The position numbers and the translations under genes are program-made. Shown piece by piece: positions 1 to 64,000 of a stretch of DNA of 64,000 nt. Within the stretch, counting starts at the first letter, position 1. The number at the start of each line of letters is the position of its first letter. The notes under the pieces were generated by a model that saw only the letters and a list, made by a program, of their open reading frames with translations, ran no database searches and was not told the origin of the DNA. The stretch comes from a virus. The DNA lies in IMG/VR virus record IMGVR_UViG_3300032308_002246, positions 1 to 64,000 of that record; one strand, 5' to 3'.

Positions 1-1
1 G

Positions 2-73
2 AGCCCGCTCTCGGGATTGAACCGAGGACCACTGCATTACAAGTGCAGAGCTCTACCACTGAGCTAAACGGGC
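2..73 (-). tRNA. trnT: tRNA-Thr(UGU)
   Basis: Reverse complement GCCCGTTTAGCTCAGTGGTAGAGC...CTTGTAA...GGTTCAATCC...GCGGGC forms a full cloverleaf with anticodon TGT; the 3' end is at the window edge. Confidence 0.95.
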
Positions 74-76
74 TTG

Positions 77-151
77 TCACGCAGTCCGGGAGTCGAACCC
101 AGAGACCGTCCGTTAGATTCCACGGGTACTCTACCGCTGAGCTTCTGCGTG
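77..151 (-). tRNA. tRNA-like gene with non-canonical anticodon loop
   Basis: Acceptor stem CACGCAG/CTGCGTG, D-arm GCTCAGCGGTAGAGT and T-arm GGGTTCGACTCC are present. The anticodon arm is CCGT-GGAATCTA-ACGG (8-nt loop, no U33). Confidence 0.7.
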
Positions 152-316
152 CGTAAAACAATAACACAATTTGGTTATTGCACTGCGTCTACTCGTTGTC
201 AAGCTTCTTTTCGTAATCTACAAATAATTTGGCAGCTACAAGAACTAAGGCAGAAAGAATAAATAGCAAGTCCATCTAAGTGTTATATCTTATTTTGTCA
301 AGTGATGCAAGTATCG

Positions 317-403
317 AGGAATGGGAGGGATTTGAACCCCCGGTCCGCGCAAACGGACTCTTGTTTTCAGGACAAGTGCAATAAGCCTCTCTGCCACCAT
401 TCC
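317..403 (-). tRNA. trnS: tRNA-Ser(UGA), long variable arm
   Basis: GGAATGGTGGCAGAGAGGCTTATTGCA-CTTGT CCTGAAA ACAAG-variable arm GTCCG..CGGAC-GGGGGTTCAAATCCCTC-CCATTCC. Confidence 0.9.
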
Positions 404-407
404 GGAG

Positions 408-480
408 CTGGCGAGGTAGGGCTCGAACCTACGACAAGCGGATTAACAGTCCGCTGCTCTGCCTACTGAGCTACTCGCCA
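408..480 (-). tRNA. trnN: tRNA-Asn(GUU)
   Basis: TGGCGAGTAGCTCAGTAGGCAGAGCAGCGGACTGTTAATCCGC...GTAGGTTCGAGCCCTAC CTCGCCA G. Confidence 0.95.
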
Positions 481-545
481 CCGTGAGGGTAGACAGAGTC
501 AGTTTCAGCACCGCCTAAACGAATGCCCCCTCAGGAAGACCTTAG

Positions 546-619
546 CGCGTCGGGTAGGAATCGAACCTACAACCTACAGATTAGAAGTCTGTTGCTCTAT
601 CCGATTGAGCTACCGACGC
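546..619 (-). tRNA. trnR: tRNA-Arg(UCU)
   Basis: GCGTCGGTAGCTCAATCGGATAGAGCAACAGACTTCTAATCTGT...GGTTCGATTCC...CCGACGC G. Confidence 0.95.
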
Positions 620-973
620 TCATCTGGTGCGAACACCACACGTGCTGCAAAATTCTAGACTACCGACGAGCTCCAGCTGGATATCGCAGCGGGACTTCCC
701 ACAAGGCATGATGAGCCGCTCGCCGGCCAAGTATGCCCGTATCTGTTCAATCGTCCCGGGAGGTGGAGCTACTGGTTCTGGAGCTGGGGGTAGTCCTAGG
801 CCGTCTCTTACGGCACCGTAGATGACTCCTAAGGCCCAGTTGTTAATAGATGTGTGGTTTGCTTCGCAGATATCAATTATCTGGTTCTTGAGCTTCCCAG
901 ACATTCTGATGACGAGGTTGTATTCCCCGTCTTCGTTACCTGCTCTTACTGGTAAATGGGGCATCGCGCTCAA
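620..973 (-). CDS. ribbon-helix-helix (Arc/HicB-like) protein with C-terminal Cys cluster
   Basis: YNLVIRMSGKLKNQIIDICEANHTSINNW RHH pattern; CxxxxC...CxxC at the C terminus. Confidence 0.55.
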   Translation of the reverse strand: MSAMPHLPVRAGNEDGEYNLVIRMSGKLKNQIIDICEANHTSINNWALGVIYGAVRDGLGLPPAPEPVAPPPGTIEQIRAYLAGERLIMPCGKSRCDIQLELVGSLEFCSTCGVRTR

Positions 974-1118
974 TCAAGCTTTTGATGTACTCAGTGATGG
1001 TCATGTCGTAGCCGTCAGATACTTCGATGATGTGGTTCTTGAATTCGGCCGGCACGCGCATCGTGACAGCGGCCCACTTGCCGGCAGTAGCTTTTGGTGG
1101 TCTTCCGTTCTTAGCCAT
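936..1118 (-). CDS. small ribbon-helix-helix DNA-binding protein
   Basis: GRPPK AT-hook-like N terminus followed by VTMRVPAEFKNHIIEVS...MTITEYIKSLIERD. Confidence 0.6.
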   Translation of the reverse strand: MAKNGRPPKATAGKWAAVTMRVPAEFKNHIIEVSDGYDMTITEYIKSLIERDAPFTSKSR

Positions 1119-1611
1119 GAGTGCTGTAGTTCTCTTCCTCCCACCGAGAAGCTTCTTGCGTAAAAGCTTCGATGAAGAATTGTCGGTCCCCGTTGGTAGA
1201 GAGTGTAAACGCTTGACTGCCTCCCAGGCGGATGATTGTTTTCCGAAGGACCTCGTGGACTTCCCCCACCGACTGGATTGTCTGGGTTCCGCTGTTTACG
1301 CCCTCTCCCAGCTCTCGTAGCTTGACCCAAGCTTCCCAAGCTGCAGGAGGAGCGTCCAGACGCTTTGAGAGAGCCTCCCGGCGGATTGTCCCTGGTCTGG
1401 GCATATTTGCCCTGTCAAGAGCTATGAGGCTTCGTACGGCCCTGTTTACTTCCTCCACCGTCAAGTCACCAAGGATTTGCTCCCAGGTGCTGAGTAGCTC
1501 TTTGTAACGTTTCTCTACCTGGGGGACTTGGTTGTTCCACGCGTTGAAAACATGGATGAGGATTGCCGCCACATCGTTACGAGTCATGATGTCCTCTCGC
1601 GTCGAGCTCAT
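1111..1611 (-). CDS. replicative helicase loader/inhibitor (G39P-like); probable start at 1587
   Basis: MTRNDVAAIL...WEQILGDLTVEEVNRAVRSLIA...MPRPGTIR...AWEAW resembles phage helicase-loader families. Confidence 0.6.
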   Translation of the reverse strand: MSSTREDIMTRNDVAAILIHVFNAWNNQVPQVEKRYKELLSTWEQILGDLTVEEVNRAVRSLIALDRANMPRPGTIRREALSKRLDAPPAAWEAWVKLRELGEGVNSGTQTIQSVGEVHEVLRKTIIRLGGSQAFTLSTNGDRQFFIEAFTQEASRWEEENYSTHG

Positions 1612-1751
1612 ACGCCACCGTCATCAAAAAAGACCTTGGCCGGCTGGTATGCAGTCCCGACAACCGCATACCAGCAGACTGTGCAGTCCCGACTTGAATC
1701 TGCACGTCATCTTTGGCCATCCGGTAATTTTAGCGGGGCTTAAAAGCTTTG

Positions 1752-2270
1752 TCAATCGTTTTTAGCTTCTTCTGCAGCTGCCAGGCCGGCGAATCGCTCG
1801 ACGTGCTTTGCATCACGAAGGATTAACTCAATATCGTCGTACTTTGTTCCTGTGGGATTTTCTCCCATATGCCAAGAAGACAAGCTACATCCTTGAACTG
1901 CAAGTAAACAATCAGTGATTCCGTAATCATAAATCGCAGAGCCGATAATTATCATTCGTTCTTCTGAAAGCTTCGGCCGAACTCCCCGGCTGCTTGTCTT
2001 ACACCACCGTAACCATTCATCGAAAACTTGTTGAATCTCAGCGGGGCTTACAAGCTTTGACTTCGCACGTTTTGATTTCTTTGTTTTTGTTTCCCGGGCC
2101 GGTGCCGGCTCATCAAAACCAAACAAATTTTCATTCATAAAAACATCCTGGCGCGACATTTGCAAAAAAGCAACTGCTTGTTCACAAACCCTTTGTAGTA
2201 CAAACGTTTTTACTGGTTTATCTACAGGAGCAACTAGGTCATCAACCACCGTGCCAAGTTTATTGAACAT
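1752..2270 (-). CDS. phage replication-initiator-like protein (C-terminal domain type)
   Basis: EIQQVFDEW...LSEER...YGITDCLLAVQGCSLSSWHMGEN..GTKYDDIELILRD..HVERF; lies directly upstream of the loader-like gene. Confidence 0.5.
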   Translation of the reverse strand: MFNKLGTVVDDLVAPVDKPVKTFVLQRVCEQAVAFLQMSRQDVFMNENLFGFDEPAPARETKTKKSKRAKSKLVSPAEIQQVFDEWLRWCKTSSRGVRPKLSEERMIIIGSAIYDYGITDCLLAVQGCSLSSWHMGENPTGTKYDDIELILRDAKHVERFAGLAAAEEAKND

Positions 2271-2378
2271 TGAATGAGCTACCGAAGGAGCAGCACGCGA
2301 GAGAAGAGCAACTTTTATCAGAGGAAGCTTTCTAACGTCTGAAGAAGTAAATCACTAGAACTACTTTTTAGCGGTGAA

Positions 2379-2406
2379 CCGTAGCGCGTAAATCAAATCC
2401 GGTCAA
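2379..2406 (-). promoter_or_regulatory. sigma70-type promoter
   Basis: Minus strand TTGACC-N17-TACGGT; a CAGTCCCG motif abuts the -35 at 2410-2417. Confidence 0.55.
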
Positions 2407-2442
2407 GCACGGGACTGAAATCTTTTGCTGTATGATTTACGT

Positions 2443-2538
2443 CGGCCAGGGGCCCCCTCCTGGTAAGTCGAGCAGGGTTTTCTCCCATCGGAAGCTTCTT
2501 TTCGGTAGGTAATGGTTGAGGAAACCTGCTCGGCGACT
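2443..2538 (+). ncRNA. candidate small structured RNA
   Basis: TATGAT -10 at 2431; hairpin GCCAGG..CCTGGT, then a long stem AGTCG-AGCAGG-GTTTTCTC...GAGGAAAC-CTGCTCG-CGACT; no ORF. Confidence 0.4.
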
Positions 2539-2778
2539 AACTACCAAAAAAAGACAACAGAAGCACCGAAACGATAATTAGAGCTCCAAAAAGCCGCCAT
2601 GCATCAATAACGCTCATAATTAACCCTTCATCCGGTACCGTCAGAACACATCAATAGTACGGCAAAACGCGTAAGCGGGGCTGAAAAGTACGCTTAAAAC
2701 GCATAAAAGTATTTAAAAAGCGTAATTTTTGCTTAAAAGTACCCCAGGGTGACCCAAAAGTACTAAAAGAGATACTTT

Positions 2779-2997
2779 TTAGCTTTTTACCTTCACTTTG
2801 TGGAATTCAACCCACTTCTCACCGTTGCCGATGAGCGGAGAAACCAAAACGTCGTAGTGGCCGTAGCGAAAACGCTCTTTGATGATTTTGATTCCAACAG
2901 AAAGCTCATCGATGAAGACAACGCCTTCTTTACCGATTGCGGAGTTCATGCTCGTCTGTTCGGTGCGTGAATATGTTCGTATTTCTTGCTTTTCCAT
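2779..2997 (-). CDS. hypothetical protein
   Basis: 72-aa ORF, translationally coupled to the upstream gene. Confidence 0.7.
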   Translation of the reverse strand: MEKQEIRTYSRTEQTSMNSAIGKEGVVFIDELSVGIKIIKERFRYGHYDVLVSPLIGNGEKWVEFHKVKVKS

Positions 2998-3224
2998 TAA
3001 ATGCCGCTTTCCTTTTCTAAACGAAACTTGTTGCTCGCCATTGTTGCCAAGTACTCATCAAAAGACATGTTAAAAGGGAAAATATCGCTGTTAACCATCT
3101 CAAGCTGATGCTCATCGAGCGTCTGCCAAGCATCCAGGAGCTTGTAGCCGGCAAGAACATACTCATTGAATGCAACTAAGAACTCTTGCGAAAGTTTGGG
3201 TGTTTTAATAACTGATTCTTTCAT
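2997..3224 (-). CDS. hypothetical protein (leaderless)
   Basis: 75-aa ORF; TAGGAT-N7-ATG. Confidence 0.7.
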   Translation of the reverse strand: MKESVIKTPKLSQEFLVAFNEYVLAGYKLLDAWQTLDEHQLEMVNSDIFPFNMSFDEYLATMASNKFRLEKESGI

Positions 3225-3262
3225 AATTTAAATCCTAACGACTTGCAAGGTCCAACACAACC

Positions 3263-3297
3263 AAAAAGTGGGTGCTCCTCATAAGAAGAGCACCCAC
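3263..3297 (-). terminator. intrinsic terminator
   Basis: GTGGGTGCTC-TTCTTATGAG-GAGCACCCAC-TTTTT downstream of the Xre gene. Confidence 0.75.
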
Positions 3298-3325
3298 AGA
3301 ATGAGTAAGACGACGGCTGCCTGCA

Positions 3326-3538
3326 TTAAACGCCGGCAAGCATGCTCTCTGGCTTTACTCCGAAAGCAACAGAGATGCGAAGCAACGTCTCAATATTTGG
3401 CGAGAAGTGTCCGTTCTCAATGCGGTTGATTGTCTTGCGGTCCACGCCGGCAAAATCTGCGAGCTGTTGCTGTGTAAGCCCAGCTTCGAGGCGATTCTGT
3501 TTGATGCGCGATGCAACTTTCTTGATGCGGGTTTGCAT
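3326..3538 (-). CDS. XRE-family HTH regulator
   Basis: RIKQNRLEAGLTQQQLADFAGVDRKTINRIENGHFSPNIETLLRIS. Confidence 0.92.
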   Translation of the reverse strand: MQTRIKKVASRIKQNRLEAGLTQQQLADFAGVDRKTINRIENGHFSPNIETLLRISVAFGVKPESMLAGV

Positions 3539-3568
3539 TTTTTTCTCCTTGTTTTATCCTGGCCAGGT

Positions 3569-3763
3569 TTAGCCAGAAACCTTGTTAACTTCTAAATCAA
3601 CTGTTGTTGTGTTGTAGTCTGCACGCTTTTCGTAATCAATTCCGCTCGGTTCATTTACCGCTGTGTAAATTGCAGTTTCAAGATGTGCAATTTCATCGTC
3701 GGTCATTTCACGATTGGTTGAAAAACTAATTTTAATTTTGTATTCGGCCATTAGATTTCCCAC
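3569..3763 (-). CDS. hypothetical protein
   Basis: ORF within the leftward early-gene run. Confidence 0.6.
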   Translation of the reverse strand: MGNLMAEYKIKISFSTNREMTDDEIAHLETAIYTAVNEPSGIDYEKRADYNTTTVDLEVNKVSG

Positions 3764-4101
3764 CGATTTCCTGCGTTGTATTCTGCAACGAAATATTCAG
3801 CGAAGTGACGAGCTGCGTAGATGCGTGTGAGCACATCAAAAACTTCGTACCACTTATCCGCTGACGAACCATGCTGGCGCATATATTCCTGCGCGCAAAG
3901 CCTCATGGTGTGCTGGAACAGTAATACGGTGAGGTCGATGTTGCTTTCTACTCCCTTTTCAAGATTCCGGTCGTAGTGACGTTGCTGGTTCTTGAATGCC
4001 GGCACTAAGTAGTTGTGATAACAACGACTATCGTTTTCAGCAAACAAGCAAAGCTCTACAGCTTCTTCTCGTGACTGCTCAACCGATTTAACTGATTTCA
4101 T
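3751..4101 (-). CDS. hypothetical phage protein
   Basis: AGGAG SD; ELCLFAEND..Y motif seen in phage early proteins. Confidence 0.75.
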   Translation of the reverse strand: MKSVKSVEQSREEAVELCLFAENDSRCYHNYLVPAFKNQQRHYDRNLEKGVESNIDLTVLLFQHTMRLCAQEYMRQHGSSADKWYEVFDVLTRIYAARHFAEYFVAEYNAGNRWEI

Positions 4102-4270
4102 TTGAACTCCTTTAATAACTTGTTACCAGATACTACATGTGCCCCAGCAACAATGCAACTCCAGATAATTTCTTTTGCCGTAATCCGGGGAGCGGCCAAA
4201 GCCACCCAAACCATGATTACGGTTGAAAAGCTGGTGCCGGCAAAGATTGCCCTGTGAATCCGAATATCCA

Positions 4271-4510
4271 TCACAGGTCATCCTGCATATGGTCACGGCC
4301 CACATAGATGGTGTCCTCTTCAATCTCTTCAAGCTCTAAATCGGAGAACGAGTCGCTGATGAAGTCGGAGTTCTCGTTGAGCCAGTAGCCCTGCTGGTCG
4401 ACGGTCCACTCTTCCCATTCAGCTGGAAGCTCCTTGTTCAAGCTGTAGACAATGTAGCGGTCCTGCGTCTGCAGGCGTGATTCCCGGTTTGTTACATGGT
4501 AAATAGTCAT
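4271..4510 (-). CDS. acidic hypothetical protein
   Basis: 79 aa, D/E-rich, GAGGTG SD. Confidence 0.7.
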   Translation of the reverse strand: MTIYHVTNRESRLQTQDRYIVYSLNKELPAEWEEWTVDQQGYWLNENSDFISDSFSDLELEEIEEDTIYVGRDHMQDDL

Positions 4511-4511
4511 T

Positions 4512-4802
4512 TCACACCTCTGCGAATTGTGGAATCAAGCTAATGAAACCATCATTTGGATTATCGTTATCTGTCCAGACAGCTGAGATGAAGCGGAGTC
4601 CGCATGAAACATCCCACCACTCCTGAATTTTCTCATACATCTCCCAAGGGGCGCCACGAAAAGAAACTGAATTGTTTTCTTCCGTGTAGTTCCTCTCAAA
4701 CCATGCAGCTTGTTCTGCGTCCATAGCGAGGTAAATCTTGTGACATGAATCCCAAGAGATGAGCAGTGCGCTCATTGTTGCTTTTTCAACGTCTTCCCAC
4801 AT
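4512..4802 (-). CDS. hypothetical protein
   Basis: Start MWEDVE with GGAGG SD; WDSCHKIYL...WWDVSCGLRFI. Confidence 0.7.
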   Translation of the reverse strand: MWEDVEKATMSALLISWDSCHKIYLAMDAEQAAWFERNYTEENNSVSFRGAPWEMYEKIQEWWDVSCGLRFISAVWTDNDNPNDGFISLIPQFAEV

Positions 4803-4804
4803 GA

Positions 4805-5086
4805 TTAGGCCTCCTGCATATGGTCGAGGAATGACCAGAGGTGGAATGTGTCCATGAGGGTTCCAGCCTTGACGGAGGTCTGATTGCGCCACATGACGCC
4901 AGCTGGGAGCTGTACGAGCTCATGGAGAGCTTCCTGCTCAGCGTGGAGGATTGCTTCCTTGCATGGCTTAACCATGACAGATGGAACACTTGGATAATGA
5001 TTCTGTGCGAGGTGAAGAGCAATCATTGAATCGAGGTCAAGCTTCCACCCCTCTTCAATAAGGTCTTCAATGAACTTACGGCCCAT
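4805..5086 (-). CDS. hypothetical protein
   Basis: Start MGRKF with AAGGAG SD; HLAQNHYPSVP..MVKPC.EAI motif. Confidence 0.7.
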   Translation of the reverse strand: MGRKFIEDLIEEGWKLDLDSMIALHLAQNHYPSVPSVMVKPCKEAILHAEQEALHELVQLPAGVMWRNQTSVKAGTLMDTFHLWSFLDHMQEA

Positions 5087-5440
5087 GGGCTCTCCTTTAA
5101 TAGATGTACTTGATGGGGTACATAGTAGCGGCTTACAACCAACAAGCAAACATTTTCAAACATTTTTTTTTGATTTTTTTTACCTGAAAAACTGGTCCAC
5201 GACATCGAGCGAAGCAGAATTATTCGCTGAGCTACCTGGGCCCGGCATCATCCGCCACCGTCATTAAAAATTCCCAAACCTTGCAGTCCCGCTTGGTTTA
5301 AACCGTTTCAAGATGTCGGTCGAAGTCGCAGTTCGCACGCACGCGCGCGGGCGGGGCTACAAAGCTTTTGATTTGATTCGACTAGGGCCCGGGAAATCTT
5401 CTGCTCTGCAAGAACTGCAGCTGCCAGGAAAAAAGAGAAT

Positions 5441-5483
5441 AAAAAAAGGGGGGTCGCTCACCCTTTCGGTAGAACGACCCCCC
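5441..5483 (-). terminator. intrinsic terminator of the MNRR minigene unit
   Basis: GGGGGGTCG...CGACCCCCC followed by T7. Confidence 0.8.
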
Positions 5484-5486
5484 TGC

Positions 5487-5501
5487 TTATCTTCTATTCA
5501 T
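5487..5501 (-). CDS. minigene Met-Asn-Arg-Arg-stop
   Basis: AAGGAG-CTTCT-ATG AAT AGA AGA TAA, lying between a TTGCTT...TAATGT promoter and a terminator. Confidence 0.55.
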   Translation of the reverse strand: MNRR

Positions 5502-5971
5502 AGAAGCTCCTTAGGTAGGTAGGGACACATTAGCCACAGCTCAAATAAAAAGCAACCTCAGCGAAAAGATTTTTTTGAACATATTCGCTGCGTCGGCCGA
5601 GCTGTGCAGAATCATCCGACACCGTCATCAAATTGCTCGAATAGCGCCTGGTAGTCCCGCACGGTGTTATTTGGAAGACTTTGACCAGATGGCAGCGCGC
5701 AAGTGCGTGCGGGGCTGAATAGCTCCAAACTGGGTTTTGTTTGATTGTTTATAGCTCGTGCGGAAAAAAGTCAACGTGTTCTTATTTGCAAGAGTTGAAA
5801 ACTAGGACCTAAAGTTATTGGTGATTTAGCGCTAAATACAATTCTGGTTCCGTTTTTCCCGGGTCATCCGCCGCCGTCGACGTGTTGCAGAAGAAAACAG
5901 CGCAACGCGGTCCCGACTGTTGTTTGAGGGCTTGCGACACCCCAGAAGGGTGGAGCGGGGCTAAATAGCTT

Positions 5972-6175
5972 CTAGAACAAGCTTCGTGCGTATGGACCCC
6001 GCAACGCTGAGAGTTTTTTGCTTCGTTCGGGTTCAGGTAAAAGATTTATCTGCTCAAGGCGTTTCTGCCGCTTACGTTCCCGTTCGTATTCACGCCTACG
6101 AAGCTTTTTAGAGAATGTATTCTCCCTGTTCTCACGCTGCCAGGCTTTTTGTTTCTCTTTATCCTTGTAAGGCAT
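5972..6175 (-). CDS. basic hypothetical protein
   Basis: GGAGG SD; MPYKDKEKQKAWQRE N terminus common in phage proteins. Confidence 0.6.
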   Translation of the reverse strand: MPYKDKEKQKAWQRENRENTFSKKLRRREYERERKRQKRLEQINLLPEPERSKKLSALRGPYARSLF

Positions 6176-6200
6176 GCATCCTCCGATGTAGAGTGTTTGA

Positions 6201-6398
6201 ATGTCAGGTTTAGTCCCTTGTAACTTTTGTGGCAACCTTGTTGACACTACAAGCAAATCAACGATGCGTCTAGTGAGAGCATGGTTACCTTGCGGCAGTA
6301 TTTCCGGGGCAAAGAGTATTGATGAGCTTTTTCTATACGCACATAAAATTTGCGTAGAAGTAAAACATCATGAGATACCCATGGACAAACTGTTTTAG
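6201..6398 (+). CDS. small Zn-finger-like protein (leaderless)
   Basis: TAGAGT-N6-ATG; CNFC...HKIC. Confidence 0.6.
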   Translation: MSGLVPCNFCGNLVDTTSKSTMRLVRAWLPCGSISGAKSIDELFLYAHKICVEVKHHEIPMDKLF

Positions 6399-6443
6399 TT
6401 GAACACGCAGAAAATAATCAACAGTACGACGATTGCGTACAAC

Positions 6444-6944
6444 CTAAACCTCAGTCCGGACGAACGGGCAAGGAGCCTCGATGTTGAATACCTCTTCATA
6501 TAGCGCCCTCCCTGATGCCCATGTACCCCACGACAGTGGGTCTCCTGTCCATTCACCGTCAGAACTTACCTGCAGCAATTTGCCGTAGATTACTTTTGCT
6601 CGAATAAGGATAGCTGTAACTACCGCATCGTACGGTTTCTGCGCTGTCTTGCAAAAGTCAAAGTAGAACAAATCGTCTTTGCGCCACTCAGGTTGCACAG
6701 GATTTGCTTCCCACCGGAATGTCTCGTGCGACAAATCACCGTTAGGGCCGTCTTCACCATTGAAAGCAAAATATGCTTCGGTAAATTCAGGCGATGTGCC
6801 CACCTCTCCGAAAGGTCCTGCTAGGCGAATGCCGATGGACTGTGCGTGCTCACAAATAGCTTTTGCATCTAGTGCAAGCCGCCCAAACATTTCTGCTGTT
6901 CCATGATTTCCTACAGGCCTATCCGTGTAATGCGTGTAACCCAT
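6444..6944 (-). CDS. conserved phage hypothetical protein
   Basis: MGYTHY...FNG...HETF...FDFCKTAQKPYDAVVTAIL...VSSDG family motifs. Confidence 0.8.
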   Translation of the reverse strand: MGYTHYTDRPVGNHGTAEMFGRLALDAKAICEHAQSIGIRLAGPFGEVGTSPEFTEAYFAFNGEDGPNGDLSHETFRWEANPVQPEWRKDDLFYFDFCKTAQKPYDAVVTAILIRAKVIYGKLLQVSSDGEWTGDPLSWGTWASGRALYEEVFNIEAPCPFVRTEV

Positions 6945-7229
6945 TTACTTCTCCCTCGTCATACTCATAATTCCCCATGAAGCAGAAAGCGGCAAGCCGT
7001 CCCTGCCGGCAACAAGCATCATTTTTGCTCGCCATGCCGGGTGATTGTACATACCTTCGCTCGTTGTGTCTTTCCCAACAACGACAACATGCTTATCGCC
7101 ACTGAGACGAACTCCGCTGTCTTTCCTGTAAGCCGAAGCTTCACCAGTCGAGCCAACAATAAGGACCTTCTCAAGAGGACAAGCTTCGCCCGTGTACTTG
7201 TTGACCACATATCCGATGTTTGTACTCAT
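6945..7229 (-). CDS. hypothetical protein
   Basis: Coupled ORF in operon. Confidence 0.65.
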   Translation of the reverse strand: MSTNIGYVVNKYTGEACPLEKVLIVGSTGEASAYRKDSGVRLSGDKHVVVVGKDTTSEGMYNHPAWRAKMMLVAGRDGLPLSASWGIMSMTREK

Positions 7230-7495
7230 GATGCGTTCTCCAAGACATGGATAGAAAGCTCACCAGAACGAAGCCAATCAAAAGCTTCGGTCCGAACCCA
7301 CTCATTGCACAACGCGGCGAAGATATCTGCAGTGCCTGGTTCTCCGATTTCTCCAATCATGCTTTTTGCCGTCTCGATGTCCCACATGCGAATTTGTGCA
7401 AATGGTTTCAGCGGAGCTTTGGTGTGCAAGATGTCGCAGTACGGACCCCCATTCCAGACGAACTTGAACATGCTTACCGTCAGTGTGAGCCTCAT
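7226..7495 (-). CDS. hypothetical protein
   Basis: 4-nt overlaps with both neighbours. Confidence 0.65.
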   Translation of the reverse strand: MRLTLTVSMFKFVWNGGPYCDILHTKAPLKPFAQIRMWDIETAKSMIGEIGEPGTADIFAALCNEWVRTEAFDWLRSGELSIHVLENAS

Positions 7496-7968
7496 TTTGT
7501 TACCTCAGCCGCAGCAATGCTTTCCGCTGCAAGGATGTTTGCCATCACAAGACGAATTGCATCAGCAAGACTTCCACGACCTGCAAGGTCGGTAAGAATT
7601 TCTCCGTCGTCGTCAAGGCTCATCACCGAAGCAATGCGGCATGTCCGGTCAATAACACTCAACATACGCACGCGACGGCGTTCTGGGTGCTGGCTAGGGG
7701 CAATTTCATCGTCGCCTTCTTCCCGAATAGGAGCTGCCCAACCAGAGGTTTCAACTCCAAGAAACTCAAAGTCGTGAAGTGTTTCTTCGTCAGTCTCTTT
7801 GGCGATGTTCTCCAGACCGACGTAAACGTCACCGTAGACACCAAGTGTCACCAGCTGCCCGTCACGGCTCTTGAAAATATGGCATGTTGACTTCGTAAGA
7901 CCCGGCCAGTTCGCCAAGTCATTGAAAATTTCTGTTGCAGCTTCTGTGAGCTCTAAATTGCTTTTCAT
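7492..7968 (-). CDS. hypothetical actinophage-type protein
   Basis: GWAAP...APSQHPERRRVR motif; AAGGA SD. Confidence 0.75.
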   Translation of the reverse strand: MKSNLELTEAATEIFNDLANWPGLTKSTCHIFKSRDGQLVTLGVYGDVYVGLENIAKETDEETLHDFEFLGVETSGWAAPIREEGDDEIAPSQHPERRRVRMLSVIDRTCRIASVMSLDDDGEILTDLAGRGSLADAIRLVMANILAAESIAAAEVTK

Positions 7969-8001
7969 GATGTTTCCTTTTTTTAGTGGGTGATTTTTAT
8001 T

Positions 8002-8172
8002 CTAGTCAATAAGTACGTAGTTATCACCGTTTCCCTCGGTGAGACCGGTGTAAATGATTACCTGACCCTCGTTGTCGTGCTCGATGTCTGCTGTAGGCAG
8101 AAACTCGTACAACGCCTTACGGAACTTCTTTCCTGAAATAACTGTTTTCTTATGAAGTGGTTTCTTAGCCAT
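8002..8172 (-). CDS. small hypothetical protein (56 aa, not in the ORF track)
   Basis: MAKKPLHKK...FLPTADIEHDNEGQVIIYTGL; GGGGA SD; fills the gap in the operon. Confidence 0.65.
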   Translation of the reverse strand: MAKKPLHKKTVISGKKFRKALYEFLPTADIEHDNEGQVIIYTGLTEGNGDNYVLID

Positions 8173-8174
8173 TG

Positions 8175-8384
8175 CTATTCCCCTTTGATGAATTCGCAGA
8201 TTGATTTTTTAGGCATTTTGCGGTCGAGAACTTCGGTGCCAGTTTCCAAGCCGATGTAGCTGAGCAGATAGGTGCTGCCGTTGATGCGTGTCGGAGCTTT
8301 GATTTCTGTTACCCGATAGTTCTCATGAAAAGCCCAAGTAAAAATGTCTCCTACTTTGAGCTGCTCAATCCGCTTTGTTTGCAT
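8175..8384 (-). CDS. hypothetical protein (leaderless start MQTKR)
   Basis: TTGCAA-N18-TAATGT-N7-ATG; IEQLKVGD motif. Confidence 0.7.
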   Translation of the reverse strand: MQTKRIEQLKVGDIFTWAFHENYRVTEIKAPTRINGSTYLLSYIGLETGTEVLDRKMPKKSICEFIKGE

Positions 8385-8559
8385 GCGTTGAACATTAGGG
8401 GAAATACTTGCGCCTTGCAACCCACAAGGGCTGTGACTTTTGTCATCCGCCACCGTCACTTTTTGTTTTCTTTCCTGGAGCCGGCCGTGCGAATTGCAGT
8501 CCCGACTGGGGTGCGTGAGGTTTCCCGGCAGAAGGGCAGGGGGAAGAAGAAGGCGGGGC

Positions 8560-8835
8560 TTACGAACGCTGATGCAACTTGACGTTGCGACCATTGATGT
8601 CGTCATCCCAAAAAGAATGCACTAATTCCATCTCAACAGTGCTTGAAGTGTGCTTTTCTTTATTACTGCACGACGCTTGCATTGCAGGAACGCCAATAGT
8701 AACCTCATACCCACAGTTAGGGCAACGCCATAATTCCGTACGGGACTGTGGTTTACTTTTCTTGCGTGTCATAGTCATTTCATTTTGCATCATTTTGCTC
8801 CATCCTGGCGAAAGAGATACTAATAGGCAGGACAA
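8560..8835 (-). CDS. small Zn-ribbon protein
   Basis: WRCPNCG...CSNKEKH; the true start is probably near 8770-8793. Confidence 0.5.
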   Translation of the reverse strand: MSCLLVSLSPGWSKMMQNEMTMTRKKSKPQSRTELWRCPNCGYEVTIGVPAMQASCSNKEKHTSSTVEMELVHSFWDDDINGRNVKLHQRS

Positions 8836-8855
8836 CTCTTTTACTGCATGTCCTT

Positions 8856-11800
8856 TAGTCCCGCCAAATGGACTCTAATCACAATCCCCGCTCAATTGCA
8901 ACCTCGCTCTGGTTCCGCTTCGCAGCCCAGATTACGCCAGACTTCGTCGTGGCTTCACCTGGGTTCCTCGCTACACCAAGGCTCGGTCTTATCTCGCTTT
9001 TTCGACATTCACGCTCCACCTGCACCACCGCTACAAAACGCTTTCCGCTTCGCTACAAGCAGTTTTTCCGCTCAGGTGCTGGTTGCGCGATGAAATGTCT
9101 CAATACTCGAAACATTGATTGCCTGTAATTGCTTTTTAGTCCCGATGCCCCCATGACAACCTCCGTGCTCATTTGGTGACATCGCAAGGCTCCGCAGGCT
9201 CGTTTCGTATGCACTCAAATCCGCTGCCGACAAGCGGCGCGTCTTCAGTGCACCGATGCGTTATCACGCGTCGGCAAGTACTCCACTTGCCTTCTACGCC
9301 GTGCTCAGTAACCAATCGCACTACCAGCGACATTCATGAACTCACGACCGCCCGCTACAGTCCCCGGACTTCGTTCCTCGTCACGGGGAACTTCCGCTAT
9401 CGGTCGTTCCGTTCAATGAAGTGTCTTCCTTGCTTCATTTGATAATTAGTCCCGACTCTCATAACCAAGACCCGGCGATTTACTCATTAACGCATTCTCT
9501 CGGAAACACCGCTCGTGCTCCGCTCGTGTTCGCTTGAAGAGACTTCGGCGCTCCACGAAGCTACGTCACGAGCTCCGTTTCCTGCGCGAAATGCGCACGT
9601 TTATTAGTCCCGATTGATTATTGAATGACAATCCCCGCTTGTTCTTTTTCCCACAAACAGCCTCGCTACTCTCGCAATCCTGCCTCTCCGCCATAGCGAC
9701 GGACCACTTCAATCGCTTCAGTTTGTTTCCCGGGTTGGTGAGTTCTTCGAACCACCAAACTCCATATCGAATCCTGCTTCGATATGTAGTCAAGCCCGTA
9801 CAACAAACATCGCTCATTCGTGTTCCTAGCCATGGCTCCGATTCAGGAACTGCTCGCTCCGCAGGCTTCTTGTGTGAAAAGAGAAACATCGCTACTCACT
9901 AGTCCCGTAATAAGTAATAACACAACTCCGGTAGACGCACTTTCTGTTTCTATCCAACCGCCCGCTTCGCCCGTGCACGCAAGGGCATGCTGCCCACGCA
10001 CGCACGAGGCTACGCTTGGCTACTGGATAGCACCAGAAGAGTGCTCTTATTCAGACTCTTAAGCCCCGTAGATAATTGAATAACAATCACCGCTCGTGTT
10101 CCGAGTACTCCACATTCAACGCTACGTTCGCAATTCTGGCTCTCCGACATCACTGCGGACACTTCAGTCGTTTCAGTTTGCTTGTCGGGTTGGTGAGTTC
10201 TTCGAACCACCAAGCTCATACCAATGGATTGGTATTTCGCCAAGCCCGAACGCAAACATCACTCCTTCGTGTACCTGGCGATGTCTCCAATCCAGAAAAT
10301 GCTTCACTACGCTTTTGAATGTTACGTACTCAGAAACTACATCGCTAAGTTGATAGTCCCGTAAAAAGTAACAAGACAACTACCGTTACTCTCCCTCACA
10401 CTGGTGATGCTCCGCTCGGTGCTCGGTTTCGGAGTAATCCGAATTCCTCACACCGAAACTACGCAGCACCCGTCGCTCGGTCGAGATAACTAACCACTAC
10501 TAATAAAACTTTATAGTCCCGTGCAGATTTATCTAACAACTTTGGCACCAGCGAATTCCCACGGAGCGAGGCATCGAAATCACAAATGATTTCGTGCTCG
10601 CTGAGCGGGGGGCCGTGGGAAGTACGCTTCCTCATCCCGGATGACAGGTATAACTGTTTAGGTTTTTAGCCCCGTACGGACATTGAATGAATAGTTCCCG
10701 CTTATCCATATACGAAATCTTTACCGAGTTCAACGCTACGGATGTTTTCGTCCGCTGCGCAGCCTCAACAACCCTCCGCTTTTGAACCCGGTAACCGTCG
10801 ATTCATAGTTTCGCTGCGCTTCACTAGAATCGCCTAGATTTCTTATCTGTCTAAGCTGTTTGAAAGAAAACATTGATTCAAGCACTAGTTAGTCCCGAGA
10901 CTTCAATAGATGATTATCTTTGATTGCGACATCCCGGATATCCACCTCGTTAGAGCGCTACTCCTGCATTTCTCTGCTCCAGAAGTTCGGTCGCACGGTC
11001 GCTTCGCTTATGCTAGCGCCGAATTGCTGTCGCACTTCGTTGCTTCGCATTTCCCTACGCATACCGCACTCCTCCTTCTGGCTACGAGAAATGACAGTAT
11101 CCGCTTCCCTAACTCGTTGGACAATCCTGCCCGGTTGTTAGTCCCGTATAAAAATACTCACTCACCGCATACATTTTCTTTTCGACCTACGTTCGCTTTG
11201 CGTTTCCTTCGTACCTCGGAACAGCACGCTCACTCCGAGTCGAACGAAAATGCAATGCTTGCTCGCTCGCAAAAACTAGTCCCGTAAAGACAAACATAAA
11301 GCTTTACTTCGCCTCCTCGCTTGCCAGGCAGACGCCCGGCGTCGTTGTCTCATACTTCGCCAACGCACGCTGGGCGGCTGCTCTGGCTTCGTTCGGAATG
11401 CTCATTGTTGTTAGTTATTAGTCCCGTAATGATTTATCTAACAACTCCCGGCAGTGCCGTTTTTCATGGTTTATTAAAAAATACTCCCTCTCTTTTTTTC
11501 TTTTTACCGCTCCAAAAATCGTCGCTTTCGCTCGTGCCTCGCTCAAAAAAGACAAAAAAGAGCCTCTTCCGTATTTTTTAAAAACCAACAGTCGCTCCAC
11601 TCCTTTTCAAAACAGACACATGCCTAACCATGTGGTTATTAGTCCCGTTTTTTATTGTTGAATAAAAGTCCACGCCTACTCGCTTACCTGCGGATGCTTC
11701 CGGCTGTGTCCGCTCTCTTGAGCTACCACAAGCCTTCAGCAGCCGCCCGGTTGCGCTTCGTAAAGCTGTTTGTTGAACATTGCTTATAAAGCATTCTCTA

Positions 11801-12520
11801 TAGTCCCGCAAGCTTCGCTTGCTACAAACATCACAACTTTTGCTCGTACTTCTTTCCTCGCTCAGCGAACGCTCGAAATTCCAGAGTGCTCATTATTTCG
11901 CTCTTAAATCTTTTAAGTACACGCGCTCGTATCTCGCCTCGAAAGACTCACCGCTTGAATGGTCTCTAGTCCCGAAGTTTTACTATTTACATTCAAGCTT
12001 CTCGTCTTCCAACGCTCGCATTCTCACTTGTTCCCTTAAAATCTTTAATCGCAAAATAACTGCGCTTCTGGAACCTTCTCGCTCCCGCTCCGCTCAAAAA
12101 GAAAGTAACTTCGCTGTCTGCTCCCGGCAGTAATTAGTCCCGTGTAAATTTTCATCACAATTACCGCATTGCATACAGTCGAACTGTTGCTTCGCTGTTA
12201 GGGCTTTTGACGCTTCGCTTGCACGTGCGACGTGCACAACGCCCTAAACAGCTGCGCAGCATTCCGACTTCGTACGCAAATGCTTACCCGGTTTCTAGTC
12301 CCGAATATATTTAGATAAAAGTCCCCGGAGAAATTGCCTGCTCGTATTCCGCGAAAATACTCCCTCCATTTTTTCATTTCACGCTATCGCTCTCAGGCTT
12401 ACGGCCTTTGGCCTACAGCCATTCGGAAATAAAATAAATGGAACCTTCCGTATTCTCTTGGAATACCAGTCGCTGCGCTCCTTCTGCGCTCCAATTTACT
12501 CCTGGTAGTTGTTAGTCCCG
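8856..12520. repeat. non-coding array: 19 direct TAG(T/C)CCCG repeats flanking 18 structured cassettes
   Basis: Motif starts at 8856, 9137, 9447, 9605, 9900, 10061(AAGCCCCG), 10354, 10514, 10667(TAGCCCCG), 10890, 11139, 11277, 11419, 11640, 11801, 11967, 12135, 12296, 12513. Intervening units examined are imperfect palindromes, and there are no credible ORFs. Confidence 0.9.
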
Positions 12521-12522
12521 TA

Positions 12523-12741
12523 TTAATTTTGTGGACTAAACGAACAAATCATCTTTCCATCTTTGAGCTCAATGACTTCACATCCAAGGTCATCAAGAAT
12601 CATCGCCGCAACATCTTTGTAGTCTGCAAGTTGTTGTGCAAGCTCTTTGTCCGATAGGCTCTCATCAAAAGCAATATCAAACAGCGAGTCGGCAATCGCA
12701 TTGGTTAACGAAAGCCTTATTTCAAAAGGGTTATTTGCCAT
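12523..12741 (-). CDS. acidic hypothetical protein (leaderless), at the head of the array
   Basis: TAGGCT-N6-ATG; the stop lies 2 nt from the terminal array repeat. Confidence 0.75.
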   Translation of the reverse strand: MANNPFEIRLSLTNAIADSLFDIAFDESLSDKELAQQLADYKDVAAMILDDLGCEVIELKDGKMICSFSPQN

Positions 12742-12811
12742 TGACAGAGCCTAGCATGGGTGATAAGCTGCTTTTGGCGATAAATCAACTGAACACAAGG
12801 AGAATACGAAC

Positions 12812-13291
12812 ATGTCATCAGCGCCAGTAACAATAACCGGAAACCTCACGGCGGACCCAGAAATCCGTTACTTTGACTCAGGAGCAGGAAAGCTTTCATT
12901 CTCTGTTGCGGTCAATAACTTCTGGACCGACGCAAAAGGTGAGAAGCAAGAAAAGACCTCTTACTTCAATGTCATCGCATGGCGCAATCTTGCAGAAGAT
13001 GCCGTGCGTGTTCTTGAAAAGGGAATTCGTGTAACAGTCACGGGTCGCCTTGAGCAAGAGACGTGGGACGACAAGGAATCAGGTAAGAAGCGCTCAGCTG
13101 TGAACATCCTCGCTGATGAAATTGGCGTATCTGTTCGCAACATTGAGACATTGCAGCGCAAGGCAAAGGCAGAGAATGCTTCTGGCAACCCTGTCAACGC
13201 TCGTCCTGCACAGAAAGCACCAGCACGAGCAGGCGCTCGTCCAGCTACAACCCGCAATGACTTTGATTCATTCGGGGAAGAGCCTTTCTGA
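12812..13291 (+). CDS. ssb: single-stranded DNA-binding protein
   Basis: VTITGNLTADPEIRY...VIAWRNLAE...KGIRVTVTGRLEQ; acidic EEPF tail. Confidence 0.97.
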   Translation: MSSAPVTITGNLTADPEIRYFDSGAGKLSFSVAVNNFWTDAKGEKQEKTSYFNVIAWRNLAEDAVRVLEKGIRVTVTGRLEQETWDDKESGKKRSAVNILADEIGVSVRNIETLQRKAKAENASGNPVNARPAQKAPARAGARPATTRNDFDSFGEEPF

Positions 13292-14679
13292 GCCTGACAT
13301 TTGGCAGCCTCTTCGCCGGAGTCGGCGGTTTCGACCTTGGGTTTGAAGCCGCCGACTGGCAATGCCGGTGGCAAGTTGAATGGGACCCTGCGTGCCAGCA
13401 AATACTTAAAAAGCATTGGCCTGACATCCCAAAATATCTTGATGTTAGAGATGTAAAAGGCAATGAAATAGAACCAGTTGACTGCATTAACTTTGGCAGC
13501 CCGTGCCAGGACCTATCCGTGGCCGGTGTCCGAAAAGGTCTCTCTGGTGAGCGCTCTGGTTTATTCCATGAAGCAATAAGAATTATCAAGGAGATGCGTG
13601 ATGCAACAAATGGACAATACCCACGACTCGCAATCTGGGAAAACGTTCCCGGAGCACTTACTTCCAACAAGGGTGCTGACTTTGGGGTCGTCCTCGATGA
13701 AATGGCCAAATCAGGGTGCGTGGCGCTTGACTGGGCAATCCTTGATGCTCAATACTACGGAATCGCCCAGCGACGGCGCCGCATCTTCGTGTGTGCTACA
13801 TACGATATTGGTGCCGCAGAGCGAAGTCCCCTCCCGTTACTACCTGTCCAAGAGGGCGTGCGAAGGCATTCTCAGAAGGGCCGACAGGAGAAACAAAAAG
13901 CTGCCGGAAAAGCTTCGTCAAGCACTGGAAGCAGTAGCGAACAGGGAGTCTTAGCATTTGAGAACAGTGGCTTTGCCAAATGGCAAGAAACAGACAAAGC
14001 TCTAACATTGCGAGCTCGTGACGCAAAAGGCCCTGGAACGATTGTCACAAACGAAGAAGTTTATTCTTTTGACACCCAATTCGGCTCAAATGCAAATGTG
14101 TTCACTGACCATTCACCAACACTCAAAGCTACACAGCAGTCACCAAGTGTTGCCTATGAGAACGATGATTCACCAATAGTGTTTCACCCGCATCGACAAG
14201 ATGGAGTTCGCTTACAAGGCGACACCATCAACACATTGACTGCTTTTATGGGAACCGGTGGACTAAACACACCAATGGTCGCACAAAACGAAGAACTCAA
14301 TGACGGAATAGCAATGACTCTCCGTAGTGGTGGTGACGGTGGAGTGCCATCAAGCAGGGGTGAAAACTTGGTCATTGATGCAATTGCTTACGATGAATAC
14401 AACGACAAGCTTGTTGAAGGTGGAATTCATCATGCAATTAGAGCTGGCACAAAACAGTCAACCGGGGTGTTGCAAAACATGGTGGTTAGACGCCTCTTGC
14501 CAAAAGAATGTGAGATTTTGATGGGATGGCCCGTGGACCACACCAGATGGCGTGCTGACGGAAAAGAACAGCCCGATACAGCGAGGTACAAGCAAACCGG
14601 AAACGGAGTAGCCGCACCTGTAGCTGAATGGCTTGGAAAAATATTCAAAGGACTATTGGATGATTCAGCAAGCAAGTAA
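13288..14679 (+). CDS. C5 cytosine DNA methyltransferase (CTG start)
   Basis: Motif I SLFAGVGGFDLG lies in frame upstream of the track start; also motif IV GSPCQDLS, VI WENVPG, VIII QRRRR, IX RRLLPKECEILMGWP and X YKQTGNGV. Confidence 0.93.
   Translation: MSLTFGSLFAGVGGFDLGFEAADWQCRWQVEWDPACQQILKKHWPDIPKYLDVRDVKGNEIEPVDCINFGSPCQDLSVAGVRKGLSGERSGLFHEAIRIIKEMRDATNGQYPRLAIWENVPGALTSNKGADFGVVLDEMAKSGCVALDWAILDAQYYGIAQRRRRIFVCATYDIGAAERSPLPLLPVQEGVRRHSQKGRQEKQKAAGKASSSTGSSSEQGVLAFENSGFAKWQETDKALTLRARDAKGPGTIVTNEEVYSFDTQFGSNANVFTDHSPTLKATQQSPSVAYENDDSPIVFHPHRQDGVRLQGDTINTLTAFMGTGGLNTPMVAQNEELNDGIAMTLRSGGDGGVPSSRGENLVIDAIAYDEYNDKLVEGGIHHAIRAGTKQSTGVLQNMVVRRLLPKECEILMGWPVDHTRWRADGKEQPDTARYKQTGNGVAAPVAEWLGKIFKGLLDDSASK
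13598..13954 (+). CDS. nested out-of-frame ORF within the methyltransferase (beta-subunit-like)
   Basis: AAGGAG SD at 13588; ESPSDGAASS...VPSRYYLSKRACEGILRRADRRNKKLPEKLRQAL. Confidence 0.65.
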   Translation: MMQQMDNTHDSQSGKTFPEHLLPTRVLTLGSSSMKWPNQGAWRLTGQSLMLNTTESPSDGAASSCVLHTILVPQSEVPSRYYLSKRACEGILRRADRRNKKLPEKLRQALEAVANRES

Positions 14680-15205
14680 AGAACTACCACGCACATGGAA
14701 TGCTGCTTCCGCAGTTGCATTGAGCAAAATACTTCCACCAGATAACGAACAAGTAGAAGTGTGGAGTGGGATATCTGACCTCATTGCAAACATGACTGGT
14801 TCAAGCGAGAACATCATCAAAATGCTCAGGACTCAGCTTGACTTGTTTATCAATGACATGTTTTACGATGATTCAAAAAACGCTTCAACTGAGTGGAGGT
14901 CAATTGGCAGACTCGCCAACATGCTTGCTCTTTCACTTGGCCACAATCTGAATCTTCAGTACGTGCACGAAGTCCTTTGTAAGAAACAACACGACTACGG
15001 ACACGAAAACATTCAACGGTTTGGTAGAGCCGGATTAATGGTTAGGGTCCATGACAAAGTTGCAAGGCTTGAAAATCTAATTGGTAATAGTTCAAAACCA
15101 AACAATGAATCAATCCAGGACAATGTCATGGATGTTATTGGCTATGCAGCTATCGGAATCATGTGGGAATCAGGAACATTCTTGCTAAACCTGGAGCAGG
15201 CATAA
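14633..15205 (+). CDS. DUF1599 / nucleotide-modification-associated domain protein
   Basis: KKQHDYG...GLMVRVHDKVARLENL...NESIQDNVMDVIGYA. Confidence 0.8.
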   Translation: MEKYSKDYWMIQQASKELPRTWNAASAVALSKILPPDNEQVEVWSGISDLIANMTGSSENIIKMLRTQLDLFINDMFYDDSKNASTEWRSIGRLANMLALSLGHNLNLQYVHEVLCKKQHDYGHENIQRFGRAGLMVRVHDKVARLENLIGNSSKPNNESIQDNVMDVIGYAAIGIMWESGTFLLNLEQA

Positions 15206-15355
15206 CCGACAACAAAGAAGAGGAAATCGTTGTTCATAATGGCAACGGTTGGCACGGCCTTCCTTACTACTTGACATCATGCGGTCTTGAAGATGGCTCT
15301 TACCATGTCACTTACAACAAAAATTTAGTCACCTGCAAAGAATGTATTAAAGCTG

Positions 15356-17293
15356 TTAGCGGGTAAGTCCTCGTTTTAGATAGTCAAGCACCAACTGGCT
15401 TGATGAATCATCCGATGAGTCGTCTGACCCCTCTACGGCTGCATTGACTATCGAGCGCTTTGACTGAATTAAGTCATAAATCTGCTCGTCAACAGTACCC
15501 GTGGCTATTGCGTACGTAACCATGACTGAACCCTTTTGGCCCAATCGATGGCATCTGCTGTAAAGCTGGTCAACATCTGCTGGAGTCCATGGAAGCTCCA
15601 CAAACAAGACTTTTTGAGCAGCTGTAAGTGTGTGTCCTGTTTTAGCTGCCTGCATTGAAAGAACTATTACAGGAGCTTCTTCTGTTGAAAGAGTTTGAAA
15701 TTCTTTTTTTGCTTTCTCAACATCCTGCACATCCATACCGCCTTGGATTTTTAAACCACCAAACTCGTTTGCCAAGAAATCAACAACATCTCGATGGTGT
15801 GCAGCAATTACAACTTTTTCACCAGCTTCAATTTGGGTCTTTACCCACTCTTTGATTGAGTCCATCTTACCCTTGGCTGCAAGACGGCGTAGAACCGACA
15901 GCTTTACAAGATGAATATTTGATTCAGCTTTTATTTTTGCAACAACGGCAGCTGAGTATGGTGACTTGCCTATTTCTATTGCAATTTCTTTTGCGCGCTG
16001 AACCAAGTACTCGACTATGTCGTCTTCTGCTTTTTTGTATTCTGCTTTGTGCTTTTCAGAAAGACTGACCACATGCCTGTCATGTATTACATCTGGCAGT
16101 TCCGGAAGAACCTGTTCCTTTGTTCTACGTATGTAGCAAAGAGAACGAAGTATTTCATTCAGCTCCTGAAGGTTTGTTGCACCAGATGTATTCCAATGAC
16201 CCCATTTGTCCTTAAATGCACCGCAGTAGCGCCTATAGAAGCCCCAGGTGCCACCTAGCTCGTTTAGACGGCCAATAATCTCAAGTTGGCTTGCGTACTC
16301 AGCCGGCCTGTTTGTTACAGGCGTACCCGTAAGACACAGAACAACTCCAGACTTGATTGTTTTAGAAATTTTTATAGCTGCCTTGGTGCGTTGAGCAGTT
16401 GGTGTCTTTAGGTAGTGAGATTCGTCGCATATTAATGACTTGTATCCCTTGAGGCTCTTTACCCAGTGATGAATATTTGCATAACCGATTACGATTATGT
16501 CGTGCTCTTCTTCTGGGAAAAAAGAACGGTCAGTAACAACAGTTGCTTTTCTAGATGGAATCCATTTCTCTACTTCGGCTTTCCAGTTGAGCACAAGGTT
16601 TGATGGACACATAACTATCGCCGGGTATACATCCTCACCAAGAGACGCACAGTACTCAAGAGTGGCTAAAGCCTGAAGTGTTTTACCAAGTCCCATGTCG
16701 TCAGCAATGAAGCACCTTCTTGCTTGATGTGCATAAGACACACCAGCCATTTGATATGGAAGTAGAGAGCCAGAAATGTTTGGTATTTTTATTTCTGCAC
16801 TACTAGCCCGTGATGCATCTGCTCGTTTTTTACTAACCTCAGCAAACTCTTCAGCGTCAAGATGCAGTTCTGCCGGTACATCTATCTTGAACATTGCGGC
16901 CCATTGAATTGCTTCACGAACAGCAGTCCTAGGTACCCTCCATGCTTTTGATTTTGAATCCCATGTAACGCCCGGAAGCTGTTTTACTGAGCGAACTTTT
17001 ACTTGGTCGTAATTAAAGCCAAGGTAAATCCAGCTATCGTCGCTCCACATGCCAAACGATTTATTCAGTCGTTTTGGTTCGTCAAATAGCATTATCGATG
17101 TATCAACTTCAAAGTCGTGAAGGATTGCAAAGTCTCTAATCTCCGAAAGAGATGTAGCAGGAGCACGCCAAACACGGGCGAGCTTGTCCCATTTAGCCCC
17201 AGGTATCTTATTAATCGCTGCGACCTCGTCTTGGTCGTATGGAAAGTCGATTATGAGATGGTCGTCATTTAGCCAGAGTCGTTTTTCGTTCAT
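15356..17293 (-). CDS. SNF2-family helicase with two N-terminal HARP-like repeats
   Basis: ADDMGLGKT, DESH, LTGTP and RCHRLGQ motifs; repeated IPGAKWD/LPGVTWD. Confidence 0.93.
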   Translation of the reverse strand: MNEKRLWLNDDHLIIDFPYDQDEVAAINKIPGAKWDKLARVWRAPATSLSEIRDFAILHDFEVDTSIMLFDEPKRLNKSFGMWSDDSWIYLGFNYDQVKVRSVKQLPGVTWDSKSKAWRVPRTAVREAIQWAAMFKIDVPAELHLDAEEFAEVSKKRADASRASSAEIKIPNISGSLLPYQMAGVSYAHQARRCFIADDMGLGKTLQALATLEYCASLGEDVYPAIVMCPSNLVLNWKAEVEKWIPSRKATVVTDRSFFPEEEHDIIVIGYANIHHWVKSLKGYKSLICDESHYLKTPTAQRTKAAIKISKTIKSGVVLCLTGTPVTNRPAEYASQLEIIGRLNELGGTWGFYRRYCGAFKDKWGHWNTSGATNLQELNEILRSLCYIRRTKEQVLPELPDVIHDRHVVSLSEKHKAEYKKAEDDIVEYLVQRAKEIAIEIGKSPYSAAVVAKIKAESNIHLVKLSVLRRLAAKGKMDSIKEWVKTQIEAGEKVVIAAHHRDVVDFLANEFGGLKIQGGMDVQDVEKAKKEFQTLSTEEAPVIVLSMQAAKTGHTLTAAQKVLFVELPWTPADVDQLYSRCHRLGQKGSVMVTYAIATGTVDEQIYDLIQSKRSIVNAAVEGSDDSSDDSSSQLVLDYLKRGLTR

Positions 17294-17520
17294 CGCCTGC
17301 GACGCAACATGATTTTGCGTTCGTCTTCAGTCTTTCCCCCGTAGATGCCAAACTCAATTGAATTATCAAGAGCATACTTGAGGCACTCTCCACGGACAAG
17401 GCAAATTCCACAATACCCAAGAGCCTCTAAGCGCTGTTTGCGATTGCGCGGGAAGAATGTGAGCGTATTTGCACTAATGCACGCACGTGCCGAACGCCAG
17501 CTGTCGCCTGAGTAAATCAT
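17290..17520 (-). CDS. whiB: WhiB-family Fe-S transcription factor
   Basis: W...ARC...FFP...CGICLVRGECLKYAL....FGIYGGKTEDER. Confidence 0.93.
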   Translation of the reverse strand: MIYSGDSWRSARACISANTLTFFPRNRKQRLEALGYCGICLVRGECLKYALDNSIEFGIYGGKTEDERKIMLRRRR

Positions 17521-17626
17521 AAAGCTCCTTTAATATTGGGTGTTGAGTCAATATACACACCCCACTGGCCTGTTGCAACCCGTAAGGCATATTCATGGGT
17601 GGGGAAATAAGGAATACAATAGATAT

Positions 17627-17965
17627 ATGAGAGAAATTACACAGCAGGAGTTTGACTCCGTCCTTTTGGAGAGCCCGACACCAATGGTTCTTGATATCTG
17701 GGCTACATGGTGTGGACCGTGCCAATACATGGCTCCATTGCTTGATGAACTGAGCACCGCCTATGAAGGAGTAATAAGGTTCGTTAAATCTGATGTTGAT
17801 AAGAACCCAGACCTAGCAAAGCGCTTCAATGTTATGAGTATCCCAACACTCTTGATATTCGCTGACGGAGAGGTTGTCTCAACAATCGTAGGAGCTGCCG
17901 GACCAGACTTTATTGTTACCGAACTGGAGAAAGTCTTATCAGCTGAGTCATACGAAGATGAGTGA
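17627..17965 (+). CDS. trxA: thioredoxin (leaderless start)
   Basis: WATWCGPC; TACAAT-N6-ATG. Confidence 0.95.
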   Translation: MREITQQEFDSVLLESPTPMVLDIWATWCGPCQYMAPLLDELSTAYEGVIRFVKSDVDKNPDLAKRFNVMSIPTLLIFADGEVVSTIVGAAGPDFIVTELEKVLSAESYEDE

Positions 17966-18368
17966 CGCAATATCTCTTTACCCAGTCGTAATTAGAGAAT
18001 CACGCTATTCCGGTGTTTACGAAGGTGGCAAATGGTTTGCCATTGCAGAGTACACAGGCGAATCAGAAGCTCTTGAAAATTACATCCATGGAGATGATTG
18101 TGATGCTGTGGACTTCTGGGGTTCAGATGAAGCAAAAATGATTGGTATTGGCGATTCTCCAAACAGCGCACTGGCCGACCTTTATTTGAGACACGGAATC
18201 ATCGAGGATGAAAAGGTTCTCCTAGAAGAAGCAAACAGCGCATTTGATTTTTTGCCCAGAAACGACGAAACCCATCAAGAGTTCAGCTTCAGATGGAGGG
18301 AGTCTCTAAGCAACGACCTAGAAAATGGAGTCTACAAATTGAAGGGTGGAGGCTTCTCTGATGACTGA
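17958..18368 (+). CDS. hypothetical protein
   Basis: YPVVIRESRYSGVYEGGKWFA motif; coupled to trxA. Confidence 0.7.
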   Translation: MSDAISLYPVVIRESRYSGVYEGGKWFAIAEYTGESEALENYIHGDDCDAVDFWGSDEAKMIGIGDSPNSALADLYLRHGIIEDEKVLLEEANSAFDFLPRNDETHQEFSFRWRESLSNDLENGVYKLKGGGFSDD

Positions 18369-18664
18369 AGCATGTCATAAAAACCCTCAACAACGCCAGA
18401 GATGCTTTTCTCTGCTTCGACCCGATTCTCTTCTTCTTCAATTTGTTCAATCTCTCCGAGTATTGAGTTAGCTTGCTGAAAAGCAATAATTAATTGAGAC
18501 ATTTCATTTTCGCTTAGCTTGCGACCATTTAGTGCAGTTTGAAGCACATCGTCTTCGTCTTTTGATACTGCCAATCGGTTTCCAGAATTAATCATTGCAA
18601 GTAGCGCTTCAGTAACAAGCTCTGCTTGAAGCTTTGACAGGTTGAATTCAAATGAAAATATCAT
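18332..18664 (-). CDS. hypothetical protein
   Basis: 110-aa ORF, coupled. Confidence 0.65.
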   Translation of the reverse strand: MIFSFEFNLSKLQAELVTEALLAMINSGNRLAVSKDEDDVLQTALNGRKLSENEMSQLIIAFQQANSILGEIEQIEEEENRVEAEKSISGVVEGFYDMLQSSEKPPPFNL

Positions 18665-18888
18665 TGTTTCCTCAGTGCTTTAAACCCGTCACACGAAGGT
18701 CCTAACGGGAATTCTGTTTCTTTTGTTTCATTCTCTGAAACTTGATTAATAAGGCTTAATGTTTGGTCCAACAAGATTGATGTTTCTGAGTCAAAAGTAA
18801 AACCGTAGTCTCGGATAACAGCAACACGCCGTAAAACATGTGCTGATTGCGCAAGAACTGACTGAATAAATGCTTCGTTATTTGACAT
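18661..18888 (-). CDS. hypothetical protein
   Basis: 75-aa ORF, coupled. Confidence 0.6.
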   Translation of the reverse strand: MSNNEAFIQSVLAQSAHVLRRVAVIRDYGFTFDSETSILLDQTLSLINQVSENETKETEFPLGPSCDGFKALRKQ

Positions 18889-19537
18889 CTACCCGAGTGC
18901 TTTCTGTAATCTCTACTGCGATGATAAAAGCTTGGATTTGTGAAGTAATCAGTTGCTCTGAGTAAGACTCGGCGTCATCATCAAACATAGAACCAACAAA
19001 CAAACTTTTTTCAAAATCAAAAACTGGAGTTCCAGAATCCGAGTACTTGTATGCAGTGAAGTTTGTTGCAAAGTTCCCGTAGCTATCAAAAATGATTGCT
19101 GACAAGCCTTCCGTGAGAGTGTCTTCCAACGGGTTCTCCATGTAGATTTCTTGCAAGTTTTTACCTGGGTAACGATTTTTGATTTCGTGCATCTGCCTAG
19201 CAGTCTCTTCTTCACTTAGGCCGCCAACATGAGCTACAACATCAGAGATGATTCCTCCCCAAATTGGGGCAACGGAAACATCTTTGTACACATTGATAAG
19301 CCAATTAAAAATGTGTTCTCCGGGTTGACCGTCTTCTGGATTGATTTCAACAACGCCGACCTCTTCTTCAAGAGGGTTTTCCTTGCCTGGAACTGCATAG
19401 AAAAGCACTGCTGGGGTGTCTACTGGGCCCTTACTAATCTTGCTACCCATAAGCTTTGTCGCCATCATCATCTTGACAGCTTGGTCGGAGAAATTAGTGA
19501 GGAATTCTTGTGTTTTAGGGGGGTAAGTTGTGGTCAT
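18878..19537 (-). CDS. hypothetical protein (leaderless start MTTTY)
   Basis: TACTCT-N6-ATG. Confidence 0.7.
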   Translation of the reverse strand: MTTTYPPKTQEFLTNFSDQAVKMMMATKLMGSKISKGPVDTPAVLFYAVPGKENPLEEEVGVVEINPEDGQPGEHIFNWLINVYKDVSVAPIWGGIISDVVAHVGGLSEEETARQMHEIKNRYPGKNLQEIYMENPLEDTLTEGLSAIIFDSYGNFATNFTAYKYSDSGTPVFDFEKSLFVGSMFDDDAESYSEQLITSQIQAFIIAVEITESTRVDVK

Positions 19538-19618
19538 GGCAAAAGAGTACAGCCGCTTTTCTGTAATTGCAAGTATTTTTACTAAAGTGTGGCTGTGGGA
19601 TAATTGGTTGGAGGAAAA

Positions 19619-20638
19619 ATGGCTCACGGATTAGATAAAACCAAAAACGGTCGGATTCGCATGGCCTATAACGACCGGCAGGTGCCCTGGCATCGGCTTG
19701 GAACGCCTATGAGGGGCCTCCAGACCATGGAGGCGATGCTCGAGGCAGCCAGCGCTAACTATGACGTTGTTCTCACCAAAGTGGCGGCTGTAGACGACTC
19801 AGGAGAGCTGATTAGGAACTCAGATGGCTCACCCATAGTCATCAATGACAGTAGGGCGACTCTTAAACAGGATTTTGACGGCTCATTTCACCCGTTGGCG
19901 ACTGTTGGAACAAGATATGAGGTAAGACAGAACAGCGAAGTCCTTGAAAGAGCCCTAGCTGTAGTTGGTGCTTCAAAAGGCGACGCAGTAGTTGATACTT
20001 GCGGAGTCCTCAAAGGCGGTTCAAGGTTTTTTGCAACCATAGACCTTGGCCCGCTAGTAATAGATGCAGCTGGAGTCAATGACAAGCTTGATAGATATTT
20101 GGTTATATCGGCAGGTCATGACGGAGTGTGGCCAATAAGATATTCAAATACAGAAATACGTGCTGTATGCAATAACACTGTTGTACTGGGTGAAAAAACT
20201 GCAAGAAGAGTCTTCACTGCTCGCCACACCAGAAACATGGATTCAATAATTGATGATGCTCAAGAGGTTTTGGAAATCTCAACTAAATGGGGAGACGAAT
20301 TCACCCGTAGCGCAGAGCAACTTCTTTCTATAAAGACACCCGTATCAGCCGTACCTGATGCAGTCTTAAAAATAATTGCACCTCATACAAAGTCTGAAAC
20401 AAAAAGACAAAGAGAGCATAGAACCTCGATAGAGGATGCAATAAATTCTATTTACAAGAACGAAAGAAATGCTGCGGGGTATGGATACAACGCATGGTCT
20501 GTATATAATGCTGTTTGTGAATACCTAGACCACTACAGATTTACAAGCCCAGAAGAACTTGCAATCGCTAGCATGGATGAAAACTCTTCTGCAACAAAAA
20601 AGAAATTGGCAGTGCAAAGAGCATTGCTTGGGACATAG
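19619..20638 (+). CDS. DUF932 family protein
   Basis: MAH...PWHRLG...VGTRYEVRQN...GHDG...IRAVCNNT...RHT...WSVYNAVCEYLDH. Confidence 0.9.
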   Translation: MAHGLDKTKNGRIRMAYNDRQVPWHRLGTPMRGLQTMEAMLEAASANYDVVLTKVAAVDDSGELIRNSDGSPIVINDSRATLKQDFDGSFHPLATVGTRYEVRQNSEVLERALAVVGASKGDAVVDTCGVLKGGSRFFATIDLGPLVIDAAGVNDKLDRYLVISAGHDGVWPIRYSNTEIRAVCNNTVVLGEKTARRVFTARHTRNMDSIIDDAQEVLEISTKWGDEFTRSAEQLLSIKTPVSAVPDAVLKIIAPHTKSETKRQREHRTSIEDAINSIYKNERNAAGYGYNAWSVYNAVCEYLDHYRFTSPEELAIASMDENSSATKKKLAVQRALLGT

Positions 20639-20640
20639 AA

Positions 20641-21207
20641 ATGGAAGATTGGGAGCCAATGGACGAAGAATTTGAAGACTACGCAGACATTGACCCAATC
20701 GCAGCAGAGTCCGACTATCTTGACGCAATACAAGAAATGATTGAAGACGCTTCATTTGAAAACATAGAAGACAACCCGTTTATGTCTGAAGCAACAGATT
20801 ATTCAAACATGCTGGATGTTTACTGCCAGATGATTTCCGAGCGTAAGTTCAACCGGATGGTCCAAGAACTCAAGGATTCAGAAGGAGACCGTGGAGTAAT
20901 CCAGCTTTTATTTGCAATTGAAAAAGCAACCGGTTGGCACATGGAAATAATGGGCTCACGTGCGAATGTCGATGATGAGATGATTAGTAAGTACAACAAG
21001 TTTGACCCGTACGCTTGGGAAAAGGTAAAGAACAGCGATGAGTGGCAAGATGCAATTTATAAAGTTGCATATATATCCGGTAGAGCTATGGACTTGGCTG
21101 TGCAGCAGATAGCTCAACCCGTAGGCCGAGACGATAAGACCAAAGAATCAATTAGGAAATTCTTGTGGTCAGCATGGAAAGCACTTGACTTGAGGTTTAG
21201 TAAGTAA
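20641..21207 (+). CDS. acidic hypothetical protein
   Basis: 188-aa ORF. Confidence 0.75.
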   Translation: MEDWEPMDEEFEDYADIDPIAAESDYLDAIQEMIEDASFENIEDNPFMSEATDYSNMLDVYCQMISERKFNRMVQELKDSEGDRGVIQLLFAIEKATGWHMEIMGSRANVDDEMISKYNKFDPYAWEKVKNSDEWQDAIYKVAYISGRAMDLAVQQIAQPVGRDDKTKESIRKFLWSAWKALDLRFSK

Positions 21208-21221
21208 TACTCTTTTCGTCC

Positions 21222-21575
21222 ATGACAATGGAAGAAAAACAGAATCAGCAGTTCAATGGCAGACACGAGACGCTGAATCTTGAAGGTCCTCCAGATTTCC
21301 CAAAAGGTGGAGCTTGTGTCTCTTATCCGACTGATTGGTTTTTCCCTGAACCACCACTAGGCAGAGATGAGCTTGAAAAGATAAACAACGCAAAGAGCAT
21401 TTGCTCCAAGTGCTCCATACAGATGGAATGTCTCACTTACGCAATGGAATGGGAGCCATTTGGAATATGGGGAGGAATGACGGAGAGCCAGCGTAAATTC
21501 CTCCGCCAGAAGATGAATTTTAAAACCCGACGATATGATGAAACAATCCGACTACAACAGTTAATGAGTACATGA
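21222..21575 (+). CDS. whiB: WhiB-family transcription factor
   Basis: AC...TDWFFP...AKSICSKC....ECLTYA....FGIWGGMTESQR. Confidence 0.93.
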   Translation: MTMEEKQNQQFNGRHETLNLEGPPDFPKGGACVSYPTDWFFPEPPLGRDELEKINNAKSICSKCSIQMECLTYAMEWEPFGIWGGMTESQRKFLRQKMNFKTRRYDETIRLQQLMST

Positions 21576-23323
21576 TGACTTACACCGCCTCACTTACAGT
21601 TTCAAACTTCTTAAGCAAGCTACAAGGCGTCCGAGGTGGTGATGGACAGTGGCAAGCTAGGTGCCCGTGTCGGAATGACGACAACAATCCGTCGCTTTCT
21701 ATCAAAGACGACAATGGAAAGGTCGTTGTTTACTGCCATCGAGGCAAACCGTGTAGCGCATCAGAGATATGTGATGCTGTTGGCCTAACACAGAAAGACC
21801 TATTCCCCCCGTCTTCAACATTTGATAAGAACAGCAAACCAAAACAGAGGCTTGTAAAGACTTACAAATACATTGATGCAAACGGCGAGCTTGCGTACGA
21901 AAAACAGCGTTTCTTGCGTGAAGACGGAACTAAGTCTTTTCTTCAGCGCCGCCCAAACCCAGAGAAAAGTGGAGATTGGCTTTATTCTCTTTCTGGGATA
22001 AGCAAGATTCTCTACAATCTGCCCGCAGTCATTGAGGGAGTTAAAAACAACGAACCAATTTGGGTTGTTGAGGGAGAAAAAGATGCCGATGCCCTGATTG
22101 AGCTGGGAATCATTGCTACTACTGGCCCAGGTGGTGCTGGTAGGAACAAATGGGAGGACGGTTTTACAAAAACCTTGGCCGGAGCCCATGTTGAAATTGT
22201 TTCTGACAACGATGATGTTGGCAAATCATTTGCCATGGATGTTCGCGCAAAGCTAAATGAGGCTGGGTGTACAGGTGGTGTATGGCTTCCTGCTTCAGGC
22301 AAGGACACCTATGACCACTTTGCCGCTGGAAAGACTTTTGATGACTTCACACCTCTAACCGAGTATGTTGAAACACCCGTAGAGGAACAAAAAGAAGAGC
22401 CATCTCAGATGGACTCAATTCTTGTGAAGATTAATGACATCTTTGATTCAGAAAATCTCAGTGACTCACAGAAACTTAACCGGGCAAGCATTGCACTTAC
22501 ATCAATGACCATTAGTGAACGCACTGACACTGGTCGCTTGGTTAACTGGGAAAGTTTCATCTCTGAATCAGATAATGACAGTTTTGATTGGATTATTCCT
22601 GGACTCTTAGAGCGTAAAGAACGAGTAATCGTTGTTGCAGCTGAAGGCGTTGGTAAGACAATGCTTGCACGACAGGTTGCAATCCTCTCTGCTGCCGGTG
22701 TTAACCCGTTTACATATCAATCAATGCCCCCAATTAGGACATTGACCATTGACCTTGAGAACCCAGAGCGAATCATTCGGCGCACATCTCGTAGCATCAT
22801 GAATGCTGCAATCGCCCGTACGCAACTGATGAATGGCAAGCGTATTGAGCAGGTTGAAGCCCACCTGCTTATCAAGCCAGCTGGAATTGACTTGCTGAGT
22901 GTTTCGGACAGGCTTCTCGTTGAAGAGACTGTAGAGAAGATTAGGCCAGACCTACTTGTTATGGGCCCTTTGTATAAGTCGTTTATTGACTCAGGGAATA
23001 GGACAAGCGAAGCTGTTGCAGTTGAAGTGGCCCGCTTCCTTGACTACATTCGTGACCAGTTTGGGTGTGGCTTATGGCTTGAGCATCACGCACCCCTTGG
23101 CTCAAGTCTCACCACCCGTGAGCTTAGACCATTCGGTTCTGCTGTATGGTCTCGTTGGCCAGAGTTCGGTATCTCATTACAACCAGACCCAACATCAATG
23201 GAAGGCTATGTCTATGATGTGAGGCATTTTAGGGGTGGCCGCGATGAACGCCCGTGGCCGACTAAAATGAAACGTGGAAAGATTTTCCCATTTGAAGTCC
23301 TTGAGTATATGAAAGTTGGCTAA
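21572..23323 (+). CDS. primase-helicase (Zn-binding + TOPRIM + RecA-like AAA)
   Basis: CPC..DD.NPSLSI...YCH; VEGEKDAD; DNDDVG; Walker A AAEGVGKT. Confidence 0.92.
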   Translation: MMTYTASLTVSNFLSKLQGVRGGDGQWQARCPCRNDDNNPSLSIKDDNGKVVVYCHRGKPCSASEICDAVGLTQKDLFPPSSTFDKNSKPKQRLVKTYKYIDANGELAYEKQRFLREDGTKSFLQRRPNPEKSGDWLYSLSGISKILYNLPAVIEGVKNNEPIWVVEGEKDADALIELGIIATTGPGGAGRNKWEDGFTKTLAGAHVEIVSDNDDVGKSFAMDVRAKLNEAGCTGGVWLPASGKDTYDHFAAGKTFDDFTPLTEYVETPVEEQKEEPSQMDSILVKINDIFDSENLSDSQKLNRASIALTSMTISERTDTGRLVNWESFISESDNDSFDWIIPGLLERKERVIVVAAEGVGKTMLARQVAILSAAGVNPFTYQSMPPIRTLTIDLENPERIIRRTSRSIMNAAIARTQLMNGKRIEQVEAHLLIKPAGIDLLSVSDRLLVEETVEKIRPDLLVMGPLYKSFIDSGNRTSEAVAVEVARFLDYIRDQFGCGLWLEHHAPLGSSLTTRELRPFGSAVWSRWPEFGISLQPDPTSMEGYVYDVRHFRGGRDERPWPTKMKRGKIFPFEVLEYMKVG

Positions 23324-23947
23324 GTGTCCAAAGGTGAAGGCGGTTTGACGAGAGAGTTTCTTGCAGAAAGAGACTTGCGTATATTCAAACTAAGACAAGC
23401 AGGTGTAACGCACGGCGAAATAGCCCGTAGGTTTGGCATGTCAAGTAGAGCTGTTGGAACCGCTATTAGAAGACAGCTTGAGAAGCTTAACTCGGAAGCA
23501 CTAGTTGCTTATCCAGAGCTTCTAAGGATGGAGCTTGAAAGACTTGACTCTCTCCAGTCGGCTATATGGCCGATGACTCAGCATCGCAAAATAGAGATGG
23601 ATGATGGAACAGAAGTAACAGCTGAACCGGACCTAAAAGCAATTCAACAGGTTCTTTCAATAATGGACCGACGTCAAAAGCTTCTTGGCATGGAACAAAC
23701 AAACTTGAACATCCAAATGGATGTCAATTCTCAGGTTAATGTTAGGTCTACGCTTTCTGGCGTAATAGATGTGAGTACTGTAAGCCAGTTCTCTCCTGAG
23801 TCAGAAGCCCGTAAGCTTTTGGAGATTATGGGACGAAGTGGCGTACTGCCTCCAGATGTAATTAATTCGATACTTGATGAACCAGCAATAGAAGACGGGG
23901 AAGTGATTGATGTTGAGGAAACCATATCCGATACCCAACAGATATAA
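23324..23947 (+). CDS. HTH protein, terminase-small-subunit-like
   Basis: LRQAGVTHGEIARRFG...ELERLDSLQ..IW...AI..VL.IMDRRQKLLG. Confidence 0.6.
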   Translation: MSKGEGGLTREFLAERDLRIFKLRQAGVTHGEIARRFGMSSRAVGTAIRRQLEKLNSEALVAYPELLRMELERLDSLQSAIWPMTQHRKIEMDDGTEVTAEPDLKAIQQVLSIMDRRQKLLGMEQTNLNIQMDVNSQVNVRSTLSGVIDVSTVSQFSPESEARKLLEIMGRSGVLPPDVINSILDEPAIEDGEVIDVEETISDTQQI

Positions 23948-24077
23948 GCCTGTAAAGCCCGTACAAACAGACCAGCCGGTCGTTAAAGGCTTGCTAAACA
24001 TCGGAAATAAGTTCAGGGGTATAAACAAGAATAAAGAACTGCCAGAACTTGATGTTCATGATGTAGTTTTGTTGTCT

Positions 24078-24422
24078 ATGAATAACAATGAACCATTGAA
24101 AGATAACACTGAAGAGGTTCAAGACAACATTCAAGCTGCTGTTGATGGAGTCATGAAGGTTGAGGACCTTACCCGTAAGGCTAATACCGGCTCAAAGCCC
24201 GGGTTGCCAGCAAACAAGCAAGTTCTTATTAGAGCTACAGATGAAGACCACGAAAGATGGAAGACTGCGGCCGCAGAACTAGGTGTTTCTTTGGCTGAGT
24301 TTGTTAGAGACTCATGCAATAAGGCTGCAGGGTCTTTAGAGTGCCAGCACCTTCCGGAACATAGGAAAGTTTACCCGTGGATGCAAAAGTGCTTAAATTG
24401 CGGCAAGAGATTTAACAGTTAA
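24078..24422 (+). CDS. RHH-like protein with C-terminal Zn finger
   Basis: QVLIRATDEDHERWKTAAAELGVSLAEFVRD; CQH...CLNCG. Confidence 0.65.
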   Translation: MNNNEPLKDNTEEVQDNIQAAVDGVMKVEDLTRKANTGSKPGLPANKQVLIRATDEDHERWKTAAAELGVSLAEFVRDSCNKAAGSLECQHLPEHRKVYPWMQKCLNCGKRFNS

Positions 24423-25213
24423 TAGAATTTAGTTGTAATCACACTGCCTTCGATATCTGATGAAGGCGTATTGCTGGTTCTGATGAGAACTCGTTTAAGC
24501 CATCTGTCAGTGCCGTCGTACCTAGCAACAAAAGGCTTGCGTCCATGTACTGCCATATTGTTATTGATGAGCATCAAGTCACCCGTATCAAGTATGTAGT
24601 CAACCACTGACTCTCGAATAGCTTTTTTTAGGTGAACCAAAGCATGCGTAGCTTCGTCTGTTGTGCCTGTTACGAGTGTTTCGTCGTACACGAGATGCCA
24701 CTGACTATCTGTATTGCTTAAAACCGTAATTGGTATTGAGGCATCCTGTTGTCCTTCAAGCATGAAACTTGGGTCCAACGATGTCAAGAAGTTCGGCTTG
24801 CACAGCTCATTGATTACATACCCATCAAGCTTTGAGACTACATCTGCAGCCTCAGAGATGGTCGTAATGCCCGTGGGGTCTCCACGAACACAAAGCAAAG
24901 CAACGATGTCCGGCTTGTATGGATGAAAAGCTGTTTCCGTATGCAAACCAAGCTCAACTTTGGAACTACTTGATATTTGCATTTCCTCAGTTTGTTTTAT
25001 TGGGAATATGTTCTGAACAAGCATTCCTTTTTGCTCTTGTGCATACCCAATTGGTTTACCTAGAGACTGCGCAAAGTCCAGAAGTTTCTCGTCGCAATCA
25101 GTGAAAAGCTCTGCGCTATCGTCGTGTGATATCGGAGTAGGCGGGATTGAACCCGTAATGAAGTTTTTGTATATCGAAACAGCTTTATTCATTTTCCTTA
25201 ACCGCCGAAACAC
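24419..25213 (-). CDS. TauD/clavaminate-synthase-like Fe(II)/2OG oxygenase
   Basis: LHTETAFHPYKPD..ALLCVR; GDLMLINN..AVHGR.PF.ARYDGTDRWLKR. Confidence 0.9.
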   Translation of the reverse strand: MFRRLRKMNKAVSIYKNFITGSIPPTPISHDDSAELFTDCDEKLLDFAQSLGKPIGYAQEQKGMLVQNIFPIKQTEEMQISSSSKVELGLHTETAFHPYKPDIVALLCVRGDPTGITTISEAADVVSKLDGYVINELCKPNFLTSLDPSFMLEGQQDASIPITVLSNTDSQWHLVYDETLVTGTTDEATHALVHLKKAIRESVVDYILDTGDLMLINNNMAVHGRKPFVARYDGTDRWLKRVLIRTSNTPSSDIEGSVITTKFY

Positions 25214-25427
25214 TCATCATCCCACCTTTTTGCAACAGTAGAGATATTAGCTCTTCATCAGAATGCATGGATGTAAGGATGTCGTCACTTAGGCGGTTCA
25301 CTTTGATGGTGAATGTCTTCGTCTTGCTGCTCTCCGTCATAGTACCCAAGCTCCTCTTGTTGCATTTTGAAATCTTGGTACTGTGAATACCCGTAGTCTG
25401 CTTCTTCATTGCTTATGCTGCTCATTT

Positions 25428-25850
25428 CTAGCTCCCTGCATCTTCTACTTGTTCCCATTCAAGGCCATCTGGGCCTGCGCGGAATAGCTTCCTAACTCCG
25501 TCAACCATACGCCAGGTCCATCCCCACCTACAACAAGGTAATTCACTATCTGGGTCAATTGCAAAGTGAAGTGGTTTTCCAAACCTGCTCATAGCTCGAG
25601 GCAATACTGACCACAAGCGAGCAGTGCAGTCATGGCACAAGCAGATGTACCCGTTAACCCATGTGTTAGTTAACCAATACTGAGATGTGTCATTGAACTC
25701 GGCATAGTCGCCACTTGCGTCAAAGCACATGCCCCCGATGATTTGCTTATAACCTTCCTCTTTGTAGCGTTCTGGCATAAACAAAAGGATTGGTCGATGG
25801 CATTCGTCGCAGACATGATTGTCGTACTGGTCTGTATTGATTGCTGACAT
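25428..25850 (-). CDS. Cys-rich hypothetical protein
   Basis: CDEC...LCHDC. Confidence 0.65.
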   Translation of the reverse strand: MSAINTDQYDNHVCDECHRPILLFMPERYKEEGYKQIIGGMCFDASGDYAEFNDTSQYWLTNTWVNGYICLCHDCTARLWSVLPRAMSRFGKPLHFAIDPDSELPCCRWGWTWRMVDGVRKLFRAGPDGLEWEQVEDAGS

Positions 25851-25851
25851 A

Positions 25852-26316
25852 TCAGCCTCCGGGCAGTTCGTCGTACTTAGGGTTAATCATCATGTCATTG
25901 ATGTGATGCGGCTTCAATACGAAGCCCATGGCCGGATTGTCACTCTTTGGTGCAAATGGCGTGAATGTGTTCTCATTGAAGTCTTTGGAATTCATGTTAA
26001 TGAAATTGCGAAGACGTTTAACCGAGACGATGATGAACGACTCACCAAGGGTGAACTGGTAGACCCACCATTTAGCAGTTGTGATGTTGAGTCCACTTGC
26101 AACCCAAACTTGATTCTGGTCTTGGTCAAGCTGTCGTCGTGGGTTCTGATACAGCTCAACAGCCATGTTCCCATTCCTGAACCTGTCAGTCTTTACTTCA
26201 AAGTCACCTTGCTCAAGCGATTCAAGAAAGTCTTTGATTACAGACTCACCCATGTGCCCGTAGGCCAAATCGTTTGTGAAGTTGAACTTCTTCGAAGGGA
26301 TGTCAGCATTACTCAT
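25852..26316 (-). CDS. PD-(D/E)XK-like nuclease-fold protein
   Basis: DFEVKTD...GNMAVE...SGL..T.AKWW. Confidence 0.6.
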   Translation of the reverse strand: MSNADIPSKKFNFTNDLAYGHMGESVIKDFLESLEQGDFEVKTDRFRNGNMAVELYQNPRRQLDQDQNQVWVASGLNITTAKWWVYQFTLGESFIIVSVKRLRNFINMNSKDFNENTFTPFAPKSDNPAMGFVLKPHHINDMMINPKYDELPGG

Positions 26317-26564
26317 TGCTTAGCCTTACTCTTTGGTGGCTTCGCTGGGTCATGGAGTGATACTCCATAGATTTTGCGGAACTGATTGAGGATTGGCTTT
26401 ACTGCCTGAGGTGTGCCATGTGTGTAGTACACAGGGCCATGGATGCTTGGAGGGGGTGTGATTTTGTATCCAGTACTTCCCTTGTGCTCAATCACAAATC
26501 CAAGTGCTGAGAGCTGCCTGAACAGCTCTTTGACTACTTTATTGCCATGGTTCCTTGATGCCAT
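26313..26564 (-). CDS. HicA-like dsRBD-fold protein
   Basis: VKELFRQLSALGFVIEHKGSTGYKITPP...YYTHGTP. Confidence 0.55.
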   Translation of the reverse strand: MASRNHGNKVVKELFRQLSALGFVIEHKGSTGYKITPPPSIHGPVYYTHGTPQAVKPILNQFRKIYGVSLHDPAKPPKSKAKQ

Positions 26565-26712
26565 ATGATTCCTTTTCACGTAGCTTGATTTAATTGGGTT
26601 GTTGGAACTGTACAGGGAGGATTTTATTTTGTCAACATTATTTTGGGGTTGATTTATTGCCCGTGAGCATTTATATTGTTGGGACAGGAAATATCTGAAA
26701 GGGATAAAAACC

Positions 26713-26946
26713 ATGAGTGAATACGAGAATGTTGTCCAGGGGACAGCAAAGCGTGGCCGAAAGCCGTTGCCAGCAGAAGAGAAGCAACGCCGGGTCGAAC
26801 TGCAAAAAGAACAGAATCGTTTGCGACAAGAAGCACGCCGCCGAGCTGCTCTAGTCCTTCAGCACCGCTATTCAGAGGAATTCTCTGGACTGTGCTCGAT
26901 TGAACTTACTTCATTGAAGAATTCCAAGAACAAGATAAACAACTAA
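26713..26946 (+). CDS. basic coiled-coil protein with AT-hook-like motif
   Basis: KRGRKP; ARRRAALVLQHRYSEEF. Confidence 0.65.
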   Translation: MSEYENVVQGTAKRGRKPLPAEEKQRRVELQKEQNRLRQEARRRAALVLQHRYSEEFSGLCSIELTSLKNSKNKINN

Positions 26947-27003
26947 GGATTGAGTAGTCACCTGGCATTAGTGGGAACGATGTTACGGGTGGCTACTCAT
27001 GTA

Positions 27004-27080
27004 GCCCTCGTATCGGCCCACTCTTATAAGGTGTAGAAACCGTAGTTGGTGACACGTTGGTTCAAATCCAACCGAGGGCA
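27004..27080 (+). tRNA. D-armless tRNA-like gene with UAU (Ile) anticodon
   Basis: Acceptor GCCCTCG/CGAGGGC-A, T-arm GTTGG-TTCAAAT-CCAAC, anticodon arm CACT-CTTATAA-GGTG; no D-arm; about 20-nt variable region. Confidence 0.7.
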
Positions 27081-27082
27081 CT

Positions 27083-27460
27083 ATGAACAAAAACAAAAAC
27101 CCAAATAACTACATGAAGTACGGCGGCAAGCCATATGTGATTCTTTGCTATGCGAAGATGAAGGATGGTTGGTTCACCCGTGAGCAGTATTTCAATTTTC
27201 AATTAAACCGTCGTGAATGGATGAAGGACATTGACCGGACGATGGAAACATTGGAGAGGAATGACTTTATTGAAAGTCGCATTCTTGATGGTGTGTCTTT
27301 ATATAAAATCACTGAATGGGGCAAGTATGCATTAGTTGCTCTTGGTGAGACACAGCGTAGGAAACATGTTGACCTAAAAGCTTCACACATGAGGGCTAAT
27401 GAGTTAAAGTCGCGTGTCGGAGCTACAGGAAGTGAATGGGATTATGAATCGTTGGATTGA
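27083..27460 (+). CDS. winged-helix-like protein
   Basis: IDRTMETLERNDFIES...YKITEWGK. Confidence 0.6.
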   Translation: MNKNKNPNNYMKYGGKPYVILCYAKMKDGWFTREQYFNFQLNRREWMKDIDRTMETLERNDFIESRILDGVSLYKITEWGKYALVALGETQRRKHVDLKASHMRANELKSRVGATGSEWDYESLD

Positions 27461-27755
27461 TGAGTCAAGTGCTGCAGAGAGCATCTACGAGAACAAGAAG
27501 ATGCGTATGTGTGTTTACTGCGGATTGATTTTCAAACAACGACGCATGAGTGCGTTCTCGGTTGACGATGTGATGATGCACAACTCTGTCATGTTTGACG
27601 ATGTAAATGAGTTAGCGACTTTGCTACTTGAACTAACCTCCCGTGGAGTGTTTGAGCAAGTAGACAAAGCCGGATTAACTAAATGGCGTCTCTCATCTTT
27701 TGGTATGCGTGTAGCTCCCTTTCTGGGTGCACACGAAATGGCTAACTTAAGTTAG
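27444..27755 (+). CDS. winged-helix-like protein
   Basis: LLLELTSRGVFEQ...WRLSSFG. Confidence 0.5.
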   Translation: MNRWIDESSAAESIYENKKMRMCVYCGLIFKQRRMSAFSVDDVMMHNSVMFDDVNELATLLLELTSRGVFEQVDKAGLTKWRLSSFGMRVAPFLGAHEMANLS

Positions 27756-27988
27756 CTTCTAAACCACTTTGTGAGTCTGCCGAAGAACGAAGTCTTCGTA
27801 ATTGCATTGCGTACGTCCTTGAGCTCTTCAACAACAGCCTGGAATTCCTTCAAGTCTGCTTGTGTTGGAGTTGGGATTTCTGCAAGCTTCTCTTGAACTG
27901 GCTTCTTCTTAGGAGCGGCCTTCTTCGGAGCAGCTTTCTTTGCAGCTACTGGCTTCTTCTTACTTGGTGCTTTCTTTTTCTGTGTCAT
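27752..27988 (-). CDS. Lys/Ala/Pro-rich histone-H1-like protein (leaderless)
   Basis: KKKAPSKKKPVAAKKAAPKKAAPKKKP; TAAGAT-N6-ATG. Confidence 0.7.
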   Translation of the reverse strand: MTQKKKAPSKKKPVAAKKAAPKKAAPKKKPVQEKLAEIPTPTQADLKEFQAVVEELKDVRNAITKTSFFGRLTKWFRS

Positions 27989-28066
27989 GGGGAAATCTTA
28001 GTCAAGGGATATTGGTCTGTAGGGGAACTGCTACCCGTGTCGGTTTCTAGGCTCTAGCATTGGTTC

Positions 28067-28708
28067 GTGGATAACGATTACGACAGCAGAATGCTCAAAT
28101 TGGCCATGGTCCTAGCCACTGCTGTAGAAGCCAAGAACGAAATGGTATCTGAGGGTGGCATAGGCGAGGACATAAACCAAGTCCTCTATGGCTGGCGTGG
28201 GAGCTCTCTAAGCGTTGTATCGCAGATGACAGACGCAGTACAGCGTAAGACGCCATATGAGCGCTTTATGGCTGTCTCAGACGCAGTAGCCATACTTAGG
28301 CAGGGCTGGGGCGTAGATGCTATCTCAATGGTCGCTGAGGGCTATGTCAGTTCTAGTCCGGCAGATACAGACGGTAAGAGCCTCGCCACAGAGTTCGCTA
28401 TAGGTAATAGGGCAGTGAACGAGTGCATAACAGTCACCCATGTCGTAAAAGACGAAGTCTCATTTGTCAGTAAGGGATACTCCTATGATGTGCCAAGAAA
28501 AGTCATATGGCACGAGGAAGTGTTCGTACCAGGCAGAATGATGGTGCGCAACGAGGAGAGTATGTATCCACTCCTATTTCATACTGCGCTGAAGTTGCCT
28601 TATGACCAACCAGATGATGAGGTGATGTGGCTTGCTTCAGATGACTACTACGGCGCACTTGTATTCGGACTGCTCGCTAATGGCTTTTCGACTAGGTCCT
28701 TCGTCTAG
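28067..28708 (+). CDS. hypothetical protein (leaderless)
   Basis: TAGCAT-N6-GTG; 213 aa. Confidence 0.75.
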   Translation: MDNDYDSRMLKLAMVLATAVEAKNEMVSEGGIGEDINQVLYGWRGSSLSVVSQMTDAVQRKTPYERFMAVSDAVAILRQGWGVDAISMVAEGYVSSSPADTDGKSLATEFAIGNRAVNECITVTHVVKDEVSFVSKGYSYDVPRKVIWHEEVFVPGRMMVRNEESMYPLLFHTALKLPYDQPDDEVMWLASDDYYGALVFGLLANGFSTRSFV

Positions 28709-28956
28709 CCCATAGCACTTACACAAGAACGCTAAGCCATTTGATATTGTGACTTTGTTGGCAAGGTTTTCATTTCCTTTTCTCCTTGCCAATGCTTCGT
28801 GTGGCGCTTTATAGTGACAACCAAGCGACGGCAGGCGTTCGGGGTGGTGCGCCTGCCGTCAAGGTTTTGCTACTGCTATGGCCATAGTGGTAGCGAATTT
28901 CTAACCCGTAAGCATTTTAGAGAGAGTGCCACCTATGACACTCTCTCTAATTGCTA

Positions 28957-29199
28957 CTACTTGCTACTAGGCAGGTATATCTGTTGGCTAGGCATAATCA
29001 GACTGCCATAAGTCTCATAGGTATCGTCTATGGCTCGGCGTGTATTGCCTTCGCATAGGGCGTGTACGAGGCTTGTAATCGTGTCACCTTGCGAAACTAT
29101 TATGCCTTGACTAGGGCAAGTGTATCCACTCTCTCTAGTAAAGGAATAGATACCTAGTCCTAATCCTATTGCTATGAATACTGCCATTACTCTTTTCAT
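28957..29199 (-). CDS. membrane-anchored LysM-like protein
   Basis: N-terminal TM segment; IVSQGDTITSL...LIMPSQQIYLP; TTGACT-N17-TAAGGT promoter. Confidence 0.7.
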   Translation of the reverse strand: MKRVMAVFIAIGLGLGIYSFTRESGYTCPSQGIIVSQGDTITSLVHALCEGNTRRAIDDTYETYGSLIMPSQQIYLPSSK

Positions 29200-29320
29200 T
29201 GTGTATCTCCTTGTTGGTTGCTTATGAATAGACCTTAGGGCATAGGTGGCACAAAGTCAAGCATTGTCTCTCTGTCTGTGTCTTTGTCTGTCAAGGGTGG
29301 ATAGGTAGCCCATAGCGATA

Positions 29321-29382
29321 TGGCAAGGCATAGGGCGAGGCACAAGGCAAGGCATAGGGCAAGGCATAGGGCAAGGCATACG
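29321..29382. repeat. imperfect tandem GGCAAGGCATAG repeats
   Basis: About four copies visible. Confidence 0.8.
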
Positions 29383-29386
29383 ATAC

Positions 29387-29428
29387 AAAAAAAATAGCCA
29401 CCTAGCGAGGGGTGCTAGGTGGCTATTT
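29387..29428 (-). terminator. intrinsic terminator
   Basis: AATAGCCACCTAGC/GCTAGGTGGCTATT stem followed by a T-run on the minus strand. Confidence 0.8.
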
Positions 29429-29437
29429 ACTACTTGA

Positions 29438-29638
29438 CTACTTGCTAAGCAGACGGCTCCACTCTGTCGCTACTTGCTCGGCTTGTGTCTCGCTAAGGCA
29501 AGGAATTGAGTATTGTAAACTGTCTGAACTGTCACCAGTTGGGCTTGCTATCCAAATATGGACTTCGTTGCCAGTTGCGTAAACTGCCGTTGGTAGTCCT
29601 TTTACTCTTACCTTTGTTTCTGCCATTTTGTAATTCAT
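29438..29638 (-). CDS. hypothetical early protein
   Basis: AAGGA SD; SPTGDSSDS motif; driven by TTGACA-N17-TATACT. Confidence 0.7.
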   Translation of the reverse strand: MNYKMAETKVRVKGLPTAVYATGNEVHIWIASPTGDSSDSLQYSIPCLSETQAEQVATEWSRLLSK

Positions 29639-29681
29639 ATCTATTCCTTTGTTTTGGTAGGGCTTGTGCCTTACAAATATC

Positions 29682-29710
29682 AGTATAGGGGTACTTGTGG
29701 GATATGTCAA
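29682..29710 (-). promoter_or_regulatory. near-consensus sigma70 promoter
   Basis: TTGACA-TATCCCACAAGTACCCC-TATACT. Confidence 0.8.
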
Positions 29711-29775
29711 ATCATATCTAAAAATTCTTTAGATATATCACAAGGGGTATTTGTGGCACTAGATACCTATATATA

Positions 29776-29890
29776 GAGACAAGTCAAGCGACAAGGTGAC
29801 AAGCGATTAGAGAGACAAGGCGAGACACAAGGCGAGGGGCTAGGTGACAAGTGATTAGGTGGCAAGGCAAGCGACAAGGTGACAAGGCAA
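29776..29890. repeat. GACAAG/GGCAAG short-repeat tract
   Basis: Many CAAG-centred hexamers in direct orientation. Confidence 0.7.
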
Positions 29891-30103
29891 CTGCCTATGC
29901 CATAAATAGTGACTATCGCTCGAACTTTTTGAGAAACGCAGAAGTGTGTGTGTAGCTATACGACAGTGTTTGAAGCCGCTATTCCCACATAGATTTATCT
30001 GAACGTGGGCGCAGTTCGATGTTCCGGGTAATCCTCATGCCGGCTATCAAAATTCCTAGAATAGTTGCGGCCAATAGAGCTACATCAATGAATTTACTTC
30101 GGT

Positions 30104-30538
30104 TCACTTTACGAACTTCTCCTGTATACCTGGAATGCGCTTATCTTTTACAGAGACGATTGCTTTGTTGATGATGTTCTCTGCTTTTATTAGGGGGGAG
30201 TCTGTTGTAACGATGTATGCAGGTACATCAAACATCTCTGTTTCATTAACAGTTGCAATACCTTCTTCTACAAGCTTGTTGACATCTACTTCAACACAAA
30301 TAGCTTCTGTGAATGTCACATATACCGGCATCTCGTATTTACGTCCGTTGACATCTGCTTCCTGGAATCCAACTAATCTCTTGCCATCAAAAACAGCAAC
30401 CATCACAGCTGCGTCATATTCGTTCCCAAACATCGTCAAGAAGTATTTGCCGTTGTCTTCGTTGAACTCTGTTATCCCATCCTGCTCGATTCCCTCGATT
30501 AGGTCCGGGTAAGTTGCTAGCCAGTACTGATTTGTCAT
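30104..30538 (-). CDS. hypothetical protein (leaderless)
   Basis: TATATT-N6-ATG. Confidence 0.75.
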   Translation of the reverse strand: MTNQYWLATYPDLIEGIEQDGITEFNEDNGKYFLTMFGNEYDAAVMVAVFDGKRLVGFQEADVNGRKYEMPVYVTFTEAICVEVDVNKLVEEGIATVNETEMFDVPAYIVTTDSPLIKAENIINKAIVSVKDKRIPGIQEKFVK

Positions 30539-30798
30539 AGCCCTAATATATAGCAGGCTTCAACCTATTTGAAATAGATTTATCTGAAAAACAGGGGCCT
30601 AGAAAAAATTTTTGCGAAGGACAGTTCCCTTTTTCTATATAGGTATGCCGTATGGCTAGTTCCGACTTTTGGGGCTCCCCGTATTTTGAGCAGTCTGGCA
30701 AACCCGGATTAATTTATCTGACATTGATTTGGGTGGGGCCGCCGTTTTTCCGGCTAGTGATTTTTGGGCTATTCCGAAGCTGGTGGTAGTATCTTTAT

Positions 30799-31131
30799 GT
30801 GAGCGATTCCTTTTATTCATCAAACTTCAGTATTTTTTCTAAGACTGATGAAACTGCTGACGGAATCCAAATCCTAAGAGCTGACAGGTCTCCTTGTATT
30901 GTCTGTGGCCATCCAACTGGCGACTGTTCTCCTGGGTCTCATGAGAAGATTGAAATTGCATTTGCAACTCAGACTCTTGAGTCTTTTAAAGACATTCAGA
31001 AAATACTAGTCGAAGAAACAGTTTACGAAAACCGGCAAATAACACCGTTCACAACCGCACGTGTGATTATTGCAAAAAAAGGTTCTTATATCACAGTTGA
31101 GCGTGCAAAAGAACTTGGAATTATTCCATAA
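30799..31131 (+). CDS. hypothetical protein with CxxCGHPTGDC motif (leaderless)
   Basis: TAGTAT-N6-GTG. Confidence 0.75.
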   Translation: MSDSFYSSNFSIFSKTDETADGIQILRADRSPCIVCGHPTGDCSPGSHEKIEIAFATQTLESFKDIQKILVEETVYENRQITPFTTARVIIAKKGSYITVERAKELGIIP

Positions 31132-31195
31132 ATTGACAACTGCTTCTGCCTGAGTCGGTGTATCATCGTTCCCCTAACAACCAGAGGGGCACCTA

Positions 31196-33124
31196 ATGTC
31201 AATTTTTTCCGAAGAATTTCTTTTGTCGTACAAGACCAAAACACCACCATGGGGTTTTGGCGGACTTGGTGAGGTTGTTTACCTCCGAACATATAGTCGC
31301 ACGATTGAGGAGCTCGGACGAAACGAGACTTGGGTAGAGACAGTCACACGCGTGATTGATGGAGCGATTGAAATTGGCGTTCCGTACACCAAGGCGGAAG
31401 CCGAAGAGCTCTTTGACCACATGTTCAATCTTCGCTGCTCATTTTCCGGTCGTGCTTTATGGCAACTCGGAACACCACTCGTCAAGAAGTTCAGTGGCTC
31501 GTCTCTTAACAACTGCTACTTCACCAACATTGAAAAGATTGAAGACTTTGAGCTTCTTTTTGAATACTTGATGCTCGGTGGTGGCGTTGGCTTCTCGGTA
31601 GAGCGCTCAAAGATTCACGACTTGCCAAAGGTTAAGGCTGGCGTTTCTATCGTTCATGAACGCTCAAATGATGCAGACATCATCGTCCCTGACTCACGCC
31701 AGGGCTGGAAGCGTCTACTCCATGCAGTGTTGAAGTCATACTTTGACACTGGCAAGTCTTTTTCTTACTCAACAATCCTTATTCGTGAGTATGGCGCACC
31801 TCTTAAGACATTCGGTGGAACGGCATCAGGACCAGGCGCACTCATCGAAGGAATTACAGACATTTGCAAGGTGATGCAGAATCGCGAGGGCAAGAAGCTT
31901 CGCTCAATTGATGTGCTTGATATTTGCAACATCATTGGCCGAATTGTTGTTTCTGGTTCGTCGCGTCGCTCAGCACAGATTGCAATCGGAGACCCAGACG
32001 ATGTTCTTTTCATTCGTGCAAAGAATTGGGCTTCAGGAAATGTTCCTGCATGGCGCGCTAACTCAAACAACTCTATCTACGCAGATGCTTACGAAGAAAT
32101 CATGTCAGAACTTTGGAAAGGCTATGACGGAACGGGTGAGCCTTACGGTTTGGTAAACCGAAAGCTTGCACGCCAATATGGTCGTCTTGGTGAGAAGCGT
32201 CCAGACCCAACAATCGAGGGCTTTAATCCATGTGCTGAAATTGCACTTGGCGACGGCGAGTCTTGCAACCTTTCAACAATCTTCCTTCCAAACATTGAGT
32301 CAGAAGAACAGCTTCACTCCGTGTCAAAGCTTCTCTACATGACACAGAAGCACATTACGCGAATGAACTATCCGTACGAGAAGACGGTAACCATGGTTAC
32401 AAAGAACGCACGTCTCGGACAGAGTGTCACCGGAGTTCTTCAGTGTTCAGAAGAACAAATTAGCTGGTTGTCTGGTGGTTACGATTACCTGCGTTCCGTG
32501 GACGCAGCCTATTCGTCCGAGCATGATTTTCCTGAGTCGGTGCGTTTGACAACGGTTCAGCCATCAGGAACTCTCTCGTTGCTCCCAGGTGTTACCCCTG
32601 GAATCCATCCAGCATTCGCTCCGTACTACATCCGCCGTGTGCGCTTTGGCTCATCCGACCCACTAGTTGACGCTTGTCGCAAGCGTGGCTACAAGGTTGT
32701 TTGGGATATCGGTATTGACGGTCGTGAAGACCATACCCGATATGTGGTTGAGTTCCCTTGCAAGTCGCCAGAAACAGCTGTCCTTGCCTCTGCTATGACC
32801 GCAATCGAGCAACTTGAGTGGGTAAAGAAAATGCAGACAATTTGGGCAGACAACGCTGTTTCAGTCACGGTTTACTACCGCAAAGAAGAGCTTGAATCAA
32901 TCAAGGATTGGCTCTCAAAGAACTACGACAAGGGCGTAAAGTCCGTTTCATTCCTTCTCCACACGGACCACAACTTCCCGTTGCCTCCGTATGAAGAGGT
33001 GTCCAAAGAGGCTTACGAGAAGCTCATTTCAAAAATTGACTTCTTAGTACCCCTCCAAGACGCAGCTTTTGGAGATGCGTTGGCCCTGGATGACTGCTCA
33101 ACAGGTGCCTGCCCAATCAAGTAG
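31196..33124 (+). CDS. nrdJ: class II (adenosylcobalamin-dependent) ribonucleotide reductase, monomeric RTPR type
   Basis: YLRTYSR, GRALW, LNNC, RRSAQI, NPCAEI, TTVQPSGT; C-terminal CSTGACPIK. Confidence 0.95.
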   Translation: MSIFSEEFLLSYKTKTPPWGFGGLGEVVYLRTYSRTIEELGRNETWVETVTRVIDGAIEIGVPYTKAEAEELFDHMFNLRCSFSGRALWQLGTPLVKKFSGSSLNNCYFTNIEKIEDFELLFEYLMLGGGVGFSVERSKIHDLPKVKAGVSIVHERSNDADIIVPDSRQGWKRLLHAVLKSYFDTGKSFSYSTILIREYGAPLKTFGGTASGPGALIEGITDICKVMQNREGKKLRSIDVLDICNIIGRIVVSGSSRRSAQIAIGDPDDVLFIRAKNWASGNVPAWRANSNNSIYADAYEEIMSELWKGYDGTGEPYGLVNRKLARQYGRLGEKRPDPTIEGFNPCAEIALGDGESCNLSTIFLPNIESEEQLHSVSKLLYMTQKHITRMNYPYEKTVTMVTKNARLGQSVTGVLQCSEEQISWLSGGYDYLRSVDAAYSSEHDFPESVRLTTVQPSGTLSLLPGVTPGIHPAFAPYYIRRVRFGSSDPLVDACRKRGYKVVWDIGIDGREDHTRYVVEFPCKSPETAVLASAMTAIEQLEWVKKMQTIWADNAVSVTVYYRKEELESIKDWLSKNYDKGVKSVSFLLHTDHNFPLPPYEEVSKEAYEKLISKIDFLVPLQDAAFGDALALDDCSTGACPIK

Positions 33125-33173
33125 CTCTTGAATTTTTGAATATTTGCGCCTAGTGTTTAGGCATGGGGCACAA

Positions 33174-33296
33174 ATGAAAAAACTGGTTAAAAAGACTGTA
33201 CAGATTGAGCGTACGCCCCTGCACGGACAAGAGGATATTTCGTATTGGGAAGAAGTTGAAGAAGACGAACCAAAAGACGAAGAAGAGACTTCTTAA
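33174..33296 (+). CDS. 40-aa protein with acidic tail (not in the ORF track)
   Basis: MKKLVKKTVQIERTPLHGQEDISYWEEVEEDEPKDEEETS. Confidence 0.5.
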   Translation: MKKLVKKTVQIERTPLHGQEDISYWEEVEEDEPKDEEETS

Positions 33297-33333
33297 ATAC
33301 GTTGGTGTAGTATTCCAATAGGAGGAAAAGCTG

Positions 33334-34215
33334 ATGGACTTTGAATACGAAGAAATTTACGACTTTATATTCGTTTATAAAAAGCTACTCCCAAATCATC
33401 AAGAGATATATCGCTCACTCAGAGAGAGCAAGGATAGAAACTCTGATAAAAACTTTTATGCCAATTGGACACCTTGGTACACATTTGGCTTTATGGCTTT
33501 GATTCAAGAGGGCAACGGTGACCCAGAGATTTCAAACTTTGAAAGACAGTGTTACCGTGAAACAACACATGCCATCCATGAGGCAATGCGGCACTACCAG
33601 AGAGTAAACGGGATATCAGACCCAAACACGGGTAATGAGCTTCCACTTCTTACAATGCCTGGTCCATGTACATACAAAGAACACTCATCTGACGGCAATA
33701 GCAATGACCCAAAAGCCATGAGTTATCACGTTGACTTCATTCCGGAAACAGTAAATTTTCCAGGAGAAAAGTTCATGATTACATCATGCACCTACCCAAA
33801 TGATGACTACGAGGGTGGCGAGATAGAGTTTTGGGCTGATGGTAAGGCAATAAGGTACAAGCCAAAAGCTGGCGAAATACTCGTTTTCCCTTCTGGTAAC
33901 CCATTATTCCCCGGAGACGGTCGACCATACTTTCACTCGGTATGCGCAACAGGCAGTGGTGAAAAATATCTATTTAGAGCATTTGGCAAATACGAGGACC
34001 CAGTCACACCAGAATGGGAATCTGGTGTTGAAAAACACGGTGAAGAACAATGGAAAAAAATGGTTTGCGGAAATGATAAAAATGCAAAAGATGTTTATTC
34101 AAAAGCCGGACCTGCATTGATGATGTTTGATAAAGGCGTTCCTTCTATTTCACAAGAGCTATTCAAGGCATATAACAGCAATATGGCCGGCGAATACAAA
34201 GTCAGGGGTGCATGA
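33334..34215 (+). CDS. Fe(II)/2OG oxygenase (prolyl-4-hydroxylase-like)
   Basis: YHVD...YPNDDYEGGEI...KPKAG.ILVFPS...YFHSV. Confidence 0.88.
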   Translation: MDFEYEEIYDFIFVYKKLLPNHQEIYRSLRESKDRNSDKNFYANWTPWYTFGFMALIQEGNGDPEISNFERQCYRETTHAIHEAMRHYQRVNGISDPNTGNELPLLTMPGPCTYKEHSSDGNSNDPKAMSYHVDFIPETVNFPGEKFMITSCTYPNDDYEGGEIEFWADGKAIRYKPKAGEILVFPSGNPLFPGDGRPYFHSVCATGSGEKYLFRAFGKYEDPVTPEWESGVEKHGEEQWKKMVCGNDKNAKDVYSKAGPALMMFDKGVPSISQELFKAYNSNMAGEYKVRGA

Positions 34216-34793
34216 TGAGCTTGTACAAGGGCAAAAGCGAGCAAGAAAAATTCGCTCTAGCTATGAGCGGCCATAAAAAAGAAGGCTTCTATGTTGAACT
34301 TGGCGCATACCATTCAACAGAAGGAAGCAATACTTATCACATGGAACAAGACTATGAGTGGTCTGGTGTTTCATTTGAAATAGTTGAAGAACGAAGAAAA
34401 GAATTTGAAAAAAACAGAAAAAACCCATGCTTTGGCGATGCACTTGAATTTGATTATTTATCTTATTTCAAAGAAAACAACTTTCCTAAACAAATAGATT
34501 ATCTGCAAGTTGATATTGATGCTGGTTACGACACGAACATCAAGCCTCTAACACCATTTACAACGCTTCTTGGTTTAATCACTCTTCCTCTTACTCAGTA
34601 CAGATTTAATGTAATCGTATTTGAGCACGATGCAAATATGTACTGGAGGATGGAATCCTCTAGAGACGCACAACGAGAGATTCTAGATGGTCTTGGATAC
34701 ACACTGATTTGGAAAGAAGAGCACGAAGACTGGTGGATTGACTGTGGCGCAATTGACCACCAGCTTGCTCGAAAATACTTTTACGAAAACTGA
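34212..34793 (+). CDS. FkbM-like methyltransferase
   Basis: FYVELGA....GSNTY.ME..Y.WSGVS.E; IDYLQVDID; FEHD. Confidence 0.8.
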   Translation: MMSLYKGKSEQEKFALAMSGHKKEGFYVELGAYHSTEGSNTYHMEQDYEWSGVSFEIVEERRKEFEKNRKNPCFGDALEFDYLSYFKENNFPKQIDYLQVDIDAGYDTNIKPLTPFTTLLGLITLPLTQYRFNVIVFEHDANMYWRMESSRDAQREILDGLGYTLIWKEEHEDWWIDCGAIDHQLARKYFYEN

Positions 34794-34797
34794 TTAC

Positions 34798-35430
34798 ATG
34801 TTTGACACTCTGATAAGAACCGAGTTAGTTGACGCAGACACTCTTCTTGTTCTCAAAAAACATTGCGCTAAGTCGGATTTCTACATAAACGAATCTTACG
34901 GAGGCTTGCCAGCAGAATCAGATGTGAACAGAAATGGATTTACTGATAGGCAGATTAAAGAGCTTGGTCTACCGGCTGTCCCAAATGAGGTTTTACGTGC
35001 ACATCGTTTTATTGATATGAGCGAAGAGGTTAAATTAATTGCATCTGACATAAACAGAAAATGCAAAGAGTTAATTCTTGATGTATACGGCAAAAAACAA
35101 ACCTACATGCAGGGTGGCGATTTTGTCAGATACGGAGTTGGTCAGTCTCTTCCATATCACCAGGATTGGACATTGTCTGAATGGGTGATGAAGCACAATC
35201 TCCCAATCGTTCACTTGTCGTCTGTTTTTTACATAAATGACGACTACGAGGGAGGAGAGCTTCTGTTTTCATCTAAAAAAATGGATGGCTACGACCATGA
35301 TGTTTTATCGTTAAAGCCAAAAGCTGGAACCATCGTGTTTTTTGATGCCCTTCAGTGGCATGCGTCTTCACCAGTTGAAAACGGCTTCAAGTATGCAAGC
35401 ACCAATTTCTACACCCTAGAAGACAAGTAA
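34798..35430 (+). CDS. Fe(II)/2OG oxygenase (prolyl-4-hydroxylase-like)
   Basis: YHQD...SSVFYINDDYEGGEL...KPKAGT.VFF...WH...V..GFKY. Confidence 0.88.
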   Translation: MFDTLIRTELVDADTLLVLKKHCAKSDFYINESYGGLPAESDVNRNGFTDRQIKELGLPAVPNEVLRAHRFIDMSEEVKLIASDINRKCKELILDVYGKKQTYMQGGDFVRYGVGQSLPYHQDWTLSEWVMKHNLPIVHLSSVFYINDDYEGGELLFSSKKMDGYDHDVLSLKPKAGTIVFFDALQWHASSPVENGFKYASTNFYTLEDK

Positions 35431-35452
35431 ATACTGTTACCATTATTAGACT

Positions 35453-36562
35453 ATGACAGTCACACGCGAAACATACAAAGAGTTTATTGGCCGAGTCAGC
35501 TATGGTGATATTGACCCGATTATCAACGCCCCAGAAACAGATTTTGAAGCCATTGACCACATAGTTAAGAACGATAGCGATGTGATATTCACTTGGGACT
35601 ATTCGTTGGTCCGGCCGCAACTCCGAAAACTCTATGAAAAAGCAAAGAATAATCAGTGGAATGGAGAAACCGCACTTGACTGGTCAACAGAAGTTGATGT
35701 TGAGCGTTCTGTTGTTGAGGACTATGCGAACTTTGGCTCAAGTCGTGAGATGTCAATTTATGACGGTAGCCCAGTTGAGAAGTGGGGAGATAAGGAATGG
35801 CTTGAATTTGGTGTCAACAGCAGACGCTGGTTGGTCTCACAGTTCATCCATGGCGAGCAAGCTGCTCTTATGTGTTCCGCAAAGCTCACACAAACGTGTC
35901 CGTGGTACGACGGGAAGCTGTATGCATCGACCCAGGTAATGGATGAAGCCAGACACGTAGAAGTGTTCGCAAAATACGCAAAAGAGAAGCTCGGTGGAAC
36001 TCTGCCATTCAACTGGCACATTCAAAGCCTTGTTGACGACACTATTGCAGATAACCGATGGGATATGACATACCTTGGAATGCAAATAATGGTTGAAGGC
36101 CTTGGCCTCGCTTCAATGGCTTATATGAGAGAACTAACCAATGAGCCACTACTCAAGCAGTTACTGAGAAATGTTATGGCTGACGAAGCACGTCATATCT
36201 CGTTTGGAATTATTTCGCTAAAAGAGATTTACGCAGAAATGAGTGACTCTGAAATCATGGAGCGCCAGCAATTTGCCTACGAAGCAAGCGTAAAACTTGG
36301 TGAGCGAATGCTTCAACAGGAAGTTTACGAGAAAATGGGAGTTAAGACGAAAGACATTGCTCCATACTTATTGAAAGACCCAGCACAAGCTTGGATTCGT
36401 AAAATGTTGGCCGCAAAGATAGTCCCAAATGTAAGCAAACTTGGGTTACTTGACCGAAATGGCGCTTGGCTGCGAAAAAAGTTTGAAGAAATGGGAACCA
36501 TAGAATTTGAAACACTTGGGGATTCAGAAGAAGAGTTTGCAGCTTTCGTACACAGCTACTAA
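35453..36562 (+). CDS. ferritin-like di-iron oxygenase (AurF-like)
   Basis: SQFIHGEQ, DEARHVE, VEGLG, DEARHI di-iron ligand motifs. Confidence 0.85.
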   Translation: MTVTRETYKEFIGRVSYGDIDPIINAPETDFEAIDHIVKNDSDVIFTWDYSLVRPQLRKLYEKAKNNQWNGETALDWSTEVDVERSVVEDYANFGSSREMSIYDGSPVEKWGDKEWLEFGVNSRRWLVSQFIHGEQAALMCSAKLTQTCPWYDGKLYASTQVMDEARHVEVFAKYAKEKLGGTLPFNWHIQSLVDDTIADNRWDMTYLGMQIMVEGLGLASMAYMRELTNEPLLKQLLRNVMADEARHISFGIISLKEIYAEMSDSEIMERQQFAYEASVKLGERMLQQEVYEKMGVKTKDIAPYLLKDPAQAWIRKMLAAKIVPNVSKLGLLDRNGAWLRKKFEEMGTIEFETLGDSEEEFAAFVHSY

Positions 36563-37209
36563 TGAAAACCCCAGAAGATTTTTCAATAAATCTTGCTTAT
36601 TCTTATGAAAAGCCAGAAGACCTAGCTCGTTACTACGACGATTCTGCTAGCCAGTATGACGATTATGTAAATCAAGTCAAATACATTCTGCACCTAAAGG
36701 TTGCGGCTGAATATGTTATGAATGTTTCAAGCTGGGGAAGAATTCTTGATATTGGCTGTGGAACCGGGTTGCTTGGACAAGCGATTTCAAACATACTTCC
36801 TTCAATGCAAATTGATGGTGTTGATATTTCTACAGAGATGCTTGGGATTGCAAAAGAAAAACAGAATCAAGTACTTAATAGGCCAAGCTATAAAAATTTA
36901 TTTTTGCACGACGTATCAAAAGATTGGTCATTTACCGACACTAGGTATGATGCACTAGTTAGCTCAGGCGTATTCACTAGCGGTCACCTTATGCCAGAGG
37001 ATATTGTTTCTTCATTGAAATTGTTGCTTGGGCGAGGTCTATTCTTATCAAGCATTAAAAAAAATCACTATGAAAAATATGGTTTTGAACAAGTTATTCA
37101 GCAGTTATTTGATGATGGACACATACTAGAGCCCTCTTTTAAAGTTGTAAATTCATATGATTCCGAGTACGATGCTGAATCGGTGATTGTTGCATTTAGA
37201 AAGATATAA
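36562..37209 (+). CDS. class I SAM-dependent methyltransferase
   Basis: ILDIGCGTGLLG...GVDIS.EML. Confidence 0.9.
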   Translation: MKTPEDFSINLAYSYEKPEDLARYYDDSASQYDDYVNQVKYILHLKVAAEYVMNVSSWGRILDIGCGTGLLGQAISNILPSMQIDGVDISTEMLGIAKEKQNQVLNRPSYKNLFLHDVSKDWSFTDTRYDALVSSGVFTSGHLMPEDIVSSLKLLLGRGLFLSSIKKNHYEKYGFEQVIQQLFDDGHILEPSFKVVNSYDSEYDAESVIVAFRKI

Positions 37210-37211
37210 AA

Positions 37212-37284
<73 letters not shown>

Positions 37285-37477
37285 CTAAAAATGGAATAGA
37301 TTTATATTTCTCCTATATGTATTTTGTGTATTTTTTAGTGACTGTATTGTAGTTTTATGGGCTATGAAGACCTATATAACAGTTTGTTCGCTTGTAGTCA
37401 TAATTGGATTTTTATCAAGCTGTATGAAAATGCGGGATTAATTTGTAATCTCTTGCTGCCGTTGGTAATCTTTTGTT

Positions 37478-38023
37478 ATGCCCAAGAGTCCAGATATTCA
37501 AAAACTTGTTGATTCTTTGCGGAGATTCACCAAGAACAATTTTGCAATGAGTCTTGTTGAATTTTATGACAAAAATAACTATTTGTCAGAAAAACAATTT
37601 TATGCGGGTAAAAATTTAGTTCGCAAGATGACTGTCAACGAACATGCTTACAGTTGGTCAATTCTTGCCGATGGTGTTTATATTGATTCTGACGAGGATG
37701 AGTCTTTTGTCCAGCTATATAAAGTTTTTTCTTTAAATGGCAAGCGCGTGATTCGCCGTCGAGGCGTAAATTCGCCTTATTGGTCTTCACTTGCGGATAA
37801 CGGGTTTGCCCATCAGCGTATTTTGAAGCTTTTGGGCGATGGTGAGATTCGCATTCTGACATTTGACGAGATGGTGGAGATTGGCCGCAAAACAGGACTT
37901 TGCTGTATTTGCGGGCGTTCTCTGGACGACGAAAAGAGTGTTGAAGCCGGTATTGGCCCTGTTTGCGCAAAGAAGATGCTGAGTGGGGCTGTTCCTGGTC
38001 CTGAGGACGAGAAGAATGTATAA
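37478..38023 (+). CDS. DUF6011-like protein (leaderless)
   Basis: CCICGRSLDDEKSVEAGIGPVCA; TAATCT-N6-ATG. Confidence 0.8.
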   Translation: MPKSPDIQKLVDSLRRFTKNNFAMSLVEFYDKNNYLSEKQFYAGKNLVRKMTVNEHAYSWSILADGVYIDSDEDESFVQLYKVFSLNGKRVIRRRGVNSPYWSSLADNGFAHQRILKLLGDGEIRILTFDEMVEIGRKTGLCCICGRSLDDEKSVEAGIGPVCAKKMLSGAVPGPEDEKNV

Positions 38024-38036
38024 TTCTTAACAAGCA

Positions 38037-38336
38037 TTGGAGATTCACGTGGATATTCGTCATCAAATACAGGCAATTAACGATACAAACCCAGTACTGG
38101 TTCTTCCAGACTTTGGCTTAGAAGTTAATTATTCTGTAAATTTTACAGTTCAGAACATAAGTGCATCAGCGACCGTTTATATTGGTGGCGATGCTGTTCA
38201 AAGCAATGACTATGGAATCAAACTAGAAGCTGGTGTTATTGCGTCTTTTGACGGGTTCCAACGTAATGCGCAATTGTTTGCAATCACTGACACGGGCTCT
38301 AGTGCAAGCGTCGCCGTTCTTAGAGTCAGCCAGTAG
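38037..38336 (+). CDS. small beta-rich virion-accessory-like protein
   Basis: VQNISASATVYIGG..V....YGIKL. Confidence 0.6.
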   Translation: MEIHVDIRHQIQAINDTNPVLVLPDFGLEVNYSVNFTVQNISASATVYIGGDAVQSNDYGIKLEAGVIASFDGFQRNAQLFAITDTGSSASVAVLRVSQ

Positions 38337-39157
38337 TGCCATCAATTTCTATAGGCAATTCCCAGGAAATAAGTATTCTTGGGGGGCGGCATAAGCAACA
38401 TCCGTTTAATGTAAGTATTACATCTCCTTCTGCTCCGGCAGGCCCGCCTCCTCCCCCGCCTCCTCCACCACCTCCTGGAGAGTTTCTTGGAGATGGAACA
38501 TACACAATCTTGACAGGGCCAACGACTTGTGGCTCAATGCTCATTGGCGGCCAATTTAACGGAGCCGTCCTCCAGGTCACCCAAAACAATGCGCTCAACC
38601 TTGGCACTGGCTCATTTACCGTTGAGTGGTGGCAAAACCAGAATAATGTAAACAATCCTTTTGTTCGCCCATTTAGCTTTGGTACCTATCCAACTGCAAC
38701 ACTCGCAGTTTCTTACGAAGGTCCAAACTTTTTTGGATGGTTCCCAAGCGCAACTCCAGTTGGCTCACTTGGAACATACAGGAACCAATGGGTGCACTTT
38801 GCAATTACAAGACTTAATGGTGTAATTAAGGTGTTTAAAAACGGACAACAGATTGGTGGTGATATAGCAAATACCTCTAACATCGTTCATAGCACAGGTT
38901 TGACTATTGCAAACGAGACCACGCCAACTATTGCCGCTCAGTTCGGTGGTTATATAACAAACTTCCACATTATGAAGGCTTCCAAGTATTTAACAAGCTT
39001 CACCCCAGACACGAGCAAGCCAATCCCTCCAACGAGCCAGACCGTGTTACTGCTTGACTGTGACGACCCATCAAATGTGTCCAAAGACTATGTTGGACTT
39101 AACTCAACAAGCACTAGCGATAACTTCTACAACGCAGCAAATCCGTTTGGTTTCTAG
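38336..39157 (+). CDS. LamG/concanavalin-A-like domain protein with poly-Pro linker
   Basis: GTGSFTVEWW...NQWVHFAITR...VFKNG...FGGYITNF. Confidence 0.85.
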   Translation: MPSISIGNSQEISILGGRHKQHPFNVSITSPSAPAGPPPPPPPPPPPGEFLGDGTYTILTGPTTCGSMLIGGQFNGAVLQVTQNNALNLGTGSFTVEWWQNQNNVNNPFVRPFSFGTYPTATLAVSYEGPNFFGWFPSATPVGSLGTYRNQWVHFAITRLNGVIKVFKNGQQIGGDIANTSNIVHSTGLTIANETTPTIAAQFGGYITNFHIMKASKYLTSFTPDTSKPIPPTSQTVLLLDCDDPSNVSKDYVGLNSTSTSDNFYNAANPFGF

Positions 39158-39202
39158 GTTAAACATTTGACATTTTTCTGAAAGAATGACAGTATCTAAG
39201 CA

Positions 39203-39454
39203 ATGAGCTTTTACACTGGTGATGACATCGTAAATCGTTTGGAAAATAGACTGTTTTGGTCTGACGCTCAAGAAGCCGCCACCGAGATTCAGTTGTTGCG
39301 AAAGATTGCCAATGATTGGAAGCAAACAGCAAAAACTCTTGCGCTAGATTTGGGTCATGCTGAATATGCTCAAGAGGTATACGAAGATATAGCTAGTGGC
39401 CTATACGACAAAGTTCGTGGCCGCATAAGTGAAACAAAGGAAAAAGATGCATGA
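39203..39454 (+). CDS. hypothetical protein
   Basis: DDIVNRL...EAATEIQLLR motif. Confidence 0.7.
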   Translation: MSFYTGDDIVNRLENRLFWSDAQEAATEIQLLRKIANDWKQTAKTLALDLGHAEYAQEVYEDIASGLYDKVRGRISETKEKDA

Positions 39455-39743
39455 CATTGACCTGTTAAGCGCAAACACTGAGGTCCCTAGCTTTGATGGT
39501 GCATGCCGGGGAATGCCTACCGACTGGTGGTTCCCAGAAAAAGGCGCAGGCGGAGAAGACAAGTTGAACAACGAAAAAGCTGTTCAGATTTGTAAATCAT
39601 GCAGCTCGCAAACAGAGTGCCTTGACTTCTCGTTAACATTTATGAATCTACAGGGGATTTGGGGTGGGCTCTCACACAGGCAGAGGCAACGTGAGAGGAC
39701 AAAACGTGGGGTAAAGGTAATCCAGGATAGGGTCAAACATTGA
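39447..39743 (+). CDS. whiB: WhiB-family transcription factor
   Basis: ACRGMPTDWWFP...ICKSC....ECLDFSL....GIWGGLS.RQR. Confidence 0.92.
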   Translation: MHDIDLLSANTEVPSFDGACRGMPTDWWFPEKGAGGEDKLNNEKAVQICKSCSSQTECLDFSLTFMNLQGIWGGLSHRQRQRERTKRGVKVIQDRVKH

Positions 39744-39744
39744 T

Positions 39745-40137
39745 ATGAACGAACTATCCACAGCTATACAGCAACTTGCAAAAAAGATAAAGCCTCCTTA
39801 TTATTCGGCCATAGAAGTCGATGAGGGCTGGTATCAGTTGGTTATTGACTGCGATAAAGAGCTTTCAGAGATTGACCCTAAATACGACCTATTCCAGGTG
39901 AAGGAAAAATTTGGTGGTCTTAGATACTATTTTCAATCATCAAATCCTGATGTTAGAGACAAAATGGATTCTGTTGTTGCAAAGTATGAAGAACTTGCAA
40001 GTATTACATGCGAGGCAACCGGTAGACCAGGTGTTTTAATGAAGTCGGTCGGAAACTGGTACAAAACGCTTAGCCCGGATTACGCCGAGAACAGTCTTCA
40101 TTACGCAAAATATACCGAAGTAAAAAAAACTGATTAG
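39745..40137 (+). CDS. conserved phage protein
   Basis: GWYQL...QVKEKFGGLRYY...TCE.TG.PG. Confidence 0.8.
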   Translation: MNELSTAIQQLAKKIKPPYYSAIEVDEGWYQLVIDCDKELSEIDPKYDLFQVKEKFGGLRYYFQSSNPDVRDKMDSVVAKYEELASITCEATGRPGVLMKSVGNWYKTLSPDYAENSLHYAKYTEVKKTD

Positions 40138-40778
40138 TTCTCTATAGAACCAATTCGTTTATCTATCCGTACGCTACCGCCAGGGAATACGTTTCGCAGC
40201 ATTTCGCCATCTGCCGTAGTGACCTCCCCACCGTGGATAACTTTTCCTGGACTAAATCCATAACATGAATTAACTACGTCACATACACCAAACATCATGA
40301 TAGAAATTCTCTTGCGTCGCCATTTTGGAGCAGTGATAATCTGCTGAATCATTGGGTCTCCTGCGCGCCAGTTAATCATTCCAGCCCATGTGGAAATGTA
40401 TTCCTTTTCAAGAACTTGAGATGCTTCTGAGCCATCTACAACCGTCCCCCAGGGGTATCTGTCGTCGGCAAACCCAAGGAGAACTAGATGAGCAGGTTGG
40501 GTGTGTCGATTGTCAAGAAGAACATACCAAAGTTTGGTTAGTTCGTTTTCTGGTCCAAAAATTTCCTCGCGGTAATACCTAACAACCAAATGGCCTTCGG
40601 AATCAACCTCTCCCCATCCCCATTCGACCGTGTCTGCAGTGGGCAGTTCTTCACCAGCGCTGTACCAACGTTTTGGTGGCTGCTTATCTAGTCTGTACGA
40701 AAGCCAGCGAACATCAAAGAAGCGGTCGCTAAGTTTATTGCCTGTATCTAAGGCAAATGTTGATGGGAATTTAGCCAT
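40134..40778 (-). CDS. hypothetical protein with GNAT-like C terminus (leaderless)
   Basis: QIITAPKWRRKRIS; TAATAT-N6-ATG. Confidence 0.55.
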   Translation of the reverse strand: MAKFPSTFALDTGNKLSDRFFDVRWLSYRLDKQPPKRWYSAGEELPTADTVEWGWGEVDSEGHLVVRYYREEIFGPENELTKLWYVLLDNRHTQPAHLVLLGFADDRYPWGTVVDGSEASQVLEKEYISTWAGMINWRAGDPMIQQIITAPKWRRKRISIMMFGVCDVVNSCYGFSPGKVIHGGEVTTADGEMLRNVFPGGSVRIDKRIGSIEN

Positions 40779-40787
40779 CCGGCTATA

Positions 40788-41480
40788 TTAGTCGTTCCAC
40801 CATTCAACCCATGGCTTTTGTGTGGCCGAGGCTGCATCTTCTTTGTCTATGCCAGTGTAGGCAATTGAGATGGTGACCTTTGCGTCATTCTCGTAGTAGC
40901 TCCAGTCGCCACCCACGTTGTAGACAAACAACTGAAGGAATTCGTCTGTGTTCATAACTGCAGCATCCGCGAGGTATGTTCGTTCATTCCACTCTTGTTC
41001 GCTCCAGCTTGAGTTCAGAGCGCGTGATTTTTCAATAGGTGATACAGCAGTGCTTCTAAGGTTCATTACATTGGACCCGAAACCGCCACCCTCTGTGGAG
41101 AATGCACCAATTCTTCCAGCGGCATCGTCTGGATTGCCAAGCCACATTGTGGGCTTAAGGTCCTCGTCCACACTTGCTTGGTATTCAAGGTCTTCAAACG
41201 GGTACACAATGTCACTTGGGTTGTCGTAAATGCTGTGTTGAGTCTTAGAGTTCTTTGTCTTAAAAGCCGCAAGAGCCAAAACTCTGTCAGTTGTCTCAAT
41301 GTCCAAAGTTTCCTCATCACCCTGCCAGAAACCAGCTGTGTCACCGTAAATCGCTTGTGTGGTGAACCACATTGACACAATCTTTACTCTAAATGGGAAT
41401 GACACATTCAAAAAAGATGGGCTGTTGACTTTTACGGTCCAATCGTAGTTAACGATTGATGGTGGGATTATTCCAGACAT
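40788..41480 (-). CDS. hypothetical protein
   Basis: AAGGAG SD; 230 aa. Confidence 0.75.
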   Translation of the reverse strand: MSGIIPPSIVNYDWTVKVNSPSFLNVSFPFRVKIVSMWFTTQAIYGDTAGFWQGDEETLDIETTDRVLALAAFKTKNSKTQHSIYDNPSDIVYPFEDLEYQASVDEDLKPTMWLGNPDDAAGRIGAFSTEGGGFGSNVMNLRSTAVSPIEKSRALNSSWSEQEWNERTYLADAAVMNTDEFLQLFVYNVGGDWSYYENDAKVTISIAYTGIDKEDAASATQKPWVEWWND

Positions 41481-41614
41481 TATTGCTCCTTGGCTTAAGT
41501 TTTATTAATTATACAGCTTTATTTTTACAAGAATTGGAACTTTTTTAGCGCTAGGTTGCATTAATTGTCTAGTGTGGTTACGCTTGCCTCAATCACCAGG
41601 CTAGTGGAGGACAA

Positions 41615-42400
41615 ATGTTGAATGTCAATAAAAAAATTGTTTTTACATTAATAATCTCGCTTATCACACTTCCGGTTGCCAGCTCCGTAAAAGCAGATGG
41701 GTGCACAAATTACACAGAAGCGCCATCTTCTAATTCTGCAACAACTCTTACAATCATCGACACCGATGTTGGAACAGAGGCTTACCAACGCCTTCTTGCG
41801 TATTCTTCAGGAGGACATAAGGCGCTTGGCATGGCAATAGCAAGCGAGTATGACTACTTCGGTTTGTGTCAATATGTTGGAGTTGGGATTATGGATGGAA
41901 GTGGGGGGAACGGTTTTAGGCCAAACTACACTCTGGCCATTTGGCATGGCGAAGTTGACTTGCAAATCGCCCGAACTGCAATTTATGCATTAATTGGTGC
42001 AAGTCCAGACCCAGTTGTAACAAACGGTGACTGCAATATTTCATGTGACGGCACAAATGGAAGGCAGTTTGACGGAACGGTAATCAATGAACCTACAACG
42101 ACGACTACAACCACTCCGCAAGTGGTAATCGAGCAGCCAGAAACCCAACCTTTGACATCAAATGAAATTCATTTTGATTCATCTGAAAACCCTATAAACA
42201 TTAACGAAACCAACAACATTGAAGCAGTGATTGCAGACACAATCCAGAGTTCACTTGTCGTCCAAGATTTGCCAGTAACTGTTCCCTCTATTGTCTTGGC
42301 GGATTCTTTTATTTCTTCAAAACAAACTACTGGCACAAAAAATAACTCTGTGCATGGGAAGAAAAAATCAAAGAAGCGAATTGCAAAACGCCTCCGATAG
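41615..42400 (+). CDS. secreted/exported protein with Thr-rich linker and basic tail
   Basis: Signal peptide ending VKA; PTTTTTTTP; KKKSKKRIAKRLR. Confidence 0.7.
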   Translation: MLNVNKKIVFTLIISLITLPVASSVKADGCTNYTEAPSSNSATTLTIIDTDVGTEAYQRLLAYSSGGHKALGMAIASEYDYFGLCQYVGVGIMDGSGGNGFRPNYTLAIWHGEVDLQIARTAIYALIGASPDPVVTNGDCNISCDGTNGRQFDGTVINEPTTTTTTTPQVVIEQPETQPLTSNEIHFDSSENPININETNNIEAVIADTIQSSLVVQDLPVTVPSIVLADSFISSKQTTGTKNNSVHGKKKSKKRIAKRLR

Positions 42401-42645
42401 AGATAATGATTTTTTGCAAAAATCAACTGTAAAATCCATGAATTGATATATTTTTTAAGAAATCAAGTTAAAACCCTTTGTCAGTAAGGGTTTAATTTCC
42501 TCAAAACTACAGGAAAATTGTGCAAAAGTAATCAAAAAGGCTATAATTGATGTATGGATACACGAAGGGTTTTCTCAAACTGAGCTAGGTCCCCTTAAGG
42601 GTTGAATCTGCTCGCTGTCCTATACACCTAAACAAGGAGTGCAAC

Positions 42646-43227
42646 TTGAACATCAAAACTGGTATTTACGCTATTTTTTTTATGGTTATCGCCCAGGTAG
42701 GGGTCTCGGTGGTAAATGCAATGGAGGCAAAAGCCCCAGCTGCAAGCATCAGCCGTGAATCTGCAGCGCTGATTCAGTACGAAAAGAGTAACGAAATCAG
42801 CAGTTTTGATGCAATCAAGTTCACTCATGGCGATGTTTCATGGCTTGACGAAATGGCGCTAAGCGTAGGCTGGCCAGCAAAGCAGATACCAAAGCTCAAG
42901 AAAATCGTCCTTCGCGAGTCTGGTGGATGCCCAAACCGCATCGGCAGCTCCATTGTTGATAAGAATTGCAATATCACCGGGTATACCAAAGCAACAAATA
43001 AGTCCGATTCAGGCCTCCTGCAAATCAACGGAGTCAACTGGGACCCAAGCCGAAACAAGAACGCTGTTGCGTGCGTCCAATTTGGATTCTGCACTCAAGA
43101 GGACCTGCTTGACCCTGTGAACAACCTAAAGGTTGGACGAGAGCTATTTAGGCTTGCTGGATGGGACCCATGGGACCCATGCGCATGGGGTCCAGAATAC
43201 GCTCACAGGTGCAAAAAGGGCAAGTAG
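42646..43227 (+). CDS. lytic transglycosylase (SLT/lysozyme-like) with signal peptide
   Basis: IVLRESGG...DSGLLQIN...LLDPVNNL...GWDPW. Confidence 0.88.
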   Translation: MNIKTGIYAIFFMVIAQVGVSVVNAMEAKAPAASISRESAALIQYEKSNEISSFDAIKFTHGDVSWLDEMALSVGWPAKQIPKLKKIVLRESGGCPNRIGSSIVDKNCNITGYTKATNKSDSGLLQINGVNWDPSRNKNAVACVQFGFCTQEDLLDPVNNLKVGRELFRLAGWDPWDPCAWGPEYAHRCKKGK

Positions 43228-43263
43228 CGACCAGCCCTAGTTGTATTGGGTTATTATTCATTT

Positions 43264-43461
43264 GTGGCAAATAACAATTCAAAATCAGCAGGCAGAACAA
43301 GAATTAACCCAATAACCAAAGAAGTCGAAACCGTTGCTGGTACAAAAGCCGGCAAAAAAAGGCTTAGGCTTCCAGTGGGTCATCCGCAGAGAACGCATGA
43401 CCTATATGGTCCAGTCGGAAAGAAAAAAAAGAAGAGTATTCTTTCAGATGATGAAGATTAA
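43264..43461 (+). CDS. small basic protein (leaderless GTG)
   Basis: TATTAT-N6-GTG. Confidence 0.55.
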   Translation: MANNNSKSAGRTRINPITKEVETVAGTKAGKKRLRLPVGHPQRTHDLYGPVGKKKKKSILSDDED

Positions 43462-43916
43462 TTTTCTTCTATAATTTTAAACAAGGAGTCTCTGTCAAGA
43501 AAGATTGAGCCTCCACTTATGTTCGGCCCTTCATCGGACTCTTCAATGTAAATCGTAATGTCGTCTGGGGAAACCTTTAGCTTCTTTGCAATATAGACAG
43601 TCATTCTTGAGACTTCATCCTGTAGGGAAGATAGTGCAATTTCAGATTCATTTTCTTGAATCTCTATATCCTCATAACCTTCGTATCCAACGCCGGTTCT
43701 AACAAACTCGGCTGACATTTTTGTAAACGTTGATGCCTTGACGCACATCGAGCACGCTATTTTGTCGGTTTTTGCCGGTCTCTTACGCGGCTCCATGTGC
43801 CCGCATGAGAGCTTATGGAAATAAACCACATCCCCCCATTGACCCTTTCTAATTATGTCAACTACTGTATTTTGCGGGGCGGTTTTTTTATTTATTTCCA
43901 TAAAAATCCATTGCAT
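43458..43916 (-). CDS. hypothetical protein with Zn-binding motif
   Basis: LSCGH...ACSMC. Confidence 0.65.
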   Translation of the reverse strand: MQWIFMEINKKTAPQNTVVDIIRKGQWGDVVYFHKLSCGHMEPRKRPAKTDKIACSMCVKASTFTKMSAEFVRTGVGYEGYEDIEIQENESEIALSSLQDEVSRMTVYIAKKLKVSPDDITIYIEESDEGPNISGGSIFLDRDSLFKIIEEN

Positions 43917-43945
43917 TATTCATGGGTAAAGGGTACTATGAATTT

Positions 43946-44356
43946 ATGCAAACATTTTTACCATATGCAAGTTTTAGCGATTCGGCATCAGTACTGGATT
44001 ACAGGAGGCTCGGCAAGCAACGTGTTGAGACGCTTCAAATCTTAAAAAGTTTACTTGACCCAGATTATGGGTGGAAAAGTCACCCGGCTGTAAAAATGTG
44101 GGTAGGTTTTGAGCCGGCATTGTCAGCTTATGGGGTTGAAGTGTGCAAAGCATGGCTGGCTAGGGGCTATAAAGACACATGTTTAGACAAAATCGTTTCA
44201 CTTGTAAAGCCGAGTACCGAAAATCTTCCGCCATGGATTGGGGATGAGCGTCTGCATGAAAGCCACAAATCAAACCTTCTTCGCAAGATGCCAGAATTTT
44301 ACTCTCCATTTTTTAGCGAGGTGAGTCCAGATATTCCTTACTTTTGGCCTAGTTGA
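43946..44356 (+). CDS. pyrimidine-dimer DNA glycosylase-like (MSMEG_6728/DenV family)
   Basis: MQTFLPY..F..SA.VLD.RRLGKQRVE..Q...HPAVKMW...PPWIGD...SH.SNLLRK. Confidence 0.88.
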   Translation: MQTFLPYASFSDSASVLDYRRLGKQRVETLQILKSLLDPDYGWKSHPAVKMWVGFEPALSAYGVEVCKAWLARGYKDTCLDKIVSLVKPSTENLPPWIGDERLHESHKSNLLRKMPEFYSPFFSEVSPDIPYFWPS

Positions 44357-44391
44357 TTTTCGTCAAATCAATATGCGCTAGTATCTATTTG

Positions 44392-45489
44392 ATGTCTGAA
44401 GAATCCAAAAAACTAACGGCAGCTTTTTTGACTACAGACTGGTCTTTTGGTCTGAAACCAATTCAGCCAAATGGTTGCGCCTATTATCGATGCAAGCTAC
44501 CGATGGACGAATTGCAAAAAGAATACAACTGGGTTTGTGGGTTGGGTCTACCAGGTCTAAATCAGACAAAAGGTATTGGCATGCTGGTTGAAGGTGATAA
44601 GGCAATCCATGGATGGGATTTGATAATCCTTAAACTGATTATGCATAAAACTTTTTCTGACTTTATGCCTGTGGCTAAACAGTTGGGTCAAAAGGTAATA
44701 GTTGACATAGACGACTGGTTTGATGGCCTAGAAAAAACAAACAGAGCATTTGAGACAACTGACCCTAAAAAAAATCCTGAAGTAAATAGAGAGCACTATG
44801 CAAACATAATAAAACAAGCTGATGCCCTTATTGTATCTACTCCATTCTTGCTGGATTACTATAAAAAATTCCACAAAAATGTTTTTCTTGTTAGAAACGG
44901 AATAGATTTAGATAGATGGGAAAAAAGAAAAGTTAAAAAAACCTGGAATCCAACAATCGGTTGGGTTGGAGCTACGCCGTGGAGGTCAAGCGACTTAGAA
45001 GTTTTGGGTCCTAAATTTGGTAAATACATCCAAAAAAATAAGTTAATGTTTCATCATTCTGGTTACACGGCAAATGCTCCACTTGCACATGAACTTGCTG
45101 GGGTGAGTCTTACAAATTCAACAGTTTCCCACATGGTCCCAATAAGCGATTATCCTAAGCTTTTCAAACATATTGATATTGGAATTGTCCCTTTGAACAA
45201 TGTTAAGTTCAATGATGCAAAGTCATATATAAAAGGCCTTGAGTATGCAGCTGCTGGGGTGCCCTTTATTGCTTCCCCATCACCCGAGTATCTTGAGCTT
45301 GCAAAAGCAGGGATAGGCAGAATTGCACATAACTGGGATGACTGGGAGTACCACTTTGATGAACTCCGGGACCCACAAAAAAGAGCTGATGATGCTGAAG
45401 TGAACCTGGAAAATCTCAAGAATTTTACGGTTAAAGCTAGGGGTTCCGAATGGAACTCAACATTGAGGTACATAATGGAGAATATATGA
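44392..45489 (+). CDS. GT-B glycosyltransferase
   Basis: GCAYYR, DIDD, IGWVG, DIGIVPL...FN.AKS.IK.LEYAAAG.P; TAGTAT-N7-ATG. Confidence 0.88.
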   Translation: MSEESKKLTAAFLTTDWSFGLKPIQPNGCAYYRCKLPMDELQKEYNWVCGLGLPGLNQTKGIGMLVEGDKAIHGWDLIILKLIMHKTFSDFMPVAKQLGQKVIVDIDDWFDGLEKTNRAFETTDPKKNPEVNREHYANIIKQADALIVSTPFLLDYYKKFHKNVFLVRNGIDLDRWEKRKVKKTWNPTIGWVGATPWRSSDLEVLGPKFGKYIQKNKLMFHHSGYTANAPLAHELAGVSLTNSTVSHMVPISDYPKLFKHIDIGIVPLNNVKFNDAKSYIKGLEYAAAGVPFIASPSPEYLELAKAGIGRIAHNWDDWEYHFDELRDPQKRADDAEVNLENLKNFTVKARGSEWNSTLRYIMENI

Positions 45490-46271
45490 TTCCGGACCTA
45501 GACCAACAATACGAACTGCTTTCGATTCCAGCACCTTTGCCGAGCCCGGCAGACTGGAATGACGATGGATTTGTAGTTAAGAAAAAACTATTGCCAGAAG
45601 AGCTAATGGTCAACTACGAAAGCTGTTGGATTGAGAATAACTCGGAGCGACCAGGCGGTTGGCCCGACTGCACTCCTTACCGTCGGCATCCAGAAGTTAT
45701 GGAGATACTCACATGCCGTGAAATAAACGACACTATGTTTGACCTAATTGGAGAGCCTGCAGGATTGCATCTAAACCTAACTGGCTGGAGAACAACAACC
45801 AGAAACTGGCACCAAGACACATACTTAAATCCACCGCATGTTGGTGATTATTATGTTGCTGTCTGGATTGCTCTAGAAACAATTCACCCAGACTCGGGCC
45901 CGTTTCAGCTCATTCCAGGCTCCCACAGATGGAGAACTGTAACCCAGGAGAAAATCCTAGATGCTCTTACACCTGCAGAACGAGACCACAGGTGGCCGAC
46001 TTATAGCGAAAGACTACTTACACCAATATTTGAGCATCAAATTGAAAAACGCAAACCGGAAATAGTTACATACCTGCCTGAGCGAGGCGACGTTCTTTTC
46101 TGGCACGGCAGACTGCTCCATAGGGGTTCTCTTGCAAATAATCCAGACATGCCAAGGAAGGCTTTAATTGCTCATTATTCAGGGATAAGGCACAGAGAGG
46201 ATATGCCACCAGCACAGCGACATAAGCTTGGTTGGTACTTTCCAGTAGATGGAGGAAACACAGGACAATGA
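45486..46271 (+). CDS. phytanoyl-CoA dioxygenase (PhyH) family Fe(II)/2OG oxygenase
   Basis: WHQD...VWIALE....SGP...IPGSH...GDVLFWHG.L.H.G. Confidence 0.9.
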   Translation: MIPDLDQQYELLSIPAPLPSPADWNDDGFVVKKKLLPEELMVNYESCWIENNSERPGGWPDCTPYRRHPEVMEILTCREINDTMFDLIGEPAGLHLNLTGWRTTTRNWHQDTYLNPPHVGDYYVAVWIALETIHPDSGPFQLIPGSHRWRTVTQEKILDALTPAERDHRWPTYSERLLTPIFEHQIEKRKPEIVTYLPERGDVLFWHGRLLHRGSLANNPDMPRKALIAHYSGIRHREDMPPAQRHKLGWYFPVDGGNTGQ

Positions 46272-46837
46272 GTAATATTGACGAACCATACCCAACTAAT
46301 GGTGGAGTGGAAAAAAACTTTCGGAATGAACTTGATAAGTTAAATGCTCCAAGAGTTTTGGAGCTTGGAACACTTCAATGGAAACCTGGAGTCTCAACAC
46401 ATCATGGAGAGTGGCTACCTAATGGAGCAACTCACATAAAGTCCGACATTGAAGCAGGTGGAGATGTCGATGTTGTGGCAGATGCGCACGACCTAGCTGC
46501 ATTTAAAGACAATGAATTTGATGTCTTTATAGCAATTAGTGTTTGGGAGCATTTACGTCATCCGTGGATTGCGGCAGAGCAAGCAGCTCGCATTTTAAAG
46601 CCGGGTGGCTTGCTTTATGTAGCAACACATCATACATTCCCAGTTCACGGATATCCATCGGATTACTGCAGATGGACAGACAAAGGGTTAGAGGGTTTAT
46701 TTGATGCTCCAACTTGGCGGAACCAGGTTAGCGCGCTATCTTATCCATGCAAAATAATCCCTAATGACAAAATCACCAACTGGAATACAGCTGCTCATGC
46801 GTTTTTGAATGTTGATATTTTTGCTGTAAAAAATTAA
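46268..46837 (+). CDS. SAM-dependent methyltransferase (type 11-like)
   Basis: VLELG...DVVADAH...VWEHL..PW......RILKPGG...HGYPSDY.RWT. Confidence 0.88.
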   Translation: MSNIDEPYPTNGGVEKNFRNELDKLNAPRVLELGTLQWKPGVSTHHGEWLPNGATHIKSDIEAGGDVDVVADAHDLAAFKDNEFDVFIAISVWEHLRHPWIAAEQAARILKPGGLLYVATHHTFPVHGYPSDYCRWTDKGLEGLFDAPTWRNQVSALSYPCKIIPNDKITNWNTAAHAFLNVDIFAVKN

Positions 46838-46851
46838 CTTTTAAACTAGTT

Positions 46852-47127
46852 TTATTTTTTTATATCCTTGGTTTCTATTTCTGAAGCCAGTGTTCCGCCA
46901 AATATTTTTGAAATAGATGGGAGCCCCATGTCGGAGATTCGTTTTGAAACTGGTTTCACCAACTCCGTGAGGCTGTCAGTTGAGTTTGGAGTAATTGTAA
47001 CTGTATAGGGCTTGGCAAGATTCTGCTGGTTCATAACCGAGCGCATGTAATCAACTTCCGATTTCAAAGCTTCTATCTTTTGATTCAAATCGGCAATTGA
47101 ATCCTGTGTTTCTCTGTTGTTGTCCAT
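46852..47127 (-). CDS. hypothetical coiled-coil protein (leaderless)
   Basis: TAGTAT-N6-ATG. Confidence 0.65.
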   Translation of the reverse strand: MDNNRETQDSIADLNQKIEALKSEVDYMRSVMNQQNLAKPYTVTITPNSTDSLTELVKPVSKRISDMGLPSISKIFGGTLASEIETKDIKK

Positions 47128-47141
47128 TGCAAAATACTATC

Positions 47142-47543
47142 CTATTTTGCTTTGAACTCAGCCCAGGTTTTGTCTCCTACGCCAAAGTACTCACGAGCAT
47201 AGCCAGCCTGGATGATGTCTTTGTTTAGACACGCTGTAGATGGGTCATCAATTTTGTCCGAGCTGTATATTCGTGCAAGGATTCGACCATATTTGTCATT
47301 CTTGTCAGGAATTGTATTAACAAACACCCACTTATGATTTGTTAGCCAATCCTGAGTAAATGATTTTGCTTTTAGCCCTAATTCTTTTTCTGCTAGGTCT
47401 TTAGTTCTTGATTCAGGAGTGTTAACGCCGTAAAGCCTAACTCTCATCTTGTGGTGGATATCAAAACCAAGGTCAACCATCAGCTCTATGGTGTCGCCAT
47501 CTATTACTTTTAGAACTGTAGCCCCATACCAAAATCTCTCCAT
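47142..47543 (-). CDS. thermonuclease (SNase-like)
   Basis: KVIDGDT...VRLYGVNTPE...DKYGRILA. Confidence 0.92.
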   Translation of the reverse strand: MERFWYGATVLKVIDGDTIELMVDLGFDIHHKMRVRLYGVNTPESRTKDLAEKELGLKAKSFTQDWLTNHKWVFVNTIPDKNDKYGRILARIYSSDKIDDPSTACLNKDIIQAGYAREYFGVGDKTWAEFKAK

Positions 47544-47926
47544 TATTTTTTAACCTTCTTAATCATCCCATCAACAATTCCGCTGACAACCCCGTCTGGT
47601 ATGACCGCAAATCTGCACTTACCGTTTGGTTCAACGTTTTGTTGAATGATTTTGCATGAGCCATTGCCTTCATATAGCACGCAGTTTGAACATTTTACGC
47701 CTATTTGGGCTACTTCGTTTTCTCGAGCTCCAACATATCCAGCCCATATGCCAGTTTCGTCTTCGTTAAACTTGCCATATTTTTGAGCAATTGTAATTAA
47801 CGAATTAGCTAATTCTGCTTCTTCCGCAGCCAACTTTGGTTTTACCTGCGTCTTGTCAACCTCAACAAGAATAGAGTTGTCCCCGTTCACAAGGCTTTGT
47901 ATTAGTTTTAAGATTGGATTGTCCAT
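47543..47926 (-). CDS. protein with HiPIP-like Cys cluster
   Basis: CSNCVLY....CKII...VEPNGKC. Confidence 0.55.
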   Translation of the reverse strand: MDNPILKLIQSLVNGDNSILVEVDKTQVKPKLAAEEAELANSLITIAQKYGKFNEDETGIWAGYVGARENEVAQIGVKCSNCVLYEGNGSCKIIQQNVEPNGKCRFAVIPDGVVSGIVDGMIKKVKK

Positions 47927-47943
47927 GTTGCAATTATCCCACA

Positions 47944-48477
47944 CTATATTGCGTCTATTATTAGATGAACTCGGTCGCTATTACCCGTGTTTTCAACACC
48001 ATGATATCTGTTGACATTATCTATCAGCCAAATCTGCCCTGGCTTCAGGTTCATTAACTCATTTCCTACGCTAAAAATGCATCCTTCATTCGTCAAAACC
48101 GGAACGTGTATCCTGTGGGTTTTAGCTGTCAACGGGCCTTTATCCATATGTGTTGGTATAACAGTGCCGGCTTTTAGCTTCGCTAGCATTGCTTGTCGCG
48201 TATAGACCTCTCCAAGGTGCTTTGAAGCAGCCAAAACAATTTCTTCTATATACGCACTAAATACATCGTAGTTTTCATGGAGGATTTTAGAATTAAGACG
48301 ATGTTTTTTATCGTACATTAAGGGAATCGTATGGGTATTTTTTGAAGCTATTCCACCAGTTTTTTTACGTTCTGTATATCTAGTCCAGTCTTCTGTTGTC
48401 AGATTCAATACCTCATTAAGCAATCCTGCAAATGAAGGCATATCTCCAATAAAGAAGAACGCATTGTTTTCCTTCAT
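47944..48477 (-). CDS. aspartyl/asparaginyl beta-hydroxylase-family oxygenase
   Basis: LKAG..IPTHMD...RIHVPV.TN...G..W.IDN...H.VEN....RVHLIID. Confidence 0.88.
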   Translation of the reverse strand: MKENNAFFFIGDMPSFAGLLNEVLNLTTEDWTRYTERKKTGGIASKNTHTIPLMYDKKHRLNSKILHENYDVFSAYIEEIVLAASKHLGEVYTRQAMLAKLKAGTVIPTHMDKGPLTAKTHRIHVPVLTNEGCIFSVGNELMNLKPGQIWLIDNVNRYHGVENTGNSDRVHLIIDAI

Positions 48478-48498
48478 ACACAATCTCTCCATATATAG

Positions 48499-48538
48499 CA
48501 AAAACCCCGCCCACCCCAAAGGAGCGAGCGGGGTTTTT
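48499..48538 (-). terminator. intrinsic terminator after the capsid gene
   Basis: AAAAACCCCGC...GCGGGGTTTTT. Confidence 0.8.
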
Positions 48539-48549
48539 ACCAGTGCTTA

Positions 48550-49872
48550 TTAGGCTTCTGGAGCTCCGTCGAAGGTTACCTTCACGAATGACTCTGGACG
48601 CTTGACAGCAAGGGCGAGTCTCTGCTCGGCCAAGATGACAACTGCGTTTCTTACGAAGAAGTCCGAGTGCTGTTCGCTGATGCGAATCGATGCCTGCTCA
48701 CGGTCATACAACTGTGCGCCTGTACCGAATGCTCCAACAAGTGCTGTGCCTTCTTCGATTGCTGGGCTCTCCACGACTGGGATTCTCCATACTCTTGGCT
48801 CACCGCCGAGAGCAACGGAAACAGCGACCAAGTACTGGCCGTTCTGGTCCTTTGTCGTTTCAATCTTTTCCCAGTCAAGTGGGTTAAGAACAACGCCAGT
48901 TGGCTCGTAGTAAGCCAAGAATGACAAGGTTGCAGCGCGACGAATCGCATCTGCCATCGTGTCTGGAACTGGACTCACAACGCCGTCTGACCAGTCGTAG
49001 GTTTGGATTCCAGATGTCTGAAGAACACCGGTAAGGTTTTCGCCAATACCGTCGCCGTTCAAAATCTGGTCATCTTCCTGCAAACGGAGGCCGTACATCA
49101 ATTCGTTGTCGATGATTGAGCGTAGTTGTGGCTCATCAGCGAGAACGTTTCTGTGTGCTGCTTCCCAGTGAGCAAGCGTGCGTACTGGAGCCTGTTGGCC
49201 AACGAATACGAAGCTTGACTGTGGCTTTGGACCAAAGTTGTTGCCTGAACGCTCTGCAACAGACGATGCACTGTTTGTACCGCCACCAGTTGACGTAAAG
49301 CCAAGGTGCTGGAAGTATTCAATGACAGCTGCTGAAGTTGTGCGGACTGGGAACAAGTCACGAACACGCTTGGTACGCATTGGAGGCGTAACAATTGCAT
49401 CGCGCTGAATGGTTCCGAACGAGCCAGGAGTGCCTGATGGCAATGCTGAGTAAACGTCCTTAACATTGAAGCCGGTAAGCGAAGCGTTCATCTGGAAAGG
49501 TGATGGCATGTTTGCGCCATTCTTTCCACCCTGAAGCGACTTAAACTCAGCTGAGTTAACGAATGCGTCTCCAACGCTCATACGGCGCTCTGACTGTTGT
49601 GCAGATGCGCCTGCTGCTGCAGCTGCTGCTACAGAGTCTGATGATTGCTGTGAGCCCCATTCCGAGACACCCTTCATTGACTCAAGGCCCTCAATGAGGC
49701 TCTTGATTTCGCGGATGTCGCCCATGTTCTTATCAAAGGCTGACTTCTGCTCTGCGGACACAACAACCGTACCGTTGTCAACTCTGAATGAGTCAGCAAT
49801 TGTCTTGTTGTCGGCCATTTTTTCTCTGAGAGCTCCTTGGAGTTCTCTTAAACGTGAATCGTCGAATGACAT
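48550..49872 (-). CDS. HK97-fold major capsid protein with N-terminal delta domain
   Basis: VRDLFP, KPQS, VRTLAHW, LAD.PQL.SII...L.YGL...ED.QILNGDG, FVRN.VVILAE.RLALAV.RPESFV. Confidence 0.96.
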   Translation of the reverse strand: MSFDDSRLRELQGALREKMADNKTIADSFRVDNGTVVVSAEQKSAFDKNMGDIREIKSLIEGLESMKGVSEWGSQQSSDSVAAAAAAGASAQQSERRMSVGDAFVNSAEFKSLQGGKNGANMPSPFQMNASLTGFNVKDVYSALPSGTPGSFGTIQRDAIVTPPMRTKRVRDLFPVRTTSAAVIEYFQHLGFTSTGGGTNSASSVAERSGNNFGPKPQSSFVFVGQQAPVRTLAHWEAAHRNVLADEPQLRSIIDNELMYGLRLQEDDQILNGDGIGENLTGVLQTSGIQTYDWSDGVVSPVPDTMADAIRRAATLSFLAYYEPTGVVLNPLDWEKIETTKDQNGQYLVAVSVALGGEPRVWRIPVVESPAIEEGTALVGAFGTGAQLYDREQASIRISEQHSDFFVRNAVVILAEQRLALAVKRPESFVKVTFDGAPEA

Positions 49873-50000
49873 TTTTTTCTCCTGTTTGGAAGTTTGGTTT
49901 TGAAATTGTTTGCGTCGACACTGCTCAGGTAAGCACCCAGCGTCTTATGCCTTAGTTACAAATTTAACACGCCAAAAAGTTATGTAGGGAATGTATATTA

Positions 50001-50207
50001 CTAAGAGGGTATGTCAATTATTGCGCCAATTTTCTTGGCTTCAGCAACGCTCAAATTAGCCATTTTCAGCATTTCTCTATTTTCTTCTGTGTCAGAAAGA
50101 CCGGCCTCTTCAAGAGAGTAACCGTTCATTGCGGCCATGAGTAAAGCCTCAATTGGGCTTATCCCTTGACGGGCCAAAGGGTTGCCGAAACTGTTCATTT
50201 CCGTCAT
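50001..50207 (-). CDS. small protein, candidate immunity/antitoxin for the zeta domain
   Basis: 68 aa, starting 10 nt after the giant ORF stop. Confidence 0.55.
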   Translation of the reverse strand: MTEMNSFGNPLARQGISPIEALLMAAMNGYSLEEAGLSDTEENREMLKMANLSVAEAKKIGAIIDIPS

Positions 50208-50216
50208 GGTTAAATC

Positions 50217-53200
50217 CTATCTTCCTCTATCAAAATTTGCAAAGTCAAAGAGTTTAGGGTCCATTACTTCCAGCTGCTCATTAATTGCTCTTCTAGCAAT
50301 CATGATTGGGTTCATTGGGTCATTGGTAGTGTCGTAAACAAATAGCTCATCAAAGAATGGGTCTAGGTTTGGCAACTGGAAGTAAAGCGTCCTGTTTATA
50401 GCTGGAGGAATCCAGTCAGGAACCATTCTTCCGGTTCTTTCAAATCTTTCTGCATTTCTTTCCAGAATTACATCATCTGGCGAGAAGAAGTAGTGAGCAA
50501 CAACTTTATATCCAGCATTTTTCCAGTTGATGAGGTCTCTATTGCCGTCATTAAACTGACCGCTTGTATCATAAGTCATATCTACGCCCTCTGAAGCAGC
50601 CCTCCTCATTAGTGAGGCGGCCAATGCACGAGACTCTGTGTGGGTAAGGTTGGCAGCATCAGGTAGACGCTTTTCAAACCAGTAACGTGCTTCAGGCATA
50701 ATCATTTTTGCATCATCTGGGTCAACAACTACTGCATCTTCGTATGAAGGTATTCCTGCAAAGTTTGTATTTCTAGCATTTGTTTTGCCGGTTCCAGAAG
50801 CTCCGCCAAGCACATAAACAGTTGGCTGTTCATTGCCACTATCAAACTCAGGTTTTGACACTCTTGCAATGCTGTTTTCTATGTAAGGAACCCAGAGGCC
50901 GTTGTATCTGTCATCAGAAACTCTGTTGCCATTAAGTCTATATTTTTGCGATGTAGAAATTGGGTCTGATGAATTCAGTTCATCAATTGAATATCCAGAC
51001 TGGTATCCAAGCAGGTCGAGGTCTTCTGCAAGAGACTTATCAACTATTGGTCGTGATGGTTTTGCAACCTTTCCAACAGGACCATCTGGATTCCAGGAGT
51101 CACTCTTGAAATCAACGCCCCAAGGCATCAAAGGATGCGGCATCTTGTCATTTGGCAAGAATCTTTCAGCATCTTTTTCAGCTCGTATTTTATTTATTCT
51201 TGCAATTATTCTCTGGTTTCTTATTCTTTGTGCTTTTGCAAGTATGTTCAGTCTCATTGCTAATGACATTCTCAGGTCGCTAAATGGGTCAGCAGAATTT
51301 GAGCCTTCATAATCCTTGCCCATTTTTGCTACAGCTCTTCTCAACCATTCTGCATGTCCAAATGCGATTGGGTACTTGCCTCTTGCTATATCTTCAAGTG
51401 GAACCCAATTTGCAGCTTTCGCATCTGAAGCAGCCGTTACATTTGAATCCCATGGAACAACAAACAAGCCGGCACCAACTCGTGCGCCCTTAACAAATCG
51501 TGGGTCCCAGTCTGGTGATGTAATAATTCCAAGTGGTTTGGCTTCAATTGATGACTCAAGGTCAATTCCAACCTCTTCCAAACCCTCTCTTGTAGCAGTG
51601 GTCATGTAGTCTTCGTTTCCGTCTCGCAATCCTCCAACAAGGGCTTTTGCGTTTGTAAACGGTCCACTCTTTCTGTCAATCATAAGCACTTCAGCTGAGC
51701 GCAAGTCGTTATTGTTCATTCTTATGATTACAGCATCTGAAGCTTGTGTCAATTTGTTTTTAGCAAGAGACCAGTTGTTAGTAGACCATGTAACATCCTC
51801 ATCATCTCCAGATGTGAGGTTTTTACTAATGTCCAGCGGTGAGTAGTTTGACTGTAGATAAGCCGCTCTCCTCAAGTTGTCCGAAGCTATGTCTCGAGGT
51901 CCGTAAACAGTTTCGTAGTACTCGTCCTGTGGTTGCATCTCAGGCATTCCATAGATACCTTCAAATGACTTAATCAAACCATCAAATGTCGACATACTTC
52001 CGGTTGGGGAATCATCGTTGAACAGTTCAATGTGCTTGTCGTTGTTGAATATTGATTTTGCTTTGGCTACCAGGTCTGTGTAATTCTTATAGTCTTTACC
52101 AGAGCGGTCAACCATTGCCTCTATGAGATTTGAACGATAGGCAATCGCCCCAACTATGTCCGATGGCTCTTCTCCTATTTCTCCGTAAATGAATGAAGAG
52201 TTGGTAGGGAGGATTGAGTCTGACGCAAAAGGGGATGCGCCTTCACGGAAGTCGTACGCTGGAATACTCCTGTTAGCCACACCAGATACATACAGGTCCA
52301 TCAACCTTTGTAGTTCTTGTACTTGCTCTGAGTCGGAAGCGGTGTTGTTCCTGATTGCTGGGTTTCTATCTCTGTTGAACCACAGGTTGGATGAGTTGTT
52401 TTCAGCTCTTAGTGCTTCAAGCTCTCTATCTTTTTGCAAAATTGCGTCCCTAGCAATACCCATTTTCCCAACTGGTCCACTCTCATTTGGGAAACGACCC
52501 ATTGAGAATCTCTTTAGAGTAGAAATGCTCTCAGCAAGAAGCTCTGCTTTGCTAGTTCCAAGAGATTGAAGAATATTGGAAAGACCATCATCTCGTCCGT
52601 CTTCTGTTTTTGCAATAGCTGCAATTAAATGCTCTGTGTCAATGATGTTTTCACCACGATTGAGTGCCTCACGAACTGAGTTAATCATTGTTTTTCTAGC
52701 ACCAAAACTTAATGAAATTACTTTTTCTGCGTTTTCATCTAGGTTTTGGGTTGTTGCGTTATTGACTGCATTACGCAAGTCGTTTACATCGATTCCAAGT
52801 CTGTTAAGAACTCTTCCGGCGATGCTTTGATTTACAGATTTCTTGCCAATGTTTTCTCTAGCAAGACCCAAAAGAAGATGCGGTATGGTTACCTCGCTGG
52901 ACTTGCCAAGTTTGGCTTCTTCGTGTGCGTGCACAACCGAAAGGATATTTGGCTTTGTGTATCTGTTTAGAGCCATTTTCCCTATAGGTCCATCATTAGG
53001 TGGAACAATTCTATTGTCACCAAGCTCTGATGATTCGGTAAAGAAGTTCTTTGGTATTTCATCCTCTGATGAATAGTATTCGTATGTTAAATCTTCATAT
53101 CCATTGTCATTCAACCAAGAATCAAATGTTTTTAGATTTTTAAACTTTCGTGGAGATGAAAATGTTGAATCTGGAGCCGCATCAATTACTTCACGCTTGT

Positions 53201-56200
53201 ATCGAGGCATCAAGGAGTTTCTTTGTGTTCTCTTGTCTTCTGCTTTTATGAACTGTGCAATTTTGTCAAAAGCATCACCAACACTAATTGTTGAATCAAA
53301 AAAGTTTAAGTATTCGCCAAATTTTTCAGCTATTGCAGACGATGCAAAATCTCGGATGAATGAAAAAGCCTGATTTTCGTCGTTTGTATTCAACGCATCA
53401 ATAACTTTCATTGTGAGACCATCAATTGTGTCAGCTATTTCTTCTGCACCAATTTCCTGCGCAAAACCATTCAAAGCACCAAGAATTTCTATGGCTCTTA
53501 TTGAGTCATTGCGATTTGCTCTTAGTTGCTCTATTTGTTCAAAAACTGAATCCATTGGCGTCATTACTTCATTTAATGCACCCTGCGTTCTTCTTAGATT
53601 ATTTATTGCAGTTGTATTTTTTTGTGATTCTACGTATCTCTGATATGTTGCTCTGGCGTCTTCATCAAGAGAATTTATTTTTTCTTCTGTGAAAGCATTA
53701 ATTTTTTCAAATCTTTCTGCTTGTCGCGGCGTAAGCATTGAAGCTATATCACCTGACATCACAGGGTATGCATCTGAGGAATTAGACCAATTTACCCATG
53801 GGAAGTATGAGGACATTGTCATATTTTCTGACACTCGTGTTTGATTTTCTTTAAGAGCATCAACTTCCGACCGCAAGAAACCGCTTAACTGAGAATAAGC
53901 CTTTGCAAGAGCAAGTTCATCTTTATTTAGAGATACTCCATCCGAAAGAGTAATTCCGAAAAGCTGTCTTAGCATTGCCGAAGCATTTTCGTCCGGGGAA
54001 TCAGAAAGAGATTCAGTAAGAGCTTTTACATACTCAGAGAACTCGGCTCCTGAATCCATTGCAAGAATATCTTTTGTTGTAATTGGACTATCTGTAGATA
54101 TCTGGCCGTTTTCGTCCTGCCACCAATAAACATCTGGAGATGTCTCGTATTGTTCATACAGAGAATCAACTTCTGCTTCAGTCCCTGGTCTGGCAAACCA
54201 TTTAACATTTTTGTTATATGGTCTTGAGTCTTCAAATCCACTGTAAACAATGTCTGGGCCATATATTGTGAACTTGCCATCAGCTGCTCTTCTAGGAGCA
54301 ACAGAAAGCATGTCAAAAGAGTCATCTGACATCTTTGAGTTAGCAGAAGAAAACTCTATTGCGTCTGCAAAAAGAGCACCCATCGTGTCAGCGAGGTCTT
54401 TTACAGAGTCATACCATCTTTCGGTTTGCTCAGGATTGAGCTGTACAAATTTATCGCCTTTTTCTCTAGCTATATCCTGAAGAACAAATGGTGAACCAAC
54501 TTCATCGTATATTGATTTGAATATTCTGTCCAAATACCACCCAAGCATTTGGTCGTCTGCAACCGTTCTGCCCATGAAGTCAGAAATTGGATACATTGCG
54601 CGGTTGACATCGTTTACCGCGTCAAGCATCATGGAGTGAACGGCAGACATTACCTGTGCGGCTTTGAATTCACGTGTTGTGGCTGTTCTCATCCACTCTT
54701 TTATTCTATTTCTTGAATCCTCGTTTAGTCCAATTCGTTCAAGCTCTGAGTCTCTCGACATCAAACGAACTGCGTCATTAATCCAGTTTGAGTCTCCAGG
54801 TACAAAACCAGCAGTGGTTCTGCCAAGAGCTCTGTAAATCATCATTATGTCTTTAGCAATTGGACTATCAAGCGATGTAATTGATTCGGCATCAATAAAG
54901 CCTGATTCATACTCTATTGCGTCATCTTCGCTTTCAGAATATCCATCTACTCCAAAAGCTTCTGTTATTTCTTGCTCCAAAAGCATTTGGTTATATGATT
55001 CACTCATTATTTTTCGCATTGACCTAATTAGTCCAGGGAATTGACCCTCTTGAATCATGTCAGATACGGATTTGGTTTTGTCATTTTCCAACTCGGGGAA
55101 TACGCTTGGCGCATCCTCATCTGGACCACCTGCAGCTTCGTAAAGCTGTCCACCGAAAGCATGGTATTTGAGCAAATCACCAAGACCGGAGAACCATTTA
55201 ACAAGTGCTTCTTGGTCTTTTGGTTCTCCATCAGAGAACTTACGTGCTTCAACTGGTCCGTAGAACGGGTTTCCAACTATAACTGGCGGTGAATCTGGGA
55301 GGAAAACAGTAACTTCTGGATTGTCTGAGTCCCATTCTGGTGTTGGGCCATTTGACTGAGAAACATCACTTGGTATTCTGCGACTAGCCATTGCCCCTGC
55401 AGGACCAGAAGCCATTGCCTCATATGCATTTCTAAACGATTGTCTTGGCTGTGCGTTTTCTTCCGATGGCTGAATTATTGAGTTCAAAGCAGCCGCGCCT
55501 ATTCCATACTTGCGCATCGCCTGTCTCTTTGACATTCCTGATGCAATGTCATCAACAATTGCTTTTCTGTTTTTCGCAATCCATTCTTGTGAGCCAACAG
55601 AAGATGGAGCTACACCTGACTTCCTAAGCTCGTGAAGCAGATTTCTTACAGTATTTGGGTTAAATCCAGTAGTGTCAACAATATCTGATTCGTTATATCC
55701 TGCCTTAGCAAAGGATGCAACAACATCTCTTCTTGACTCCGGCATTATTGAAGACATAAACTTTGATGCTTCATCAATGCTTGGGTTCTTTTTCCCAACC
55801 TGCTTGTAGAATTCTTCGAGCTTGCCATTTCTTGCAAGGTCTCTAGCAGTTGCCATTTTAGGGTTAATCGTTCGGCCAAGAGCGCTTGATATTTCAGAAT
55901 CAGTTTGTCCAGATTCAATTGATTCAAATACTGGTTTCATTTCCGACCAGTTGCCAGCAATCCAGAGCAGGTCTCCGTCTGGTCCAACTTCTTGTTCTGA
56001 AGCAGCGTAAGCAGGCCATATATTTTCGGGATTTTTACCTATTGAATGGGCGAGCTTCCTAGCTGCATTTACAGAAAGATTAAACTTTCCACTTCTAAGC
56101 TTCTTTGCTGTAGCCGGTGATGTATTTAAAAATACAGCAAAGTTTTCATCGCTTATATTTTGTGAATTTGGAATAGCCTCAATAAATTTTGATGTTGGCA

Positions 56201-59200
56201 AGAATCCGGTTCTTATTAGGTCTGAATCCTTTACACCTCTCCAAGCAAATATTGGGCTCACGCCATTTTCATCGCTTGAATTTGTTCCATAGATGTTTTT
56301 ATCCAAGTCTGCTTTTTTCAAAGCTGCAGCCATAGCTCCATAAGGACCATCCATTGACCCAGATGACTCTATGTCTTCTGCGTTTTGTCGCAAAGCAAAG
56401 TTTCTGGCTTGTTCACCCATTCTCTGCTTGGCTTCATCTGAATTGAGCCAATCTTGTCTTTCACCGTAAGTCATGTAATCCCAGTCATTGGGGAGAGCAG
56501 AGTAGTTCTGGGGGGCTCGCCGTGCTGGTCTTGAAGGCCTATCCCCATCGTTAACTAAAGCCATGTATATGGACTTGGCCGAATCCTGATGAATCCCTGT
56601 TAGGCCAGCGGCGACACGAGGACTCATGTTTGGAAAATCAGCGAACAACCTCATAGCCCGGGCCATTCTTTCCTTAACCGAGCCGAGAGTTTCGTCGTTA
56701 AGTGCAACCAGCTTATAAGCAGAACCCATTCCTCTTGTTTTTGTTATTTCGGGGAATTCTTCATTCAATATTGAATAAGCTGAAGCAAGGGTGTTTGTTG
56801 GTATTAGCTCGTTAAATCTTTGTTGCATTTTTGCATATGATTTTCTAAACTTGTCAGCGTTTTTATAGGCGTTTACTGCATTTGTAAGTCTTGTCTTATC
56901 AAAACCATATTTATCAGCAACTTGACCCAGAGTTAATTTTTGGACATCGTATTTAACACTTGCCAAAAGCGACTCTCTAATCGCAGCAATTGAGAATATT
57001 TCCGTGACTGGAATGTTATTTTTTCTAGCCAAAGAGTATACATCTGCACCGTTATCTATTTCATTGAGAATCTGTGATGTTCTTGATGGCATGCCTTCAG
57101 AAGAATATGTAGCATTAATTAGATTTCTAATATCGTTTTCTTTTTCGGATGCAATCATCTTGCCGACTGAACGATTGTATTCATTCTGTAATACATTTTT
57201 GAGCGTTGTTGGCATGTCTGTTAGTTCATTTGAAAGAGTTCTAACCGCTCCAACAGGAGAAGACTGAATATTCTGTCTAAACGATTCAATTCTTTGTCTT
57301 GCTGTAACATCCCTATTGTCAACTAGGTCAATAGTTTGTATTCCATTAACAGAACGCAATTGTGACAACATCACACTGCTTAATGCTTTTTCTTTTTTGG
57401 TCATTGATATATTAAATGGAGTATAAAGATTTGAAGAATTATCAGCATATTCGTCAAAACCATTTATTGCTCCAGAATCGCCGAACAGGTAGCCAATTTT
57501 TTTCATATTCCCAACAGGGCCTGAGCCGATTACTCCGTCTCCATTGTTGTCGGCAAGATTCTTCATTGATTCGTTTACCGCTCTTTGAGCCATTAGTACA
57601 TTCATGTACTGAGCTGAGTCGGCAACCATATCCTTAAGTTCTGCGGCCCTGCTCATCAACTCGTTCTTTTGCTCAATAATGTCCTGTCTTGCACGCGAGC
57701 TAGCTTCTGCTTTGGTAGAAAATGATTGTATTTCAGCTTGCATTTGCAAAATCTGTGGACCATATTCGGAGTCCCACTGTTGTATCGAAATTAAATAATC
57801 TCTTGGGTTTATTGCTCCTGCACGAAGTTTTTCTTTTTGGCCAACGATAAACATTTCTCTAGCTTTTATTATTGATGAAGTTGCGCTAACTCTTGATAGA
57901 ATTTGTGCACGTATTCTTTCTTGATACTGGCGTGATGTTCTTTCTTCTGCATCGTCAAGTTCATTTATCGCATTGTCAATACTGTAAATTTCGCTAATCA
58001 AATCACCTGAGTTTTGTGTAATTTCAAGAACTTTTGCTAAAGCTTTTACCCTTGATTCTGCCTGTGAACGTGCGTTGGCTGCATTTCTTGCAGCTATCAG
58101 AACTGAATCAAGATTGTCTATTTGGTCATTCTCGCGTAGAGCTGTTTTTATGCCGGCAATAACTGCATCTGGGTAATAGCCATCACGCAAACCAATTTCT
58201 GATTCATCAAGCATTAAACCGCTTGTCATGTCCTTAAGCCATCCATCTCGGAGTGCTTTGCTTGATTTTGCTTTTGAGCGAGCTATTTTTTTCTGTTTAT
58301 CAAGCTCCATTTTCTCAGTAGCGCTAAGTCTTCTTTGCGAAGAGAATGAGCTCATTCCATATCTAGCTCCATTGCCGCTTGAACGATAACGCTGAGGGAC
58401 CACTGGAACTCTTATTGACTCAGCTGCCTTTATTGATTCTTCAAGGTCTTCGCCTTCAAGCCAACCACTTTGGTTCTGCACATAAATCAAAACCTTGTCC
58501 ATGTCAACTAGGCCTGGCTCATCGTTAATTGAACGGAGAAGAGCTTCAGCCTCTGTTCCGTATCTCCCATTTTCGTGGAACCAATCTCTTGTGAAGTAGT
58601 TGTTATTACCACCTATAAAAGACTCGTATCTGTCGTTAAGAGCAGAAGCTATTGGGTGTCTGTCTGGGTTGAAGTTTGATGGACGGAGCGACTCATCCTC
58701 ATCCATTTCTGGGTTATATACTCCAGAATCTTGTTCGTTGGACTCGTCTGCGCCAATGCCCTGTACGGAAACAGCGTCGTATCCGGTTAATCTCTGTGGT
58801 GCGTAAATGAGTTGACCATTTTTGAGTTTTCTGAACTCAGTGTTTTCAAAAGACTCATCGACTAGTCCATTTATTTCATTTACTAGTGTTTCTTCAATCT
58901 GTGGGTCAATTGCAATTTCATCAGGGCTTGTGTAGAAAAATCCATCAGGTGTATTAATTCCACGAACACCAAGTGCATCAATTGCGGCTTGCTCTATGTA
59001 CCCAAACTCATTTTTAGCCTGCTCATCATGCTTTCTGTGAGGATTAAGCGCAGCCTCTAGGAGTGCTTGTGCTTTTTGAGTTAATCCAGATGGCTTTCTT
59101 GCCATTGACCCAACTGGGGAATCGGAGAATTCATCATCGTCCCAGTCGTCTGGAGCATCAGCAAAGTCATCTTCTGGAGATATTCTACCAGCTCTGATAT

Positions 59201-64000: not shown

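What the first reader, a model, noticed from the sequence alone, without database searches (positions are those of the whole stretch)
8890..12500. Cassettes carry GC-GNA-GC mini-hairpins on the minus strand, pointing to folded single-stranded DNA
Seen: the plus strand is full of GCTTCGC, GCTACGC, GCTGCGC and GCTCCGC, which read GCGAAGC, GCGTAGC, GCGCAGC and GCGGAGC on the minus strand. They often sit opposite each other in a stem, forming a four-way junction (GC-TTC-GC facing GC-TGC-GC in the 12135 unit). Internal loops are pyrimidine-rich on plus and purine-rich on minus. Established: d(GCGAAGC)-type GNA triloops are exceptionally stable in DNA but not RNA, and occur in the phage G4 origin and N4 virion-RNAP promoters. 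Inference: the functional molecule may be minus-strand ssDNA or an extruded cruciform, which would fit the adjacent ssb. Wobble polarity is mixed, so RNA is not excluded.
Basis: partly seen in the sequence, partly recalled or inferred. Interest (0 to 1): 0.8.

Follow-up and report, generated by a model that had tools for sequence, protein, structure and literature searches.

The report
Purine-loop hairpin array in actinophage
A 3.7-kb non-coding stretch of an uncultured freshwater phage holds 18 tandem long hairpins, folded from one strand only and held together by unusual G-A pairs; they are most likely small structured RNAs of an undescribed kind, though a single-stranded-DNA role is not excluded.

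Summary
GCGNAGC occurs 18 times on the minus strand of the array (4.9/kb, against 0.12/kb elsewhere and 2 on the other strand). Copies often face each other, and the loops are purine-rich on minus.

Two sub-claims fail:
- The facing copies do not form four-way junctions. Their closing pairs covary across the stem, so they are 3x3 GNA/GNA internal loops in a continuous helix. Only 5-7 copies are true terminal triloops.
- Wobble polarity is not mixed. G-U outnumbers A-C about 3:1, and G-U makes up 11% of pairs.

The minus strand is therefore the folded strand. Each unit is a non-coding rod of 140-320 nt built from short helices and C-G(N)A-G modules. Each is preceded by a bipartite, promoter-like motif (TTGT-N14-CGGGACTA) that points the same way as the flanking genes.

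I favour 18 small structured RNAs of a new family (about 0.5). Against that, the loop repertoire looks like DNA: GNA triloops and no GNRA or UNCG. Transcription is barely documented. Folded single-stranded DNA stays a live rival (about 0.25).

No Rfam family, cultured phage or paper matches.

The parts
8856..12520 (-). Whole array: 18 non-coding units bounded by 19 core motifs (CGGGACTA on minus; variants at 10060-10067 and 10667-10674)
   Evidence: the core is confined to 5.3-12.5 kb of the 174-kb genome. GCTNCGC starts (plus) at 8917, 9047, 9189, 9517, 9856, 9964, 10009, 10409, 10754, 10813, 11001, 11042, 11812, 12087, 12189, 12212, 12251, 12472.
12296..12520 (-). Unit 1 (225 nt), first after the upstream gene
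   Evidence: Minus fold -68.5 kcal/mol, plus fold -53.9. 9 distinct orthologues. An RNA-library contig covers 12324-12474.
12135..12303 (-). GCGCAGC faces GCGAAGC as a 3x3 loop; a third GCGAAGC lies near the apex.
   Evidence: Alignment A1: 97.9% of cells paired, 7 pairs with double changes, 0 of 500 shuffles reach this. Cross-stem closing is 100% paired; the mini-hairpin closing is broken in 3 of 7. An RNA-library contig covers 12154-12304.
11967..12142 (-). Unit 3 (176 nt)
11801..11974 (-). Unit 4 (174 nt), with a terminal GC[GAA]GC triloop next to the core
11640..11808 (-). Unit 5 (169 nt), with two GNA/GNA loops
11419..11647 (-). Unit 6 (229 nt), with an A/U-rich long stem; paralogue of unit 1
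11277..11426 (-). Unit 7 (150 nt)
11139..11284 (-). Unit 8 (146 nt), a helix of alternating 2-bp steps and tandem G-A loops
10890..11146 (-). Unit 9 (257 nt)
   Evidence: Minus -98.2, plus -70.4
10667..10897 (-). Unit 10 (231 nt)
10514..10674 (-). Unit 11 (161 nt). Other lake populations carry 543-545 extra bases at its boundary (10500-10515).
10354..10521 (-). Unit 12 (168 nt)
   Evidence: Minus -59.2, plus -37.5. The closing pair G:C changes to A:U.
10059..10361 (-). Unit 13 (303 nt), paralogue of unit 15
9900..10066 (-). Unit 14 (167 nt)
9605..9907 (-). Unit 15 (303 nt), with a terminal GNA triloop whose outer pair covaries (U:A to C:G)
9447..9612 (-). Unit 16 (166 nt)
9137..9454 (-). Unit 17 (318 nt). 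Its plus-sense open frame is a composition artefact.
8856..9144 (-). Unit 18 (289 nt), with four GNA modules
12523..12741 (-). 72-aa acidic ORF directly upstream of the array. It looks leaderless (TAGGCT, 6 nt, then ATG).
   Evidence: Conserved at both array-bearing lineages, 52% identity in L018/L019. No family found.
8560..8835 (-). Small zinc-ribbon-like ORF directly downstream of the array
   Evidence: Conserved in L019 at 31% identity. Only weak zinc-ribbon leads.
12812..13291 (+). ssb, transcribed divergently from the array side
   Evidence: PF00436, E 1.4e-27

Best explanation
The array is a battery of 18 small non-coding RNA genes read from the minus strand of an actinobacterial phage. 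Each unit has three parts:
- A bipartite promoter-like element: a -35-like TTGTnA or GGRAnT box, an AT-rich spacer of fixed length, and the invariant CGGGACTA followed by a conserved A four bases on.
- A tail of 3-30 nt.
- One rod-like hairpin of 85-256 nt that ends where the next promoter-like element begins.

The rods are made of 2-8-bp helices. These are joined by symmetric purine loops of one design, C-G(N)A-G on both strands. With N absent this is a tandem sheared G-A. With N present it is a 3x3 G-A/N-N/A-G loop. Some tips carry C[GNA]G triloops. GCGNAGC is the most frequent spelling of this module.

Shown: the strand-specific structure, its covariation, the non-coding nature, the conserved boundary motif, and conservation in two phage lineages.

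Inferred: transcription from each boundary, and the function. I propose that the RNAs are made early and act as abundant, nuclease-resistant decoys or scaffolds for a protein that recognises the repeated sheared G-A module. That protein could be a host RNA-binding or RNA-cleaving factor, or RNA polymerase.
For: - Every unit folds better as minus than as plus: 17 of 17 with RNA parameters, mean -75 against -59 kcal/mol.
- Covariation in unit 12135 gives 7 pairs with double changes, and 0 of 500 shuffles reach the observed score. Nine of 15 GNA/GNA loops have compensatory changes in cross-stem closing pairs.
- G-U makes up 10.9% of pairs. Of 96 G-U sites, 39 are invariant, 22 swap with Watson-Crick pairs and only 2 swap with A-C. 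G-U against A-C is 105 to 32.
- The G and A of GNA are kept in 197 of 212 cells, while N varies.
- Boundary motif: the core and the TTGT box are invariant in orthologues, and the spacer varies in sequence but not in length. The hairpin abuts the next box.
- Orientation matches the flanking minus-strand genes.
- In distant relatives the same core sits 10-13 nt before the ATG of the orthologous small gene.
- The units are not coding. Open frames differ between orthologues, and variable columns number 17/14/16 and 27/31/32 by codon position.
- A lake metatranscriptome holds contigs at 12154-12304 and 12324-12474, next to contigs in the 72-aa ORF and ssb.
- A diverged lineage (SSB 72% identical) has the same architecture.
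Against: - Transcription is hardly documented. There are two 151-nt contigs at depth 2, with no strand information, and DNA carry-over in the library is not excluded.
- The -10-like part lacks the usual final T. No sigma-70-type promoter or intrinsic terminator is predicted in the array.
- No phage sigma factor or RNA polymerase was found.
- Terminal loops are not those of typical stable RNAs. GNRA or UNCG account for 0 of 14, 0 of 8 and 1 of 15 tetraloops. C[GNA]G triloops are 6 of 13, 8 of 18 and 8 of 10. That repertoire is extra stable in DNA and much less so in RNA (PMC13037366).
- No partner protein was found. TROVE, RNase III and RtcB are absent.
- The units show no complementarity to the rest of the phage genome.
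- No Rfam family matches.
Confidence: 0.5

Rival explanations
1. Folded single-stranded DNA. The purine-rich minus strand becomes single-stranded, either as lagging-strand template of a leftward fork or as the strand displaced by transcription (an R-loop). It then folds into hairpins locked by GNA triloops and GNA/GNA zipper loops that SSB cannot melt. These mark sites for the phage primase-helicase or another ssDNA-specific enzyme. The boundary motif is then a protein-binding site, or the promoter that opens the duplex.
For: - The loop repertoire looks like DNA: C[GNA]G triloops enriched about sixfold over composition, and no GNRA or UNCG.
- d(GCGAAGC) melts at 76.5 C and r(GCGAAAGC) at 39 C. 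d(GCGAAGC) also forms a duplex with crossed G-A pairs. Such motifs occur at the G4 origin, ssiA and N4 promoters and bind SSB poorly (PMC13037366).
- The favoured mismatches (G-G, G-A, G-T) are the most stable DNA mismatches (my knowledge). Their complements on plus are the least stable, which gives maximal strand asymmetry.
- With DNA parameters the minus strand is more stable in 15 of 17 units.
- The array lies next to ssb and 9 kb from a primase-helicase, on the side where GC skew is negative.
Against: - No known system uses 18 tandem hairpins of 85-256 nt as ssDNA signals.
- 11% G-T pairs, many invariant, would be costly in DNA.
- No enzyme of the known ssDNA-hairpin systems is encoded: no tyrosine recombinase, reverse transcriptase, Y1 HUH transposase or T7/N4-type RNA polymerase.
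- This is a capsid-packaged dsDNA phage (HK97-type capsid).
- Stable hairpins on a lagging-strand template would hinder replication.
- If the RNA folds as well as the displaced strand does, R-loops are disfavoured.
Confidence: 0.25
2. Cruciforms with four-way junctions in double-stranded DNA. Facing GCGNAGC copies each fold back as 2-bp mini-hairpins, and the inverted repeats extrude under supercoiling.
For: Facing copies exist, for example at 12189 and 12251. Both strands have negative folding z-scores of about -3.5.
Against: - Closing pairs covary across the stem, not within a motif. All four mini-hairpin pairs are possible in only 14 of 83 instances, against 65 of 83 for cross-stem pairs.
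- In the cited unit the mini-hairpin pair is A-C in 3 of 7 orthologues.
- The plus-strand arm would carry A-C and pyrimidine-pyrimidine mismatches, and is no more stable than shuffled sequence.
- The repeats are highly imperfect: helices average 4 bp.
Confidence: 0.03
3. A function of duplex DNA sequence without folding. Examples are a cluster of binding sites or decoy promoters that titrate a host factor, or an oriented array of Chi-like AGCG(G) words that blunts a host RecBCD/AddAB-type nuclease.
For: There are 19 copies of a bipartite motif with fixed spacing. AGCG occurs 77 times in one orientation. By my knowledge, AGCGG is the Bacillus subtilis Chi and GAAGCGG that of Staphylococcus aureus.
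Against: - It does not explain compensatory substitutions or the G-U bias.
- The base after AGCG is not fixed: A 33, G 23.
- AGCG is accounted for structurally as loop A, then a GC step, then loop G.
- No Chi sequence is known for Actinobacteria (my knowledge).
Confidence: 0.07

Closest known systems
DNA mini-hairpins d(GCGNAGC), as in N4 virion-RNA-polymerase promoters and the G4/ssiA priming sites (review PMC13037366)
   Same: The same heptamer, strand-specific, with C-G closure and a sheared G-A. A few copies do cap helices as triloops. The array is close to ssb.
   Different: Most copies are halves of 3x3 internal loops inside rods of 85-256 nt. There are 18 tandem units rather than 1-3 short hairpins. 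No N4-type polymerase was found. A promoter-like motif lies outside the hairpin.
Tandem sheared G-A and GA-closed 3x3 internal loops of structured RNAs (C-GA-G context; rRNA, the non-canonical stem of kink-turns)
   Same: A pyrimidine-G(N)A-purine context on both strands, symmetric purine loops, and a freely varying middle base.
   Different: The density is unusual: about 19 3x3 and 20 purine-only 2x2 loops in 3.7 kb. There is no 3-nt bulge as in kink-turns. They are combined with GNA triloops rather than GNRA.
Rod-like regulatory RNAs that bind RNA polymerase (6S RNA; Ms1 of Actinobacteria)
   Same: Imperfect hairpin rods of 150-300 nt in an actinobacterial setting, and a plausible decoy function.
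   Different: There is no large central bubble and no Rfam match. There are 18 different units in tandem, and they are phage-encoded.
Integron attC cassette arrays
   Same: Tandem cassettes, hairpins that fold from one strand, structure conserved more than sequence, a short core at every boundary, and whole-unit gain and loss.
   Different: The cassettes hold no ORFs. There are no inverted core sites within a unit. The genome has no tyrosine recombinase. Unit order is collinear between relatives.
Single-strand promoters and ssi signals (Frpo) in plasmid leading regions next to ssb
   Same: Long imperfect hairpins of one strand close to ssb.
   Different: There the promoter boxes are formed inside the hairpin of incoming ssDNA. 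Here the boxes lie between hairpins and have no complementary partner. The element is also a dsDNA phage.
Phage tRNA or Y-RNA gene clusters
   Same: Tandem small structured RNA genes in a large phage genome.
   Different: There is no tRNA-like module, no Ro60 gene, each unit has its own promoter-like element, and no known family matches.

Membership tests
DNA mini-hairpin (GCGNAGC) | The heptamer GCGNAGC is present and strand-specific | tested here: met
   18 on minus, 2 on plus, 0.12/kb outside
DNA mini-hairpin (GCGNAGC) | The heptamer folds on itself: G1-C7 and C2-G6 pairs with a G3-A5 sheared pair | tested here: not met
   For the facing copies, cross-stem pairs covary and mini-hairpin pairs break. 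It is met only for 5-7 terminal triloops.
DNA mini-hairpin (GCGNAGC) | The molecule is DNA | not testable with these tools
   Energies favour the minus strand with both parameter sets
N4-type hairpin promoter | A stem of 5-7 bp with a 3-nt purine-centred loop on the template strand | tested here: inconclusive
   C[GNA]G triloops exist, but N is any base and most GNA copies are internal
N4-type hairpin promoter | A virion-packaged T7-like RNA polymerase that reads it | tested here: not met
   No PF00940 match, though the control rang nowhere. The giant 4588-aa protein matches only ClpC-N, NUDIX and zeta domains.
Integron attC array | An IntI tyrosine recombinase and inverted core sites flanking each hairpin | tested here: not met
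   No PF00589 match. There is no reverse-complement copy of the core inside the array.
Retron, IS200/IS605 or REP ssDNA hairpins | A reverse transcriptase or a Y1 HUH enzyme | tested here: not met
   No PF00078 or PF01797 match
Any Rfam family (including 6S, Y RNA, tRNA) | A covariance-model match | tested here: not met
   No match in the array at the gathering score or at E up to 5
Structured non-coding RNA gene | A conserved secondary structure with compensatory changes and G-U tolerance on one strand | tested here: met
Structured non-coding RNA gene | Transcribed, with defined ends | tested here: inconclusive
   Two unstranded RNA-library contigs at depth 2. The boundary motif is promoter-like, but the consensus scan predicts no promoter or terminator.
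VIPR vrRNA arrays | Tandem 5-nt GGY/NN repeats with a Vipr (RAMP) protein | tested here: not met
   The AGCG spacing is irregular, with peaks at 5-6, 11 and 17. The description of the repeats comes from the abstract.

The most novel reading that the evidence does not exclude
The cassettes work as single-stranded DNA. Firing of each boundary promoter, or passage of the fork, frees the purine-rich minus strand. That strand snaps into SSB-resistant GNA-zipper hairpins, creating a multi-copy landing zone for the phage primase-helicase. This would be a hairpin-locked, R-loop-type replication-initiation region, of a kind not described for any dsDNA phage.
Probability: 0.15. Interest if true: 0.85.

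Novelty: new variant of a known kind. Interest (0 to 1): 0.62.

Why it matters
About 2% of a 174-kb phage genome goes to 18-22 tandem structured non-coding units. These are kept by compensatory evolution in two lineages, and parts of the stretch are held by lake, lagoon and freshwater metagenomes from ten studies.

If the units are RNAs, they form an undescribed family. Its architecture is a rod of short helices joined by C-G(N)A-G modules, which suggests a dedicated protein partner and a new way for phages of abundant freshwater Actinobacteria to take over or evade their hosts.

If they are ssDNA, they would be the first large natural array of the mini-hairpin and zipper motifs that are so far known mainly from oligonucleotide chemistry and a few origins and promoters.

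Either way the module is a compact design rule for one-strand-only folding: it is stable on the purine strand and unstable on its complement.

Tried and rejected
- Protein coding. Long plus-sense open frames in units 8856 and 9137 are in different frames in orthologues, and substitutions are even over codon positions.
- Antisense regulators of phage genes. There is no match above chance to the rest of the genome.
- Known RNA families. None match.
- Cultured-phage relatives of the array. None were found by near or distant DNA search.
The repeat logic differs.
- A pattern scan of IMG/VR for two cores 135-165 nt apart. It gave mostly single chance hits and two unrelated tandem repeats (L091, L138). 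True arrays occur only in this lineage.
- Other SSB relatives (L016-L026, L028-L059) have no array.
- Partner-protein searches. TROVE, RNase III and RtcB were not found. Atlas look-ups of the two flanking small ORFs gave only weak zinc-ribbon leads.
- RNA evidence. The one RNA run had no cover over 16 of the 18 units. These are contigs, so that is no finding.
- Using the 'three-box' elements as proof that the core is a promoter. The box downstream of the core opens only 5-32-aa frames in 4 of 5 cases, so it does not mark ordinary gene starts.
- The consensus promoter and terminator scan found nothing above shuffles.
Full report
**Context**

The window is the first 64 kb of a complete 174-kb virus record with terminal repeats. 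The evidence for the host and habitat is:
- an HK97-type capsid protein about 48% identical to those of Gordonia and Brevibacterium phages;
- four WhiB genes;
- no sigma factor and no T7-type RNA polymerase;
- relatives only in freshwater metagenomes.

It is therefore an uncultured freshwater actinophage. Genes left of 12741 run on the minus strand. ssb (12812-13291) and the replication genes run on plus.

**The array**

Between the 72-aa ORF (12523-12741, minus) and a small zinc-ribbon-like ORF (8560-8835, minus) lie 19 copies of TAGTCCCG on plus, which is CGGGACTA on minus. They delimit 18 units of 138-318 nt. In the whole genome the core occurs only between 5.3 and 12.5 kb.

**Check of the observation**

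- GCTNCGC on plus occurs 18 times in the array (4.9/kb) and 7 times in the remaining 60 kb (0.12/kb). The complementary form occurs twice. Dinucleotide shuffles give 2.3 +/- 1.5, with a maximum of 7.
- The heptamer is the most frequent spelling of a broader strand-specific word, AGCG: 77 on minus, 9 on plus, about 10 expected.
- Predicted loops are purine-rich on minus and pyrimidine-rich on plus.

**Which strand folds**

- All units are more stable as minus than as plus: 17 of 17 with RNA parameters and 15 of 17 with DNA parameters.
- I built consensus structures from Watson-Crick pairs only, on alignments of orthologous units from related contigs (72-98% identity). Deviations are G-U 68 against A-C 22. 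In 1x1 mismatches they are G-U 37 against A-C 10.
- G-U makes up 10.9% of pairs. Of 96 G-U sites, 39 are invariant, 22 alternate with Watson-Crick pairs and 2 alternate with A-C.

The minus strand carries the structure.

For the cited unit, 97.9% of cells pair and seven pairs show double changes. No shuffle of 500 reaches the observed score, and slid registers pair at 45% or less.

**Geometry of the GNA motif**

In the window's units, 19 of 24 predicted 3x3 internal loops have G-N-A on both strands. There are none on the plus strand or in shuffles. About 20 of 29 2x2 loops are purine-only.

The typical state of AGCG is loop A, then a paired GC step, then loop G. The common module is therefore C-G(N)A-G on both strands: tandem sheared G-A pairs, with or without a middle mismatch.

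I tested whether facing heptamers fold back as mini-hairpins (a four-way junction) or pair across the stem, using the orthologues.
- In 83 loop instances, all four cross-stem closing pairs are canonical in 65. Both inner mini-hairpin pairs are possible in 35, and all four in 14.
- Nine of 15 loops show a compensatory double change in a cross-stem pair, for example G:C to A:U with C-A in the mini-hairpin register.
- In unit 12135 the cross-stem model is 100% paired, with C:G changed to U:A in three sequences. The mini-hairpin model has A-C in those three.

The four-way junction is rejected. Five to seven copies are genuine terminal C[GNA]G triloops, and one has a covarying stem. G and A are kept in 197 of 212 cells while N varies freely.

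**Unit anatomy**

Upstream of each core (minus sense) lie an AT-rich spacer and a TTGTnA or GGRAnT box at fixed distance. In orthologues the boxes are invariant, and the spacer varies in sequence but not in length. An A four bases after the core is about 90% conserved.

The hairpin starts 3-30 nt after the core and ends where the next box begins. Helices average 4 bp and the longest per unit is 5-13 bp.

This geometry fits a sigma-A-type promoter (18-19-nt spacer) or an ECF-type promoter (16-19 nt). However, the -10-like part lacks the usual last T, and no consensus promoter or terminator is predicted.

In distant relatives without arrays, the core lies 10-13 nt before the ATG of the orthologue of the 72-aa gene. 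The TA of the core there starts a TAnnnT hexamer.

**Not coding, not antisense, not known**

- Open frames are not conserved in frame, and substitutions show no codon periodicity.
- There is no complementarity to the rest of the genome.
- No Rfam match was found.
- No similar DNA exists in 50,697 phage records.
- I found no paper describing such arrays.

**Distribution**

- The close clade (SSB 95-100% identical) has 17-22 units, with whole-unit gains and losses. One is a 543-545-nt insertion at a boundary.
- A lineage with SSB 72% identical (L018/L019) has a longer array with the same core, the same GNA/GNA loops and triloops, and the same flanking ORFs.
- Other relatives lack arrays.

**RNA or DNA?**

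For RNA:
- G-U frequency and behaviour;
- a promoter-like element before each unit in the right orientation;
- the same orientation as the flanking genes;
- four contigs of one lake metatranscriptome that cluster at 12154-13253, two of them inside units (weak, unstranded, depth 2);
- no enzyme of any known ssDNA-hairpin system in the genome.

For DNA:
- the terminal-loop repertoire. GNRA and UNCG are at chance level, and C[GNA]G triloops are about sixfold enriched in three arrays;
- the mini-hairpin literature. d(GCGAAGC) melts at 76.5 C and r(GCGAAGC's tetraloop analogue r(GCGAAAGC)) at 39 C. d(GCGAAGC) also crystallises as a duplex with crossed G-A pairs, which is the internal-loop geometry seen here. 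Such motifs occur at the G4 origin, at ssiA and in N4 promoters, and bind SSB poorly (PMC13037366).

I weigh priors and the points above to RNA about 0.5, ssDNA about 0.25, cruciform 0.03, and duplex-sequence functions 0.07. The rest is unassigned.

**Mechanism I commit to**

The units are early, independently or serially transcribed minus-sense rods. Their many sheared G-A modules give stability without long perfect duplex. They present a repeated two-fold-symmetric surface to one protein partner, so the array acts as a high-copy decoy or scaffold.

The structure, strand, modules and conservation are shown. Transcription, partner and purpose are inferred.

Noticed in passing
window 1608-8570 (elements near 1624, 5264, 5628, 5881, 8459): 'Three-box' elements. 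On minus, a CGGGAC core followed by a -10-like hexamer, then after 21-39 nt a conserved box (ATGACGGTGGCGGATGA type). That box opens only 5-32-aa frames in 4 of 5 cases. Further upstream lies an inverted copy of the core (AGCCCCGC). This may be another small RNA or a leader-peptide element that uses the same promoter-like core.
   Followed up: partly
window 50217-63998 (minus): A giant open frame of at least 4588 aa next to the major capsid gene. It has ClpC N-terminal-like, NUDIX and zeta-toxin/AAA domains near its C-terminus. The first roughly 3600 residues match nothing. It shows no similarity to virion RNA polymerases.
   Followed up: partly
window 17314-17499, 21309-21497, 39498-39689; genome 173115-173306: Four WhiB-like genes in one phage genome. 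They point to an actinobacterial host and to phage control of host sigma-A-dependent transcription.
   Followed up: no
window 10500-10515: Contigs from two other lake metagenomes carry 543-545 extra bases exactly at a unit boundary. Related contigs hold 17-22 units. Whole cassettes are gained and lost at the core motif.
   Followed up: partly
window 12739-12811: Overlapping divergent promoters. TTGACA, 17 nt, then TAAGCT sits before ssb. On the other strand, TAGGCT sits 6 nt before the ATG of the 72-aa ORF, which suggests a leaderless mRNA.
   Followed up: no
window 8868-9128 and 9173-9442 (plus): Open frames of 86 and 89 aa inside array units are artefacts of the pyrimidine-rich plus strand. 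Gene callers may annotate them as hypothetical proteins.
   Followed up: yes
window 13519-14679: A C5 cytosine DNA methyltransferase lies directly after ssb. Any link to the GC-rich words of the array was not examined.
   Followed up: no

Follow-up and report, generated by a model that had tools for sequence, protein, structure and literature searches.

Giant, motif-punctuated head-module proteins of an uncultured actinobacterial phage as candidate substrates of its S78 prohead protease

We analysed a window of 64,000 nucleotides, which corresponds to positions 1 to 64,000 of the IMG/VR record IMGVR_UViG_3300032308_002246 (173,962 bp) and derives from an uncultured phage (174 kb) of actinobacteria from lakes. 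The window ends inside a giant open reading frame of 5,345 aa on the minus strand (record positions 50217-66254), the start of which lies beyond the window edge; the window portion (50217-64000, minus) leaves out the first ~752 residues. The giant gene sits between the portal and protease genes and the capsid gene. It had been described as adjoining a capsid gene, and directly downstream we indeed found the gene for an HK97-fold major capsid protein (48550-49872, minus; Pfam Phage_capsid, 2e-43), whose shell domain is 39% identical to that of HK97 gp5. The capsid relatives of this actinobacterial phage clade in IMG/VR numbered 373, and full-length homologues of the giant protein were recovered from other assemblies (P0002-P0007, 5,244-6,391 aa).

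A protease had been suspected in the N terminus of the giant protein, the part encoded outside the window. The retrieved 5' end did not bear this out. Residues 1-752 comprise a DUF3721 domain and a leader of about 50 aa (DPTPG leader), and neither an HK97/S78 or other protease nor a MuF domain is present in them. [quoted passage not shown] Searches of the whole 5,345-aa chain against Pfam, PHROGs and PDB sequences revealed neither a processing peptidase nor an anchor domain of the MuF, relaxase or Alt type; residues 1-2500 on their own gave no match to PDB sequences. The DPTPG leader is common to the giant protein and other motif-bearing proteins. We considered that it might represent the protease's own capsid-targeting tail, and dropped this reading as a general rule because the protease proteins of the complete relatives G001 and G002 do not carry the leader.

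The initial annotation had listed 14 hexapeptides resembling [GS]P-x-G-x-M in the giant protein and interpreted them as cleavage sites between effectors. All 14 are present in the minus-strand frame, about 10 nt or less from where they had been placed, and an additional copy is located outside the window at aa 230. The strict pattern [GS]P.G.M occurs nine times in the giant protein (0.06 expected, 300 shuffles), and [GS]P.G.[MVI] occurs 13 times (0.27 expected, shuffle maximum 3). Third codon positions differ between copies (GGC, GGG, GGT or GGA; CCT or CCA), indicating that the constraint on the motif acts at the amino-acid level. The residue after the motif (P1') is S, A or G at 26 of the 35 sites of the window lineage. 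Literature searches yielded no description of the motif or of the clade.

In the C-terminal part of the giant protein, motif copies border recognizable modules in the way that had been proposed. GPIGKM (52974-52991, minus; aa 4422-4427) directly precedes a module resembling the N-terminal domain of ClpC1/ClpC2 (52509-52973, minus; aa 4428-4582; Pfam Clp_N, PF02861, 1.5e-11, 44.7 bits), and GPVGKM (52461-52478, minus; aa 4593-4598) brackets it on the other side. The module fits the double-repeat fold of Clp_N, with PDB sequence matches to ClpC2 and ClpC1-NTD down to 4.7e-10 and a Foldseek TM of 0.85 (target TM score 0.82-0.87). In the PDB matches, residue 4 of the ClpC2/ClpC1-NTD chain aligns with aa 4431, so that residue 1 of the chain corresponds to the first residue past the motif Met (P1'). 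With no AAA+ module attached, the ClpC-like region (aa 4428-4598) is an N domain on its own, comparable to mycobacterial ClpC2. A Nudix hydrolase module (51339-51734, minus; aa 4841-4972; Pfam NUDIX, 2.6e-08; PDB 2fml), with Foldseek matches to NrtR and ADP-ribose pyrophosphatase folds, lies between SPTGSM (51993-52010, minus; aa 4749-4754) and GPVGKV (51066-51083, minus; aa 5058-5063). The latter, which reads GPVGKM in the closest relative L008, is the last motif and precedes a zeta-toxin-like kinase module (50418-50846, minus; aa 5137-5279; Pfam Zeta_toxin, PF06414, 6.6e-17, 62 bits against a cut-off of 22.3 bits). This module contains the Walker A sequence (P-loop) GGASGTGKT and matched epsilon/zeta, PezT and AvrRxo1 structures in Foldseek, with 1gvn, 3q8x and 2p5t among the hits. 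Besides these three and a helix-turn-helix match that is weak and slightly below the cut-off (Pfam HTH_23, 23.3 bits; 55605-55724, minus; aa ~3511-3550), the giant protein contains about nine unassigned modules.

The initial annotation had suggested comparing these borders with predicted structures. In an AlphaFold model of the C-terminal region, segments with pLDDT<50 make up 17% of the model, and all four C-terminal motifs fall into such segments, between confidently predicted ClpC-N, Nudix and zeta folds. GPIGKM (model residues 23-28) is positioned at the edge of a low-confidence segment, while GPVGKM (194-199), SPTGSM (350-355) and GPVGKV (659-664) lie inside segments 186-202, 348-375 and 659-672, respectively. 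A second model (aa 2850-3700, based on a 7-row alignment) had a mean pLDDT of 57 and was weakly informative.

Comparison with relatives, also suggested earlier, revealed that the sites are kept in place, that their consensus differs by lineage and that the modules between them are reshuffled. In colinear homologues (28-82% identity), most sites retain their position and have changed in concert to PSGSM, PTASM or EAGM. In full-length alignments, 11 of the 14 window sites coincide with the homologue's own motif in P0003 (PSGSM), and 8 of 14 do so in both P0004 (P[TV]ASM) and P0005 ([ED]AGM); the null expectation for these coincidences has a mean of 0.3-0.4 and a maximum of 4 in 5,000 trials. Concerted turnover was likewise observed for L011. 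The more distant, complete relatives G001 and G002 do not contain the window's own motif; their head-module giants carry ISGRM (18 copies inside vs 2 outside) and ITGAM (15 copies inside vs 3 outside), respectively. Among the Met-ending variants, nothing is shared beyond the Met itself and small residues at P2/P3. Reshuffling of motif-bounded modules between relatives takes place at motif borders, and the module following SPVGRM (62337-62354, minus; aa 1301-1306) begins where its homologue in G002 begins after ITGAM. Not all indels are found at such borders, as L008 carries a 205-aa insertion inside a module. Concerted turnover is as expected for sites that would be read by one co-evolving trans-acting factor. 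Judged from the alignments, it proves a shared reader, not that this reader is a protease. As proposed variants of the site code we list GPVGxM, PSGSM, PTASM, EAGM, ISGRM and ITGAM, possibly joined by GLAS and G[ML]RS in remoter groups.

The alignments also allowed the individual copies to be assessed. GPSGAM (63309-63326, minus; aa 977-982) aligns with GPSGSM in P0003 and EPMAAM in P0004 and P0005, GPIGKI (62781-62798, minus; aa 1153-1158) with DPTGSM in P0003, and SAVGSM (61158-61175, minus; aa 1694-1699) with TASM in P0004 and EAGM in P0005. SPVGSM (59103-59120, minus; aa 2379-2384) and GPVGNM (57504-57521, minus; aa 2912-2917) correspond to NPSGSM and SPSGSM in P0003, the latter site being a low-pLDDT coil in the second model. 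GPAGAM (55389-55406, minus; aa 3617-3622) is matched by SPSGSM, GPTASM and AMAGM, and by SGAM/TGAM in P0006/P0007. Three of the 14 copies stood out. The lineage motif is missing at the position of SPVGAV (57243-57260, minus; aa 2999-3004) in P0003, P0004 and P0005, and at that of RSVGKM (minus strand; aa ~3030, in a predicted helix) in divergent homologues. The position of GPYGAM (56331-56348, minus; aa 3303-3308) likewise lacks the lineage motif in the divergent homologues; this copy belongs to a GS[ML]DGPY[GP]A block that is invariant across homologues and stays the same where the lineage motif changes. On these alignments, the three are probably not functional sites, although SPVGAV fits the pattern.

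Across the genome, the strict motif is confined to the head module, with 21 copies in four proteins (11,135 aa) vs none in other ORFs totalling 51,006 aa. Among the four, a 3,190-aa protein bears the only Peptidase_S78 domain of the genome at its N terminus (aa 30-173; PF04586, 43.4 bits vs a cut-off of 21; phrog_80, head maturation protease, 2e-30), and it is this polyprotein that is encoded ~19 kb upstream of the giant gene. Within the protease's own chain, the motif also follows the protease segment. The His and Ser of the S78 domain align with H65 and S114 of HK97 gp4, which we take to be catalytic residues. ClpP-type and S77-type proteases were not found in the genome. The capsid protein does not contain any motif copy and the portal has a single weak one (SPTGKI); unlike T4/phiKZ-type substrates, these two proteins would thus not both be cut at the shared motif. 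As the capsid lacks the motif, the S78 protease would need a second or looser specificity to process it. A candidate maturation site of the capsid reads RRM|SVGD here and GFK|SIG in ISGRM lineages. HK97 K103|S104 aligns closer to DVYS|ALPSG of the capsid protein, and we did not use RRM|SVGD as evidence because the alignment with HK97 gp5 is ambiguous.

We propose that the giant gene product is a polyprotein of head cargo, in which disordered linkers connect about 11-13 modules unrelated to one another and each linker ends with [GS]-P-[VI]-G-x-M, a small residue coming next. The precursor would enter the procapsid, possibly by means of its N-terminal DPTPG leader, and would be cut at the motifs, most likely on the C-terminal side of the Met. 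The enzyme would most likely be the phage's single prohead serine protease of the S78 (HK97) type, supplied in trans from the head of the 3,190-aa polyprotein with the same punctuation. The freed modules would then be carried inside the capsid and become active in the actinobacterial host when infection begins; they would include a ClpC1 N-domain mimic, a Nudix hydrolase and a zeta-type kinase, along with many of unknown fold. Sequence comparisons and structure models together make it rather likely, in our judgement, that the motifs are sites at which the phage S78 protease acts in trans and frees packaged cargo. The earlier suggestion of a precursor cut at the motif into effectors finds partial, indirect support in the module borders, the linkers, the confinement to the head module, the concerted turnover, the reshuffling of motif-bounded modules and the presence of S78 in the genome, and loses the part that placed the protease in the precursor's own N terminus. 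We infer the protease to be the reader of the motif, the bond between Met and the small residue to be the one cut, and the protein to be packaged and delivered. We see an even chance that this represents a strategy of the whole clade, in which giants of 3,000-6,400 residues with unrelated anti-host modules would be loaded into the procapsid and cut by S78 at Met-ending sites into about a dozen products, with a private code that drifts fast and in concert between lineages and with plug-in cargo.

Concerted turnover and head-module confinement would suit any trans-acting partner, and the motif could also serve as an uncut docking motif that is read by the inner capsid surface, the scaffold or the portal and tethers the whole giant in the head, much as the virion RNA polymerase of N4 is packaged unprocessed (PMC5512222). 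We regard this as unlikely: a conserved Met and small residue at the end of a linker, right before the native start of ClpC-N, is what a scissile site typically looks like, the polypeptide that contains the protease has the motif behind its protease segment too, and functionally unrelated modules are unlikely to work when chained. Cutting by a protease of the host, or cutting delayed until after injection, rather than by S78, would agree with a capsid protein devoid of the motif and with lineage-specific motifs, which could follow different hosts. However, close relatives with 74-95% identical capsids carry quite different motifs, a host protease would also meet the non-head phage proteins, none of which contains the motif, and the S78 chain itself is punctuated by it. 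This alternative therefore appears improbable to us.

Met followed by S, A or G looks like an ordinary N terminus, some modules occur in different proteins in relatives, and the 3,190-aa ORF resembles a fusion of a protease gene with one for cargo. It is nevertheless very improbable that the motifs are relics of gene fusions or internal translation starts: unlike what relic start codons would show, the five residues preceding the Met stay conserved and change in a concerted fashion, and the P1 codon is GTT, ATT or CTG at 11 of 35 sites. Internal starts in particular were rejected, as Shine-Dalgarno-like words precede 1 of 35 sites vs 42 of 126 real ORF starts. The shuffling of modules between lineages might further suggest a junction that promotes recombination at the DNA level, to which we give next to no credence; synonymous positions vary freely, and the sites were rejected as such junctions for want of any conserved, usable nucleotide identity.

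If cutting by the S78 protease is confirmed, the head of a tailed dsDNA phage would host polyprotein processing as extensive as that of RNA viruses, and the maturation proteases of the HK97 family would have a wider role than known. From sequence alone, the motif allows thousands of residues of unannotated phage "dark matter" to be divided into discrete candidate effectors, exemplified by the stand-alone ClpC1 N-domain, which may interfere with the host Clp system. Moreover, the concerted drift of dispersed sites provides a natural series for protease-substrate co-evolution, and the cut sites could serve for loading foreign proteins into capsids.

HK97 gp4 is a stand-alone protein of 225 aa that cuts the capsid delta domain and itself. 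The protease described here shares with it the Peptidase_S78 domain with conserved His and Ser, an HK97-fold capsid and the head-module context, but it heads a 3,190-aa chain and its proposed substrates are cargo polyproteins. The closest cultured relatives in capsid and protease are Gordonia phage DalanDe (genus Bendigovirus), which has the closest cultured capsid (48.7% identity), and Brevibacterium phage Cantare; no recurrent motif was detected in a scan of their head proteins. BLASTP of their "maturation proteases" against the giant protein gave no match, and the homologous domain is located in another ORF. In DalanDe, the "capsid maturation protease" gp27 (1,633 aa) likewise carries S78 in a very large protein encoded directly upstream of the capsid gene, although S78 is found at aa 1111-1296 rather than at the N terminus.

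In SPN3US, phiKZ and T4, numerous proteins inside the head are processed by prohead proteases that recognize a specific motif, N-terminal propeptides serve for targeting, and the cut products remain in the head and are then ejected (PMC10052503). The site motifs are L/I-x-E for T4 gp21 and A/S/G-x-E for phiKZ, 201phi2-1 and SPN3US (gp175/gp245). The phage studied here would resemble them in employing one phage protease (as proposed here) on many head proteins with a short common motif and a small P1' residue. In contrast, those proteases are of the T4 gp21 type rather than S78, P1 is Glu rather than Met, and each substrate is a protein of its own that in most cases sheds a single propeptide, as opposed to chains of 5,000 residues with 11-13 unrelated modules. 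Further, the motif diverges sharply between close lineages here, and cleavage, established by mass spectrometry in those phages, is a proposal in ours.

For the polyvalent proteins of phages and conjugative elements, packaging, injection and processing have been predicted (Iyer, Burroughs, Anand, de Souza, Aravind 2017, PMC5512222). They are likewise giant, multidomain and encoded next to packaging and head genes, with zeta-like kinases among the listed domains (PMC5512222), and the giant protein similarly combines many unrelated effector-type domains in one chain encoded among head genes. For polyvalent proteins, embedded peptidases (zincin-like MPTase and others) were proposed and no recurring punctuation motif was described (PMC5512222), whereas the giant protein has no peptidase in its chain, its candidate enzyme is a capsid-maturation protease acting in trans, and its borders carry conserved, co-evolving hexapeptides. 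A further parallel can be drawn to RNA-virus polyproteins such as those cut by picornavirus 3C, in which one ORF gives rise to many products through a polyprotein-borne viral protease and a short junction consensus. Here, however, processing would occur in the procapsid of a tailed dsDNA phage and would release accessory cargo rather than replication machinery, making the resemblance one of analogy and not of homology.

The giant ORF adjoining the capsid gene, to which the initial annotation had assigned positions 50217-64000, begins outside the window. In the complete 173,962-bp viral record (G000), which carries direct terminal repeats, it occupies 50217-66254 on the minus strand, starts with an ATG at 66254 and has a product of 5,345 residues. 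An assembly artefact can be dismissed: a search among 1.8 billion representative proteins recovered colinear full-length homologues with lengths of 5,343, 5,437, 5,266 and 5,244 aa, besides other giants as long as 6,391 aa. A protease had been suspected in the unseen N terminus, but the retrieved 5' end showed no protease or MuF domain in the N-terminal 750 residues. This region contains DUF3721 (aa 38-73), followed by an element of about 50 aa ending in DPTPGG. The neighbouring 277-aa protein, whose gene lies immediately upstream (G000 66320-67153, minus), contains DUF3721 as well, together with DUF5872.

All hexapeptides listed in the initial annotation were found, at about the positions it gave. 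In shuffles of the giant, 13 copies of [GS]P.G.[MVI] compare with 0.27 expected, and 9 copies of the strict form [GS]P.G.M with 0.06 expected. Scanning all ORFs of the genome, we detected 21 strict copies in four proteins (the 5,345-, 3,190-, 1,748- and 852-aa ORFs, 11,135 aa in total) and none in the remaining ORFs of at least 100 aa, which together span 51,006 aa. The motif is thus a property of the head module. Counting the final Met as P1, the 35 loose copies have G/S at P6, P at P5, V/I at P4 and G at P3; M occupies P1 in 24 of them, with V, I or L in the other 11, and 26 have S, A or G at P1'. The P3 glycine is encoded by GGG in 13 of the 35 copies in the four head proteins, compared with 11% of all Gly codons in those genes.

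The strongest part of the case is the comparison across relatives, where the initial annotation had proposed to look for conservation of the motif. IMG/VR contains 373 capsid relatives (72-95% identity among the 80 kept), many with a capsid gene preceded by giant ORFs. GP.G.M is used only by the closest relatives, loci L008 and L009, while others have recurring words of their own: ISG.M, ITG.M, VSG.M or P.ASM. In the complete relative genome G001 (137.8 kb), ISGRM occurs 18 times in head-module giants versus twice elsewhere, and in G002 (169 kb) ITG.M occurs 15 times inside and 3 times outside them; the motif of the window is absent from both whole genomes. In a full-length alignment of the window giant with its homologues P0002 (82% identity), P0003 (37.5%), P0004 (30%) and P0005 (28%), positions are kept and the consensus is replaced as a whole. 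GPAGAM aligned with SPSGSM, GPTASM and AMAGM, GPVGKM with GPSGSM, GPVASM and AEAGM, and SPTGSM with APSGSM, EPSASM and PEAGM; the remaining aligned sites behave likewise. Homologue sites matched 11 of the 14 window sites in P0003 and 8 of 14 in both P0004 and P0005, whereas random placement gave 0.3-0.4 matches and never more than 4 (5,000 trials). A separate alignment with locus L011 gave the same positional conservation. Because positions are kept while sequences shift together, a single partner, changing along with the dispersed sites, must read them all.

Most of the listed hexapeptides follow this pattern of fixed position and concerted change. The exceptions are SPVGAV (aa 2999), RSVGKM (about aa 3030) and GPYGAM (aa 3303), which do not turn over with the lineage motif and which we regard as chance or unrelated matches. 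GPYGAM sits inside the block GS[ML]DGPY[GP]A (window 56331-56366, minus; giant aa ~3297-3308), which mimics the motif and is invariant in all full-length homologues. Among remoter giants from the protein search, other words recur (GLAS, G[ML]RS, GLTGA, [DE]SG.M and SDTG.M), so that the principle of punctuation may be broader. Remoter giant relatives sharing Nudix or zeta modules contain GLAS (P0025, P0026, P0029, P0030), GMRS (P0027), GLRS (P0017), GLTGA (P0010) or STRS (locus L056). These words of 4-5 residues are spaced by a few hundred residues and may represent further punctuation codes.

The placement of motifs at domain borders agreed with Pfam, in which Clp_N, NUDIX and Zeta_toxin each lie between consecutive motifs. 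An AlphaFold2 model of aa 4400-5345 (68 sequences, mean pLDDT 76) contained confident ClpC-N, Nudix and zeta-like domains, and its boundaries agreed with the motif positions: all four copies fell in segments with pLDDT below 50, which make up 17% of the model. Foldseek matched these modules to the ClpC1 N-terminal domain (TM 0.85), to Nudix proteins of the NrtR/ADP-ribose pyrophosphatase type, and to epsilon/zeta, PezT and AvrRxo1 kinases, respectively. Residue 4 of ClpC1 aligns with giant residue 4431 (the PDB sequence matches), placing ClpC1 residue 1 at 4428, directly after the Met of GPIGKM. A cut after this Met would therefore free a ClpC-N domain with a native-length N terminus. In a second, weak model (aa 2850-3700; 7 sequences, mean pLDDT 57), sites 2912 and 3617 are predicted as coil and RSVGKM as helix. 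The 5-way alignment shows a mild excess of gaps and insertions over the 20 residues preceding each site and a deficit of them past it. Nudix and zeta modules, neighbours in the window giant, are far apart in the G001 and G002 giants, where each is flanked by copies of the local motif. The module that follows SPVGRM (from aa 1307) has a counterpart in a different G002 protein; the alignment extends from the module's first residue, and the counterpart starts right after ITGAM. Changes do not all respect motif borders: L008, whose capsid is 94% identical, has a 205-aa insertion (L008:2122-2735, plus) within a module, after window giant aa ~3050, with no flanking motif copies.

The head module lies on the minus strand of G000 and includes a single 747-aa ORF (94742-96985) in which the portal is fused to a C-terminal MuF domain. 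A 3,190-aa ORF beyond the window (85085-94657, or L006:5085-14657) encodes Peptidase_S78 and DUF6321 in its first 270 residues, followed by sigma-70 region 4/Mor-like HTH modules, and carries the same motif 12-13 times. Next in order are two small ORFs (82881-84380 and 84578-85078), the 852- and 1,748-aa ORFs, smaller ORFs, 687- and 1,466-aa ORFs that lack the motif, the 277-aa DUF3721 protein, the giant and, last, the HK97-fold capsid protein (48550-49872). The capsid gene is followed directly by an Asp/Asn beta-hydroxylase-like gene (PF05118, 4.4e-14; window 47944-48519, minus). The S78 domain is present in one copy in the genome and conserves the His and Ser that are catalytic in HK97 gp4; a protease of the ClpP or S77 type was not detected in the genome.

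The DPTPGG element forms a leader common to the giant (aa 92-161, G000 ~65772-65981), the 852-aa protein and the protease polyprotein (L006:2627-2866 and L006:12858-13100, both minus), and precedes the first motif copy in all three. Its conserved blocks are TA-x-[ND]AD-x-D, VLEG, GRG and DPTPGG. Two G001 head giants also carry it, again always before the first motif copy, and we consider it a candidate signal that would act in packaging or as a propeptide. The first segment of the 3,190-aa protein corresponds to the entire protease gene of G001 (789 aa) and G002 (830 aa), whose products lack the leader. The ORF therefore looks like an in-frame fusion between a protease gene and a cargo gene that begins with the leader.

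On the best-supported reading, the motifs would be where the S78 prohead protease cleaves: the cargo polyproteins would sit inside the procapsid when cut, the protease would act on them in trans, and the scissile bond would lie directly after Met. A cut at this bond is suggested because Met alone is common to all Met-ending variants and ends the conserved block, and because the small P1' residue falls at the native start of a domain. As a precedent, many internal proteins of the head are cut at specific motifs by the T4, phiKZ and SPN3US prohead proteases (PMC10052503), and packaged polyvalent proteins provide the conceptual frame (PMC5512222). The main weakness of the cleavage reading lies in the capsid protein, which lacks any motif copy; placement of its own maturation site is not confident, and the portal has one weak copy only.

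It is possible that the motif serves for docking and stays uncut, or that a host enzyme cuts it. Relic or active internal translation starts are contradicted by conserved residues upstream of the Met, by non-ATG codons at P1 in 11 of 35 sites, and by Shine-Dalgarno-like words before 1 of 35 sites versus 42 of 126 real starts. Free variation at synonymous positions, including the codons of the conserved Gly and Pro, conflicts with a DNA recombination signal; selection therefore acts on the peptide and not on DNA.

Four WhiB-family genes (window 17314-17499, minus; 21309-21497, plus; 39498-39689, plus; G000 173115-173306, plus) and the ClpC1-type N domain point to an actinobacterial host. Guessing from family membership, the ClpC N domain, which stands alone as in mycobacterial ClpC2, could compete for ClpC1 partners, and the zeta-like kinase could have cell-wall precursors or NAD as its substrate. 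The Nudix module is similar to ADP-ribose and NAD-related hydrolases; about nine modules of the giant have no detectable family.

A literature search found no description of the motif, the clade or a punctuated polyprotein with an S78 protease at its head. We class the system as kin to head cargo processed by prohead proteases and to polyvalent proteins. The closest cultured phages, Gordonia phage DalanDe and Brevibacterium phage Cantare (48% capsid identity), also have, upstream of the capsid gene, a gene for a large protein that bears a protease, although no punctuation motif was found in theirs. In DalanDe gp27 (L004:14940-19841, plus), a 1,633-aa 'capsid maturation protease', S78 lies at aa 1111-1296, and the C-terminal ~75 residues match the two small ORFs that follow the 3,190-aa ORF. 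DalanDe could be a culturable model for heads with a protease inside a giant protein.
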